Positions 1-47,437 of a stretch of 47,437 bases of DNA are shown piece by piece. This DNA is from a virus. Numbering within the stretch: position 1 is the stretch's first letter; each line of letters opens with the position of its first letter. The notes below the pieces were generated by a model. The model ran no database searches, was not told the DNA's origin, and saw nothing but the letters and a program-made list of their open reading frames with translations. The position numbers were made by a program, and so were the translations under genes. Location of the stretch: the IMG/VR virus record IMGVR_UViG_3300028454_000165; one strand, 5' to 3'.

Positions 1-141
1 TATAAAAGCACTGTAAAAAACTAACAGTCCTAATTGCGTCCTACTTCAAAGAATAAAAACCCTTAAAAATCAAGGGTTAGAGGGGATAAGACAGGGTTAC
101 TCTTAATCAGGGTGTCCAGGGTTCGAACCCCTGAAGGCGCA
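1..141. repeat. Left copy of the 141-bp exact terminal direct repeat
   Basis: Read by eye as identical to 47297-47437. The window begins and ends exactly at the repeat. Confidence 0.95.
110..140 (-). other. tRNA 3'-end fragment (T-arm plus 3' acceptor strand); probable attP core matching a host tRNA gene
   Basis: Minus strand reads CAGGG-GTTCGAA-CCCTG (T stem-loop, 117-133) followed by GACACCC (110-116). No matching 5' acceptor or D/anticodon arms lie upstream, so this is not a complete tRNA. Confidence 0.6.
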
Positions 142-210
142 TACAAAGGGTGTAGCACTTACCACAAGGCTTGTAGGTGTTATGCCTTTTATTTTATGGC
201 TTTGAGCCAC

Positions 211-250
211 TTTAAAAAGTATTAAAAAGTATTCAAAAGTATTAAAAAGT
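211..250. repeat. Four tandem 10-bp units (ATTAAAAAGT-like): helically phased A-tracts, likely intrinsically bent DNA inside attP
   Basis: tttaaaaagt / attaaaaagt / attcaaaagt / attaaaaagt, with exact 10-bp periodicity. Confidence 0.6.
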
Positions 251-368
251 AAAAGTCCTACCAGCGTCCTACAAGCACTGTAAAAAACTAACAGTCCTAC
301 TTGTGTCCTACTAAATTGTCCTACAAAAAAATAGGACACCCGATCAAGGTGCCCTATTATAATTTATC

Positions 369-1502
369 TTATATCGCTATTATTTCATTTACGACGGATT
401 GCACGTCTTCTTTTTCTTCTATAATGTGACTATACACATTCATAACCATTTTTTCAGTGTCCCCCAATAGGTAAGCTACCTTCTTTATACTGATAGTGGG
501 TACCTTATAACATAATTCGCTACAGTAGTTATGCCGGAAGATATGAGCAGTAAGACCGGTTATGACCGGGAACGCGTCAGATCCCCCTGCAGCTACATTC
601 ATTTTCTTTACAATGCTTTTCCACATCTTATTATATCCGGTTTTCGTCATAAGGTCCCCGCCCTGGATATTTGTCATCAGGTAAGGTTTGCTTAACCCTT
701 GCACGTACTCTTTCAAGAAACCAGCAACCGCATCAGGGATAGGTATTGTGCGAAAACCATTATCTGATTTCGGATTGTTCTTTACTTCCGGGGTGTTTTC
801 GTCAAAGATAATTGTCTTATTTATAGTGACCGTGGATTCGCCGGGAGCAAATTTGAAGTCAAAAGGCGTAAGTGCTAAAGCTTCGCCCCGCCGCAGACCG
901 CAGGCATAAAGCAGGTACACATAAGCCCTTTCGCGATCCGTAAAGGCAGCAGTCTTTATGGCTTCTTTTTCAATGTCCGTAAGTGCACGTCTTTCAGCAG
1001 CTTTATATTTTGGTATCGCAAGATCTGTCGTTATCTTTAAAAATGCGTCCTGGGTGATATAGGAATCCGAAACAGCCATACGAAGGACCTGCTTTGCAGT
1101 CATGGCTATTTGTTGACAGCTTCGGGGAGAATCAAGGCGGGAATTAATAAGGCCCTGCAGGTCGCTATGTTTAAAATCTGCCAGCCGTAGACCTTCCAGC
1201 GGGGCAAAATACGAATTAATAACGCGCCTATACATACGCTGCGTATTCTTTTCGCGCATACCCTTTTTAACCTTAAGCCAGTGCCGGGAATAGTCCAAAA
1301 ACGATATATCAGAGGGAAGCGCTACATTGCCTTCTCGGATATTTTGTGCGATAGCAGCAACCTTCAATTCAAGATCCCTTGATGATTTAGAGCTATAAAC
1401 GCTTTTCCGGTGCTTTGTGCCGTCGGCGTTATATGTGCCGTCCCATACACGGGCCTGCCATAATCCCTTACTATTCTGTTTATATTTTGTAGCCATACCC
1501 AC
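369..1502 (-). CDS. int: Tyrosine recombinase / phage integrase
   Basis: 377 aa. Contains CGLRRGEAL (catalytic Arg), HIFRHNY (H-x-x-R) and NVYSH (catalytic Tyr). Adjacent to the attP-like repeats. Confidence 0.9.
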   Translation of the reverse strand: MGMATKYKQNSKGLWQARVWDGTYNADGTKHRKSVYSSKSSRDLELKVAAIAQNIREGNVALPSDISFLDYSRHWLKVKKGMREKNTQRMYRRVINSYFAPLEGLRLADFKHSDLQGLINSRLDSPRSCQQIAMTAKQVLRMAVSDSYITQDAFLKITTDLAIPKYKAAERRALTDIEKEAIKTAAFTDRERAYVYLLYACGLRRGEALALTPFDFKFAPGESTVTINKTIIFDENTPEVKNNPKSDNGFRTIPIPDAVAGFLKEYVQGLSKPYLMTNIQGGDLMTKTGYNKMWKSIVKKMNVAAGGSDAFPVITGLTAHIFRHNYCSELCYKVPTISIKKVAYLLGDTEKMVMNVYSHIIEEKEDVQSVVNEIIAI

Positions 1503-1513
1503 ACCCCCTTACT

Positions 1514-1855
1514 TTATCCTGCGCAGCTCTCCTCGGATTCTTTTTTCCTTTCGATGCCCAGGGAACGAAGGAGCATATCTTTAGCATCATCTGACAAGGC
1601 ACGGTATTTACAGATGATTTCTTTTTCCACAGGGGAAATATCGAAAGATACTTTATCATCCCACCCCATGAGCCATGAAGGAGAGCACCGAAGAACTGAA
1701 GATAAGGGTATTAATATTTGCGTGGGTAGTTTCTCGATGTCAGCGCTTTCATATCTGTAAATAGTAGCTCTGGAAACGCCTAGAGCAGTAGCTACATCGT
1801 CAGCTGATAGATTTAGTTCTTTTCTTCTAGCCTTGATTCTTTCGTAAACCTCCAT
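1514..1855 (-). CDS. cI-like repressor (XRE-family HTH)
   Basis: Start trimmed to MEVYERIKARRKELNLSADDVA..., preceded by GGAGGTG. HTH motif LGVSRATIYRYE. Divergent from the cro-like gene. Confidence 0.8.
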   Translation of the reverse strand: MEVYERIKARRKELNLSADDVATALGVSRATIYRYESADIEKLPTQILIPLSSVLRCSPSWLMGWDDKVSFDISPVEKEIICKYRALSDDAKDMLLRSLGIERKKESEESCAG

Positions 1856-1876
1856 TTTAAGCACCTCCGTACTTTT

Positions 1877-1905
1877 ATAATATATGTATAATTGCACTTT
1901 TGCAA
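1877..1905 (-). promoter_or_regulatory. Sigma-70-type promoter for the repressor gene
   Basis: Minus strand has TTGCAA (1900-1905), a 17-nt spacer and TATTAT (1877-1882). It overlaps the palindrome at 1892-1905. Confidence 0.5.
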
Positions 1906-1937
1906 CATATAAAAGCAAAATAATTGCAAAAATGCGA
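1892..1937. promoter_or_regulatory. Operator-like inverted repeats TTGCA-N4-TGCAA (1892-1905) and TTGCA-N4-TGCGA (1924-1937)
   Basis: Palindromes read directly from the sequence. They lie between the divergent promoters. Confidence 0.5.
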
Positions 1938-1946
1938 AAAAAGTTA

Positions 1947-1975
1947 TTGACACAGAATTAGCAAGATGATATTTT
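1947..1975 (+). promoter_or_regulatory. Sigma-70-type early promoter for the cro-like operon
   Basis: TTGACA (1947-1952), 17-nt spacer, TATTTT (1970-1975). Confidence 0.5.
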
Positions 1976-1988
1976 AATAATGTGATTA

Positions 1989-2004
1989 GTCGCAATTATG
2001 CGAC
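1989..2004. promoter_or_regulatory. Perfect 16-bp palindrome GTCGCAATTATGCGAC (operator candidate)
   Basis: Sits between the -10 element and the RBS of the cro-like gene. Same half-sites as 2226-2241. Confidence 0.55.
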
Positions 2005-2019
2005 AGGAAGGAGTAAAAT

Positions 2020-2235
2020 ATGTGCGACGTAATGAAATTAAAAGGCAAAATGGTCGAACGAGGATATACCCAGGAGAGGCTTTCCGAAGCTGTTGGAATA
2101 GATAAAAGTACAATGTGCCGGAGGCTTAAGACCGGGGAAGACTTCACCGTGGGAGAAGCTAATAAAATAGTAAGCATCCTTAATCTTTCGTCGGAAGAGG
2201 CCACTCAAATTTTTTTACCCGTTGTGTCGCATTAA
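2020..2235 (+). CDS. Cro-like HTH regulator
   Basis: 71 aa with AGGAG RBS. HTH motif YTQERLSEAVGIDKSTMCRRL. Confidence 0.7.
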   Translation: MCDVMKLKGKMVERGYTQERLSEAVGIDKSTMCRRLKTGEDFTVGEANKIVSILNLSSEEATQIFLPVVSH

Positions 2236-2241
2236 TGCGAC
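2226..2241. promoter_or_regulatory. Second perfect 16-bp palindrome GTCGCATTAATGCGAC
   Basis: Overlaps the stop codon of the cro-like gene. Half-sites are identical to 1989-2004. Confidence 0.5.
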
Positions 2242-2245
2242 CAAA

Positions 2246-2297
2246 GGTGTATCCTACGGCTACACCAAAATATATTCCTCTTGACAGAGGAATATAT
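2246..2297 (+). promoter_or_regulatory. Two tandem hairpins after the cro-like gene (possible terminator or antitermination region)
   Basis: GGTGTA-N9-TACACC (2246-2266), then a perfect 12-bp stem ATATATTCCTCT-tgac-AGAGGAATATAT (2270-2297). Confidence 0.4.
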
Positions 2298-2340
2298 AAA
2301 AGGAACTTGATTATCTTTTCTACTTACAAGGAGATACCCC

Positions 2341-2637
2341 ATGACAGATAAAGAAAAAGAAGAATATCTCAAAGCACTACCGGCAGGAAATGAGCAGATA
2401 ATCGCCTCCAGCGGATTCCGGGGCGAGGATATTTTAAAAACGATGATGGGAATATATCAGATTTTAGAAAAGATTATTCCATTCGTTATATCCGGCCAGG
2501 AGTTCCGCATTGAGATAAAGAAAAGCGATGGAATCAACCCACTTTCCGGCAAAAAGGAAGACAGGGTCAAGATCTACGCTTATGTCATTAACGAATCTGA
2601 CGAAGACGGCACTGTTCAGGAAAATCAATTCCCTTAA
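2341..2637 (+). CDS. Hypothetical protein
   Basis: 98-aa ORF with AAGGAGA RBS. Confidence 0.5.
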   Translation: MTDKEKEEYLKALPAGNEQIIASSGFRGEDILKTMMGIYQILEKIIPFVISGQEFRIEIKKSDGINPLSGKKEDRVKIYAYVINESDEDGTVQENQFP

Positions 2638-2803
2638 GCAACTCCTCCGATTGAATGCTATCCAAGAAAAACTCAAATTCGGTATTATTTCTGTTTTGCG
2701 GGGAAGGTTCCATGAAAGCAACGGCAGATATACGTTTTAAAAGCGCATCGATTTCTGCGGATGATAAGTCGGAGCAGTCAACGTGATAAAGATTATAGGA
2801 CAT
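2588..2803 (-). CDS. Hypothetical protein (convergent; overlaps the 3' end of 2341-2637 by 50 bp)
   Basis: Start trimmed to MSYNLYH..., preceded by AAAGGAGG. Confidence 0.4.
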   Translation of the reverse strand: MSYNLYHVDCSDLSSAEIDALLKRISAVAFMEPSPQNRNNTEFEFFLDSIQSEELLKGIDFPEQCRLRQIR

Positions 2804-2863
2804 AAGCAATACCTCCTTTGAGGATTTAATCATACATTAAACATCAAGCAAAGGCAAGAACCC

Positions 2864-5401
2864 ATGACATATGAAGAATTTCTAAACACCAAAATAGACA
2901 TATCCCAGGAGAGCGGCTTCGACATCGATGATGCCGAGATCAACCCAAACCTTAAAGACCACCAAAAAGCCATAGTTAAATGGGCAGTTCGGGGGGGGTG
3001 CCGTGCAATATTCGCATCCTACGGACTGGGAAAAACAGTTATTCAGCAGGAGATATTACACATCATCCTCAGCCATGAACCGGACAGTAAGGCCCTTATC
3101 GTATGCCCCCTGGGAGTGCGCCAGGAGTTTACAAGGGACGCCGAGAAGATTCTCGGATATCAGGCGCCGACCTACGTCCGCAACATGGCTGAGATTGAAG
3201 TCTGCGACAACAATATCATGATTACGAATTATGAGCGTGTAAGAGACGGCGATATTGACCCTGAGTATTTCACGGCTACGTCCCTTGATGAAGCATCGGT
3301 CCTGCGAGATTTCGGAAGTAAGACATACCAGACGTTCCTACCGAAGTTTAAAGGCGTCAAATATAAGTTCGTAGCCACCGCTACCCCGGCGCCAAACAGA
3401 AAAAAAGAGCTTATCCATTACAGCGGATATCTGGGAGTAATGGACACCGGCGCAGCGCTTACGAAGTATTTCAAGCGTGACAGCACCAAAGCGAACAACC
3501 TTTCACTTTATCCCATGCGAGAAGAGGAGTTCTGGTTGTGGATGAGCTCATGGGCATTATTCGTATCTAAGCCCTCAGATCTCGACCCCACCTATTCAGA
3601 TGAAGGCTACGACCTGCCGGAACTGGATGTAAGATGGCACGAACTGCCCGGGGATTATATGAACGCCGAAGAGTCAAACGGCCAGCTGTGCTTATTCACT
3701 AATGCGGCAGCAGGATTAAAGGAAGCTGCCCAGGTCAAACGGGATAACTTAGGCAAGCGCATCGATGAGATGAAAAGAATCATCGAGGAAGATCCGGAAG
3801 CTCACTTCCTTATCTGGCACGATACGGATTATGAACGAGATGCCATAAGAAAAGCTATTCCGGAGGTTGAGTATATCACAGGATCCATGGACATGGACCA
3901 GCGGGAAAAGAAGGTTATTGATTTTTCGGAAGGCAATATAAAGCTATTTGCCACGAAGAAATCCCTTTCAGGCTCAGGATGCAATTTTCAGCATCATTGC
4001 CACAGGGCCATCTTTTTAGGGATTGACTACGAAGCAAATAATTTCATGCAGGCTCTACACAGAATCTACAGGTTCCTGCAAAAGGAAAAGGTCATTATAG
4101 ACATCATTTTCACGGAAGAAGAGAAAAACATCCGGGATGAACTGCTCAGGAAGTGGAAAGATCATGATGCCATGGTGGCAAAAATGACTGATATTGTTAA
4201 GCAATACGGTCTAAACGATATCAGGCGGTTTGAAAAGCTGCAAAGAAAGATGGGAGTTGATGAAACGGTGAAAGTAAACGGGGAGCTGTACACATCCGTT
4301 AACGATGATTGCGTACAGGAAACAAAGCGAATGGAAGAAAACAGCATCGATATGATCTGTACATCCATTCCCTTCGGAAATCATTATGAATACTCACTGA
4401 ACTACGCAGATATGGGCCATAACCAGAACGATGATGATTTCTTTAAACAGATGGATTACCTGACGCCGGAGCTTCTCAGGGTATTAAAGCCCGGAAGAGT
4501 CGCAGCCATTCACGTTAAAGACCGTGTTGAGTTCGGCAATGCCACCGGTACCGGATTCCCCACAATCGAGCCCTTCCATGATTATGCAACCCTTCATTTT
4601 ATGCAGCATGGATTTAAGTACATGGGGATGATCACCATCATAACGGACGTGGTAAGGGAAAACAATCAGACTTACCGCCTGGGTTGGAGCGAGCAGTGCA
4701 AGGACGGTACCAAGATGGGAGTAGGATGCCCGGAATATGTTCTGCTGTTTAGGAAGCCCCAGAGCAATAAGTCAAAGGCTTATGCGGACGTCCCGGTGGA
4801 GAAGTCCAAAGAAGAATATACCAGGGCGAGGTGGCAGATAGACGCACACGCATTCTGGAGATCTTCGGGAGATCGGCTTGTTACCAAAGAAGAATTAAAG
4901 GAAGTACCCACCGACCGGATGCAAAAGGTATATACCACCTATTCCAAAGAGACCGTATATGACTATCACGAACACGTAGCCCTGGCGGAAAAGATGGATA
5001 AAGAAAACAGGCTCCCGGCGACCTTCATGGTAGTAGCACCTGCCTCATGGGATATCGGGGAGGTATGGGACGACATAATCCGGATGCGGACGCTCAACCT
5101 TAACCAGGTCAACGCAAAGAAGCAGATGCACGTATGCCCCTTACAGCTCGACACCATCGAACGACTGGTAAACCGGTACACCAATAAAGGTGACACAGTA
5201 TATGATCCCTTCTCCGGGATAGCATCGACGGGATATCAGTCAATCCTTATGGGGCGCAAATACTACGGCTGTGAGCTTAACCCGGATTATTTCAGGGACG
5301 GCCTGGGATATTTAGAGACTGCCGAACGTGAAGAACTAAGCCCGACATTGTTTGATTTTTTCGATTTTGAGGGCAATGCGAAGCTTAACAAATGCATTTA
5401 A
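2864..5401 (+). CDS. SNF2/DEAD-like helicase fused to a beta-class N6/N4 DNA methyltransferase
   Basis: 845 aa. Helicase motifs: GLGKT (I), DEAS (II), TATP (III), C-terminal helicase lobe. Methyltransferase motifs: TSIPF (motif IV, D/S-PP-Y/F type), then DPFSGIASTG (motif I). The IV-then-I order marks the beta class. Confidence 0.75.
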   Translation: MTYEEFLNTKIDISQESGFDIDDAEINPNLKDHQKAIVKWAVRGGCRAIFASYGLGKTVIQQEILHIILSHEPDSKALIVCPLGVRQEFTRDAEKILGYQAPTYVRNMAEIEVCDNNIMITNYERVRDGDIDPEYFTATSLDEASVLRDFGSKTYQTFLPKFKGVKYKFVATATPAPNRKKELIHYSGYLGVMDTGAALTKYFKRDSTKANNLSLYPMREEEFWLWMSSWALFVSKPSDLDPTYSDEGYDLPELDVRWHELPGDYMNAEESNGQLCLFTNAAAGLKEAAQVKRDNLGKRIDEMKRIIEEDPEAHFLIWHDTDYERDAIRKAIPEVEYITGSMDMDQREKKVIDFSEGNIKLFATKKSLSGSGCNFQHHCHRAIFLGIDYEANNFMQALHRIYRFLQKEKVIIDIIFTEEEKNIRDELLRKWKDHDAMVAKMTDIVKQYGLNDIRRFEKLQRKMGVDETVKVNGELYTSVNDDCVQETKRMEENSIDMICTSIPFGNHYEYSLNYADMGHNQNDDDFFKQMDYLTPELLRVLKPGRVAAIHVKDRVEFGNATGTGFPTIEPFHDYATLHFMQHGFKYMGMITIITDVVRENNQTYRLGWSEQCKDGTKMGVGCPEYVLLFRKPQSNKSKAYADVPVEKSKEEYTRARWQIDAHAFWRSSGDRLVTKEELKEVPTDRMQKVYTTYSKETVYDYHEHVALAEKMDKENRLPATFMVVAPASWDIGEVWDDIIRMRTLNLNQVNAKKQMHVCPLQLDTIERLVNRYTNKGDTVYDPFSGIASTGYQSILMGRKYYGCELNPDYFRDGLGYLETAEREELSPTLFDFFDFEGNAKLNKCI

Positions 5402-5409
5402 AGGAGGAG

Positions 5410-5631
5410 ATGGCCGTGCAATATCCAAAGAAGATCATGAAGTTATCAGAGCTGGTAGCGATGGGATATTCCGCTACAGACCTCCGGGCACTATACCGAA
5501 AGCCCGGGCAAAAAATAGCGTATAAGATGGATCCTCACAAGAAAAATTCGCACCTGGTATTTGATACCGAGGAGCTGGAAAAATACCGGCTGTCCAGAGC
5601 GAGAGCATCACAGAGACAAGCCCAAATATAA
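5410..5631 (+). CDS. Small DNA-binding protein, excisionase/HTH_17-like
   Basis: Start MAVQYPKK after AGGAGG. Resembles the Xis/MerR-type small HTH family. Confidence 0.4.
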   Translation: MAVQYPKKIMKLSELVAMGYSATDLRALYRKPGQKIAYKMDPHKKNSHLVFDTEELEKYRLSRARASQRQAQI

Positions 5632-5659
5632 AAACATAAAGAGAGGGATAAGAAAAGAG

Positions 5660-5986
5660 ATGGAGAATTTAAGAGAAAACACAGGACCGTACAAAGGATT
5701 TTTAATCATCAAGTGTGAAAAGTGCGGTGAGATCAAAGGATTTTGCACGAAGCAAGAGACATATGCCTTTCGATGCGAAGAATGCGGACATGAAACAGCT
5801 CTGGAAGAGCTAAAACCGCTCTATGTGGAGTGCGGCTGCGGAGCACACTTCCGGTACATGACCAATATCGATATGGAAGAGCTCAAGTGGGAGTGCTTAA
5901 CCTGTCATACCCCGTTAGATATCCATATCAACAAGAGACGTACAGCGTATGTGACCGCCGGTGCCGGAGATCGGAGGCGCAGGTAA
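5660..5986 (+). CDS. Zinc-ribbon protein
   Basis: Multiple CxxC pairs: CEKCG, CEECG, CGCG, CLTCH. Confidence 0.55.
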   Translation: MENLRENTGPYKGFLIIKCEKCGEIKGFCTKQETYAFRCEECGHETALEELKPLYVECGCGAHFRYMTNIDMEELKWECLTCHTPLDIHINKRRTAYVTAGAGDRRRR

Positions 5987-6465
5987 TGAAGAAAGCATTG
6001 TTTTATATCGTCCCCTTTATTTTGATAGTTCTGTTTTGCGTATCCTTGGCAGGGGGGGAGGTTAGAGCTTTAGAAGGGCAGCCGGGACCAGCCGAACAGA
6101 CTCAGCCGGAACTCGTGCCCGTGGAAGTAACCGCCTACTACGACTATATGCATCATTTAGGAATTGGAAGAGATGGACGGCCGTTAGTAGAAGGGCTAAC
6201 CATAGCAGGCCCGGAAGCGTGGTTAGGATACACCATAGCCTTATATGACTTAGATTACACCCTTATAGGGTTGTATGAAGTCAGAGACATCGGATACGGC
6301 AAGAGCCTGGGATGGAAATACGGAGCTTCAAAGCTTCGAAGAGGATCCCCTATAGGAGACATCGAAGCAGGCAAGACGTTAGATCTCTATTTTGAGAGTA
6401 AACAGGATTGTCTCAACTGGGGCAGAAGAAAATGCTATATGCAGCTTATAAGATCGGAGGGATAA
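5986..6465 (+). CDS. Secreted protein with possible 3D/RlpA-like domain
   Basis: N-terminal signal peptide MKKALFYIVPFILIVLFCVSLAGG. The VTAYYD...IAGP...YEVRDIGYG pattern resembles 3D-domain proteins. Confidence 0.4.
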   Translation: MKKALFYIVPFILIVLFCVSLAGGEVRALEGQPGPAEQTQPELVPVEVTAYYDYMHHLGIGRDGRPLVEGLTIAGPEAWLGYTIALYDLDYTLIGLYEVRDIGYGKSLGWKYGASKLRRGSPIGDIEAGKTLDLYFESKQDCLNWGRRKCYMQLIRSEG

Positions 6466-6467
6466 GA

Positions 6468-6788
6468 ATGAGTGATTATATGGAGCGCCTTCCGGGGCAG
6501 AATGTCACACATGATACCAGGGCGATGTCACATGAAAGCACAGATAAGCAGAAAAGGTACCAGCAGATCACAGAGACCTTGCAGTTTTATAACTGCCCTA
6601 TGACGGCCAAAGAAATAGCCGTGCATATGCGCAACATGGGATATATCCCGACAGATGAGCGTAATTTCACGGCGCCACGCTTAACAGAGCTGTCAAAAGC
6701 AGGTGTTGTGGAGCCCTGCGGGACAAAGATGTGCCGCTATTCCGGGAAGAAGGTAACAGCCTACAGACTTCTCAATAGTGGAACATAA
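6468..6788 (+). CDS. Winged-helix DNA-binding protein (hypothetical)
   Basis: GGAGGG RBS. MTAKEIAVHM...RLTELSKAGVV is wHTH-like. Confidence 0.4.
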   Translation: MSDYMERLPGQNVTHDTRAMSHESTDKQKRYQQITETLQFYNCPMTAKEIAVHMRNMGYIPTDERNFTAPRLTELSKAGVVEPCGTKMCRYSGKKVTAYRLLNSGT

Positions 6789-6819
6789 CAAAGCATTATT
6801 CAAGGAAGGAGAAGGTACA

Positions 6820-6981
6820 TTGGAAGAAAACAAGATTATAGGAAGTATTAAAGTCACAGATACCACGGAAGAGCTCAAAGCGAAAATGTGTAAAGACTAT
6901 TGCAGATATCTAAATGATCCGGATATGACTCAGGAGGTTTTAGATACCATCTGCGAGGAATGCCCGTTAACGAGACTGTAA
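6820..6981 (+). CDS. Small Cys-containing hypothetical protein (start uncertain: TTG 6820 or GTG 6778)
   Basis: The ORF is open from 6778. AAGGAAGGAGAAGG precedes the TTG at 6820. Confidence 0.35.
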   Translation: MEENKIIGSIKVTDTTEELKAKMCKDYCRYLNDPDMTQEVLDTICEECPLTRL

Positions 6982-6993
6982 GGAGGGAAAAGG

Positions 6994-7125
6994 ATGGAAC
7001 ATAAGGTTAAAGTCAGCGATGTTTTACTAGGAATATTAGTTGTAGGAGTTGGTGCTATATGGGCAGCGGCCGCAATTCTCGGACCAATAGCATTGATAAA
7101 GTTCTGCTGGGGGTATCTGGTATGA
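6994..7125 (+). CDS. Small membrane protein (43 aa)
   Basis: AGGAGGG RBS. Hydrophobic core LLGILVVGVGAIWAAAAILGPIALI. Too short to appear in the ORF track. Confidence 0.45.
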   Translation: MEHKVKVSDVLLGILVVGVGAIWAAAAILGPIALIKFCWGYLV

Positions 7126-7179
7126 GATCGGTCTTATGGACAGCTATTGCATTTTAGGTTTTTAGGAGGGGTAAGTTGC

Positions 7180-7701
7180 ATGATTAAGATCATAGTTTTT
7201 TTAGCGGAAGCGCTGGCAAAATCATTTTCAAAGATGATCAAGCGGTTAGATATAAGATACGAGCCAAAAGAAAGAATTTTTATAGGAGATCTGTATTTGT
7301 CTGATCAGGATAAACCGGATTTTGAAATCCGTGAGGACGGAACAGTTGTGAAGTATTTTAGAGATGCAGTCATACCGACCGGGATTGTATTTGATACAGA
7401 CGATCCGTCCCCGGACACAGAGCAGACAGCGGCTAATGCCATGGAAAATATGAAGGCAGCAGTTGACGATCTGAAAATACCGTTTAAGCCCAAAGAAGGA
7501 CCCGAACCCGAGGTAGGGGGGGCGCTTGATCCGGTTCAGGAAAAGGAACGGAAAAACAAGTCAAAGATCGATACCGGCAAGATAAAAGCTTTAAAAAATG
7601 CCGGATGGAGCGTAGAAAAGATAGCCGACGAAATGAAGCTGGGTGTATCTACAGTCTATGCCCAGATAAGAAAGCTAAAAGAAGCGGGGTTAGTCAAGTA
7701 A
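7180..7701 (+). CDS. Hypothetical protein with C-terminal HTH
   Basis: Start MIKIIVF after AGGAGGGG. C-terminal GWSVEKIADEMKLGVSTVYAQIRKLKEAG. Confidence 0.5.
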   Translation: MIKIIVFLAEALAKSFSKMIKRLDIRYEPKERIFIGDLYLSDQDKPDFEIREDGTVVKYFRDAVIPTGIVFDTDDPSPDTEQTAANAMENMKAAVDDLKIPFKPKEGPEPEVGGALDPVQEKERKNKSKIDTGKIKALKNAGWSVEKIADEMKLGVSTVYAQIRKLKEAGLVK

Positions 7702-7721
7702 ATACATGAAAGGGGGAGCAT

Positions 7722-8099
7722 ATGAAGGTTACAGAGTTACTGGAAGTCCTTAAAGGTGGAGTTCCGACAGTCAGGATCATCGACAACATACGATTCTTAG
7801 AGCTGAACAAACAGGCAAAGGCGCATTGGCAGCGACCGGATGAAGCGGTATTGCAATGTGTGTATCTGGACAATGGCATCCTTAGTGACCTTGAGCTGGC
7901 GAAATTCTACAACTACGAAGTAAAGCATTTGGCAGTTGTCCATGAAGTATCGCATAAGCAATACAAAGAGCGGGGGCTTATACCTCCCTTCAGGCCGGAT
8001 CTGACAGCAGAATATGATCTTAAAGACCTGAATCAAAAAACTTATTACGACATTTATATCGATTATCTTCCCGGAAAGGAGAACACTTCTGATGAATGA
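7722..8099 (+). CDS. Hypothetical protein
   Basis: 125-aa ORF with GGGGGAG RBS. Confidence 0.5.
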   Translation: MKVTELLEVLKGGVPTVRIIDNIRFLELNKQAKAHWQRPDEAVLQCVYLDNGILSDLELAKFYNYEVKHLAVVHEVSHKQYKERGLIPPFRPDLTAEYDLKDLNQKTYYDIYIDYLPGKENTSDE

Positions 8100-8478
8100 G
8101 ACAAAAGACTTTATTTCTTACGCCGTAGATTTCGACGGCACATTATCCATAAACAAACAATTCCCGGAGATCGGGGACGCAAATGTATTTCTTTTTGATT
8201 TTCTTATTGATGAGAGGAAAAAGGGAAACAAGGTTATTTTATATACCTGCAGGTCAGGCCAGCTCCTGGATAACGCCATAGCCTTCTGTATGGAAAGGGG
8301 CTTACACTTCGATGCGGTCAACGCAAACCTGCCGGAAAACATTGCGAAGTACGGCGGCGATACAAGAAAGATCCACGCAGATTATTACATCGATGATCGG
8401 ATGCTTTATTTTCCGTCCGTGGGATTTCACTGTATAGATCTTCGCCCACTGGTAAATAAGGAAACGGCAACGGCTTAG
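8092..8478 (+). CDS. HAD-superfamily-like hydrolase (hypothetical)
   Basis: AVDFDGTL matches HAD motif I (DxDGT). YIDDR is near the C-terminus. Confidence 0.4.
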   Translation: MNETKDFISYAVDFDGTLSINKQFPEIGDANVFLFDFLIDERKKGNKVILYTCRSGQLLDNAIAFCMERGLHFDAVNANLPENIAKYGGDTRKIHADYYIDDRMLYFPSVGFHCIDLRPLVNKETATA

Positions 8479-8491
8479 AGGAGGATTTGAT

Positions 8492-8782
8492 ATGGAAGGT
8501 GTATTTGACAGAAAAGAATATATGAGGACGGATGCCGCCAAGGTCTTAAAAAACGCAGCGGAAACAATTCAGGAGCTTAGTGATATTAACGCCCGGATAT
8601 TAGATATAAACACTTTACTCCATAAAAGATTAAAGGAGAATATGAAGTCTTGCAATAGAATTACACAAGCGGCTATTTATTTCAGCGAAACATACGACCG
8701 TATGACACCTTCGCAGAAAAAGGAATTTGACCGGATAGGTTTGCAGGTAATAAATGACTGTGATTTGTATTTAATGAAGTAG
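8492..8782 (+). CDS. Hypothetical protein
   Basis: 96-aa ORF with GGAGGA RBS. Confidence 0.5.
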   Translation: MEGVFDRKEYMRTDAAKVLKNAAETIQELSDINARILDINTLLHKRLKENMKSCNRITQAAIYFSETYDRMTPSQKKEFDRIGLQVINDCDLYLMK

Positions 8783-8803
8783 GGATTGAAAGAAGGGGAA
8801 GTT

Positions 8804-9283
8804 ATGTTTGATAAGTTTGGAAATATGACAACAGAGGAATTAAATCTTGCGGCAGCAGGCCTAAAGGAAGAGGGAGATATATCATCCCTAAAGGCCCTTG
8901 CCCTTGAGAACGGCCTCGACGAGATGGACGCTGAGGATTACGCAGACGGACTTATAGAAGAACTTGCATCACCGCTCATGGCAGCCTTAGGAAAGCTGAA
9001 AGTGGAAGAGGAGGCTCTAAGACCCCAGGGGATCCTTAATGACTGGATAGGATATGTCCGCTTCCAGGTATCACAGAATCCCGATATGCAGGTTAAGGTC
9101 AGAAAAAAGAACAAGACCCTTGTGGGGTGCATCGGCAAGATCCTTTCCTGGGCTTTTAAAAATCAATGGACAGTGCCGGCAGAAATCGTAAAGGCAGCAG
9201 GCGTAAACGCATCAAAAGTCACACTTGGCGAACCTGATATGAGACAGGCCAAGCAGATTATAAGTGAATATTACGGAGGGTAG
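8804..9283 (+). CDS. Hypothetical protein, possibly PcfK-like
   Basis: Sits directly upstream of the PcfJ-like gene. The resemblance to PcfK is weak and from memory only. Confidence 0.3.
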   Translation: MFDKFGNMTTEELNLAAAGLKEEGDISSLKALALENGLDEMDAEDYADGLIEELASPLMAALGKLKVEEEALRPQGILNDWIGYVRFQVSQNPDMQVKVRKKNKTLVGCIGKILSWAFKNQWTVPAEIVKAAGVNASKVTLGEPDMRQAKQIISEYYGG

Positions 9284-9285
9284 CC

Positions 9286-10902
9286 ATGGACAATATTGAT
9301 TTAAAGCCCGTTAAAGGGATTGAAGCCTGGGCTAGGAAACAGTTCAAGGACAATCATTTTGTGTACTACACCCGTAAAGGAGCTTACGCTGAGTGCCACT
9401 GTGCAGAATGCGGAGCGAGATATGTTCTGCGAGCCCTGCCAACTGAAGATCCTTTTCAGGATGCAGCGATGGATATTGAAAAACCGGAAAGGGATGCAAA
9501 GACCTTCTGCAGGAAGTGCAAGACCAAGGCTATCTATAAACCGGCCGGACACACAAGGAGCGAATATGCCTTATGCAGGATAGTTTTTGGTCAGAAGATA
9601 GATGATGAGCATTTTGTTTTCAGGGCTTTTTATGCAGATCAGCATACACGGCAAGCCTGCGATACGGTCTATAGATGCCAAGAAGATGAACGGATATTCC
9701 TCGAAAAAGGCAAAAAGCCTTCAAGGTATGATCACTATGCGTATTATTCAAATGACGCATGGTATGATACGAAGACATGGTATCCAAGAACAACTGGTGA
9801 GAACTGGCGTTATCTTGTACACCCAAGGACATACAAGGAAATCGCAAAGACCGGCATGTTTAAGTATGTTCCTGTAGAGAAGTCGATAATGAATCACTAT
9901 TACGATGAATGCGGACTAATCGATTACTACATAGCAGCTGCACGATATCCGGATTTTGAGATGATACTTAAGGCAGGGCTTATTGAATACGCCGACAATC
10001 TGGTCAGAAAGATTCCCGTCAATCCGAATCCGAGAGGAAAGAACATAGAAGACCGTCTCAGGATTAACAAGAACAGGATAAAGAGTCTGATTGCATATAA
10101 AGGCACAAAGCAAGTCCTTGAAATGTATCAGCTCGAAAGAAGACTCGGAAAACACTGGAACGACGAAGAACTTGAAATAATCAAAGAACTCCGGGATAAC
10201 ACATACTCTACAGACTGGGAGAAAGCATCAAAAGTCCTTAAACACATATCCCCGATCCGCTTAAGGAACTACATGAAAAAACAAAAGATGTGGATGCCGG
10301 GAAAAATAGCTGATTGGAGAGAAAGAAATCGTCGCCAGGATCTAAGAAGAGAGTATTACGACTACATCTCCATGAGAATAAACGAAGGTTACGACATGAC
10401 AAACGATGTTATTCTCTTCCCCACAGACTTCAGAAGACGCAGAGACGAGATGCTCTTAATGGTCGAGAAGGCCAAGATGGACAAGAGAAAGACAGAAGTG
10501 CTTGAGAAATTCCCAAAGATTAAGTCGAAGTACAAGAAACTCTCTGAAAAGTACTCTGCAGCAGCAGGTGGATACATCATCCGACCGGCGAAAGATGCAG
10601 CTGAGATTGTAGAAGAAGGCAGAATATTACATCACTGTGTCGGAGGAGACGGATATTTACGCAGCCACAACGACGGAAGAAGCTTCATCCTCTTCCTGAG
10701 AAAGGCAGACAAGAAAGATATTCCGCTTATAACAATCGAGATCAGAGGTGAAGAAATAATCCAGTGGTACGGAGCCTATGACAAAAAGCCAAACAAAAGC
10801 ATTATAGACGCCTGGCTGAAGACCTACACCAAGGAACTAAAACAGAGAAAAGCCGGCAAGAAAGCAGTCAAAGAAGCGGTTAAAGCCGTGAAAACAGCAT
10901 AG
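9286..10902 (+). CDS. PcfJ-like protein with N-terminal zinc ribbons
   Basis: C-terminal LHHCVGGDGYLRSHNDGRSFILFLR...ITIEI...WYG is the PcfJ signature. N-terminal CAECG and CRKCK. Confidence 0.65.
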   Translation: MDNIDLKPVKGIEAWARKQFKDNHFVYYTRKGAYAECHCAECGARYVLRALPTEDPFQDAAMDIEKPERDAKTFCRKCKTKAIYKPAGHTRSEYALCRIVFGQKIDDEHFVFRAFYADQHTRQACDTVYRCQEDERIFLEKGKKPSRYDHYAYYSNDAWYDTKTWYPRTTGENWRYLVHPRTYKEIAKTGMFKYVPVEKSIMNHYYDECGLIDYYIAAARYPDFEMILKAGLIEYADNLVRKIPVNPNPRGKNIEDRLRINKNRIKSLIAYKGTKQVLEMYQLERRLGKHWNDEELEIIKELRDNTYSTDWEKASKVLKHISPIRLRNYMKKQKMWMPGKIADWRERNRRQDLRREYYDYISMRINEGYDMTNDVILFPTDFRRRRDEMLLMVEKAKMDKRKTEVLEKFPKIKSKYKKLSEKYSAAAGGYIIRPAKDAAEIVEEGRILHHCVGGDGYLRSHNDGRSFILFLRKADKKDIPLITIEIRGEEIIQWYGAYDKKPNKSIIDAWLKTYTKELKQRKAGKKAVKEAVKAVKTA

Positions 10903-10917
10903 AGGGAGGGAAAATAC

Positions 10918-12153
10918 ATGTATGAAATAACGGGACAGCCCTTTGAGAGCTATCAGCAGTTCAAGGCGACCATGGACCAGACGGTCAATTCCACCGTCCA
11001 GAACATCGTCAAGATCGGGTACCTCTTAAAGGTCGCAAGAGACACCGGCATCCTTCAGGAGTCCGGATACACAACAATGAGAGACTTTGCACAGGCGGAA
11101 TACAATATTGACGCCTCCACGGCTTCAAGGTTTATCGGCATAAATGATAAGTATTCCATGGGTGGTAATTCCATGGAACTTGATGATAAATATAAAGGAT
11201 TTGAGGCCAGCAAGCTTGTAGAAATGCTTACTCTTCCGGATTCCATCATCGAGGAGATCCCACCGGAAATGAAAAGGGACGAGATTAGGGAGATAAAGAA
11301 CCAGCTGAAGGAGGAGCAAAAGACCTCTGATTTGGAAATGTATATAGAGAGTACCGCCACCATAGAAGCCACCTGTTCAGACCTTACCGAAGTATTAAAA
11401 CAGTCGTTAGAAGAGAGTTTCGAACTGTTTAAAGAGGCTGACCGCCGCATATGTGACACCGAAAACCTCAATAATTCTGCTGAAAGCCTGTATTCTGCAC
11501 TGGCGCCGGCCGGTTATGCAACTCTGATCGGGCGGATCCCCGGAAAAGGGAGAGTGATGTTATCCATCGCAAGCCAGAGCGAGGATCCTGCACTTATAAA
11601 TGCCCGCACAGGCGAAAAAGAAAGGATCACGTGGAGGCAGATCTTTGACGAGCTGGACCAATTAATCAAGCACCCAAATGACAAATCAGATCCTGAAGTA
11701 GATTACGCAGCGACATTTGGCCACGAGCCAAAGAAGGAGGAAGAGAAGGAAGAAAAGAAGCCTTCCGCAGTGACCGTATCGAAAGAAGCAAAGCCCAAAA
11801 CAGATAAAAAAGCCGAAAAAAAGCCCAAGAAGCCTGAAAAAACAAAGCAGGCGTCTCCGGAACCGAAAGAGGAGAAAGAAGAGTCAGAAAAGACAGAAGA
11901 GGCAGCAGGAGAAGAGGAGCCCAAAGAACCCACCACGGCAGCAGGCACAGAAGAGAAAATTGCGCCGGCGCAATCTGAAGAGGAAACAATAGAAGTTCCC
12001 AAGGAGTTAACCTCATTCCAGAAGCAGATCATCGATAAGCTTGAGACAATCAAGATTGTAGTTAGAAGCATGGAACCGGATAAAGATAACTGGGACCATA
12101 TTTGTGACATGCTCAGAGAAACGCAGATACTCATAAACAAAACAATCTTCTAG
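10918..12153 (+). CDS. DUF3102-like DNA-binding protein with a Lys/Glu-rich low-complexity region
   Basis: The N-terminus IVKIGYLLKVARDTGILQESGYTTMRDFAQAEYNIDASTASRFIGI resembles DUF3102/KilA-type HTH. An EEKEEKKP-type tract is present. Confidence 0.4.
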   Translation: MYEITGQPFESYQQFKATMDQTVNSTVQNIVKIGYLLKVARDTGILQESGYTTMRDFAQAEYNIDASTASRFIGINDKYSMGGNSMELDDKYKGFEASKLVEMLTLPDSIIEEIPPEMKRDEIREIKNQLKEEQKTSDLEMYIESTATIEATCSDLTEVLKQSLEESFELFKEADRRICDTENLNNSAESLYSALAPAGYATLIGRIPGKGRVMLSIASQSEDPALINARTGEKERITWRQIFDELDQLIKHPNDKSDPEVDYAATFGHEPKKEEEKEEKKPSAVTVSKEAKPKTDKKAEKKPKKPEKTKQASPEPKEEKEESEKTEEAAGEEEPKEPTTAAGTEEKIAPAQSEEETIEVPKELTSFQKQIIDKLETIKIVVRSMEPDKDNWDHICDMLRETQILINKTIF

Positions 12154-12164
12154 GAGATGTGGAC

Positions 12165-12344
12165 ATGGTAGGCCTAAGAGGACTTGAAGGCATAAGATGG
12201 GCGGGTGATATATTAAACGGCCGCCGGGAATTTTCCACATACAACAAGACCACAGAGGAAGGGGACGGCTTTAAAGAGATTTTTGAAAAAGAGCTGTCCC
12301 GGATGGGGGAGAAGCCGGATACGGAGGAAAAACAATGCAAGTAA
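12165..12344 (+). CDS. Hypothetical protein
   Basis: ORF after AGGAG. The start could also be GTG at 12159. Confidence 0.35.
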   Translation: MVGLRGLEGIRWAGDILNGRREFSTYNKTTEEGDGFKEIFEKELSRMGEKPDTEEKQCK

Positions 12345-12562
12345 TGAAAGGTATAGGCAGGTTAACTAACGCAAAACTTCAAGAACATGTTGGAGAATTT
12401 GTTATAGTCACATTTTTTAATGGAAAAGTTTTAAGCGGGCGCCTTGGTTATACCAAGGAATTTTCCGCCAAATACCAATATAAGAAGCCCGGTTATTTCA
12501 CCATTGGAAACTGCAGCTTCAAGGTGAGCCACATCAAGAAAATACAAGTGGAGGCGGACTAG
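12335..12562 (+). CDS. Hypothetical protein
   Basis: 75-aa ORF. Confidence 0.45.
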   Translation: MQVMKGIGRLTNAKLQEHVGEFVIVTFFNGKVLSGRLGYTKEFSAKYQYKKPGYFTIGNCSFKVSHIKKIQVEAD

Positions 12563-12799
12563 ATGGACGATTTTAAAATGAACTTCACAGAAATAATGGA
12601 GAACAACGAGGATATATGCCAGCATTTTAAGAATGGCGATTGTTGTCTTGACTGTGATAACTACCAGATGTGTTTACGCAGAGCCACAGGCCAGAAGGAG
12701 GAAAAAGATAATGGGAAAAAACAAAGTAGCACTAATTATAGCGGGAATAGCAGTGGCAGCAGTTGTTTTGATTGCAGTCGTGTTTATCACGACAAATAA
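12563..12799 (+). CDS. Cys-rich hypothetical protein (3' part overlaps the next gene)
   Basis: ATGA overlap with the upstream stop codon. Contains CCLDCDNYQMC. Confidence 0.35.
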   Translation: MDDFKMNFTEIMENNEDICQHFKNGDCCLDCDNYQMCLRRATGQKEEKDNGKKQSSTNYSGNSSGSSCFDCSRVYHDK

Positions 12800-12953
12800 C
12801 AGGGCGATTTCCTTAGAGGAGCAAATTCTATCAGCGGATTCCGATATCCAAGTTCAGGAGAAAAGAAGAACAGACCTCATTTACAATCTTGTGGATTGCG
12901 TAAAAAAGTATGACAAATACGAAGCAGGGGAAACGAGAATGTATAAAAGATAG
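12711..12953 (+). CDS. Truncated LemA-like membrane protein (N-terminal about 80 aa only)
   Basis: AGGAGG RBS. TM helix ALIIAGIAVAAVVLIAVVFI, then EKRRTDLIYNLVDCVKKY, which matches the LemA motif RR-DLIPNLV. Stops far short of a typical LemA length of about 185 aa. Confidence 0.5.
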   Translation: MGKNKVALIIAGIAVAAVVLIAVVFITTNNRAISLEEQILSADSDIQVQEKRRTDLIYNLVDCVKKYDKYEAGETRMYKR

Positions 12954-12963
12954 GAGGTAGAGC

Positions 12964-13722
12964 ATGAGAATATCAAAGTACACGGCACTTATCAAGAAAA
13001 AGGGTTATGGAGTTTGGATTAATTCAGAAAACAAGCAGGACTGCTATTTAGCTACTCCTGCAAGCATATATAAGGCCCATGGCCTGCCTTATGTAGACGA
13101 ATTAGAGGTTGCAAAGGCAATTTTAGATATTGACAAGAAGGCAGAAGAGAAAACCTTGTTAAAGCTGGAATATCAAGCGAGGGTAACCGATGTTTTGGGC
13201 TTTGACTTATCAGATGGCGCGATACCGGGCGAAAAGAGGGCAGAGCATAACAGAGCGGCAGCAGTTATAGACGATATTTATTATTCAGCCTTACGTTGCC
13301 GGGGAGGGGAACTTATTTTCTATGATCGCGCGTTACTTGCGCCCCTAAAGGATAGATTCAAAGATAAAGAGGCAGCAGAATACATTAATTACGCGATAAG
13401 GTACCACATGAGAAGCGGGGATCCTTACGTAGTAGTAAAAGACGGTTTTGAGACTTTAGCAGCCATTTTACCGGTGCGCATACTGTCAGAAGACTATATA
13501 AGCGAGCTACAAGACTTTCAGCTTATGTGCATGGACCAGTTACACCGCGAGAGAGCCAGGGAAAAGGCAAAAGAGAACATGAACGGTGTACAGGAAGTAT
13601 TACCGGGTATAGATCCCAAAAAGGACCTTTCGGACGACGAATTGCAAGACCTGGCAGATAGAGCCTGCGAGCTTGACAGGGAAATAGCGGAGGACGAGGA
13701 AGATGCGGACGATTTAGAGTAG
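12964..13722 (+). CDS. Hypothetical protein with acidic C-terminus
   Basis: 252-aa ORF with AGGAGG RBS. Confidence 0.5.
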   Translation: MRISKYTALIKKKGYGVWINSENKQDCYLATPASIYKAHGLPYVDELEVAKAILDIDKKAEEKTLLKLEYQARVTDVLGFDLSDGAIPGEKRAEHNRAAAVIDDIYYSALRCRGGELIFYDRALLAPLKDRFKDKEAAEYINYAIRYHMRSGDPYVVVKDGFETLAAILPVRILSEDYISELQDFQLMCMDQLHRERAREKAKENMNGVQEVLPGIDPKKDLSDDELQDLADRACELDREIAEDEEDADDLE

Positions 13723-13920
13723 TTTCTTCTTATGTAATAGTGAAATCTTAAAACCCAACCGCGGAAAGCGGTATTGGGCTTGTATATGGATATTATCTTA
13801 AGGACTAAGCAAAACAATGTGTCTTTTGTTTTAAAGATACATTGTAGCGTAAAACTCAAATAACAAAGCATAGATCTCAAAGAGATGCTTTTAAAATAAA
13901 TTATGTTATGAGGTGTAAGG

Positions 13921-14793
13921 ATGGGGAATATATATTACAGAGAGCAAAAGACTATTTGTGGTAAAGATTATGATTCAGCCCGTTATATGGAGGTTGATCT
14001 CTATCCGGTGACAGCTTCACAACATAAGCAGGGCAGCAGGGCAAAGAAAACCGAAGCAACCTGCCTTGCACAGCAAATATATAACGAGAAGCGTGCGAAA
14101 AGGTATCACGTCCAATTAGTGAATACGAATTTTAGCGCAAATGACTTTTCGTGGACAGGAACATATGACGACGAGCATTTACCGGCACCCATGGACCGGG
14201 AACAAGCGGATCGTGACTACAAAAATTTTATGAAGCGTGTATATAGATGGTGCGACAAGAACGGGGTAAAAAGGCCCCGTTGGATCATGGCGACGGAGTA
14301 CACAACCCTGCAGGACGATTTAGAAATTGTCGGCCGGCACCATCATCACGCAATCATTGAGCATACACCCGGATTAACCCGCGAAGTGTTAGAAGACTTG
14401 TGGAAGGACAGAAGAGGTAAAAATATAGGCTTTTGTCGCTGCGAAAACCTTCACGTTGAACATGGCAGCGTGGAAAGCCTTGTGCAATACATTTCAAAGA
14501 ATGTCAGATGCGATAGATCCTGGAGGCAAAGCAGGGGGCTTGAAAAGCCTAAGACCCCAAGACCAAATGACAGCAAGTGGAACGCTAAGAGACTACATGA
14601 AGCGTCAACCCTTTACATAGACGATAAACAATTTTGGCAGAGACAATATCCCGGCTATATCCTTGAACGCGTTGAAACACGTGTAACGGATGCCGGATTA
14701 AGACATACAACGGTAATCATGTATAAAGAGCCTGGCAAGAAGATTATTTTTGCGCCAGGGCAGCAGGATAATAAGCGGAGGCGATACGGTTAA
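13921..14793 (+). CDS. HUH-superfamily rolling-circle replication initiator (Rep)
   Basis: FSWTGTY (motif 1-like), GRHHHHAIIEH (HUH motif 2), VQYISKNV (YxxK, motif 3). Confidence 0.7.
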   Translation: MGNIYYREQKTICGKDYDSARYMEVDLYPVTASQHKQGSRAKKTEATCLAQQIYNEKRAKRYHVQLVNTNFSANDFSWTGTYDDEHLPAPMDREQADRDYKNFMKRVYRWCDKNGVKRPRWIMATEYTTLQDDLEIVGRHHHHAIIEHTPGLTREVLEDLWKDRRGKNIGFCRCENLHVEHGSVESLVQYISKNVRCDRSWRQSRGLEKPKTPRPNDSKWNAKRLHEASTLYIDDKQFWQRQYPGYILERVETRVTDAGLRHTTVIMYKEPGKKIIFAPGQQDNKRRRYG

Positions 14794-15302
14794 TGCACAT
14801 GGAATTAAAGGACCTGCCGCCACAGATGCGAAAGCAGGCGTTAAAGAAAATTGCCCAGGAAGATGCACGCCGGGCAGAGGCTTTAAAAGCCGTGGAAAGA
14901 GCTGTCGAGAAAAGCAAACAAAGGGCAGCAGTGTCCGGATTCGACTCCCGGGGAGAATTTGAATTTTTTGTGGGGACAGTGCGCCCAAAATTAAAGAGCG
15001 GAGAATTGTTAAGCTGTGAACGACAGCCGGCTTTTTTGTTATTCCCTCCGGGCGAGTTTAACGGGGAGAAGCTGAGCTCCATTCGGTACACGGCAGACTT
15101 TAGGCTGAACTATTCGGACGGATCCGTGGAGATCGTAGAAGTGAAGAGTAAATTTGTTAAGCGGATGCAAAGGGATTACCACATCCGGCGCAGGATCTTC
15201 ATTGAGCAGTACGCCCGGCCGAACGGTTGGAAGTTCACAGAGATTATAACCGGTGATAGCCGGGAAGATATAAAAGCCTGGAAGGGGAGGGAGAAGACAT
15301 GA
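14793..15302 (+). CDS. DUF1064-family protein
   Basis: FDSRGEFEFF...IRYTADF...VEIVEVKS pattern is typical of DUF1064. Confidence 0.55.
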   Translation: MHMELKDLPPQMRKQALKKIAQEDARRAEALKAVERAVEKSKQRAAVSGFDSRGEFEFFVGTVRPKLKSGELLSCERQPAFLLFPPGEFNGEKLSSIRYTADFRLNYSDGSVEIVEVKSKFVKRMQRDYHIRRRIFIEQYARPNGWKFTEIITGDSREDIKAWKGREKT

Positions 15303-15442
15303 GAAAAAACTATCCACAATTCTACTACAAGAACATAGCACAGCATAAGCAGCGCGAATACCTGAAGCGCAGAGCCGAAGAGAAGAAAGCTGCGGGAGAG
15401 AAAACAAAGGATGGAGATAACAACAAGGGTATGGAGGTGTAG
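15299..15442 (+). CDS. Small basic hypothetical protein (47 aa)
   Basis: ATGA overlap with the upstream stop. Not in the ORF track because of its length. Confidence 0.3.
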   Translation: MRKNYPQFYYKNIAQHKQREYLKRRAEEKKAAGEKTKDGDNNKGMEV

Positions 15443-15445
15443 AGT

Positions 15446-15931
15446 TTGACCAGAACGGGAGCAGAGAACGTAATTATTTATTATTCAAACATCCCGGAGA
15501 TGCTCAAATATGAGCACCAGGAAGTTGACCAGATCGAGGCGACATACTACAGCGGATTAAAAGCTGTGTCAGCTGATGGGATGCCGCATGGATCATCCGT
15601 GGGAAGACCGACAGAGAGGGACGGCCTTAAAGCTGCGGAAAATGATGCGCACGCACGCCTTGAAAAGGCGAAGATCCGTATTAAAACTTTAGAGGGAGAC
15701 TGGGAGATAATTGACCGTGCGATCAACTCCATGAATGGTAGGTACAAAACTATTCTTGTGGGAAAGTATTTACGTGGGTACAGCTATGTTAAAATATCGA
15801 CCGATCTGAACGCCGGAGAAAGTACCATTCGCTGGTGGCTTAAAAAGGCCCTGGAACGCTTCGGTGAAATCCTCGAAAATGATGTTGTTATGATCGAGGA
15901 AATGGAAGAACGAGCTTCGCGCGCGCGTTAA
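15446..15931 (+). CDS. Sigma-70 region-4-like / ArpU-RinA-type late transcription regulator
   Basis: TTG start after GGAGGTG. ILVGKYLRGYSYVKISTDLNAGESTIRWWLKKALERF is region-4 HTH-like. Confidence 0.5.
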   Translation: MTRTGAENVIIYYSNIPEMLKYEHQEVDQIEATYYSGLKAVSADGMPHGSSVGRPTERDGLKAAENDAHARLEKAKIRIKTLEGDWEIIDRAINSMNGRYKTILVGKYLRGYSYVKISTDLNAGESTIRWWLKKALERFGEILENDVVMIEEMEERASRAR

Positions 15932-16193
15932 TGGAAGAAAGCGGTAATAAAATGCCGGGAGCTGCTGCCGGATTCGGTGTAAAAATATGTGTCCCAGCAG
16001 GGTAAAATTAGGCTTCTGAAAGGGGCAGGATTTTTGCTAAAAATTTTTGTTAAATAAGCCCTCTTTTCTATACACACATGAAACCATTTCCGAAACCTAC
16101 CTGACCGCCTCAGAAAAACAATTTACGAATGTCAGGGAGCAGATCATTTTTGTAAAAGATTTTTGTGTAGGACTATTCACATACAATGCAGCA

Positions 16194-16230
16194 CAAAGCC
16201 CCGGAAGGAAAGAGACCCTCCGGGGCTTTG
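16194..16230. terminator. Strong hairpin between convergent transcription units (12-bp stem)
   Basis: CAAAGCCCCGGA-N13-TCCGGGGCTTTG. Neither side has a clear U-tract. Confidence 0.5.
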
Positions 16231-16295
16231 CAATACACACAAGTTTATTTGCTATAAGCAAAGCTATTATATCACAGAAATAGATTATTGTTAAA

Positions 16296-16595
16296 TTATT
16301 TTGTTATGCCGGAGCTGATCAATTCTGACCGGCACGGCTTGCCGATGATCCTGGCAACAGATGCCGGACCGGTAATAATGCGCCCCCGGTTGTCGCCGGA
16401 ATGTCGCAGAATCTTTTTGTTGTTTTTAAGCTCAACAGTATAAACGGATTCCCAGCTGCCGAAAGCGTAGTGAAACCTAAAGGACGTTCCCGGAGCTGCG
16501 TGAGCGACAATGGAAGCGACCTCGTGCCAGTCGGAGATCCCGAGCGTGCTAAGTCTTTTTGTTATATCATCTATGGAGCATTGCATTTTCGCCAT
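16296..16595 (-). CDS. Hypothetical protein
   Basis: 99-aa ORF with AAGGAGG RBS. Last gene of the minus-strand island. Confidence 0.55.
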   Translation of the reverse strand: MAKMQCSIDDITKRLSTLGISDWHEVASIVAHAAPGTSFRFHYAFGSWESVYTVELKNNKKILRHSGDNRGRIITGPASVARIIGKPCRSELISSGITK

Positions 16596-16679
16596 GCTCC
16601 AAGCCTCCTTTTTTGCTAAAAGTTTTTGTTATACAAAAAAGCTAATACGGTCTAACCACCTACCGTAAGGGATTATCAA

Positions 16680-17489
16680 CTAAGCGTTAAGGATATATTC
16701 GCAAGCCTTTTCCGCCTGGATCGAAGCGTAAACAATCATCTTAGGATCATCTTTCAGAACGCTCAGCCAGCTCTGCAAATAAGCCACATTATTGCGAAGC
16801 GTTGTTTCGGATGATAAACCACAAGTGGATGATAAGAAACAGGATCCGATCTCGGCGACAAGCTCCTCTTTGGAATACTCTTCGTTGCCGAAAGCAGCCT
16901 TTTTGTCGCTCTTGCGATTGCACCTTGTCTCTTTTCCGGTGCTGTGTGTCAGCTCGTGGAATAAGGTGCCGTAATACTCGTTGATCCCGATAAACTGCTC
17001 GGGCTTCGGAACTACAACCAAGTCCCTGGCTAGCATATAGTAAGCCTCATTACTGGGCTTTATTTCGAGCTTAGGAGCGTCAGCGGATTCGATGTATTTT
17101 TTTACGATAGCTTCAGCACTCTCGATAAGCTCTACTTCGTTTTGTATCTCTTCAGGCTTAACCTCAACGGGCTGTGTCCAGTCGTGCTTCGGCTTTAATC
17201 CTGTAACCTGTGTAAGGATATTGAACACCCTGTAATATCTCAAAGCGAAAGTCTTTTTGTAAATCTCTTCGCCATCATCGTCAAGAACTGCCTTGCCGTT
17301 TTTATCAAGAACTTTTTTGTCCTCTACTATCCAGCCACAAACAACATGAGACTTTTCGCCCTTGATAACCTGTCCGCCATCCTTTTTGATTTGTGCGAAA
17401 GTGGCATACTCGCCAGCCTCGAAGTCAAGGAGCATTTGATTTATAAGGTCATAACGCTTCCCAGTTGAGTAGGAAAAGCAAGGAAACAT
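16680..17489 (-). CDS. ardC: ArdC-like antirestriction protein, main reading frame (ssDNA-binding region plus zincin HExxH domain)
   Basis: TGKRYDLINQMLL, FHELTHSTG (HExxH) and KEELVAEIG are typical of ArdC. The N-terminal conserved segment lies in another frame (see 17441-17602). Confidence 0.7.
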   Translation of the reverse strand: MFPCFSYSTGKRYDLINQMLLDFEAGEYATFAQIKKDGGQVIKGEKSHVVCGWIVEDKKVLDKNGKAVLDDDGEEIYKKTFALRYYRVFNILTQVTGLKPKHDWTQPVEVKPEEIQNEVELIESAEAIVKKYIESADAPKLEIKPSNEAYYMLARDLVVVPKPEQFIGINEYYGTLFHELTHSTGKETRCNRKSDKKAAFGNEEYSKEELVAEIGSCFLSSTCGLSSETTLRNNVAYLQSWLSVLKDDPKMIVYASIQAEKACEYILNA

Positions 17490-17602
17490 TTGTGCATACC
17501 GCTGAAAGAAGCGGAAGCGTTATTCCAAGGCTTAACCCAAGGGATTCTACCCTCATTCATTTTGTTAATAATTTGTTCTGTGATAATCTCGTAGCTTGTC
17601 AT
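17441..17602 (-). pseudogene. ardC: N-terminal ArdC segment in a separate frame; apparent -1 frame break relative to 16680-17489
   Basis: AGGAGGG RBS 8 nt upstream of the ATG at 17602. Encodes MTSYEIITEQIINKMNEGRIPWVKPW... (ArdC N-terminal PW..PW motif) and stops at 17441-17443. Confidence 0.6.
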
Positions 17603-17637
17603 AATTGAAACCCTCCTAAGAATTTTGTTTCACCTTT

Positions 17638-17707
17638 AGCCTGTCTCATCAGTACGGGTAGGCCATCTCCCGTAGACACTCCCCGAAGTGGGGAGTGTTT
17701 CGACCTA
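17638..17707 (-). ncRNA. Candidate type II hammerhead self-cleaving ribozyme
   Basis: Minus-strand RNA reads GUC-GAA-[ACACUCCCC-ACUUC-GGGGAGUGU]-C / [UACGGG-AGAUGGCCUA-CCCGUA]-CUGAUGA-GAC. All core nucleotides, a GUC cleavage triplet and three stems are present. Confidence 0.65.
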
Positions 17708-18544
17708 TACGATTGTTAATTCCGTACCGTTGTAGCGGTAAACTGAATTGCTTAAGAAGTCCTGTTCAGCTACTTCGGTCTCGTTAATCTCACGAACCAT
17801 CGGAGCGAAAGCGGAAGCCTCGGGAGTGTCAGCGATAACGATTACCTCATGAACACTACTCGGGAAAACTATGAAAGTTTCAAGCCCCAACTTCTCGGAT
17901 ACTTCAGCGAGTAAAGCCTTATCTGTTACAATCGAAGCACCGTACAAGCCAGTCTTATTAGAGATAATCCACATCGGCACTACATCCGCACTTTTCTCGA
18001 AGTTCTCATCGAATAAGCAGTAAATCTGATTAAGATAATCAAAGATGCTTCTTACTGTCATTCCCTTGCGGTCAGCCTTTGCATTTTCCCTCAACTCTTC
18101 GAGAGTGATTCCGAGATAATCAAGGTGGTTATTGTTCAACTTAATCGTTGCATTTTCCAAGTTGCCACCCAGCTCGGTAAGGTCCAGCTCATAGATGATT
18201 GCAAGGTCAAGAAAATCAGTGTGCGGTGAGCTTTCAAGTAACTTAGTGTTACGCTCTTTACTGATAAGGACTGGTATTACATTGTCGAGAACGAAGCTCT
18301 TAGTTAATACCTTTGAGAAGTCAATGTCTAACTTCTCGGAAGTCCTAAAGAGTGATACCATCATCTCGATGTTTTCCTCTTCGCTCCTATCGTCCTGATA
18401 GTAAACGGTAGGTGATAAGTTGCTACCGTCATGGAGTACGAAAGCTCTCTTTACTACTCCGTTGTTCTTGGTAACCGTTGTCTCTTCAACTGTTACTCCA
18501 TTGCCGATAAGTTCCTCAATTCTTTTTGCGATAACTCTTTCCAT
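17705..18544 (-). CDS. DUF5688-like protein (family often found next to ArdC in Firmicutes mobile elements)
   Basis: Start trimmed to MERVIAKRIEEL, preceded by AAGGAGGA. The promoter lies inside the longer ORF-track extension. Confidence 0.5.
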   Translation of the reverse strand: MERVIAKRIEELIGNGVTVEETTVTKNNGVVKRAFVLHDGSNLSPTVYYQDDRSEEENIEMMVSLFRTSEKLDIDFSKVLTKSFVLDNVIPVLISKERNTKLLESSPHTDFLDLAIIYELDLTELGGNLENATIKLNNNHLDYLGITLEELRENAKADRKGMTVRSIFDYLNQIYCLFDENFEKSADVVPMWIISNKTGLYGASIVTDKALLAEVSEKLGLETFIVFPSSVHEVIVIADTPEASAFAPMVREINETEVAEQDFLSNSVYRYNGTELTIV

Positions 18545-18597
18545 TTGGTTATCCTCCTTGTGTGTATTGTCAACGGGTTGCCCCCCGTTGCAAGAAC

Positions 18598-18627
18598 AAT
18601 ATACAACGACGGGTAACACCCTGTCAA
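18598..18627 (-). promoter_or_regulatory. Sigma-70-type promoter of the minus-strand island
   Basis: Minus strand has TTGACA (18622-18627), an 18-nt spacer and TATATT (18598-18603), with an A/T-rich UP-like tract upstream. Confidence 0.5.
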
Positions 18628-18886
18628 GTACTTTTCTAAAATTTTTTTCAAAAAGTTTTTTGAGACAATCCGAAAAGCCATATTTATCAAGGCTTTGATG
18701 TGTGAAAAAATTCTGTAGAAAATCTGTATCAGACACAAAACACCGAGACAGGACACCTTAACAACTTATCACATACATTATTAAGAAAATAAATCCGCAT
18801 AAGTGTGCTTTGATAAGAACAAAGCAGACAGATAAAAGCCCATAGCCTGGCAATAGAAATAATTATTCTAATAGACTGACAAAGAC

Positions 18887-19044
18887 AGCCTTATTTATCC
18901 CCATACATTTAGCGAGATAATCTTTATAGAATAATCAATTATCATTTCCTATGAGTATTCTTTATTCAATCATCCAATAGATAGAAAATAAATCAGCCCT
19001 ACTTATTCCCATACATTCTACATAAAAAATCCTATAGAAAAGAC
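18887..19044. repeat. Two imperfect ~50-bp direct repeats 108 bp apart in an AT-rich noncoding region
   Basis: AGCCTTATTTATCCCCATACATT... (18887-18936) versus AGCCCTACTTATTCCCATACATT... (18995-19044). Each is followed by TATAGAA. Confidence 0.6.
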
Positions 19045-19087
19045 CTATACAAAAACAAAGCCAGGGCAGGACAGGGGGCAGGAACTA

Positions 19088-19140
19088 CCGCCTACACCCA
19101 CCCACACCCACACCCACACCCCACACCCACACCCCACAAC
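19088..19140. repeat. C/A-rich microsatellite-like tract (CCCACA-type); G-quadruplex-prone on the minus strand
   Basis: cctacacccacccacacccacacccacaccccacacccacaccccac: seven C3-4 runs separated by 1-3 nt. Confidence 0.8.
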
Positions 19141-19330
19141 AACACAAAAACAAAAGCCCCACAAGCCCACAAATAAGCAAGATCAGCAGCCACCGGACCG
19201 GCGGCAAGGTACTGCCGGGACAGCTCTCTGGGATGCGGGTTCGGAAGCGCAATTTTTGGCTAGGTATATAGTAAAATTTCCATTTCCGGCTGGCCCGGGC
19301 AGAAAAAAGAAGGGGGGTCAAAAAAAGAGG

Positions 19331-19359
19331 TTGCACCCCGTAAAGGGATGGTGTATAAT
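19331..19359 (+). promoter_or_regulatory. Near-consensus sigma-70 promoter
   Basis: TTGCAC (19331-19336), 17-nt spacer, TATAAT (19354-19359). Confidence 0.6.
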
Positions 19360-19401
19360 CATGGCAACCAGAAAGAGGATCACCGGAAGGAGTAAACCAC
19401 A

Positions 19402-19629
19402 ATGGCAATGACAGAGAAGAAGCGCAAGACAGATTATGCCTGGCAGAAGAAGAACTATAAGCGTGTAGGAACGAAGCTTTATAGAGGAGATGCGGAAGCC
19501 TTCGAGGAATGGTGCCGGGAGCATAACACAAGTGTGAACGCCGCCCTGAAGGAGTATGTATCTCAATGTTTAGGACGTCCGCTGGAAAAGCGGAGTGAGA
19601 ACAAGGAGGCAAAGGACAATGAAGAGTAG
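19402..19629 (+). CDS. Ribbon-helix-helix-like small protein
   Basis: GGAAGGAG RBS. KRVGTKLYRGDAEAFEEWCREHNTSVNAALKEYV fits the RHH beta-alpha-alpha pattern. Confidence 0.45.
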   Translation: MAMTEKKRKTDYAWQKKNYKRVGTKLYRGDAEAFEEWCREHNTSVNAALKEYVSQCLGRPLEKRSENKEAKDNEE

Positions 19630-19750
19630 AATAATGGCAGCGGGCATGAGCCTCATGATCATCCTGGAATTAACCGGGTGCGGATCCGGCGCCGGGCAGC
19701 AGGCAACGAATGCAAAAGAGAAAATTGCGCCGGCGCAATCCTCAATATAA
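19619..19750 (+). CDS. Small lipoprotein (43 aa)
   Basis: AAGGAGG RBS. MKSRIMAAGMSLMIILELTGC has lipobox L-T-G-C. Not in the ORF track because of its length. Confidence 0.5.
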   Translation: MKSRIMAAGMSLMIILELTGCGSGAGQQATNAKEKIAPAQSSI

Positions 19751-19909
19751 AGCCATTTTTGACAGCGTAGTGAAGTAAAAATAAAAAATTTTTTAAAAAA
19801 ATTTTTAGCATTAGCAGTTTCTGCGGATTTTTTGTGTTATTTTGATATTGTGAGTAAATGCCCGTGAAGATGATTCGCGGGCTTTGTTATACACAAAAGG
19901 AGGGCTTAT

Positions 19910-20689
19910 ATGCCTAAGCGAGATCCGCAGAGAGATAATGCTAAAGCTGAATATATAGCCCGAAGAACAAAGGGCAAGGTCAACTTAAAGGACCTGGCGG
20001 AGCAGCTGGGAGTATCCTATCAGACCTTGCGGAACTGGAAAACCAAAGATAAATGGGAAGACGCACTTCCGAAGAGAAAGCGCGGAGGCCAGCCGGGCAA
20101 TAAGAACTGTAAGGGAAAGAAGAATGCCAAAGGGCACCATGAGGGAGCACCCAAGGGGAATAAGAACGCAGAGAAGGACGGAGCATACAGCACCATCTTT
20201 TTTGATATGTTAACGGATGCCGAGAAGGAGCTGGCAGAGAAGACCCCGATTGGGAGCAAGGAAGCACTTACCCATGAATTGCAGATACTAAAGCTCCGGG
20301 AGCACAAGATCTTAGAGAAGATCGCAATGTACGAAGCTGCCGAAGAAGATACCCTTTACATAAACAGCCTTACCGATATGAGGGTACCGGGAGGCAAAGG
20401 GAATGCCAGGAAAGACGGAGCGATCCAGACAATGGGTATGTACAACAAAGATTCTGCATTTGCCAGGATAGATAAATTGCAGGAAGCTTTGTACAAGGTT
20501 CAAGGCAGGATCGCCACCATCATTAATGGACTTAGGGCCATTGAAGAGAGCGAGCAGAGGATCAAGCTGGATAAGAAGCGGTTAGAGATCCTCGAAATGA
20601 AAGCGACCGGTGCTATCGAGGTACCGGATCCTGACGGCGGCGTAGATGTGGATGATATAGACGATGAAGATGATATGGGTGATGTATAG
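19910..20689 (+). CDS. Terminase small-subunit-like protein (YjcR/HTH type)
   Basis: N-terminal HTH LKDLAEQLGVSYQTLRNWKTKDKW, then repeated GxPxGNKNxxK motifs typical of this TerS-like family. Confidence 0.6.
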   Translation: MPKRDPQRDNAKAEYIARRTKGKVNLKDLAEQLGVSYQTLRNWKTKDKWEDALPKRKRGGQPGNKNCKGKKNAKGHHEGAPKGNKNAEKDGAYSTIFFDMLTDAEKELAEKTPIGSKEALTHELQILKLREHKILEKIAMYEAAEEDTLYINSLTDMRVPGGKGNARKDGAIQTMGMYNKDSAFARIDKLQEALYKVQGRIATIINGLRAIEESEQRIKLDKKRLEILEMKATGAIEVPDPDGGVDVDDIDDEDDMGDV

Positions 20690-21178
20690 ATGAAGCTATA
20701 TACGAGCAAAACCGTATCTCAATGGCTGGGACTGACAGAGAGAAGAATTAGACAGCTCCGGGACGAGGGAATCATAGACGAAGCCCGCCCGGGACTTTAC
20801 GACTTAAAGCCTACGGTGCTGCGATACATCAAGTATTTAGGCGGCGCCGGAAGAGAGAGCCTGCAAACGGAACGAATGAAGCTGACAGCTGAGAAGCGCA
20901 AAGCCGCCGAGATGGATAACGAGGTCCGGCGAGGGGAGCTTCACAGCACGGAGGACATCGAAACAGGAATAAAGACCATGTGCTTAAATATCCGGGGAAG
21001 GTTCCTTGCGATGCCGGCCAAGCTATCACCGGCGCTGGCGGCAGCAGGCGGCAATCAGGCTGAGATATTCGATATATTAAAAGCCGCGATCAATGAGGCA
21101 CTGGAAGAGATCAGCGATTACCGTGTCGCATTAGCCTTAAACGGTGATGATGAGGATGAAGAAAAACAGGACAGTTAA
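20690..21178 (+). CDS. terS: Nu1-like terminase small subunit
   Basis: N-terminal wHTH TVSQWLGLTERRIRQLRDEGII...YDL...VLRYIKYL resembles lambda Nu1. Lies directly upstream of the GpA-type TerL. Confidence 0.6.
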   Translation: MKLYTSKTVSQWLGLTERRIRQLRDEGIIDEARPGLYDLKPTVLRYIKYLGGAGRESLQTERMKLTAEKRKAAEMDNEVRRGELHSTEDIETGIKTMCLNIRGRFLAMPAKLSPALAAAGGNQAEIFDILKAAINEALEEISDYRVALALNGDDEDEEKQDS

Positions 21179-22985
21179 GTTAGATGAATCGACAGTTGAT
21201 ATGTTGGCAAGGTGCATATCGGTTTTAAAGCCGCCCCCGGAAATGACATTATCACAGTGGGCGGATGCTTACCGGGTGTTATCTGCGGAGAGCAGTGCGG
21301 AACCGGGAAGATGGCACACCGACAAAGCCCCGTATCAGCGGGAGATCATGGACGCTATAGGAGATGCCAGGACAAGGCGAGTAGTTATCATGTGCGCAGC
21401 GCAGCTGGGTAAAACGGAACTATTGCTGAATATCCTGGCTTACTTTATGGCATATAATCCGGCCCCGATCCTTGTAATGCAACCTACCCTTGACATGGGG
21501 CAGACATTCAGTAAGGACCGGCTGGCGCCGATGATAAGAGATACTCCGGCGCTCCGGGGCCTAGTTGATGTTAAAAGCCGGTATTCCGGGAACACGATAA
21601 TGAAAAAGAACTTCCCCGGCGGCCACGTTACCATAGTTGGAGCAAACAGCGCAGCGGGATTAGCCAGCAGACCCATAAAGGTATTACTTGCCGACGAGGT
21701 AGACCGTTACCCGGAGAGCGCAGGATCAGAGGGCGACCCCCTATCACTGGCACAGAAAAGGCAGACTACCTTCTGGGATAAAAAAACGGTTATGGTATCA
21801 ACCCCGGTACTAAAGGGATATAGCCGTATAGAGACAGAGTTTAACCAAAGCACCAGGGAAGAGTGGAATGTGCCATGTCCCATATGCGGACACTTACAGC
21901 CCCTTGCATGGGCGAATGTGGTATTTGATTCATCAGATCCTACGATAGACCCGACATACCGCTGCGAGAGATGCGGAAAGGAATCCGGAGAATACGCATG
22001 GAAAGCCCAGGGCATAAACGGTAAATTTGTAGCCGAAAACCCGGATGCAGAAACAAGGGGATTTCACTTAAATACATTAGCTTCCACCTTTTGCGGGTGG
22101 AAGGAAATAGTACAGAAGTTTTTAGTAGCCAAAGAACAGATGGACCAGGGCAACCCGGAAGGTATGAAGGTTTGGGTAAATACAGAACTGGGTGAGACTT
22201 GGGAAGAACGCGGCGACACCGTAGAAGACGTAGAGCTTTTCAATCGGCGCGAGATCTACGATGCAGAAGTGCCGGATGGCGTAATAGCGCTTACGGCCGG
22301 TGTAGACGTACAGGATGATAGATTTGAAGTAGAAGTAGTCGGATGGGGAATAGGAAAAGAAAACTGGGGCATACGGTACCAGAAGATATATGGCGACCTG
22401 CTTAAAGAACAAGTATGGCAGGATCTTGACAATTTCCTGCTCACCGGATTTCAGAAGAAAGACGGGACCACGCTACACATACTATCAACCTGTATTGATT
22501 CCGGCGGACACTTCACGGATGCCGTATATAGGTTTACTAAGGACAGAATAGACCGCAGGGTATGGGCGGTCAAAGGCAAGGGCGGTCAGGACGTGCCATT
22601 CATCCGAAATCCGAGTACGAACAACAGGACTAAGACACCGTTATTCATCCTCGGAGTAGATGCAGGCAAGGCTTTGCTGTATCAGAGGTTGCGGCATAGT
22701 ACAAAAGGACCCAACTACTGTCACTTCCCGGAGAACGAAGAAGCCGGATATGACGCAGCTTATTTTAAAGGGCTGACATCAGAAAAGATGGTAGTGCGCT
22801 TTAAGAAGGGCCGAAGCGTTATCGTATGGGAACTCAAAGACAGCTCATTTAAGAGAAACGAGCCGCTTGATCTTAGAAATTATGCAATGGCGGCATTAGA
22901 GATAGCAAACCCGGTACTTACCAATGCGGAACCGGGAGTACAGAAGGTACACAGAGGTCGTAGAGTAGTAAGCGGAGGTATTTAA
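21144..22985 (+). CDS. terL: Terminase large subunit, lambda GpA family (start uncertain, 21144-21156)
   Basis: 613 aa. Walker A-like CAAQLGKT, LLADEVD, zinc ribbon CPICG...CERCG. Synteny Nu1-A-W-portal. Confidence 0.85.
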   Translation: MMMRMKKNRTVKLDESTVDMLARCISVLKPPPEMTLSQWADAYRVLSAESSAEPGRWHTDKAPYQREIMDAIGDARTRRVVIMCAAQLGKTELLLNILAYFMAYNPAPILVMQPTLDMGQTFSKDRLAPMIRDTPALRGLVDVKSRYSGNTIMKKNFPGGHVTIVGANSAAGLASRPIKVLLADEVDRYPESAGSEGDPLSLAQKRQTTFWDKKTVMVSTPVLKGYSRIETEFNQSTREEWNVPCPICGHLQPLAWANVVFDSSDPTIDPTYRCERCGKESGEYAWKAQGINGKFVAENPDAETRGFHLNTLASTFCGWKEIVQKFLVAKEQMDQGNPEGMKVWVNTELGETWEERGDTVEDVELFNRREIYDAEVPDGVIALTAGVDVQDDRFEVEVVGWGIGKENWGIRYQKIYGDLLKEQVWQDLDNFLLTGFQKKDGTTLHILSTCIDSGGHFTDAVYRFTKDRIDRRVWAVKGKGGQDVPFIRNPSTNNRTKTPLFILGVDAGKALLYQRLRHSTKGPNYCHFPENEEAGYDAAYFKGLTSEKMVVRFKKGRSVIVWELKDSSFKRNEPLDLRNYAMAALEIANPVLTNAEPGVQKVHRGRRVVSGGI

Positions 22986-22987
22986 TA

Positions 22988-23224
22988 ATGGCAATATTCG
23001 ACAAGGAAACGTGCAAAAGAAAATTAAAAGTATGGATGGATGCCGAAGAAGCTATAGCGACCGGACAAAGGTACCAGATAGGGACCAGGATGCTTACCAG
23101 AGCGGACTTAGAGGCGGTAAGAAAAGAGATGGAATACTGGGCGGCGAGATTAGCTGAAGCTGAAGCCGAAGAGAAAAGCGGCGGAAGGAACAGACTGTAC
23201 CGGTTTGTAGCACGAGATGTGTAG
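22988..23224 (+). CDS. gpW-like head-tail joining protein
   Basis: 78 aa, located between TerL and portal as in lambda. Confidence 0.6.
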   Translation: MAIFDKETCKRKLKVWMDAEEAIATGQRYQIGTRMLTRADLEAVRKEMEYWAARLAEAEAEEKSGGRNRLYRFVARDV

Positions 23225-23233
23225 GAGGATATC

Positions 23234-24886
23234 ATGGCAAATATCATTGATAAAGTAATAAGAGCCGTGGCACCGATCCATGCGGCTAAAAGGGAATATG
23301 CAAGAGCAACCCTTTCTTTCGTGGACTCCGGTTACGGAAATTACGGCGCAAACCAGACTAAAAAGAGTATGCGTGGCTGGATGTATGGCGGCGGAAGCGC
23401 AAAAGAAGATATTGAAGATAATGTAGACGTATTAAGACAAAGAAGCCGTGACGCCTACATGGGTATACCGGTAGCGACAGCAGCGCTTAAGACACTGCGA
23501 ACAAACGTAGTCGCCGGAGGACTTATGCCGGCCCCACAGATAGATGCGGAGTTTTTAGGTATTACAGACGATGAAGCGGAGAAATTACAGAAACAGATCA
23601 TCAGGGAGTTTGCTTTATGGGCTGACACGCCGGTATGTGATGCTGAAAGAATAGACAATTTCTATATGCTCCAGCAACTCGCATTCTTCTCTTATCTGAT
23701 GAACGGAGATGCGATTGTGCTACTTCCGGTAAAAGAGACCATCGGACAGCCGTACAGTTTAAGAATACGGCTTATAGAAGCAGACAGGATATCCAGCCCG
23801 GATGGTTACGACAGGTTAGCGCCCTGCGATGTTGACGGACACCATGTAGAACAGATAGTCCAGGGAGTAGAAACCGACAAAGATGGTATGGTGATAGCAT
23901 ACTGGATATGTAACCGACACCCGCTCTCAAGTACATTTAATATAACCGCACCTGCAAAGTGGGTGAGAGTAGAAGCTTACGGTTCCATGACGGGACGAAG
24001 AAACGTATTGCACGTTATGAACAGAGAACGAGTTGGGCAGAAGCGAGGAGTACCAATCCTCGCCCCGGTACTTGAATCTTTGAAACAACTGGGACGTTAT
24101 ACGGATGCAGAGATAACGGCAGCAGTGCTAAGTGCAATGTTTACCGTGTTTGTTCAATCGCAGACAGCTGATGACGGACGGCCATTCGGCGAGATGTTAC
24201 CGCCGCAGGAGTTAATAGATCAGGCAGACCAGAGCAGCATCGAGCTGGGACCGGGTGCCATAGTATCTCTTAACCCGGGCGAAGAGGTGCAGTTCGCAGA
24301 TCCTAAACACCCGAGCACAGGGTTTGATAATTTCACAGATGCGATGATCAAGCAGATCGGGGCAGCCTTAGAAATCCCGCCGGAAGTATTATTTAAGCAG
24401 TTCGTATCATCCTATTCAGCTGCACGAGGCGCACTGAATGAGTTCTGGAGAAGCTGCCAGATGCAAAGAGATTGGTTCACAGATGACTTCTGCGCACCTA
24501 TTTATGAAGAATGGTTTACGGAAGCAGTAGCCAGAGGCAGAATCAATGCGCCAGGGTTCTTTGCAGACCCGGCGATTAAAAAAGCATATACGACTTGCAG
24601 CTGGAATGGACCGGCACGTACGAACCTTAATCCGGTGCATGAAGTAGAAGCGGCGACTAAGAGAGTCGAGGCAGGATTCAGTACCGCTCAGGAAGAGACA
24701 GCATCGATGACGGGTGGAGATTACAACAGAAATATCCGTCAGAGAGTTATCGAAGCTAAGCTGAAAAAGGAAGTTGACGACATTATCAATCCGCCGGAAA
24801 AGGCCCAGTCAGCACCGCAGCCACAACCGATACAAAGACCACCGGCACCGGATCCGGAAGAGCCGGAGAGACAAAGGAGGATGTAA
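23234..24886 (+). CDS. Portal protein (lambda gpB family)
   Basis: 550 aa; called from size and synteny. Confidence 0.8.
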   Translation: MANIIDKVIRAVAPIHAAKREYARATLSFVDSGYGNYGANQTKKSMRGWMYGGGSAKEDIEDNVDVLRQRSRDAYMGIPVATAALKTLRTNVVAGGLMPAPQIDAEFLGITDDEAEKLQKQIIREFALWADTPVCDAERIDNFYMLQQLAFFSYLMNGDAIVLLPVKETIGQPYSLRIRLIEADRISSPDGYDRLAPCDVDGHHVEQIVQGVETDKDGMVIAYWICNRHPLSSTFNITAPAKWVRVEAYGSMTGRRNVLHVMNRERVGQKRGVPILAPVLESLKQLGRYTDAEITAAVLSAMFTVFVQSQTADDGRPFGEMLPPQELIDQADQSSIELGPGAIVSLNPGEEVQFADPKHPSTGFDNFTDAMIKQIGAALEIPPEVLFKQFVSSYSAARGALNEFWRSCQMQRDWFTDDFCAPIYEEWFTEAVARGRINAPGFFADPAIKKAYTTCSWNGPARTNLNPVHEVEAATKRVEAGFSTAQEETASMTGGDYNRNIRQRVIEAKLKKEVDDIINPPEKAQSAPQPQPIQRPPAPDPEEPERQRRM

Positions 24887-24887
24887 A

Positions 24888-26024
24888 ATGCCAAAACCAA
24901 AAGCAAAGAAGTTCTGGCAGTTCCGCAATCAGACAGCTGACAGTGCGGAACTGCTTTTATATGGCGACATATCAGATACAAGCTGGTGGGGAGATGAAGT
25001 AACCCCTAAACAGTTTGCAGATGAGCTGAACGCCCTGGGAGATGTACAGGAGATAACGGTACGTATTAATTCCGGGGGCGGAGATGTGTTCGCCGCAACA
25101 GCAATAGGTAATATGTTAGAGCAGTGCAAGGCTAACGTAATAGCTAAGATAGACGGACTGTGCGCCAGTGCCGCCACCATAATAGCTTGTCACTGCTCTA
25201 AAGTTATAGCAGCAAATGACAGTACATATATGATCCATCCCGTAAAGATGGGATTGTTTGGTTATGCAGACGCAACAACGATTCAGCAGTACCTTGACGC
25301 ATTATCAGCAATCAGGGAGAACATTATCACCCTGTATGCAAAGAAAACAGGACGCGATAAAGAAGAGGTTGCGGAGCAGATGGACAACACAAGCTGGTTT
25401 ACCGGAGCAGAGGCAAAGGCTAACGGCTATGTGGATGAACTTATTGACGACGAAGAGGACGAAGCAGTTATTGAAAACCGTGGCGGTTTACTCTTCGTAA
25501 ACAGCATCGAGACAAGCATACCGTTTGACGATGCGCCCAAATTCGTACAGGACAATGCGGCAGCAGCCCCCGCCGCCGATTGTGTTGTAAATACAAACCC
25601 GGACAATGAGCCGGTAGACACTACAAACAGACAGGAGGACAAGAGCATGGACAACATTAAAACCGTGGACGACCTGCGACAGTCATACCCGGAACTGGTT
25701 GGACAGATCGAGGCGGCGGCAGCAGAAAAGGCAGCTAACATCGAACGCCAGAGAATCAAGGACATTGAAGAAATGTGCGTAGCCGGTTCAGAAGACTTCG
25801 CTAATAAGGCAAAGTACGAGAAGCCAATTAATGCGTCAGAGTTTGCTATGGAGCTTATTAAAAACGCCAAGGCAGCAGAAAACAACGCTAAGAACGCATT
25901 TATCAGTGGCATAGCGCAGGACATTTCAGACAGCGGCATGGAAGAAGTAGCGCAGGAAGCTACAGATAGCCAGCAGCAGGATGAATTTATGGATGCACTG
26001 CATACAGTAGCACAGAACAAGTAA
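24888..26024 (+). CDS. Head maturation protease (ClpP/S49-like) fused to a scaffold-like C-terminus
   Basis: Start trimmed to MPKPKAKKFW. INSGGGDVFAA and GLCASAAT are ClpP/SppA motifs. The C-terminus is Ala/Glu-rich. Confidence 0.8.
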   Translation: MPKPKAKKFWQFRNQTADSAELLLYGDISDTSWWGDEVTPKQFADELNALGDVQEITVRINSGGGDVFAATAIGNMLEQCKANVIAKIDGLCASAATIIACHCSKVIAANDSTYMIHPVKMGLFGYADATTIQQYLDALSAIRENIITLYAKKTGRDKEEVAEQMDNTSWFTGAEAKANGYVDELIDDEEDEAVIENRGGLLFVNSIETSIPFDDAPKFVQDNAAAAPAADCVVNTNPDNEPVDTTNRQEDKSMDNIKTVDDLRQSYPELVGQIEAAAAEKAANIERQRIKDIEEMCVAGSEDFANKAKYEKPINASEFAMELIKNAKAAENNAKNAFISGIAQDISDSGMEEVAQEATDSQQQDEFMDALHTVAQNK

Positions 26025-26039
26025 AGGAGGAACATAACC

Positions 26040-26387
26040 ATGAGTATGGACTTAGCAAGACAGGATTTTGCAATGACACCTGATTATTTGCTTGCCGGTA
26101 CAACTATCCCGGTAATTACAGCAGTAAAGACCGCAGCATCAGCACTTGCAGCAGGCGCACCCGTTAAGCTGAATAGCTCAGGCAAAGCTGCAAAGGTAAC
26201 AGAATCAAGTGGAACCGTATCAGTCGAAGGATTATACGGAATCGCAGCAGACAGCGCAAAGCAGAATGAGGACGTTACAATATATCTTACAGGCGAGTTT
26301 TTTGCAGATAAATTAGCCTACGAAGAGAACGTAACCGCAGCAGATGTAGAGGTTGCTTTCCGCAACATCGGAATCTTTTTAAAGTAA
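26040..26387 (+). CDS. Head decoration protein (gpD-like)
   Basis: 115 aa, immediately upstream of the major capsid gene. Confidence 0.6.
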   Translation: MSMDLARQDFAMTPDYLLAGTTIPVITAVKTAASALAAGAPVKLNSSGKAAKVTESSGTVSVEGLYGIAADSAKQNEDVTIYLTGEFFADKLAYEENVTAADVEVAFRNIGIFLK

Positions 26388-26407
26388 TCAAAGGAGGGAA
26401 TTAGACA

Positions 26408-27460
26408 ATGCCAAACGAAGTAAACATTTACACACCAAGGTATTTAGCCGAGGTAGTAAGAATAGCCCCGCCGGTACACACTTTTTTCCGCGATAAGTTC
26501 TTCACCAATGTTAAGCCTTTCGCGACAGAGAGAGTAGACATTGATATCAAGAAGGGTGATCGCCGCATGGCAGCTTTCGTACATCCCAGAAGCGGCGGCA
26601 AGGTACTTAGAGATGCAGGATTCACAACAGAGAGCTATAAGCCGCCCCTGGTAAATCCTTATGACGTTACTACAGCAGATCAGCTCATGAGCAGACTTCC
26701 TGGAGAAGAGTTATACAGCGGAATGACACCTGCACAGAGGGCAGCACAGAAACTTACAGACGAGTACAACAGACTTAACGATGCTACCACACGTCGCGAA
26801 GAGTGGATGGCAGTACAGGCTATCGTAACAGGACAGATCCCCGTAGTAGGCGAGGGAGTTAATGAAGTAATCGACTTTAACTTCACAAATACAGTTACCC
26901 TTACAGGTAATAATAAGTGGGGCGGCACTTCCGCAAAGATCCTCGATAACCTTGAAGACTGGGTAGACACTACACTCCGGAACGGATTTACAAACGTAGA
27001 TATGGCGATCATGGGTAAGAGCGCGCTCCGTGCCTTCTTAGCAGATGCCGACGTTCAGAAGGTACTTGACAACAGACGTATTGACATGGGACTTATTCAG
27101 CCTAAAGACCTTCCCAATGGAGTGCGTTATATCGGGCACCTTAACAAGCCTAACATCGACATTTACGAGTATGCAGAAGTATATTATGACGACTGGACAG
27201 ATCCTTCAAATCCGGCCACATTACCTCTTATCCCGGATAACAAAGTCGTTCTTATTTCTTCACAGCCTAACTTTATGATGGCTTATGGAGCTTGCACATA
27301 TATTGACGACGAATCAAAGAACTGGGTGACTGCACAGACAGCAAGATTGCTTAGATCATATATCGAGCATCACCCCGACAGAAGGATGATCGAGGTTCAG
27401 GCACATCCGCTTCCGGTACCCGACAAGGCGGATTCCTGGTTAGTAGCAACAGTATTATAG
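26408..27460 (+). CDS. Major capsid protein (lambda gpE family)
   Basis: 350 aa; called from synteny. A terminator follows. Confidence 0.8.
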   Translation: MPNEVNIYTPRYLAEVVRIAPPVHTFFRDKFFTNVKPFATERVDIDIKKGDRRMAAFVHPRSGGKVLRDAGFTTESYKPPLVNPYDVTTADQLMSRLPGEELYSGMTPAQRAAQKLTDEYNRLNDATTRREEWMAVQAIVTGQIPVVGEGVNEVIDFNFTNTVTLTGNNKWGGTSAKILDNLEDWVDTTLRNGFTNVDMAIMGKSALRAFLADADVQKVLDNRRIDMGLIQPKDLPNGVRYIGHLNKPNIDIYEYAEVYYDDWTDPSNPATLPLIPDNKVVLISSQPNFMMAYGACTYIDDESKNWVTAQTARLLRSYIEHHPDRRMIEVQAHPLPVPDKADSWLVATVL

Positions 27461-27485
27461 GATCCTTTCCTTATTTTTTTTCAAA

Positions 27486-27518
27486 GCCCTGCCCGGTAAA
27501 CCTGGGCGGGGCAATTTT
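27486..27518 (+). terminator. Rho-independent terminator after the capsid gene
   Basis: 11-bp GC-rich stem GCCCTGCCCGG-uaaac-CTGGGCGGGGC, followed by AATTTT. Confidence 0.6.
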
Positions 27519-27531
27519 GACGGAGGCACTT

Positions 27532-27948
27532 ATGGCACTGATCGAATACAATCAGATCTACGGAGAAGAAAGAGAGTTAGAAGACTTTCCTCTGCCGACA
27601 TTCAAAGAGTATGCGGCAGCAGACATCGACCTCACTTTTTTCGACGGCGACGAACACGCAGAATTGCATAAAGTAGACGGCACAGAGTACCTTGTCATTA
27701 TTGAAGAGGATGATGTTAGGCAACACGCAGCGCATTGGGAAGCCGGAGCAAAGCAAAACTTTGACATGGGCTTATACAATGCGCACACGATACTGTATAT
27801 CAAAGCAAAGGACTACGGCCCGAAGCCGAAAGTAGGTAAATACCTTGTACTGGACGAGGGAACAGACCACAAGCGCACCTACAAGATACTTCACTGCGAA
27901 GACGATGCGGGAGTATACCGCATGACTATGGAGAGGGTAAGACAGTAA
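27532..27948 (+). CDS. Head-tail connector / virion hypothetical protein
   Basis: Start MALIEYNQ after GGAGG. Called from its position. Confidence 0.4.
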   Translation: MALIEYNQIYGEERELEDFPLPTFKEYAAADIDLTFFDGDEHAELHKVDGTEYLVIIEEDDVRQHAAHWEAGAKQNFDMGLYNAHTILYIKAKDYGPKPKVGKYLVLDEGTDHKRTYKILHCEDDAGVYRMTMERVRQ

Positions 27949-28643
27949 TGGCAGGTAATGTAACTTACAATGGCGAAAATCTTACGATCACCGTAGACGG
28001 AGCAGAAGAAGTATCACAGGCTTTAGGGGACCTTAAGAATAAAACCCCAGCGGCGATCAAGGTTGCTATCAACGCCACGGCGAGAGAAGCAAGGAAGCTA
28101 ATGATTGCCAAGGCAAAAGCCCGGTATGCTGTTAATGCAGCAGGGCAAAAGCACCTTAAGGAGCTTGTTCAGAAAAAGAAAGCCAGCAATACAAGTTTAT
28201 GGGCGACATTACACATAGCAAGCATGAGAAATGACCTTGCATATTTTAAGTATTCGCCCAAGGGAGTTTACACCGGACCGGCGGCAATAGCCAGGGCCGG
28301 GAAGGTAACAAAGGGTAAAGTTCTTAAAGCTAACCCCATGAAGCCTTTAACCGGGTCCGTAAGGCTTAGTAAAGGCTTTGTGCTTGAATTTAAGTCTGGA
28401 CACGTCGGCATGGTACAAAGAATCGAAGGATCAGACATAGGGGAGAAAAGAACCGTAAAGAGCGGTAAGCCGAGATGGAAGACCAACGGCAGAGTTGAAA
28501 AGCTAATGACAATGGGTAGTCCGTCGGCATCAGCTATGCACAGTACCATATGGCCGGATGTAGAGCCGAAAGTTGAAGAGTTTTTAGCAAAGAGGCTTGA
28601 CGAACAGGTAGATAAAGTGCTTGCAAGGGCAGGAAGGATATAA
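27948..28643 (+). CDS. Virion neck protein, possibly HK97 gp10-like
   Basis: 231 aa. Called from position and weak N-terminal resemblance. Confidence 0.35.
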   Translation: MAGNVTYNGENLTITVDGAEEVSQALGDLKNKTPAAIKVAINATAREARKLMIAKAKARYAVNAAGQKHLKELVQKKKASNTSLWATLHIASMRNDLAYFKYSPKGVYTGPAAIARAGKVTKGKVLKANPMKPLTGSVRLSKGFVLEFKSGHVGMVQRIEGSDIGEKRTVKSGKPRWKTNGRVEKLMTMGSPSASAMHSTIWPDVEPKVEEFLAKRLDEQVDKVLARAGRI

Positions 28644-28646
28644 GAC

Positions 28647-29174
28647 ATGAGAGATTATCTTACTTCGGTTGAACAGGCAAACATAGGCAGAACGCCGGAG
28701 CTGTGTCAGGACGCACTCATCGAAATGCTTAAAGAGCTATTTAAAGATAGAAAGTTCATAGGGCAGCAGGGTAAGAAACCATTGACGTTTTACAAGCAAG
28801 ACCTTCCGGTCCCGGAAGATAACGACGTTGACGCAGATACCAACGACGCACCAGCACCGTATATCGTAGTTCAAATGACAGGCGGCCAGATCAAGGACGA
28901 CGACAGCCCACAGATAGTAGATTTCAGTATTATCATATGTTGCTATGACACCGGAAAAGCCCGCGAGGGCTATTTCGATGTAGTGAACATTAAAGAGACT
29001 ATCATACAGCAAATATGCACACATCCGTATTTTGGGGGTGCATTTACTATATTAAAACCCGTCACATGGGCTATGCAGGTAGACGACACGGCGCCGTATT
29101 ATTTCGGAGCGGTAACACTTATCTGCACGGCACCGGCTATGACACAGGACACAGCACTATCAGAGCTACTATAA
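28647..29174 (+). CDS. Tail completion / terminator-like hypothetical protein
   Basis: 175 aa; called from position. Confidence 0.35.
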   Translation: MRDYLTSVEQANIGRTPELCQDALIEMLKELFKDRKFIGQQGKKPLTFYKQDLPVPEDNDVDADTNDAPAPYIVVQMTGGQIKDDDSPQIVDFSIIICCYDTGKAREGYFDVVNIKETIIQQICTHPYFGGAFTILKPVTWAMQVDDTAPYYFGAVTLICTAPAMTQDTALSELL

Positions 29175-29185
29175 GGAGCGAAGAC

Positions 29186-29506
29186 ATGAGTAAAAAGACC
29201 ACGAGTAAAGATACGCCGGCAGTTAAGACAGAGGCAAAGGTTGAGGAAAAGCCTGTGTCAAAAGTAGGACAGGCGGCAGCAGGGCCGGTAGTTTATTGCG
29301 GCCCAAGTGTACGCGGCGTAGTTCGTCAGTACACCGTATTCACGGGTGATCTTCCTGATATGCTTAAGGACTTTGTAAAAGATCATCCATTGGCAGCTTC
29401 CCTTATCGTATCGACAGAGAAATTTGCGGAGATGCGCAAGAAGTTAGAAACCGCTGGTACAGCGGAGGCGATATTATACAGACAGCTTAAGTCTGAATTT
29501 CAATAA
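29186..29506 (+). CDS. Hypothetical virion protein
   Basis: Start trimmed to MSKKTTSKD after AAGGAG. Confidence 0.4.
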   Translation: MSKKTTSKDTPAVKTEAKVEEKPVSKVGQAAAGPVVYCGPSVRGVVRQYTVFTGDLPDMLKDFVKDHPLAASLIVSTEKFAEMRKKLETAGTAEAILYRQLKSEFQ

Positions 29507-29522
29507 CAGGAGGTAAATAAGC

Positions 29523-30995
29523 ATGAGCAGCACTTACAAGCATGGCGTGTACACCAGTGAAGTACCAACAAGTATGATCGCGCCCATCTTAGGCACGGCA
29601 GGATTGCAGGTTATCGTAGGTACAGCACCGGTTAATATGCTGGGAGAAAATTTTGCCGACGCAGTTAATAAGCCTATTCTGGCTAATAATTACGCAGAAG
29701 CAGTACAGGCGGTAGGGTTTAGTAATGATTTTGCAAAATACACACTTTGCGAAGCTATTGCGGCCACATTCCAGGTAGTAGGTACCGGCCCTGTAGTACT
29801 TATCAACGTACTTGACCCGTCAAAGACAGGACACAAGACAGCGTTAACAGGAGGAACAATCCAGGTTAACAGCAATGTAGCTGTATTAGAGGAAGTAGGC
29901 TTAATCATTGATTCAGCCCTTACAGTAACAATCCCCGGAGAAACACCCGAAACCCTCGTAAGAGGCGAAGATTACATTGTACAGTTTAACAATGACGGCA
30001 CAGCAAACTTTATCATGGTATCAGCAGCAGCACAGGCAGCTACAAACATTACTGTAGCAGGTAATAAGGTTAACCCGGCAGCAGTTACCGCAGTCGATAT
30101 CGTAGGCGGTGTAGATACCACAACAGGCGCAGAGAGCGGACTTGAAGTAATCCGCCAGATCTTCCCGAAGTTCAACATGACACCGGGAATCCTTATTGCA
30201 CCTAGATTTTCAAAGAACGCTACAGTTTCCGCGGCATTACAGGCTAAGACAAAGGAAATCAACGGCGTATTCAAGTGCGTAACGATCATAGACATTGATT
30301 CAAGCGCAACAGGAGCAAAGAAGTATACAGACGTTAAGACCAAGAAGGAAGCACAGGCAGTTTCCGACGCAAACGCTTACGCAGTATGGCCCTTTGCAGC
30401 AGTAGGCGAGACTGTATATTCCGGTTCTTCCATGGCAGCAGCATTAACAGCCTATACTGATGCTGTCAACGACGATACACCGAACGTATCACCTTCCAAC
30501 AAGACTGTTCCTATTTCAAAGGCAGTGCTTGAAGATGGTACAGAGGTTATTTTAGATCAGGACCAGGCAAATACGATCAACAGCTTCGGAGTAGCTACAT
30601 GGCTTAATATGAACGGCTTTAGACTTTGGGGCAACAATACAGCAGCTTATCCGGGAACAACTGATCCCAAGGATAGATGGTTTAGTGTTCGCAGATTCCT
30701 TTCCTGGGCCGCAAATACATTTATCCTTACCTACTTCCAGAAGGTAGACAGCCCGGCTAATAAGCGCCTTATTGAATCAATCGTAGATTCAGAGAATGTT
30801 CGCGGCAACGGCTTCGTAGCGCGTGACATTTGTGCAAGATACGAGATCGTATTCAATGAAGATGAGAACCCGACAACTGACTTGCTTAACGGCAAGCTGA
30901 CATTCCACCAGTACATCACACCGTACACACCGGCAGAATATATCGAGGATGTCATTGAGTTTGACCCGAACGCACTGCCAAACGCTTTAAGTTAA
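29523..30995 (+). CDS. Tail sheath protein
   Basis: 490 aa, followed by tube, chaperones and tape-measure protein. Confidence 0.8.
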   Translation: MSSTYKHGVYTSEVPTSMIAPILGTAGLQVIVGTAPVNMLGENFADAVNKPILANNYAEAVQAVGFSNDFAKYTLCEAIAATFQVVGTGPVVLINVLDPSKTGHKTALTGGTIQVNSNVAVLEEVGLIIDSALTVTIPGETPETLVRGEDYIVQFNNDGTANFIMVSAAAQAATNITVAGNKVNPAAVTAVDIVGGVDTTTGAESGLEVIRQIFPKFNMTPGILIAPRFSKNATVSAALQAKTKEINGVFKCVTIIDIDSSATGAKKYTDVKTKKEAQAVSDANAYAVWPFAAVGETVYSGSSMAAALTAYTDAVNDDTPNVSPSNKTVPISKAVLEDGTEVILDQDQANTINSFGVATWLNMNGFRLWGNNTAAYPGTTDPKDRWFSVRRFLSWAANTFILTYFQKVDSPANKRLIESIVDSENVRGNGFVARDICARYEIVFNEDENPTTDLLNGKLTFHQYITPYTPAEYIEDVIEFDPNALPNALS

Positions 30996-31014
30996 GGGAA
31001 GGAGGAAATAGGCA

Positions 31015-31539
31015 ATGATTAGTAATAACTATGTACCGGAGAAGATCAACGATGCCAACATTTACCTTAACGGTAATAAGATGATCGGTACCGCAAGTTC
31101 TATCGACCTGCCCGAAGCAGCGCAGAAGACAAGCACCATTTCGGCTATGGGTATTGCCGGAGAAATCGACAGCCCCACAATCGGACTGTTTGAGAGCATG
31201 GAACAGGAGATTCAGTTTAATACACTGTATTCCTCATTCCAGGATATGCTTTCTCCCTTAGAGACTATCAACATTACCATCAGAGCTGCACAGCAGGTTT
31301 ATGATAAGACCGGCGGATATGCTTTCAAAGGTTTAAGAGTAGTCGAGATGGGACGTGTTAAGAAGTTTAAGCCCGGAAAGGTAGAGAAGGGCGAGACCAT
31401 GGAAGCATCTATCACCATCGAGCTTACATACTTACTTGTCGAGAATGACGGCGTAAAGCTGGTAGAGATCGACAAGCTCAACAGCGTATACGTAGCCAAC
31501 GATCAGGACATCTTAGCTGGTTACAGGGATTTAATTTAA
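31015..31539 (+). CDS. Tail tube protein
   Basis: 174 aa; called from synteny. Confidence 0.75.
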   Translation: MISNNYVPEKINDANIYLNGNKMIGTASSIDLPEAAQKTSTISAMGIAGEIDSPTIGLFESMEQEIQFNTLYSSFQDMLSPLETINITIRAAQQVYDKTGGYAFKGLRVVEMGRVKKFKPGKVEKGETMEASITIELTYLLVENDGVKLVEIDKLNSVYVANDQDILAGYRDLI

Positions 31540-31560
31540 TCCCGGCCACACGTAAGCATT

Positions 31561-31600
31561 GCCCCTCGCTCATAGCGGCGGGGGGCGGTGCTTTTTATTG
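31561..31600 (+). terminator. Terminator-like hairpin after the tube gene
   Basis: GCCCCTCGC...GCGGCGGGGGGC stem, followed by GCTTTTTATTGTTTT. Confidence 0.5.
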
Positions 31601-31641
31601 TTTTCATTCACACATTCACACAAAACAGAAGGAGTTTAATT

Positions 31642-32313
31642 ATGGAAGAAGAGAAGAAAAACATTGAAGCAGTCGAAGAGACAGCAGAGAAGATCGAGCC
31701 GGCAGCAGTTGATAAACCTGCCGAGAAAAAGGAAGACAGAGAAGGAATAGTAGAATTTACAAGGCCTTACACATTTGAAGGGCAGACATACACAGAGGTA
31801 GATTTGTCAGGGGTAGAAAACCTTACGATAGGTGATGCTATTGAAGCGCAGTCGAAGTTAGACCAGATTACACAGGTTACGGCAGCGACAACGACAGAGT
31901 TTGCCACGATTATAGCACAGAAAGCAACAGGACTTCCAATAGAGTTTTTCAAGTTTTCGCCCATCCCGGTAGCGCGTAAGATCAGGACTACGATCCTGGG
32001 GATGCTTGCGGATAAAGACGGAAGCGATAAACACGTAATTAAGTTTGATAAACCGTATACATTTGACGGACAGACATACACAGAGCTGGACCTTAACGGA
32101 CTTGCAGATCTTACTTGCATGAATATGAGCGAAGCAGAAAACAGACTTGTCAGAGAGGGATATGGAATCATTGACCCTACAAAGAATTATCTGTACGTAT
32201 GCATCATGGCAAGCGCGGCTACAGGAAAATCAGAAGACTTCATCAAGGGACTTCCGATAGGAGAGCTTTTCAAGTTGGTTAACGAGGTTGGAAGCGACGA
32301 TTTTTTAGAATAA
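31642..32313 (+). CDS. Tail assembly chaperone (zero-frame product) with an internal duplication
   Basis: Start MEEEKKN after GAAGGAG. Duplicated segment PYTFEGQTYTEVDLSG / PYTFDGQTYTELDLNG. Confidence 0.7.
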   Translation: MEEEKKNIEAVEETAEKIEPAAVDKPAEKKEDREGIVEFTRPYTFEGQTYTEVDLSGVENLTIGDAIEAQSKLDQITQVTAATTTEFATIIAQKATGLPIEFFKFSPIPVARKIRTTILGMLADKDGSDKHVIKFDKPYTFDGQTYTELDLNGLADLTCMNMSEAENRLVREGYGIIDPTKNYLYVCIMASAATGKSEDFIKGLPIGELFKLVNEVGSDDFLE

Positions 32314-32462
32314 AAGGCGGAGCCAAGGAATTAAGGCGAGCCGCAATCAGATTATCACAAGCCACCATGACGGGGCTTGATTTTTATTTAAAGATGCCGG
32401 TTAGGGATTTCGTAGAACTTTATGACGAGGTAGCGGACGAATGGCAAAAGATAAAACATTAG
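31642..32462 (+). CDS. Tail assembly chaperone, -1 frameshift extension product (G/GT analogue)
   Basis: Slippery T_TTT_TTA at 32301-32307. The -1 frame stays open from 32307 to the TAG at 32460-32462. Confidence 0.6.
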
Positions 32463-35400
32463 AGCTTACAATTAAAATTGCAGGGAAGATGGACAAAAGC
32501 CTCACATCTGCCATCAACTCCACACAGAGCAGTATAAGCGGGCTTGCAAAAGGGCTTAGCAAGATAGGTACTGTAGGGCTTGCTGCTATGGGCGCTTTAG
32601 GAGTAGGCACGGTTAAGGTGCTTAAAGATGCGACAAAGCAGGCGCAGGACTTTGAGCAGCAGATGTCCGACGTTGTAAAGTACGTTGACGGCCTGGCAGA
32701 TGCGCAGGGCAAGATCAGCAATGCCATAGACAGTAGTACGGGCCGTACATATGCGGAAAACTACGACATTATGAAAAAAGGCATCATGGATCTTGCAGCA
32801 CAGATTCCTTATACCAGGGAAGAGCTGACGCAGTTAGCAGCGGCGGCCGGACAGTCAGGAAAATCAATGCAGGATTTGATGGAAGGTGGATTCCTTAAGG
32901 ACGTTGCTATGTGGGGTACCGCAATGGATATCGACGCAGAGCAGGCCGGTAACTGGGCGGCTAAATGGGAAAAAGCTTTCAACATGACCCATGCGGATGT
33001 TATGGACCTTGCCGATGTAATCAACTATTTAGGAGCAAACACAGCAACCACGGCAGCAGAGATAGCAAACGCTGTAAATGCAGCCGGTTCAATGGGTGAG
33101 CTTGCCGGAGTTGACACCAAAGCAACGGCAGCACTGGCAGACGCTATGCTTGCCACAGGTGTATCAAGCAACCGTGTCGGTACTTCATTAAAGAGAATTT
33201 ACACCAATGTTTCAAAGGGCACCAGCGCAACAAAAGCGCAAAAGGCAGCATGGGAAGAGTTAGGATTTACGGCAGAAGAGATAGCGAAATCTATGCAGTC
33301 AGACGGTGCCGGAACGATGCTAAAGGTATTCCAGGCTATCAAAGAGATGCCGAAGGAAAGGCAGGTAGCCACACTAAGCCAGCTATTCGGTAACTGGGCC
33401 ATAGAGGGTGCCGGCAAGATCGTAGGTAATCTCGACACATATACCGACGCTTTGAGAATGGCAACAGACCCAAGTCTTTATAAGGGCAGTATGCTACGAG
33501 AATTTGCTATTAAGGCAGATACAACGGAAGCGGTACAGACAATGTCAAAGAGTGCCGTCGAAAACCTGCAGATAGAGATAGGAGAGGCTTTCTTGCCGGT
33601 TAAGAAGCAATTCCTCAAGACCATCATTGACGTGACCGAGGGACTTCGGGAGAACGCCCCGGAACTTAAAGAATGTATGGAATCACTGGCGAGCTTCGTG
33701 GGAAAGGGTGTTGAAAAGATAGGCAACGCCCTTAAAAATGGATTGCCAAAGATAAGAGAGATTCTTGACTATCTAAATAAAAACGGTGACACCGTGTTAA
33801 GAGTTATCACAGGACTTGCAGCGGCATTTACCGGGATGAAGTTCACCCCCCTTATAAGTAGTTTAGGAAGCGGAGTAGGCGGGTTATTCAGCGCTGGAGG
33901 CAGTGCAGGAAAGACGGGAGCCGGATTATTTGCAAGACTATTTGGCGCCGGCAAAGCGGCCTATGGCAATATGGGCAACATTATAAAGAATGGAGCTGCT
34001 TTAGGACAACAGATCAATCCGGGAGCCAAGAATAATAAAGCAATGGGAATACTTGCGGTATTAAGAAATGCCGGCAGTATATTCGGCGGAAAAGGAGCGG
34101 CGGCACAGGCAGGAAATACAGCCGCAATTAACACACTGATAAACAGTAACGGTTTAGGCAATATGCTTAAGAACATGATAACCGGTTCAAAAGTAGGCCA
34201 GGGCGTATCAGGCGCCATCGCCGGAGGTAAATCATGGTTAAGCGGAATAGGTGCAGCGAGCGGGATTTTCGGGAAGCTGGGCGCTATGGTATCACCATTA
34301 GCCGGTCCGCTTTCCGGTTTGGCAGCGGGATTCGGCGGAATCGTAACCGGAGCGCTACCTATAGTTGGTATCTTTTCCGCAATAGTAGCTTCGGGAAGCC
34401 TGTTATATGACAACCTCGACGGTATAAGAGGGATCATTGGCAACACGTTCGGAGAATCGGGATTAGCAGTATTTGATGCGTTCAAGGAAAAACTGGACGG
34501 TATCATAGGATTTGTAGACAGTATTACCCACGGTGGCCTTGCAGAAGCACTAAGCGGAATACGGGAAGGTTTTGTAGGCTTATTCAGCGGTGACGCAGCG
34601 ACAATGGCCGGGCAGACTTTTGATAGTGTGGTAGGGATTTTTCAATCCATCTTAAATGTTGTCGGACAGGTGGTAGACTTTGCTAACACATATGTTAAGC
34701 CTATTATCCAGAGCATATTTGATTTTATCGTCAATAATGTCTTACCGACGATACTTAACACGTTCAACGCAGTAGCGCCGGCGATCATGTCAATTATAGA
34801 AAGCATAGGTGGAGCAATAACGACTGTAGCTTCCGTAATAGGTTCAGCTTTACAGGCGGTATTGCCGATATTTGAAGGAATTATTGACGTAATAATGCAC
34901 ATTGCGCAGGTAGCGATCCCGTTCCTGGGTAATGTCATTGCAACGGTATTCGGAGCCATTTCAACAGTGGTACAGGCTATCGGTACCGTATTCCAGGGAG
35001 TGTTTGATGCCATCAGAGGAATAATAGACGGTATTTGTACGGCATTTCAGGGAATGGCAGATATTATAGGCGGCATATTCGGCGGACTGGTAGAGATTGT
35101 AAAAGCCCCGATCAATGCGGTTATTGGACTTGTGAATATGGCTATCAGGGCGATTAACGGTATCGGCGTAACAATACCAGGTTGGGTACCGGGTATCGGC
35201 GGAAAGCGTTTAGGCTTTTCAATTCCGGAGATCCCGATGCTTGCCAAGGGTGGTTTTACAGACGGACCATCAATAGCAGGAGAAGCGGGACGAGAGGCCG
35301 TTATCTCATTTGACCGCAGTGTAAGGGATCAGAACCTTAATACATGGGCGGCAGCAGGAGAATTGTTAGGAGCGCGAGAGCTTAAGCCGTTTGGCGGAGA

Positions 35401-35560
35401 TTTCAGCGGCGGAGCCGGCAACATGACATTTGCACCGAACATAACCATCAATGGCAATGCGGATGCAGGTGTAGTTGACAACATGGTTAGCCAGATGCAG
35501 ACCATGTTTGAGAGCTGGTACGAGCAAAAGCAGAGGATGCAGGGAAGAACGGCATATTAA
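32441..35560 (+). CDS. Tape measure protein
   Basis: 1039 aa, Gly/Ala-rich. Lies after the chaperones. Confidence 0.85.
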   Translation: MAKDKTLELTIKIAGKMDKSLTSAINSTQSSISGLAKGLSKIGTVGLAAMGALGVGTVKVLKDATKQAQDFEQQMSDVVKYVDGLADAQGKISNAIDSSTGRTYAENYDIMKKGIMDLAAQIPYTREELTQLAAAAGQSGKSMQDLMEGGFLKDVAMWGTAMDIDAEQAGNWAAKWEKAFNMTHADVMDLADVINYLGANTATTAAEIANAVNAAGSMGELAGVDTKATAALADAMLATGVSSNRVGTSLKRIYTNVSKGTSATKAQKAAWEELGFTAEEIAKSMQSDGAGTMLKVFQAIKEMPKERQVATLSQLFGNWAIEGAGKIVGNLDTYTDALRMATDPSLYKGSMLREFAIKADTTEAVQTMSKSAVENLQIEIGEAFLPVKKQFLKTIIDVTEGLRENAPELKECMESLASFVGKGVEKIGNALKNGLPKIREILDYLNKNGDTVLRVITGLAAAFTGMKFTPLISSLGSGVGGLFSAGGSAGKTGAGLFARLFGAGKAAYGNMGNIIKNGAALGQQINPGAKNNKAMGILAVLRNAGSIFGGKGAAAQAGNTAAINTLINSNGLGNMLKNMITGSKVGQGVSGAIAGGKSWLSGIGAASGIFGKLGAMVSPLAGPLSGLAAGFGGIVTGALPIVGIFSAIVASGSLLYDNLDGIRGIIGNTFGESGLAVFDAFKEKLDGIIGFVDSITHGGLAEALSGIREGFVGLFSGDAATMAGQTFDSVVGIFQSILNVVGQVVDFANTYVKPIIQSIFDFIVNNVLPTILNTFNAVAPAIMSIIESIGGAITTVASVIGSALQAVLPIFEGIIDVIMHIAQVAIPFLGNVIATVFGAISTVVQAIGTVFQGVFDAIRGIIDGICTAFQGMADIIGGIFGGLVEIVKAPINAVIGLVNMAIRAINGIGVTIPGWVPGIGGKRLGFSIPEIPMLAKGGFTDGPSIAGEAGREAVISFDRSVRDQNLNTWAAAGELLGARELKPFGGDFSGGAGNMTFAPNITINGNADAGVVDNMVSQMQTMFESWYEQKQRMQGRTAY

Positions 35561-35569
35561 GGAGGCACT

Positions 35570-35818
35570 ATGGCACGGTATACATATAAGACTAAGAGCG
35601 GCGATACGTGGGACACTATCGCAAAAAGCATATACGGTAATGAATACTTTGCCGGCGACTTAATGGCTGTCAACCCGCAGCACCTCGACACTTTCATATT
35701 TAGTGAGGGTGTCGAGATTACTGCTTATGATGTAAAGGACGTACCGGATGGAGATCTGCCGCCGTGGAAGTACGAAGCCGAAGCTAAAGAAGACGAAGAG
35801 GACGAGGATAATGATTAA
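35570..35818 (+). CDS. LysM-domain tail protein (XkdP / P2 gpX-like)
   Basis: YTYKTKSGDTWDTIAKSIYG is a LysM motif. Confidence 0.6.
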   Translation: MARYTYKTKSGDTWDTIAKSIYGNEYFAGDLMAVNPQHLDTFIFSEGVEITAYDVKDVPDGDLPPWKYEAEAKEDEEDEDND

Positions 35819-37373
35819 TACCCGACGTGTTACGGTCGAAGTTCAATATAACAAGCATAAATGGCCGGAGCCGCAACAGGCAGGCGAATACATTGAGAGC
35901 CTTACGTATGTTGATTCCTCCTCGGATAATTCGGACAGCATAGATATTACGTTTAATGCGACGGAAGATAAATGGCTGGGAAGCTGGATGCCGGACAAGG
36001 GAGCAAAAATTAAAGCTACCATTATAGGAAGCTACTGGGATTCCACCACAGGTACCGGGACACATAAGATCAAGTGCGGACAGTTTATTCTGGATGATAT
36101 TTCTTATGCAGACGGCCCTTCCAAGATGTCAATAGGCGGAGTAAGCAAACCGGCAGACGAAAATTTTTCAGAATTAAAGCGGGAAAAAGTATGGAAGTAT
36201 ACCAGCATAAAAAGGATAGGAAGCACTATTGCGAAGCGATACGGTTTGAAATTTACCTATGATGCAGAAGATTATAGCATTGAAACGGAAGAGCAGGACG
36301 CTACAGATTCCAGCTTCCTGAATACGCTTTGCAAAAATTATGGCCTGATCCTCAAAGTGTATTCGGCGCATATGTGGATATATGACCGGGAGGCATATAA
36401 GAAGAAAAAGCCAATTAAGACATTTGGCAAGTCTGATATGGTGCAGGGATCGTTGAAGTATTCAACTACCCTGTATGGCACCTACACAGGAGGATATTTT
36501 GAATACACTGACAGCGACAAAGACATTGATATCATAGCGGAGATAGGCGGAGGAACACATACTAAGAATGTAAGCCGCCGGGCAACAAGCGTTTTAGACG
36601 CGAGTATTCAGCTTTGCGCAGATATCAATAATGCTAATCACGGCAAAACCAAGGTAAGCTTCACCGTTCCAGGAGAATGGAAGGTATCATCAGGAAGCGT
36701 AATAAGGCTTACTGATTACGGAGATCTTAACGGGAAATACTTCGTGGATAAAGTAACCCACAAATACGATACATCAAGCGGATTTAGTTCAGACATTGCC
36801 GCTTCAAAAGTGGATAAGTCCTTTAATTACTGGGATGTCGGTGGACATATCGAAGTACACGAGAAGGACGACGAAGAAGAAGAAAAGTACACAAGCACTT
36901 ATGAGAAGATGAAGAGCGAAGCGGCAGGAGCGCAGCCCGGACAGGCAGTTACGCTCACCAATGCACCGTTCTACGTGTCCAGTACGGCCCCGGAGCCGGC
37001 GAGTTATAAGAGCGGTACTTTTTATTTTTATGACGGAGTATTGCAGGGCGGCAGGTACCGTATGACAATATCGGCCGATAGATGTGGAAAGCTGCCGGTA
37101 GGCGAGAATGTAACCGGCTGGGTACCGGCCGCATATTGCGGAGTGGGCGCAGCAACGGAGAACACCCAGGCAGGGGGGGCGTCAGGCGGAATTAATTATT
37201 CAGCCAGCACTAATAGCCCGGCCATCACATCGAGCGGCGGCGGAGCTGTTAACCTGCAGAATGCTACGAGCTTTAGCCTTAACGGTATAGGCGGTACAAC
37301 ACCACCGGCAAACCAGACGGCCAAGGGCAACAGTGGAAGCCTTCACGCAGGCATAGCTTTTCCGCTTAATTAA
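35811..37373 (+). CDS. gpD / Mu gpP / XkdQ-like baseplate hub protein with C-terminal extension
   Basis: Start trimmed to MINTRRVTVEV. Called from position after TMP and LysM. Confidence 0.6.
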   Translation: MINTRRVTVEVQYNKHKWPEPQQAGEYIESLTYVDSSSDNSDSIDITFNATEDKWLGSWMPDKGAKIKATIIGSYWDSTTGTGTHKIKCGQFILDDISYADGPSKMSIGGVSKPADENFSELKREKVWKYTSIKRIGSTIAKRYGLKFTYDAEDYSIETEEQDATDSSFLNTLCKNYGLILKVYSAHMWIYDREAYKKKKPIKTFGKSDMVQGSLKYSTTLYGTYTGGYFEYTDSDKDIDIIAEIGGGTHTKNVSRRATSVLDASIQLCADINNANHGKTKVSFTVPGEWKVSSGSVIRLTDYGDLNGKYFVDKVTHKYDTSSGFSSDIAASKVDKSFNYWDVGGHIEVHEKDDEEEEKYTSTYEKMKSEAAGAQPGQAVTLTNAPFYVSSTAPEPASYKSGTFYFYDGVLQGGRYRMTISADRCGKLPVGENVTGWVPAAYCGVGAATENTQAGGASGGINYSASTNSPAITSSGGGAVNLQNATSFSLNGIGGTTPPANQTAKGNSGSLHAGIAFPLN

Positions 37374-37385
37374 TAGGAGCAGAAT

Positions 37386-38264
37386 ATGAGCAGTAGTTCT
37401 ACAAACCGTACAGGGCGTGTCAGTTCTGTAAACCATGAGCGTGGGACATATGAAGTTACATATAGGGACAGGGGAAAGAGCGTAACCCAAGAAATAAATA
37501 TGATCTCCAATGGCGAATACAAGATGCCTAAAGTCGGGCAGGTAGTTAGCGTCCAGCACAACTCCAACGGTACGGAAGCCGGCGTTACGTTTGGCACCGT
37601 ATGGAATAGTTCTAATACCCCGGCGGAAGGTTATGAGGGGTTATTCCGCAAGGAGTACGGAGAGCGAAAAGGCGAGTGCTACGAGCGGTATGATTCCAAC
37701 ACCGGAGTATATGAAATGAATGCCCCGAAGAGAATACATCGAAATAGCAAAGACGAGATATACGACGAGGCGAAAGGGAGTATAAGCCTTGTCGCCGGAG
37801 GGCAGGTTCAGATCACGTCAACAGGATCAAGCGTAAGTATCAGCGGAGCAACAAGCGCAGGAGTGTCGGCCGGTACCGTAATGGTGATTAATGCCGGCAC
37901 AGATATGACGATGGAAGCTGCCGGTAAAATGGGTATTGTATCGGGCGGTACTTTGCAACAGCAGCACGGCGGAGATGCAGACATTAAATATAAGGGCAAA
38001 CTGACAGAAGAGATTACGAAGGACGCCAAAATCGAGTATAAGGCAAAGCTGGAAGAAAAGGTAACAGGCGAAGCTAAGCTAGATTTCCCTGGTGGGCTTA
38101 AGATCACCGTAGGCGGATGCACTATTGAAATCGACACATCGGGGAATGTTAAGATTGACGCACCAAAGATAGAGCTTAAGGCGGCAGACGGTGAAGCAGA
38201 TATTAAACAGATCAAGCTGACAAAGCATAAACACGCAGGCGGACCGGAGCCGGATCCCGGCTAA
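37386..38264 (+). CDS. Baseplate spike (gpV / Mu gp45-like)
   Basis: OB-fold-like N-terminus TGRVSSV...PKVGQVVSV, then beta-helix-like repeats. Confidence 0.6.
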   Translation: MSSSSTNRTGRVSSVNHERGTYEVTYRDRGKSVTQEINMISNGEYKMPKVGQVVSVQHNSNGTEAGVTFGTVWNSSNTPAEGYEGLFRKEYGERKGECYERYDSNTGVYEMNAPKRIHRNSKDEIYDEAKGSISLVAGGQVQITSTGSSVSISGATSAGVSAGTVMVINAGTDMTMEAAGKMGIVSGGTLQQQHGGDADIKYKGKLTEEITKDAKIEYKAKLEEKVTGEAKLDFPGGLKITVGGCTIEIDTSGNVKIDAPKIELKAADGEADIKQIKLTKHKHAGGPEPDPG

Positions 38265-38280
38265 ACAGGAGGTGTGAATT

Positions 38281-38673
38281 GTGGCGATAGGAAGCTACAT
38301 GGGAAAGACATTTACAGTAAGCGATAAGAAAATTTTCGCGCCGGCCAGTTTTACCGGCAGCATAGGGACTGAATACGCAGAGCATAAAAGACCGTTAAAG
38401 AAGCCCACTTCGCAGTATCTATCACCAAAAGCAGATACTTACAGCGAAGAGCTGTTACTACGGGCACAGGACGGAGTTAACCCTAGGGCAATGCGGGATT
38501 TCTTTAAGAAAGCGTGCGAACAAGGTAAAGCAGACTATTTCATAATAGGGAGTAAGCCTATATGCAATAACCAGCTTGTTATCACGGACATATCGGAAGA
38601 CTGGCAAAGCGTAGTAGTTAACGGCGCACTTATAGAGTGCAAACTAACGCTATCGCTTAAAGAGTATGTATAG
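38281..38673 (+). CDS. Baseplate/tail protein (possibly GpU/XkdS-like)
   Basis: GTG start after GGAGGTG. Called from position. Confidence 0.35.
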   Translation: MAIGSYMGKTFTVSDKKIFAPASFTGSIGTEYAEHKRPLKKPTSQYLSPKADTYSEELLLRAQDGVNPRAMRDFFKKACEQGKADYFIIGSKPICNNQLVITDISEDWQSVVVNGALIECKLTLSLKEYV

Positions 38674-38682
38674 GAGGGCGCT

Positions 38683-38997
38683 ATGGCAAATATAGTATAT
38701 GATGCCACTATTGAGATAGCGGCCGGAAATGTTACTGATCCGGTAGCGCAGGAAGTATACCGAAATCTGCAAGTGCTATATAACACCCTGGCAGGGCAGC
38801 AGGCACTTGACAGGGACTTTGGTATAGAGACAGCCGCGCCCGATATCCCGTCAGAAATGGCGAAATCATTTATAACCGCAGAGTATGTAAGAAAAACACA
38901 AATGTATGAGCCGAGGGCAAGGGTTGACCGCGTAGAGTGGGAAGGCGACCGCGCCAGCGGAAATATTAGTCCAAAGGTGGTGATTGAGCTTGTCTAG
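38683..38997 (+). CDS. Baseplate wedge protein (gpW / gp25-like)
   Basis: 104 aa, upstream of the gpJ-like gene. Confidence 0.6.
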   Translation: MANIVYDATIEIAAGNVTDPVAQEVYRNLQVLYNTLAGQQALDRDFGIETAAPDIPSEMAKSFITAEYVRKTQMYEPRARVDRVEWEGDRASGNISPKVVIELV

Positions 38998-40144
38998 TAT
39001 AAATCAATTAAACAATGTGCCGGATATATCCTTTATTGAAAACATGACCCTGCAGGAAACGGAAGAGCAGACAAGGGCAGAATACTTAAGGCTGTATAAG
39101 GAGCTGACAGGTAAAGAGGGAGAGCTTACACCGGCAGATGCAAAAACACTTCTTATTAAAGCATTTTCCTTGATAATGTATCAGACTATGCAATATATCG
39201 ACGCAAAGGGCCGGGCAGAAATGCTTAAGACCTCAACCGGAGATGCGCTGGATGCACTGGCGGCATTATTCGGTATATTCCGGCTTGCTGCGACAAAAGC
39301 GATAGCGACAGAACGATTTACCCTGGCAGATGCCAGGCCAGATGTAGTAGCTATTCCTGCAGGTACCAGAGTGAAGACACAGAACGGGAGATATTTTAAC
39401 ACATTATCTTACGCAGAAATCCCCGCCGGGGAGCTTTTTGTTGACGTGATGATACAGGCAGAAGAAGCCGGCACGGAGCCAAACGACATACCCGTAGGGG
39501 ATATCAATATTTTAGTAGACCCTATAGCATATGTGGCGAAGGTAGAAAATACCGTAGTAAGTACCGGCGGTATTGACGTTGAAAAGGACGACGATCTGAC
39601 AGAGCGTGTATACCTTGCACCGAAAAGATTTTCAGTGGCAGGGCCTAAAGGAGCATATGAATACTATGTAAGAGAATGGAGAGCGGATGTAGCAGATGTT
39701 ATGGTAACAAGCCCCACGGCTTGCCACGTAGTTATATATGCGATGCTGGAGGACGGATCATTACTCACAGAAGAAGAGCGGGAAAGCCTGCTTGAGTATT
39801 TATCAGACGAGAATATAAGACCTTTAACGGACCTGGTATCAATCCAGAATCCGTCAGAGATAGATTATTCCATTAATGTTACCTACTATATTGCTACCAG
39901 CGACAGGGCGACAGCAGGCGACATACAGAATAAGGTTAACAAAGCAGTAACCGATTACAAAGCATGGCAGCGGCACTTAGGACGGGATATTAACCCGTCA
40001 GAGCTTATTCACCAGATAAGGGCAGCAGGCGCAAAGCGAGTAATCATTAACGACGATAAACCGGACTACGCAGTTATTCTTAACACACAGTTACCCAAGT
40101 GTATTGAAACTACGGTGACATATGGAGGGCTTGAAGATGATTAA
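38984..40144 (+). CDS. Baseplate J-like protein
   Basis: 386 aa; called from synteny. The TTG start is uncertain. Confidence 0.7.
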   Translation: MSLSSINQLNNVPDISFIENMTLQETEEQTRAEYLRLYKELTGKEGELTPADAKTLLIKAFSLIMYQTMQYIDAKGRAEMLKTSTGDALDALAALFGIFRLAATKAIATERFTLADARPDVVAIPAGTRVKTQNGRYFNTLSYAEIPAGELFVDVMIQAEEAGTEPNDIPVGDINILVDPIAYVAKVENTVVSTGGIDVEKDDDLTERVYLAPKRFSVAGPKGAYEYYVREWRADVADVMVTSPTACHVVIYAMLEDGSLLTEEERESLLEYLSDENIRPLTDLVSIQNPSEIDYSINVTYYIATSDRATAGDIQNKVNKAVTDYKAWQRHLGRDINPSELIHQIRAAGAKRVIINDDKPDYAVILNTQLPKCIETTVTYGGLEDD

Positions 40145-40871
40145 AAGCTTGAAAGAAGCCCGCATCACGGACGGTTTACCCGACATTGTAGCTAATCAGG
40201 ATTGGGTGCTTGCCTTATCGGGGGCGTTAGGCGAGATCCATGAGAAGGTTATAGAGTACGCAGACCAAAGCCAGATATACACGGCCATTGATACCCTTTC
40301 GGAAGAATTGGTAGATGCCCTGGCAGTCCAGCTTTCAGCACCGTATTACGATCAAGAGAATATGACCCTTGATGTAAAACGGGGAATCGTGAAAAACACT
40401 ATTTCATGGTATATGAAAGCAGGAACCCCGGCAGCAGTCAAAGAGATGATACAAGTCATTTTCGGAGAAGGCGATATTGTAGAGTGGTTTAACTTCACAG
40501 AAGGGGAGCAGACACCGGGATATTTCGATATCATTACATCGGCAAAACTTACCCCGGAAATCATAGACCAGTTTACAAGAATCATAGACCGGGTTAAGAA
40601 TGTTCGGTCCCATATCCGCCGGATTTTAATAGACAGGCAGATATTACAACCGGAGTACGTAGCCACGGCAGCAGTATCAAGCCCGCACGAGAAGATTGTC
40701 AACAGTCCACAGAGAGAAAGCGAGACAGGATCCATCGTAGGTATCGGGGCTTGTGTATTCTCTAACCCGCGATTAGCAATTTCCAACAGCAAAAGAAATA
40801 TTGATGCGGACACGAACGGACAAACGCACATAGGCATGATGGTCCGTTCAAGTCCGCATTATGTATTTTAA
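40137..40871 (+). CDS. Baseplate/tail protein gpI-like
   Basis: Start MIKSLKEAR after GGAGGG. The alternative ATG is at 40122. Confidence 0.55.
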   Translation: MIKSLKEARITDGLPDIVANQDWVLALSGALGEIHEKVIEYADQSQIYTAIDTLSEELVDALAVQLSAPYYDQENMTLDVKRGIVKNTISWYMKAGTPAAVKEMIQVIFGEGDIVEWFNFTEGEQTPGYFDIITSAKLTPEIIDQFTRIIDRVKNVRSHIRRILIDRQILQPEYVATAAVSSPHEKIVNSPQRESETGSIVGIGACVFSNPRLAISNSKRNIDADTNGQTHIGMMVRSSPHYVF

Positions 40872-40898
40872 TCATTCACAAAAGAAGGAGGAAGAGAC

Positions 40899-41453
40899 AT
40901 GGCCGGAGTTTTTAACGAGGCTGTCCTTACCGAAAAAGGTATAGCGTTACTTGCCAAGGCGCAGGCGGGGTTAACCACGATTACCCTTACAAAAGCCGCA
41001 TCAGGTGACGGAAGCTATACAGAGGGAGAGGACATTAGCAAGCAGACGGCGCTTAAGAGCCAGAAGCAGGAATTTAGCATCAACACTGTAATGGTCCAAA
41101 ATGTCAGCAACGTATTTGTGAAGTTTATTATCACAAATTATAAGAGCGAGACAGAATACCTTACACACGGCTATTACGTAAAAGAGATCGGATTATTCGC
41201 TACCGACCCGGACGAAGGAGAGATCCTTTATGCTATCGCCACAGCGGTAACAGATCAGTGGGATTACTTACCCGCTTACAACGACTTACTACCATCAACC
41301 ATCACTATTGAAATGCTTACCGAAGTGGCAAATGCCGACACGGTAACAATCGAAGCACCCAATAAGATGTACCTGTACGACGATACAACCGGCGACAAGT
41401 ACGTACTGGGCGTTGAGAACGGATTACTTTACTACGAGGAGGTAGAAGAATAA
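40899..41453 (+). CDS. Tail-collar / proximal tail fibre protein
   Basis: 184 aa. N-terminal GIALLAKAQAG...TKAASGDG resembles tail-collar fibre N-termini. Confidence 0.5.
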   Translation: MAGVFNEAVLTEKGIALLAKAQAGLTTITLTKAASGDGSYTEGEDISKQTALKSQKQEFSINTVMVQNVSNVFVKFIITNYKSETEYLTHGYYVKEIGLFATDPDEGEILYAIATAVTDQWDYLPAYNDLLPSTITIEMLTEVANADTVTIEAPNKMYLYDDTTGDKYVLGVENGLLYYEEVEE

Positions 41454-42749
41454 ATGAGCGATAAAATATATGTTGCGGATAAGCCTACGCTGGATTCCGT
41501 TAACGAGAAAGTATCAGCTATCCTTGCTATCGAGAAGGACGAGGATGTATACGGTTTCGTGGAGCATATGGACATACTTGATCCTGACGAGAGGATTGAA
41601 TATATCGGGCTTAACAAGAACTTTAACCCCATTACTATTACCATGGGCGGCGGCTATTCCCTGGGTGACTGGGCGACATTCCCGCTGCTGGTTAACAACA
41701 AGCCCTACATGGTTAAGAGCAGCGGTATTGTAGATTACCAGCTTTCCGAGACGAACTATTCAAAGAAAGCCGACGGAGAGACAGCATCAGATGTGGCAAA
41801 TACTTCTTACGACGGCGGTGCTTTCTCATGGTTGCAGAAGATCTACAAGAAGGAATACATTGTTGGATCAGACAGATATGTTAAGTTTTCGCTGGAGCCG
41901 AGAGATGGTTACGAGGCAGCAGGATTCATTGACGATACCAACAACGAACTTGAAGGAGTATGGATTCCGATGTTCTATGGAGCTTCCAACGGAGCTTCAC
42001 AGAATCCGAAGATGCTGACTGTCTCCGGGACACAGCCGGTACATAGCCAGACGACGGCCCAGGAGAAAACCTTAATTGATAATTTCGCCGCCCGGGGTAA
42101 ATTCTTTGGCGGAGCAATAATCAATACCATCCACGACCTGCTTCTTCTTTGGGGCAAGACATCTAATATCCAGGACAAATATGGCTATGGCAACTGCAAC
42201 GGCTATGACAGCACGTTATCTCCTACATATGGAGTGCTTGCTAATGCTATAGTGGGCGGCGGACAGTTTTACGGTACCGGCGCAGACGATAAGAAGCACT
42301 TAAATAAGATTTTGCACTCTATCGTATTAGGTAGCTATCAGCAGTGGATGCGCGATCCTTATACAGCCTGCGTAAGCGGAAAGGTATATGTAAGCAAGAA
42401 TTACAAATATGATATCTCAACACCGGCCAATACATACAAAAACACCGGTGTAGTATTTGCAGAGACATTAAGCGGCGTATATCCGCATAAATACGCAGTA
42501 GAACCCGGATTCGGAAAGATCCCCGTTGTACCATGTGAAGGAACATCAGCAACCGGCGGTTGTGACGGTTTTTGGGTAAATCCCGGTATAACGGCCGTGG
42601 CCGGTCGGTTCGGTTCTTGCTCCCTTGACCTCTTTTGCGGCACGGGCGCGTTGACTTTGAACGGCACTGCCACGGACGCGACCTGGAGCATCGGCGCCGC
42701 CGTTCTTCTCTTACCACCTGCCGGCACAACGCCTAGCGTTGCGGCGTAG
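41454..42749 (+). CDS. Distal tail fibre / receptor-binding protein; DGR target with C-terminal variable region
   Basis: 431 aa. The C-terminus GRFGSCSLDLFCGTGALTLNGTATDATWSIGAA aligns to the TR-encoded NCNNDLICGTGALNLNNTATNANWNIGAA. Confidence 0.8.
   Translation: MSDKIYVADKPTLDSVNEKVSAILAIEKDEDVYGFVEHMDILDPDERIEYIGLNKNFNPITITMGGGYSLGDWATFPLLVNNKPYMVKSSGIVDYQLSETNYSKKADGETASDVANTSYDGGAFSWLQKIYKKEYIVGSDRYVKFSLEPRDGYEAAGFIDDTNNELEGVWIPMFYGASNGASQNPKMLTVSGTQPVHSQTTAQEKTLIDNFAARGKFFGGAIINTIHDLLLLWGKTSNIQDKYGYGNCNGYDSTLSPTYGVLANAIVGGGQFYGTGADDKKHLNKILHSIVLGSYQQWMRDPYTACVSGKVYVSKNYKYDISTPANTYKNTGVVFAETLSGVYPHKYAVEPGFGKIPVVPCEGTSATGGCDGFWVNPGITAVAGRFGSCSLDLFCGTGALTLNGTATDATWSIGAAVLLLPPAGTTPSVAA
42593..42709 (+). 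repeat. DGR variable repeat (VR)
   Basis: 117 bp aligned without gaps to 42826-42942. There are 16 differences, 15 of them at TR adenines. Confidence 0.85.
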
Positions 42750-42754
42750 GGGGT

Positions 42755-42772
42755 GTGGGGGTCTTCCCCCAC
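42755..42772 (+). promoter_or_regulatory. GC-rich hairpin just 3' of VR
   Basis: GTGGGGG-tctt-CCCCCAC, a 7-bp stem with a 4-nt loop, starting 6 nt after the target stop codon. Confidence 0.6.
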
Positions 42773-42825
42773 GGTGACTTTATGTAGCGGGAAATTAACA
42801 GGGGATGAGACTGCGACACCTCCGG

Positions 42826-42942
42826 GGCCGTGGCCATTCGGTTCGGTAATTGCAACAATGACCTCATTTGCGGCACGGGCGCGTTGAATTTGAACAACAC
42901 TGCCACGAACGCGAACTGGAACATCGGCGCCGCCGTTATTCT
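42826..42942 (+). repeat. DGR template repeat (TR)
   Basis: Adenine-containing master copy. AAY codons in the VR frame. Noncoding; the ORF-track entry 42830-43069 is spurious. Confidence 0.85.
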
Positions 42943-43130
42943 ATCAATAATAGATTACAGACCAAAATGCAGATTTCATTCATATACACCGCTGGACGTT
43001 GAAATACGTCTTATCCGCCGTCTATCGGTTAGGGGAGTGGTAATTATACCGATACAGGACACACGGTAAAGCGGTCGCACCTGCCGTGTGTAGGAGATAG
43101 AAGAAAAAAATATCTTATAGGAGTAATACG
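42943..43130 (+). ncRNA. Structured TR-RT spacer (probable 3' part of the DGR template RNA)
   Basis: Hairpins GACGT-N6-ACGTC, TATCGGT-N18-ACCGATA and ACACACGG-N16-CCGTGTGT. Confidence 0.45.
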
Positions 43131-44330
43131 ATGCGCAACCAAATGATGTGGGGCCTGTATAAAGCCCACCGTGGCGCAAAGCAGTACAAATATCTGTATC
43201 AGCGTATGCTGGACCGGGATGTTATCCGCCGGGCATACAAGAAGTTACGTAAAGGCAAGACCAAAAGAAGAGAGATCATAGCCATAGACGCTAACTTCGA
43301 CGCAGAAGTTGAAGCTATGCGGGAGATGATACTTAACACAAAGCCTCCGGGTGTGGAAGTAGAACACCCGGAGTTAGCTTATAAGCCACATAAGAGAAAA
43401 CCCAAGATTATATTTGAGCATAACAAGGCAAGAAAGATATATATGCCGGAGATACATGAGCAGTGGCTACATCATATAATCGTGCTGGTTTTAGAGCCTA
43501 TTATAGTCCGCACTTCCTATCAGTTTTCTTGCGGCAGCTTCCCGAACCGGGGAGCGCACAAAGCAAAACGACAGCTTGAACGCTGGATAAGGGCGGGTAA
43601 GGGTATAAGATACTTCGCCAAGATCGACATAAGGCACTTTTATGACAGCATCCGCCTTCGGGTCCTGATAAAAGAACTCTCTATCAGGATAAAGGACGAA
43701 TGGTTTTTATATATCATAGAGCTATGCCTTAAGGGATTTAAGAAGGGAATACCATTAGGATTCTATATAAGCCAGTGGTTAGCGAACTACCTGCTTGAAC
43801 CGCTCGATTATTTTATTACGGAAACACTGGGCTTTAAGAAAATGATCCGGTACATGGACGACATTGCGTTTATGGGAGACAACAAAAAGAAACTCCATGC
43901 GGCCATTATCGAGATAAAGAAGTTTATAGGCCGGCGATTCCGATTGAAACTTAAGAGAACGTTCATAGTTGCTAAATTTATATATCACACAAAAACCGGG
44001 CGGACGATTGGCAGGAAAATAAACTACATGGGTTTTCTCTTTGACAGGGATAATACCACGGTTCGTAAATGTATAATGCTTCAAGCTACACGGCTTGCGG
44101 CAAGGTTATCCAGGAAGAAACAGAAGAACAAGCGCATTTATCATAAGCACGTATGTGCAATGGTAAGCTACATGGGCTGGTTTAACTGGACAGATTCATA
44201 TAACTGTTATCTGAAATGGATAAAGCCGTATGTGAATGTAGGGAAGCTTAAACGGATTATATCTAAATTAGACAGGAGGAAAGCAGAATATGAAAGCATG
44301 GAAAGAGGAACACTGTGCGCAGCGGCCTAA
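43131..44330 (+). CDS. DGR-type reverse transcriptase
   Basis: AKIDIRHFYDSI, GIPLGFYISQWLANYLL (SQ..AN, DGR hallmark), RYMDDIAFMGD (YxDD), NYMGFLF. Confidence 0.85.
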   Translation: MRNQMMWGLYKAHRGAKQYKYLYQRMLDRDVIRRAYKKLRKGKTKRREIIAIDANFDAEVEAMREMILNTKPPGVEVEHPELAYKPHKRKPKIIFEHNKARKIYMPEIHEQWLHHIIVLVLEPIIVRTSYQFSCGSFPNRGAHKAKRQLERWIRAGKGIRYFAKIDIRHFYDSIRLRVLIKELSIRIKDEWFLYIIELCLKGFKKGIPLGFYISQWLANYLLEPLDYFITETLGFKKMIRYMDDIAFMGDNKKKLHAAIIEIKKFIGRRFRLKLKRTFIVAKFIYHTKTGRTIGRKINYMGFLFDRDNTTVRKCIMLQATRLAARLSRKKQKNKRIYHKHVCAMVSYMGWFNWTDSYNCYLKWIKPYVNVGKLKRIISKLDRRKAEYESMERGTLCAAA

Positions 44331-44559
44331 TGAATTACAGCTTATAGCCCCGGACACCTATATCCAGAGGCGCAACATTGCGGAAGTACAGCACGAGGCT
44401 AACGAAGAGGCCGGCATTGAAGCTTATACCGACTTCAAGTGCGAAAGCAGGACTATAAGCGTATCAGAGTATGAGATGATAAAAAGTATTAATGACTATG
44501 ATGCGCAGGCGGCTATTGACGAGTACACAGAGCAGTTAGCGGAGGAGGGAGTATTATAA
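44290..44559 (+). CDS. Acidic hypothetical protein (XkdW-like position)
   Basis: 89-aa ORF overlapping the RT 3' end by 41 nt. Confidence 0.4.
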   Translation: MKAWKEEHCAQRPNELQLIAPDTYIQRRNIAEVQHEANEEAGIEAYTDFKCESRTISVSEYEMIKSINDYDAQAAIDEYTEQLAEEGVL

Positions 44560-44738
44560 TGGCGGTAAGAACATTAGTGGCAAGCCTTAAAAGGCTTTAC
44601 GAAAAAGGCAAGAAAAATCCCGGCAGCACGGCTGTTACTATCGAAAAATTAAGATCAATGGTCGAAGAGGGTAAAATAACCCCGGCAGAATACGAATATA
44701 TTACGGGGGAGCCTTATGATGGAAAAAAGAAGAACTGA
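44559..44738 (+). CDS. XkdX-like small protein
   Basis: 59 aa. KITPAEYEYITGE resembles the XkdX family motif. ATG overlaps the upstream TAA. Confidence 0.45.
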   Translation: MAVRTLVASLKRLYEKGKKNPGSTAVTIEKLRSMVEEGKITPAEYEYITGEPYDGKKKN

Positions 44739-44916
44739 TTTAGCACAGGTTTTTGATAGCCAAAGCGAGATCATTAAGCTGCAATCAGAAATAATAGACG
44801 AGCTATTCTGCGTAGTATGTCAGTACATTACAGCGGAAGAGCTCGTCTCTTTATCTGCGATTGAAAAGATAGACCGGGCGGCTAGAATTAAAGCGCATAC
44901 GGAGAGGGAGGGATAA
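44716..44916 (+). CDS. Hypothetical protein
   Basis: 66-aa ORF in the lysis module. Confidence 0.4.
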   Translation: MMEKRRTDLAQVFDSQSEIIKLQSEIIDELFCVVCQYITAEELVSLSAIEKIDRAARIKAHTEREG

Positions 44917-44921
44917 AAAAC

Positions 44922-45326
44922 ATGGAAGCAGCAGCAATGACTATTACATTTGCAGATCTTAGCCGGCTTGCAGGAGTTATCGTAGCTCTCTGGGCGCTAT
45001 ATAAGGTCATCATCGAGATAATAAGAGCTATCAACAATCGCCACGATAAAGAGCAGAAATGGGACCAGACGGAAGAGAATCTTCGGAAAGAGCGCCAGGA
45101 CGATGTATGTCGGTATAATGAGCAGCTTCAGGCGATACACAAACGTCAGGACGATATTCGGACAGATTTCGAAGCAAAGATACAGGAAGTCAAAGCAGAA
45201 CAATATGTGATTATCGACTGCATTAGGGCTGTACTCGACGGGCTACATCAACAGGGATGTAATGGGGCGGTCACAGAAGCTATCAGAGACCTCGACAAAT
45301 ACCTAAACGAAAGAGCACATGAGTAG
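44922..45326 (+). CDS. Membrane-anchored coiled-coil lysis-module protein (XhlA-like role)
   Basis: N-terminal TM LAGVIVALWALYKVIIEII, then a charged helical region. Confidence 0.4.
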   Translation: MEAAAMTITFADLSRLAGVIVALWALYKVIIEIIRAINNRHDKEQKWDQTEENLRKERQDDVCRYNEQLQAIHKRQDDIRTDFEAKIQEVKAEQYVIIDCIRAVLDGLHQQGCNGAVTEAIRDLDKYLNERAHE

Positions 45327-45337
45327 GAGGAGAACAG

Positions 45338-45529
45338 ATGATTATTAAAGAAAGAATTGCCAAGTTGTTATCTGTTAAAAGTATCGTAACCATCGCATTG
45401 ACCGGAGTGTTTTGCTATCTGGCCATTACAGGAAAGATAGACGGAGCACAGTTTTTAGGAATATTTACGGTAGTAGTTGGTTTTTATTTTGGTACCCAGG
45501 CGACCAAGGAAACAAAAGAAAAGATATAA
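45338..45529 (+). CDS. Holin
   Basis: 63 aa. Two TM segments (IVTIALTGVFCYLAI, FLGIFTVVVGFYFG) and a charged C-terminus. Directly upstream of the endolysin. Confidence 0.65.
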   Translation: MIIKERIAKLLSVKSIVTIALTGVFCYLAITGKIDGAQFLGIFTVVVGFYFGTQATKETKEKI

Positions 45530-45534
45530 GATGA

Positions 45535-45563
45535 GGGAGGGAGATTGTTCCCTCCCCTATTTT
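45535..45563 (+). terminator. Terminator-like hairpin between holin and endolysin
   Basis: GGGAGGGA-gattgt-TCCCTCCC followed by CTATTTTA, immediately before the endolysin RBS. Confidence 0.4.
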
Positions 45564-45575
45564 AAGGAGAACACA

Positions 45576-47195
45576 ATGAAATTTGATTATAGCATACGGG
45601 CTAAATACTACGGTGGAGTATCACATAAAAGAGATGGAATTGCCGTTCACTATGCCGGAGACGAAGAGCGATGCGGTTCAGCAAAGGATACCGCTGAGAT
45701 GTTTGCAAATCCGGATAGACAGGCTTCAGCACATATCGTTGTTGATGAGGGAGATACAGCGTATGTATGCGTTCCGCTTGATCACATCGCATTTGCGGTA
45801 GGTGGTTTACTGTATAAAGACTCCAAAGGCGGCAGATATTATGGAGAATATGGAAATGTGAACACCATATCAGTCGAGATGGTAAGCCGAAAAGATGCCA
45901 ATGGAAGATGGTATATCCCGGAAAAGACTATTCAGAACGCAATAGAGGTAATAAAGATTTTGCAGGCCGAATACGGGATAGATGATGATAACGTATTCCG
46001 CCATTATGACGTTAATGGCAAGCCCTGTCCGTGGCCCTGGACCGACGAACCTCCGTACAACGGAGAATATTTGTGGCAGGAATTTAAAGCACGTTTAAGG
46101 GCAGCCGGATCCGAGACAGGAGGAGATAAGGCTATGAGATTTATTGATATATCACATTGGAACGGCAATATTGATTTCGAAGCGGTAAGGAACGAAGTAG
46201 ACGGTGTTATCATGAAGATATCCCAGGGAAATAATTACCGTGACGATAAGTTTGAAGAATATTATAAAAAAGCGACAGCCGCCGGATTAAAGGTAGGCTG
46301 TTATGTTTTTATGGCGGCAACTTCACAGGCGGAAGCAAAGGCGGAAGCAAACTTCGCTCTCGGCTGCTTAAAAAACAAGAAAATGCCATTAGGAATCTGG
46401 CTTGACGTAGAAACCGATAGCATTCACACAACTTCATTTGCCGAAAACTGTATAACAGAGCTGTCCATATGGAAGACGGCCGGATTTAACGTGGGCATCT
46501 ACGCAAATCTGAACTGGTACCGCAACTACCTCACCAATGATCTTAAATTATATCCACTGTGGATAGCCAGGTACGGAGTTAATAATGGACAACCGAATCC
46601 GGAAAGCAAGCCAGAGATTGAGGATATGTATATGTGGCAATATACATCAAAAGGCACAGTGAGAGGTGTATCGGGTAATGTAGATATTTCAGAAGTATAT
46701 CAAACCTTCAGCAATGACACACCGAACGATATACCTTCCGACAATCCGGCACCGGTTGAAAGCTTCGATCCACACATAAAGTACAAAGTATATGCAAAAG
46801 GCAAAGGCTGGCTTCCGGAAGTTCTCGACGAAACGGATTATGCAGGAATCAGAGGAATCGCAATAACAGCTTTTGCTGCAATGGTAACGGAAGGAAGCTT
46901 AAAATACCGTTGCCACACTATGGGAGGTAAATGGTACCCATATGTTACGGGATATAATACCGGTGATTATAACAACGGATATGCTGGGGACAAAAATACA
47001 GAAATCGACGCAATAGAAGTCTATTATTATACCCCTGCCGGCAAGCCAATTAAGAAAGCGAAATATCGAGTATCACCGGTAGGCGGAAACTATTATCCGC
47101 CACAGTACGATAATGAAAAGACGAATGGACAGGACGGATTCGCCGGAACCTTTGGACGATCCATAGATAGGATCCAGATCAGTATCTCAGATTAG
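45576..47195 (+). CDS. Bifunctional endolysin: N-acetylmuramoyl-L-alanine amidase (Amidase_2/PGRP) plus GH25 muramidase plus C-terminal binding region
   Basis: Start MKFDYS after AAGGAGA. AHIVVDEG and FRHYDVNGKPCPWPW are Amidase_2 motifs. FIDISHWNGNIDFEAV...MKISQG is a GH25 motif. Confidence 0.8.
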   Translation: MKFDYSIRAKYYGGVSHKRDGIAVHYAGDEERCGSAKDTAEMFANPDRQASAHIVVDEGDTAYVCVPLDHIAFAVGGLLYKDSKGGRYYGEYGNVNTISVEMVSRKDANGRWYIPEKTIQNAIEVIKILQAEYGIDDDNVFRHYDVNGKPCPWPWTDEPPYNGEYLWQEFKARLRAAGSETGGDKAMRFIDISHWNGNIDFEAVRNEVDGVIMKISQGNNYRDDKFEEYYKKATAAGLKVGCYVFMAATSQAEAKAEANFALGCLKNKKMPLGIWLDVETDSIHTTSFAENCITELSIWKTAGFNVGIYANLNWYRNYLTNDLKLYPLWIARYGVNNGQPNPESKPEIEDMYMWQYTSKGTVRGVSGNVDISEVYQTFSNDTPNDIPSDNPAPVESFDPHIKYKVYAKGKGWLPEVLDETDYAGIRGIAITAFAAMVTEGSLKYRCHTMGGKWYPYVTGYNTGDYNNGYAGDKNTEIDAIEVYYYTPAGKPIKKAKYRVSPVGGNYYPPQYDNEKTNGQDGFAGTFGRSIDRIQISISD

Positions 47196-47228
47196 AGGTT
47201 ATTTATTCGTTTTAACTTATGCTAAGAG

Positions 47229-47280
47229 GCCCCTGCGTACCTTCTATGTGTGAATGGTACGTCGGGGCTTTCTTTATTTT
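47229..47280 (+). terminator. Rho-independent terminator at the end of the late operon
   Basis: 13-bp stem (GCCCCTGCGTACC / GGTACGTCGGGGC, one mismatch), followed by TTTCTTTATTTT. Confidence 0.65.
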
Positions 47281-47296
47281 ATGGAGTGTGTTATCA

Positions 47297-47437
47297 TATA
47301 AAAGCACTGTAAAAAACTAACAGTCCTAATTGCGTCCTACTTCAAAGAATAAAAACCCTTAAAAATCAAGGGTTAGAGGGGATAAGACAGGGTTACTCTT
47401 AATCAGGGTGTCCAGGGTTCGAACCCCTGAAGGCGCA
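47297..47437. repeat. Right copy of the 141-bp exact terminal direct repeat
   Basis: Identical to 1-141. Confidence 0.95.

Follow-up and report, generated by a model that had tools for sequence, protein, structure and literature searches.

Does the short spacer between two accessory genes of a gut phage encode a self-cleaving RNA and, if so, what would cleavage do to the transcript in which it lies? The spacer occurs in a 47,437-nt stretch of viral DNA analysed over its full length (IMG/VR record IMGVR_UViG_3300028454_000165; hereafter, the window), where it separates, on the minus strand, a gene for a DUF5688-family protein from a gene for an ArdC-like anti-restriction protein. From the stop codon of the former to the ATG of the latter, the spacer measures 102 nt (17704-17603), and not 97 nt as given in a preliminary description of this DNA. 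The match to Rfam family RF02276 and our reading of the sequence support the presence of a complete type II hammerhead ribozyme of 68 nt with a pseudoknot between loop I and the 3′ tail, which extends on the minus strand from the 5′ strand of stem II to the end of the pseudoknot tail (17637-17704). Perreault et al. (2011, PLoS Comput Biol 7:e1002031; PMC3088659) reported natural type II hammerheads with this pseudoknot and with a tendency to cluster in prophages.

The minus strand between 17707 and 17635 is composed, in its 5′ part, of TAG, GTC, GAA, ACACTCCCC-ACTTC-GGGGAGTGT and C and, in its 3′ part, of TACGGG-AGATGGCCTA-CCCGTA, CTGATGA, GAC and AGGCTAAA. The type II permutation can be read directly from this order, i.e., 5′-stem II-GAA-hairpin III-C17-hairpin I-CUGAUGA-stem II-3′, where stem II carries both ends. 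Stem II is open and 3 bp long: its 5′ strand GUC (17702-17704, positions 11.3-11.1), directly after the TAG, pairs with the 3′ strand GAC (17643-17645, positions 10.1-10.3), and the conserved G10.1:C11.1 pair corresponds to G17645:C17702. The core nucleotides G12-A13-A14 (GAA, 17699-17701) are followed by the stem III hairpin (17676-17698), in which 9 bp (17698-17690 with 17684-17676) enclose the 5-nt loop ACUUC. Its closing pair A15.1:U16.1 is A17698:U17676, and C17 of the GUC triplet (C17675) comes next. Under the hammerhead consensus for that triplet, the predicted scissile bond lies between C17 (17675) and U1.1 (17674), indeed 72 nt upstream of the ArdC ATG at 17602, as claimed beforehand. 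The stem I hairpin (17653-17674) has 6 bp, UACGGG/CCCGUA (17674-17669 with 17658-17653), and a 10-nt loop, AGAUGGCCUA; it is followed by the core stretch C3-U4-G5-A6-U7-G8-A9 (CUGAUGA, 17646-17652), found both in the sequence as read and by the Rfam model. Within loop I, the 5′ arm of the pseudoknot (UGGCCU, 17660-17665) is complementary to the 3′ arm (AGGCUA, 17637-17642) located immediately 3′ of stem II, at the place where the family is known to carry it (PMC3088659).

The preliminary description had located the core, stems I-III, C17 and the pseudoknot correctly on the minus strand. Its pairing of loop I with the 3′ tail stands, except that the pseudoknot comprises 6 bp (17665-17660 with 17642-17637), one pair more than it had counted, and the type II pseudoknot to which it refers is the one described in PMC3088659. 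Stems III and I are the minimum-free-energy hairpins of both an 81-nt and a 241-nt transcript. All sequence-level defining features of RF02276 are thus present, with the 11 conserved core nucleotides, the A15.1:U16.1 and G10.1:C11.1 pairs and the 6-bp pseudoknot in the correct order and spacing; catalysis at the locus is predicted.

Could such a motif have arisen by chance? The comparison with covariance models that had been proposed as a check returned Rfam Hammerhead_II (RF02276, clan CL00010) at 17705-17635 on the minus strand, with 48.6 bits against a gathering score of 37 and E = 4.8e-07 (the 47-kb window versus 4227 families), over model positions 1-66 of 66. This score equals or exceeds that of most other phage members scored with the same model (38-50 bits). 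A permissive Rfam scan of the window yielded no second ribozyme family match, even at E ≤ 1, and we rejected a second ribozyme or a circular-RNA arrangement on that ground. Taken without the helices, the core letters carry no significance: a single match to CGAAA..TH..CTGANGAG occurs in the window versus 0.23 matches expected, and 19 out of 100 shuffles contain at least one. Likewise, the folding energy of the 81-mer taken by itself is unremarkable (z = −1.56). The significance derives from the core, the helices and their spacing together.

The shuffles and the modest z-score are what would speak for a fortuitous match, in which case the GC-rich hairpins would be a terminator or attenuator, a cleavage site for RNase III or RNase Y or a protein-binding site. 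This is extremely improbable, and it is the only rival explanation that we consider essentially excluded: the covariance-model score lies above the curated threshold at the E-value given, and core, conserved pairs and pseudoknot would have to coincide in order and spacing. An intrinsic (Rho-independent) terminator was considered separately and rejected, as the nucleotides after stem III are CUACGGG and those after stem I are CUGAUGA, neither of which is a U-tract; in addition, a terminator scan of the minus strand gave no site within 17637-17704.

The family to which the locus belongs provides further evidence for the fold. We scanned IMG/VR with a pattern that specified the core and stem II only (GTCGAAAC-N-GTC-N-CTGATGAGAC) and obtained at least 120 stretches with at least 146 hammerhead copies, at least 140 of them distinct; those checked are recognised by Rfam as Hammerhead_II (38-50 bits). 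Thirty-three phage copies of compatible length, picked by core and length only, were aligned (alignment A2) with gaps only in loop III. G12-A14 is invariant in this alignment, albeit fixed by the search pattern. The proposed pairs are complementary in 94.4% of cells, versus 73.5% after shuffling of columns and 31-40% when the partners are slid by 1-3 columns, and both partners vary in 15 of the 21 pairs. None of 500 shuffles reached the covariation score of 0.535 (versus 0.144). All six pairs of stem I covary (99% of cells paired), as do five of the six pseudoknot pairs and four of the six shared pairs of stem III, the other two being fixed by the search pattern. A metagenome scan for the pseudoknot sequence of the window identified 55 further copies, in which stems I and III vary freely yet remain complementary. 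The helices are thus maintained by compensatory change across the family, which implies selection on the fold.

At the level of orthologues, the comparison is restricted to a single sequence. The sole close relative found is a Logan contig (L001), approximately 96% identical in DNA across the cassette, which keeps the hammerhead (46 bits with Rfam). One substitution falls within the motif, G17664 to A, by which a G-U pair of the pseudoknot becomes an A-U pair; the stems are unchanged. The compensatory changes anticipated for stems I and III are therefore found at the family level, among the 33 phage copies, and not in the one orthologue. No match to 16600-18800 was obtained in 50,697 GenBank phage records (blastn, distant mode), a single-protein search in IMG/VR gave no close relative of the DUF5688 protein, and the hammerhead sequence has no exact match in 185,579 species-representative genomes.

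What transcript would carry the ribozyme? The upstream cistron (17705-18544, minus strand) specifies a DUF5688-family protein (Pfam PF18941, E 2e-52), as had been stated. Its true start is probably the ATG at 18544, preceded by an AGGAGG Shine-Dalgarno sequence and giving 279 amino acids, the length also of a 97%-identical homologue (P0001). A literature search for DUF5688 gave nothing. Upstream of this gene, a consensus scan predicts a promoter-like site, TTGACA-18-TATATT (18598-18627, minus strand; 11 out of 12 matches), the putative start of a DUF5688-hammerhead-ArdC transcript. The downstream cistron (16680-17602, minus strand), with AGGAGG 9 nt upstream of its ATG (17612-17617, minus strand), encodes the ArdC-like protein, again in agreement with the earlier assignment (Pfam ArdcN and MPTase-PolyVal; PHROG "anti-restriction protein"); it combines an ArdcN domain with a zincin metallopeptidase domain. 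Its frame in the window is split into ORFs of 53 and 269 amino acids by a one-base shortfall in an A-run (17491-17489), which reads AAA in the window versus AAAA in L001, while L001 has an extra A at a different run. The preliminary description says nothing of this break in the frame. With one A restored, the repaired translation is an intact protein of 307 amino acids containing HELTH. The A-run differences are most simply assembly errors, or possibly independent decay. Programmed frameshifting was rejected because the window and L001 each differ by one A at different runs.

The minus-strand cassette thus reads DUF5688, hammerhead, ArdC and a 99-amino-acid ORF, and it is inserted between plus-strand regulatory genes and the packaging genes. 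Since the two flanking genes share one strand, with a promoter-like site only upstream of DUF5688 and no terminator-like site between them, they appear to be co-transcribed. The window as a whole is a complete temperate phage or prophage of approximately 47 kb from a gut Clostridia-type host. It includes an integrase (369-1502, minus strand), a sigma-like regulator (15446-15931), TerS (19910-20689), a further terminase-small-subunit-like ORF (20690-21178), a gpA-type TerL (21144-22985), a diversity-generating retroelement (near 41.4-44.3 kb) and an amidase/GH25 lysin (45477-47195). The TerL is 60-82% identical to those of prophages of Oscillospiraceae, Lachnospiraceae and other gut Clostridia. 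Helicase/methylase, PcfJ-like and Rep-like genes are also present.

Processing of polycistronic phage RNA has been proposed for type II hammerheads; those with the pseudoknot cleave at more than 1.2 per min in 0.5 mM Mg2+, and the pseudoknot is required, as shown in other members of the type by deletion and compensatory mutation (PMC3088659). We consider it likely, with good confidence, that the spacer holds a catalytically competent hammerhead that cleaves the DUF5688-ArdC mRNA so as to uncouple its cistrons. After transcription, stems III and I would fold as local hairpins and the 3-bp stem II would close the three-way junction, while the 6-bp pseudoknot would hold stems I and II parallel, allowing the core to work at cellular Mg2+. 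The 2′-OH of C17 (17675) would then attack its own 3′ phosphate, with G12 as the general base and the 2′-OH of G8 as the general acid of the accepted hammerhead mechanism, and the RNA would be cut, constitutively, between C17675 and U17674. The chemistry of hammerhead cleavage, which leaves 2′,3′-cyclic phosphate and 5′-OH ends, is established for the family, and it is by analogy that we infer self-cleavage at this bond.

As a consequence of the type II permutation, both products would be hairpin-ended. The DUF5688 mRNA would keep its stop codon, with its 3′ end 31 nt farther on, at the C>p that follows the 9-bp stem III; the mRNA for ArdC would begin with a 5′-OH flush in the stem I hairpin and retain its own Shine-Dalgarno sequence. 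The bicistronic mRNA would be split into separately stable and separately translated mRNAs. In Firmicutes, an mRNA with a 5′-OH end may become subject to decay by RNase J1, for which glmS in Bacillus is an example, whereas mRNAs that carry a hairpin at the 3′ end or flush with the 5′ end are usually protected. The cistrons, once uncoupled, would presumably each have an mRNA with a stability of its own, which may in turn affect the expression of ArdC and DUF5688.

The position of the element between the two genes is consistent with its relatives elsewhere. Among the matches listed, 130 of 146 phage copies have the end of an ORF of at least 50 codons no more than 40 nt ahead of their stem II, and for 97 of these 130 the offset between the end of the stop codon and stem II is −3 to +1 nt. 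The next start codon in the phage copies listed follows stem II at a median distance of 29 nt, usually behind a Shine-Dalgarno sequence. The order of stop codon, hammerhead, Shine-Dalgarno sequence and ATG is the family norm, and the window copy fits it, with a stop offset of 0 and a start codon 40 nt after stem II. Indeed, the TAG of the DUF5688 gene (17707-17705) abuts stem II, in line with the preliminary description, which placed the motif at the upstream stop codon.

This packing raises the question of whether cleavage may be gated, i.e., set by translation of the upstream gene or by another factor, and so tune the ratio of ArdC to DUF5688. Stem II, G12-A14 and half of stem III would lie beneath a ribosome terminating at the TAG, the same close juxtaposition recurs in the 97 phage copies among the matches listed, and regulated folding was raised as a possibility for the family in PMC3088659. 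Plain compaction of phage genomes would also give tight packing, however, and fast co-transcriptional cleavage could precede the first ribosome. Moreover, neither an alternative or competing fold nor a ligand-binding extension is evident in the folds of the 81-nt and 241-nt transcripts. We regard gating as quite improbable, and constitutive cleavage of the bicistronic mRNA remains the preferred reading.

If uncoupling serves these two genes, is the hammerhead a regular companion of either? We detected no hammerhead in 81 other DUF5688 loci (L002-L082, 434 kb) with a strict descriptor and with covariance model R1, nor an Rfam hammerhead match in the 20 of them scanned with Rfam, and the DUF5688-ArdC adjacency is absent from all 81. 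Sixteen ArdC loci (32-47% identity) gave neither an Rfam nor an R1 match, and none of the 55 metagenome copies (L244-L298) is near DUF5688 or ArdC by tblastn. The element as a general companion of DUF5688 (0/81) or of ArdC (0/16) was thus rejected, and neither gene needs it. Among 25 TerL-related prophages (60-82% identity), there is one R1 match, in L224, at the equivalent position, on the strand opposite to TerL and approximately 3.5 kb upstream of it. This copy is decayed, as GAAA is missing and CUGAUGA is changed to CCGAUGA, from which it follows that such elements can be lost without obvious harm. Three weak partial matches in L221 (13-18 bits) were dismissed as GC-rich hairpins. Given the patchy distribution across DUF5688, ArdC, TerL-related and metagenome loci, the hammerhead is a sporadic, lineage-specific occupant of accessory-gene spacers. 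The earlier statement that type II hammerheads occur mostly in Firmicutes is not borne out: according to the 2011 paper (PMC3088659), they are very common in bacteria and also occur in some archaea, and our pattern scans matched them in a wide range of contigs, viral as well as from environmental metagenomes.

Such a distribution is also what one would expect of an active but functionally neutral passenger, which cleaves and, through recombination or duplication, spreads or persists between accessory genes with no gain for the expression of DUF5688 or ArdC. It is missing from the DUF5688 and ArdC loci and from 23 of the 25 TerL-related prophages, and at the syntenic position in L224 it has decayed. 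Furthermore, among the matches listed, hammerheads are clustered in several contigs (up to seven copies in 3 kb in L118), and near-identical copies recur within single contigs (two in L095, three in L116 and seven in L118). The neighbouring genes of the phage copies listed are diverse and mostly encode small unannotated proteins. The intact core and the helices kept by compensatory change argue against neutrality, as they point to selection on the fold, and so does the placement, which in most copies is tightly constrained, stop-flush and shortly followed by a Shine-Dalgarno sequence. A third argument is that independent lineages repeatedly have anti-restriction genes beside the element, namely ArdA in L100 and L118 (and in PMC3088659) and ArdC in L187 and the window. 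On balance, we find a neutral element unlikely, if the least unlikely of the rival explanations, and continue to favour uncoupling of the cistrons.

The annotated neighbours invite a more specific suggestion. Among the matches listed, ArdA is found twice upstream and twice downstream of a hammerhead and ArdC once upstream, the latter in L187, where an ArdC homologue (32.5% identity) immediately precedes the ribozyme; DUF932, SSB, AAA_5 ATPases, RusA, a RecE-like exonuclease and a methyltransferase complete the annotated set. The cut could conceivably be part of a phage strategy for the expression of counter-defence, made directly behind the preceding stop codon and freeing an ArdC mRNA whose hairpin-flush 5′-OH end would determine stability or translation apart from the operon, perhaps gated by ribosomes, which would explain the recurrence of ArdA and ArdC other than by coincidence; we consider this doubtful. 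The biological role of bacterial and phage hammerheads was still listed as undetermined in a 2019 review (PMC6765202).

The locus is an ordinary new example of a curated and well-populated family described in 2011. Its value as a discovery is small, because the family, the pseudoknot, the prophage habitat and the adjacency to anti-restriction genes were all published then, and any Rfam-based annotation pipeline would label the element; what is new here is only the ArdC/DUF5688 neighbourhood, a matter of detail. In practical terms, the locus is a clean arrangement for probing the purpose of phage hammerheads: one ribozyme in an operon of two genes, whose promoter is predicted and whose ArdC product can be assayed. 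Two family-level observations may be worth statistical treatment: most phage copies are flush with a stop codon, and Ard-type genes recur as neighbours.

How does the locus compare with known systems? The glmS ribozyme is reportedly a self-cleaving bacterial mRNA element in which the 5′-OH product decides the fate of the downstream cistron. Located in a 5′ UTR, it depends on the cofactor GlcN6P and has a fold unrelated to that of the hammerhead, and it is a precedent only for a 5′-OH end that alters mRNA stability in Firmicutes. With the published type II hammerheads (RF02276; PMC3088659), the window copy shares the core, the permutation, the pseudoknot and the intergenic prophage context, and there is no structural difference. 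Stem II has 3 bp in the window and is commonly as short as two base pairs in the family (PMC3088659), and the 9-bp stem III of the window is comparatively long. The other phage copies, from IMG/VR (L083-L202) and from metagenomes (L244-L298), have the same core, the same GUC/GAC stem II, the same or a compensated pseudoknot and the same layout; their stems I and III differ by compensatory changes, their neighbours are unrelated, and some lie in tRNA arrays. Four of them (L113, L268, L287 and L150) have the GAGAUAGCCUACCC loop and the AGGCU tail in common with the window. The DUF5688/ArdC pair flanks no other copy retrieved.

In Desulfovibrio vulgaris, three type II copies (loc 1-3) yield 2′,3′-cP and 5′-OH ends in vivo (Olzog et al. 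2021, PMC8782182). They adjoin hypothetical and phage-like genes, while their host phylum and neighbours differ from those of the window; they are experimentally supported (PMC8782182), whereas the window copy is known from its sequence. Where hammerheads are clustered in prophages, cleavage of polycistronic RNAs has been demonstrated both in vitro and in E. coli, also for copies that flank ardA (PMC3088659): in a prophage of Agrobacterium tumefaciens, a triple hammerhead flanks that gene and its cleavage has been shown in both settings, and in Legionella, hammerheads lie immediately upstream of ardA (PMC3088659). The window has a single hammerhead in place of the Agrobacterium tumefaciens cluster, and its ArdC-like gene product, with an ssDNA-binding domain and a metalloprotease, is unrelated in sequence to ArdA. 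What the window shares with both bacteria is the arrangement: in a polycistron of a prophage, a self-cleaving hammerhead directly precedes an anti-restriction gene.

Across IMG/VR stretches recovered with a pattern scan for the core and stem II (L083-L202), the matches listed contain 146 hammerhead copies; the stop codon of the preceding gene ends between -3 and +1 nt from stem II in 97 of 130 phage copies. A frequent form of this adjoining stop codon among these matches is UAG, the G of which is shared by stem II, while the median distance from stem II to the next start codon is 29 nt. Such adjacency could reflect genome compaction, or it could reflect a functional link of translation termination to the folding of the ribozyme.

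A decayed type II hammerhead is present in L224 (897-958, minus strand), a related Eubacteriales prophage whose TerL is 77% identical to that of the window. It occupies the same relative place as the window copy, about 3.5 kb upstream of TerL and on the opposite strand, and its neighbours are unrelated hypothetical genes. Stem I, stem III and the pseudoknot (loop I paired with the tail directly 3′ of stem II) are intact; GAAA is gone and CUGAUGA has become CCGAUGA.

Copies belonging to the same pseudoknot subfamily as the window hammerhead were also identified within phage tRNA arrays, in four metagenome stretches (L250 532-596; L253 10538-10602; L265 1752-1816; L290 4216-4280). The order is in each case tRNA-Ile gene, hammerhead, a single nucleotide and tRNA-Gln gene, and this placement suggests a role in the processing of tRNA precursors in those phages.

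In the window, the ArdC-like gene is broken into two ORFs (53 aa and 269 aa), one A-run being a base short: positions 17489-17491 read AAA, versus AAAA in L001, a closely related Logan contig that keeps the hammerhead. L001 has an extra A of its own, in another run than the one shortened in the window, and the spacer carries a further A-run difference; these two lie at about window positions 17356 and 17626. The nine gaps that separate the two contigs over 2.9 kb suggest homopolymer assembly errors and disfavour programmed frameshifting.

The long stretch that separates the cassette from TerS (window 18760-19900) is rich in AT and apparently non-coding. A 24-nt repeat occurs twice in it (18886-18909 and 18994-19017), short CCCACA-type repeats stand in a row at 19091-19141, and AT palindromes are present near 19782-19807; the stretch may represent a cos/pac, origin or operator region. 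An ORF of 175 aa within it (19085-19612) is without a family match and may be spurious.

The window also harbours a diversity-generating retroelement (41454-44330). Its variable repeat (42593-42709), at the 3′ end of a gene for 431 aa, is 86% identical to the template repeat (42826-42942), with 15 of the 16 mismatches located at template adenines. The template repeat is separated from the reverse transcriptase gene (43131-44330) by an RT-4 RNA (42985-43102; RF03025, 113.7 bits).

Among the matches listed, phage contigs unrelated to one another repeatedly have anti-restriction genes next to type II hammerheads (L187 1587-2637; L118 9995-10726; L100 384-966). An ArdC homologue is directly upstream of a hammerhead in L187, and Pfam identifies ArdA twice among the upstream neighbours in these matches and twice among the downstream ones. 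Judging from blastp clustering, the ArdA genes concerned are likely L118 10092-10667, with hammerheads on either side, and L100 384-878, which has a hammerhead upstream of it. The viral contig L118 carries seven type II hammerheads within 3 kb (8402-11317), dividing nearly all the small genes there from one another, an extreme case of the hammerhead clustering described in 2011 (PMC3088659).

Follow-up and report, generated by a model that had tools for sequence, protein, structure and literature searches.

The window analysed here, namely the whole stretch of 47,437 nucleotides of the virus record IMGVR_UViG_3300028454_000165, contains at the end of its tail module a series of genes, repeats and structured elements, all on the same strand, whose arrangement is that of a diversity-generating retroelement (DGR). 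The features discussed below are the following:

40899-41453, + strand: tail-collar fibre N-terminal protein, 184 aa (Pfam Phage_tail_fib, E = 5e-12)
41454-42749, + strand: putative DGR target, Mtd/TaqVP-like distal tail-fibre protein, 431 aa
42593-42709, + strand: variable repeat (VR), 117 nt, with the mutagenised tract at 42603-42690
42691-42718, + strand: IMH-like element, formed by the GC block TCGGCGCCGCC (42691-42701) and then the VR-specific GTTCTTCTCTTACCACC
42720-42745, + strand: hairpin 1, GCCG..CAACGC-CTA-GCGTTG-CGGC, within the last target codons
42755-42772, + strand: hairpin 2, GTGGGGG-TCTT-CCCCCAC, starting 6 nt past the target stop
42826-42942, + strand: template repeat (TR), non-coding, with the IMH* starting at the GC block 42924-42934
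42985-43102, + strand: structured spacer RNA, Rfam RF03025 (RT-4 RNA), between TR and the reverse transcriptase (RT) gene
43131-44330, + strand: putative DGR reverse transcriptase, 399 aa, pI 10.2 (Pfam RVT_1)
44290-44559, + strand: acidic 89-aa ORF overlapping the 3' end of the RT gene by 41 nt, whose membership of the element is uncertain

An independent repeat search returned VR and TR as an ungapped pair of 117 nt with an identity of 86% and a spacing of 233. When the mismatches were tabulated by TR base, 15 out of 16 fell at TR adenines, that is, at TR positions 42836, 42848/49, 42854/55, 42857/58, 42866, 42888, 42896/97, 42908, 42915, 42921, and 42938. The tabulation reproduces each of the positions given in the first-pass annotation, which had described a gapless pair differing at 16 positions, all but one of them TR adenines, and the TR adenines, estimated there at about 26, are exactly 26. 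The enrichment at adenines is retained upon computational realignment, with a Fisher p value of 3.5e-11 (adenines, 15 mismatches and 11 matches; other bases, 1 and 90). There are nine AAY codons in TR when it is read in the VR frame, and every adenine mismatch falls at codon position 1 or 2, as expected from the earlier claim that the substituted adenines are the first two positions of AAY codons; the translations quoted in its support also agree (N-C-N-N, N-L-N-N, and N-A-N-W-N in TR versus S-C-S-L, T-L-N-G, and D-A-T-W-S in VR). The 79-aa ORF covering TR (42830-43069), which had been flagged as fake, was found again and is spurious. No third copy of the repeat exists in the window when all adenines are wildcarded and three mismatches allowed, nor did a scan of the window tolerating 30 non-A mismatches reveal further copies; the wildcarded TR pattern had no match in viral contigs.

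Two of the 16 mismatches deserve separate consideration. The mismatch between TR 42938 and VR 42705 is positioned 3' of the invariant GC block, and in this column VR has C in 72 out of 72 related VR/TR pairs, with TR having T in 46, A in 19, C in 6, and G in 1. Since VR carries C regardless of the TR base, this mismatch is a fixed IMH/IMH*-type difference and not the product of mutagenesis; therefore, 14 of the 15 adenine substitutions originally attributed to mutagenesis retain this interpretation, and the one at 42938 loses it. The sole non-A mismatch (T42837 in TR, G42604 in VR) is inherited and does not represent a fresh RT error, because the same G is common to the VRs of two relatives, L002 and L119.

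The behaviour of the 3' end of the repeats was analysed column by column in 72 VR/TR pairs (75 columns tabulated). In columns -23 to -13, corresponding to the 11-nt GC block, VR is always identical to TR, and from column -12 onward VR differs from TR in a fixed manner whatever base TR carries, the VR-specific GTTCTTCTCTTACCACC being kept in all VRs. The shared GC-rich 3' end that had been proposed as IMH-like is thus a real block, conserved in the 72 pairs, and together with the fixed differences that follow it would represent an IMH whose counterpart in TR, the IMH*, is not identical to it. Mismatches pooled across the clade amount to 1081 at A, 113 at T, 44 at C, and 32 at G; a mutagenesis of T as the source of the recurrent T mismatches was rejected, as they correspond to the fixed IMH/IMH* differences at the 3' end.

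The DNA from the 3' end of VR onward, hairpin 1 included, gave a fold with z = -2.6 (42695-42800). Hairpin 2, with its G5/C5 stem, is the GC-rich inverted repeat downstream of the IMH; it was found in 46 of 49 distinct loci and its closing pairs covary (T-A in 37 and C-G in 7 at one pair; C-G in 35, G-C in 2, and T-A in 2 at the other). It is not followed by a T-run and no terminator was called there; a promoter/terminator scan of 42650-43200 yielded neither a + strand promoter for the TR RNA nor a terminator. In the related loci the position of hairpin 1 is occupied by a hairpin of different sequence, and a role for hairpin 1 may be supposed. The placement of the 3' homing boundary in the 11-nt GC block and the covarying G5/C5 hairpin past the target stop are possibly unrecorded elsewhere.

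The comparison with related loci, 87 out of 88 of which exhibit the same layout in the clade census, permits us to ask whether VR has been rewritten in the recent past. Columns with an adenine in the TR of 70 or more of the 72 pairs exhibit a VR mismatch in 28-69% of the pairs; in columns with little or no A, the mismatch falls to 0-3%, and in the GC block to 0%. The nearest relative, L002 (96% identical), has a TR with 0 of 117 positions diverged, and its VR differs from the present one at 18 sites, 17 of which are templated by TR adenines; of the 1139 nt of the flanking gene that precede VR, 78 are substituted (about 7%). An identical TR, a flank diverged by about 7%, and 17 adenine-templated changes in VR point to homing after the split of the two lineages. 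In the same way, L119 and L120 have TR in common and different VRs, and in 12 further groups with identical TRs the variable VR columns are 203 at A and 22 at non-A. A monomorphic VR had been indicated beforehand as the mark of an inactive element; across relatives, VR varies while TR does not.

It might still be argued that the element is a relic whose parts are recognisable, homing having been lost in this phage and the VR differences recording past activity. The RT of the close relative L119 carries a frameshift, and therefore copies of the element can decay; moreover, the persistence of the non-A mismatch in three lineages implies that the 5' edge of VR, at least, is seldom refreshed. Nevertheless, in the present phage the RT ORF retains its full length and all of the catalytic motifs, nothing has been lost from TR, the RT-4 RNA, the IMH block, or the hairpins, and the turnover of VR at adenine-templated sites under an unchanged TR, seen with L002, speaks against a relic. 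We consider the loss of homing quite unlikely.

As for the protein that is diversified, VR codes for residues ~380-419 of the 431 of the target, whose start is abutted by the stop codon of the tail-collar protein, the proximal half of the fibre. The two proteins cover a single PHROG profile, phrog_5302 (positions 2-122 and 128-546, respectively), annotated as "tail protein" and matched by the target with E = 6e-81. Sequence searches with the target gave no match in Pfam, NCBIfam, or PDB, and only the comparison of folds was informative. The AlphaFold model of the target (pLDDT 90.9, pTM 0.90) retrieved from the PDB with Foldseek, at E <= 0.001, TaqVP chains only, followed weakly by Mtd (1yu0-1yu4); the match to TaqVP 5vf4 has E = 3e-8 and a probability of 1.00, and extends over 395 columns with a TM of 0.44-0.50. 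Against BFVD, the same model matched phage tail-collar/tail-fibre proteins, with TM values up to 0.83. The structural check suggested by the first-pass annotation thus gave DGR variable proteins as the sole significant PDB matches, and the model predicts a C-type-lectin-type (Mtd/TvpA/TaqVP) fold for the target.

The location of the gene behind the baseplate and collar genes, also pointed out earlier, agrees with the gene order, the target being preceded by the Baseplate_J, Tail_P2_I, and tail-collar genes. On the basis of the fold and of this position, the most likely effect of recoding VR is a change in receptor binding and in host range. A functional DGR might instead diversify a protein that does not bind the receptor, such as an adhesin for mucus or environmental ligands, given that other Faecalibacterium phage DGRs diversify Hoc-like capsid decoration proteins (PMC5883640). 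This possibility appears very unlikely to us in view of a gene lying directly after those for Baseplate_J, Tail_P2_I, and the tail-collar protein, of one tail-fibre PHROG spanning the latter and the target, and of nearest folds belonging to phage tail-collar/tail-fibre proteins and to Mtd/TaqVP.

The RT gene is preceded by a ribosome-binding site, AGGAG, at 43119-43123, and its product matches phrog_1423 with E = 1.5e-88. The best PDB match is 8ub7_A, the Bordetella DGR RT of 328 aa (E = 6e-15), with the group II intron RT GsI-IIC behind it (E = 3e-11). The protein exhibits the motifs IPLGFYISQWLAN and YMDD, and has basic N- and C-terminal extensions; among the relatives, [ILV]PxGxxxSQxxxN is present in 86/88 and YMDD in 85/88, and in the alignment SQ is found in the query and in the Bordetella enzyme, versus SP in GsI-IIC. 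The first-pass annotation had reported an RT with the SQ and YMDD hallmarks at 43131-44330, and the nearest solved structure is in agreement with it. The identity of the enzyme as a group II intron, retron, DRT, or Abi RT was rejected, the NCBIfam scores being far under the respective cut-offs (TIGR04416 group II, 93 of 300 bits; retron St85, 43 of 235; Drt3a, 58 of 200; Drt2, 37 of 390; AbiA, 19 of 250); NCBIfam gave no DGR-specific family for comparison. The SQ of motif 4, the YxDD, and the PDB match would place the RT in the DGR clade. The idea that the 3' end of the gene was simply duplicated in tandem, by chance beside an unrelated RT (from a group II intron, a retron, or a defence system), can be dismissed as exceedingly improbable. 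The top NCBIfam score, which does belong to the group II intron model, remains far under its cut-off, Rfam detected in the window no RNA of a group II intron, a DGR RT gives the best match in the PDB, the arrangement recurs in 87/88 loci, and neutral divergence would not yield the adenine bias; the per-column analysis already refutes this idea.

Avd is present in 74% of DGRs and is not universal. Here, no Avd was found by Pfam in the 30 ORFs scanned (24 of them shorter than 200 aa) or, among the small ORFs flanking the RT gene, by PHROG scans, and these Pfam and PHROG scans detected no other recognised accessory protein. No gene can lie between VR, TR, and the RT gene, because the VR-TR gap (116 nt) and the TR-RT gap (188 nt) are too short. 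The absence of Avd implies that the biochemical route may differ from that of the sole well-studied DGR.

The TR-RT gap hosts the RT-4 RNA, which matches RF03025 over its whole length (model positions 1-118 of 118) with 113.7 bits versus a gathering score of 73.5 (E = 6e-22), and which was found in the same slot in 13/13 clade loci tested. The single-sequence fold of the spacer is not significant (z = -1.2), and the structure is visible only through Rfam and covariation, with 15 of the 26 predicted pairs exhibiting compensatory changes in 41 loci. There is no support for base pairing between the 5' arm of the RT-4 RNA and the CAGGGG motif that precedes TR, the RT-4 column being variable and the motif constant. 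The RT-4 motif reportedly received no assignment from its discoverers; it is the TR-RT spacer RNA of the present Avd-less DGR clade, a correspondence possibly unrecorded before.

A homologue of the 89-aa ORF overlaps the end of the RT gene in 111 of 112 loci and is found also behind a 31%-identical RT in MT835666; it belongs to phrog_20201, of unknown function. This linkage may be mere phage synteny, because XkdX comes next in 106 of the 112 loci; inseparable from such synteny, it does not uphold the ORF as an accessory gene. That the role of Avd is taken by the RT-4 RNA and the basic extensions of the RT, possibly with the 89-aa protein, is an unlikely proposal in our opinion; if it were true, the acidic protein would be an undescribed DGR accessory factor.

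Taken as a whole, we are highly confident that the locus is a complete Avd-less DGR, organized as target-VR, TR, structured RNA, and RT, and located where the tail module ends in a temperate, Epona-like myophage of gut Firmicutes. The nature of the element had been recognised at the outset, and the repeats, the RT, the target fold, and the variation of VR speak for it. According to the mechanism that we propose, the RNA holding TR and the RT-4 spacer would be bound by the RT and reverse transcribed faithfully except opposite adenines, as the substitution pattern indirectly shows. The cDNA would then replace VR; as the point at which the variation stops shows, its 3' limit is set within the unvarying GC block that belongs to the IMH-like element. 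The GC-rich hairpins that follow VR probably aid target recognition, by analogy with BPP-1. The 14 mutable adenines, at the first two positions of AAY/ATT codons, recode about 12 residues in the target's C-terminal domain. Judging from sequence, we would evidently be dealing with a host-range diversifier, complete and recently active, in an undeposited temperate gut phage. These findings leave the understanding of DGRs unchanged; elements of this kind make it harder to assemble viromes and to predict hosts.

Several features are shared with the prototype, the mtd-avd-TR-brt element of BPP-1. In both, adenine-specific transfer from TR to VR alters a tail-fibre gene at its 3' end, the IMH is GC-rich, is not identical to the IMH*, and has a GC-rich inverted repeat behind it (PMC5758913), and TR and RT are separated by a structured RNA. 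The BPP-1 RT is the closest homologue of solved structure, and the Mtd-type target fold is shared weakly. Unlike BPP-1, the present element has no avd and a VR-TR gap of only 116 nt, its spacer RNA is RT-4 and not RT-10 (PMC5737381), its RT has 399 aa versus 328 and carries the basic N- and C-terminal extensions, and its target is closer to TaqVP than to Mtd. TaqVP, described as a C-type-lectin-fold variable protein of a DGR (PMC6328139), gives the target its best structural match, which spans almost the entire length (5vf4); the sequence identity is 12%, and TaqVP is the target of a bacterial DGR and no phage fibre.

As regards the organization, the TR-RT core, immediately preceded by the target and lacking an accessory gene, found here and in the 87 related loci, has exactly the layout of Architecture A1; Architecture A (TR-RT, no accessory gene) accounts for 29% of DGRs, and RT Lineage 3 is without avd (Wu et al. 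2018, PMC5758913). From its architecture, the RT might be assigned to Lineage 3.

When 25 kb of the window were compared with deposited phages by megablast, nothing matched; most of the relatives are prophages, found in assemblies of Lachnospiraceae and Clostridia. Among described systems, the closest is that of Faecalibacterium phage FP_Epona (Eponavirus epona, MG711462), a DGR whose target is of the Mtd/FGE type and which lacks Avd (Cornuault et al. 2018, PMC5883640). It differs in nucleotide sequence (identity of about 65% over 63% of the cassette; RT 60%, target 58%), and the present phage has a tyrosine integrase, whereas a large serine recombinase is listed for Epona (PMC5883640). The two cassettes share the order Baseplate_J, P2-I, tail-collar, Mtd-like target/VR, TR, RT, small ORF, XkdX, and lysis genes, the overlap of the small ORF with the end of the RT gene, the RT-4 RNA in the same slot, and the lack of Avd; FP_Epona has its own VR/TR pair of 106 nt, in which 13/13 mismatches are at A. 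This type of DGR is already described, in FP_Epona (2018) and in the DGR surveys.

The diversity-generating retroelement (DGR) that the first-pass annotation had recognized on the distal tail-fibre gene was correctly interpreted in all essentials, and consists of the following parts:

41454-42749, + strand, the target, a 431-aa distal tail-fibre protein
42593-42709, the variable repeat (VR), at the 3' end of the target gene
42826-42942, the template repeat (TR)
43131-44330, + strand, the reverse transcriptase (RT)

The two repeats were recovered by an independent repeat search (117 nt, ungapped, 86% identity, spacing 233), which reproduced the coordinates and alignment first drawn by hand; the TR and VR translations also gave the same strings. 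The tabulation of mismatches by TR base (26 A, 33 C, 32 G and 26 T) revealed 16 differences, 15 of them at TR adenines, so that the claimed adenine enrichment holds (Fisher's exact p = 3.5e-11), and every A mismatch falls at codon position 1 or 2 in the frame of the target gene. No third copy was found in the window, either with all A wildcarded and 3 mismatches allowed or in a scan allowing 30 non-A mismatches. The 79-aa ORF at 42830-43069, previously regarded as fake, is indeed TR read in the VR frame, continuing into the spacer.

The boundary of the mutable region emerged from a per-column analysis of 72 distinct VR/TR pairs, anchored on a conserved CCACC downstream of VR. Of the 75 columns tabulated, those with a TR adenine in 70 or more of the 72 pairs are mismatched in VR in 28-69% of the pairs, compared with 0-3% for columns that have A rarely or never. 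The mutable adenines end at TR 42923, and the 11 nt following it (TCGGCGCCGCC, VR 42691-42701) are identical between VR and TR in all 72 pairs, while beyond this block the differences are fixed and independent of the TR base. The same arrangement, IMH in VR and IMH* in TR, has been described for the Bordetella phage BPP-1 (PMC5758913), in agreement with the earlier view of the invariant GC-rich 3' end as IMH-like. Since VR is C in 72/72 pairs in the column of 42938/42705, we reassign this difference to IMH/IMH*: the count of 15 stands, but 42938 is not a mutagenized adenine. Such fixed differences also explain the recurrent "T mismatches" in relatives.

A search with the RT retrieved 33 loci from bacterial genome assemblies, mostly of Lachnospiraceae and other Clostridia, which are therefore prophages, together with 80 viral contigs (56-76% identity). 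The layout is the same in 87 of the 88 loci with enough upstream sequence (VR 106-124 nt, VR-TR gap 95-235 nt, TR-RT gap 132-224 nt), and the mismatches, pooled and sorted by TR base, amount to A 1081, T 113, C 44 and G 32. A Logan assembly (locus L002) encodes P0001, which at 96% identity is the protein nearest to the target. Over the 1139 nt upstream of VR, L002 and the window show 78 differences (~7%), mostly spaced in multiples of three; their TRs are identical (0/117), and their VRs differ at 18/117 positions, 17 of which are A-templated. Similarly, loci L119 and L120 combine the same TR with different VRs, and 12 census groups with identical TR each contain 2-8 distinct VRs, the variable columns being 203/292 at A and 22/1070 elsewhere. 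From these identical TRs accompanied by A-biased VR differences we infer that mutagenic homing has occurred in the clade and, in the lineage of the window, after its split from L002. The sole non-A mismatch (T42837/G42604) is common to the window, L002 and L119 and is therefore inherited. In L119, whose target P0002 is 89% identical, a frameshift at ...IDIRHF|Y... divides the RT (L119:4177-5380), which reflects either decay of this copy or a fault of the assembly; the RT of L120 is intact.

Concerning the enzyme itself, the 399-aa RT matches Pfam RVT_1, is strongly basic throughout (pI 10.2), and has as its best solved-structure match 8ub7_A (E = 6e-15), a 328-aa chain deposited as "Reverse transcriptase" which, from its length, we take to be the Bordetella phage DGR enzyme (bRT). 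The group II intron RT GsI-IIC comes second (3e-11). The aligned RT motif reads GIPLGFYISQWLAN in the window, GIPIGSLTSQLFAN in bRT and GTPQGGPLSPLLAN in the group II enzyme. A group II, retron, DRT or Abi affiliation is disfavoured, the RT scoring far under the cut-offs of the corresponding NCBIfam models, and Rfam detected no intron RNA in the entire window. The DGR hallmarks first noticed by eye are borne out, in an RT that is ~70 aa longer than bRT.

The window represents a temperate phage or a prophage with the following genes:

tyrosine integrase, HTH repressor and methylase
gpA terminase, lambda-type portal and E-type capsid protein
tail tube protein, Baseplate_J, Tail_P2_I and tail-collar fibre N-terminal protein
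after the latter, the 431-aa target, the RT, an XkdX protein and an amidase/GH25 endolysin

The target matches phrog_5302 ("tail protein") and has no sequence-level family in Pfam, NCBIfam or PDB sequences. Its AlphaFold model is confident (pLDDT 90.9, pTM 0.90; 54-sequence alignment), and the predicted fold resembles DGR variable proteins: the only significant PDB structure matches are chains of TaqVP, a Thermus DGR variable protein (E = 3e-8, probability 1.00, ~395 aligned columns), weakly followed by Bordetella Mtd variants. In BFVD the model matches many phage "tail collar fiber" proteins (TM up to 0.83). The tail-collar ORF (40899-41453) and the target jointly cover phrog_5302 (positions 2-122 and 128-546); a fibre that other phages make as one protein is therefore divided between two adjoining ORFs (TAA then ATG) in the window and in Faecalibacterium phage FP_Epona (Epona).

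The TR-RT spacer (42985-43102) corresponds to the full-length Rfam RF03025 (RT-4 RNA; 113.7 bits vs. a gathering score of 73.5). Across a 41-locus alignment, compensatory changes occur at 15 of the 26 predicted pairs, and the loop of one hairpin, TAAAGCGGTCGCACCTG, is near-invariant; RT-4 occupies this slot in 13/13 clade loci tested. By contrast, Lactobacillus phage LBR48 and the uncultured phage MT835666, which have distant DGRs, harbor Rfam RT-18 there (L118:702-777 and L116:4579-4656, respectively), and Butyrivibrio phage Arawn possesses a VR/TR pair with no Rfam match at the gathering threshold. The only RT motif that Weinberg et al. 2017 linked to a DGR was RT-10, in BPP-1; a role of further RT motifs in other DGRs was put forward there as speculation (PMC5737381). 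Position and analogy suggest RT-4 as the putative RT-binding and priming RNA of this clade.

Two hairpins lie downstream of VR (fold z = -2.6). Hairpin 2 (GTGGGGG-TCTT-CCCCCAC, 42755-42772) recurs, with covarying closing pairs, in 46 of 49 distinct loci, has neither a T-run nor a terminator call, and has its counterpart in the GC-rich inverted repeat downstream of the BPP-1 IMH (PMC5758913). Hairpin 1 (42720-42745) lies within the final codons of the target gene; the C-terminal tails of relatives vary in sequence and length, yet a hairpin is retained at this position, which suggests a nucleic-acid constraint on the extreme C-terminus. Most related loci have a conserved motif, (T)ATAACAGGGGA (window 42797-42808), ~15-25 nt ahead of TR (alignment A5); no + strand sigma-70 site was called at it, and the motif may mark where the DGR RNA begins or may act as an RNA element. 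Elsewhere, a full-model type II hammerhead ribozyme (17635-17705, - strand; Rfam RF02276, 48.6 bits vs. gathering 37) directly adjoins the start of a DUF5688 ORF (17705-18736, - strand), near an ArdC-N/zincin-like ORF (16680-17489, - strand).

A further question concerns accessory genes. The Avd family gave no Pfam match in the 30 ORFs scanned (24 of them <200 aa) and none in PHROG scans of small ORFs around the RT, and neither the VR-TR gap nor the TR-RT gap is long enough to hold a gene. One small ORF accompanies the RT:

44290-44559, + strand, acidic 89-aa ORF (pI 4.4), with a 41-nt overlap with the 3' end of the RT; phrog_20201, function unknown

Its homologue overlaps the RT end in 111/112 related loci and also follows the 31%-identical RT of MT835666. 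Nevertheless, this linkage is inseparable from phage synteny, because XkdX follows the ORF almost as consistently as the ORF follows the RT, and Arawn and LBR48 share the same small ORF-XkdX-lysis junction. It might represent a tail gene in the XkdW position, or else an accessory factor of the DGR.

The Avd-less state is known biology: Wu et al. (PMC5758913) assign 29% of DGRs to Architecture A (TR-RT, no accessory gene), describe one entire RT lineage without avd, and suggest Avd-independent homing; in Epona too, no Avd homologue was found (Cornuault et al., PMC5883640). With 25 kb of the window as query, there was no megablast-level match to deposited phages. Elements of this type have been published before, as has the architecture without Avd; the closest described system is the Epona DGR, which has the same gene order, an Mtd-like target, RT-4 RNA and no Avd, at a moderate ~65% nucleotide and 58-60% protein identity to the window.
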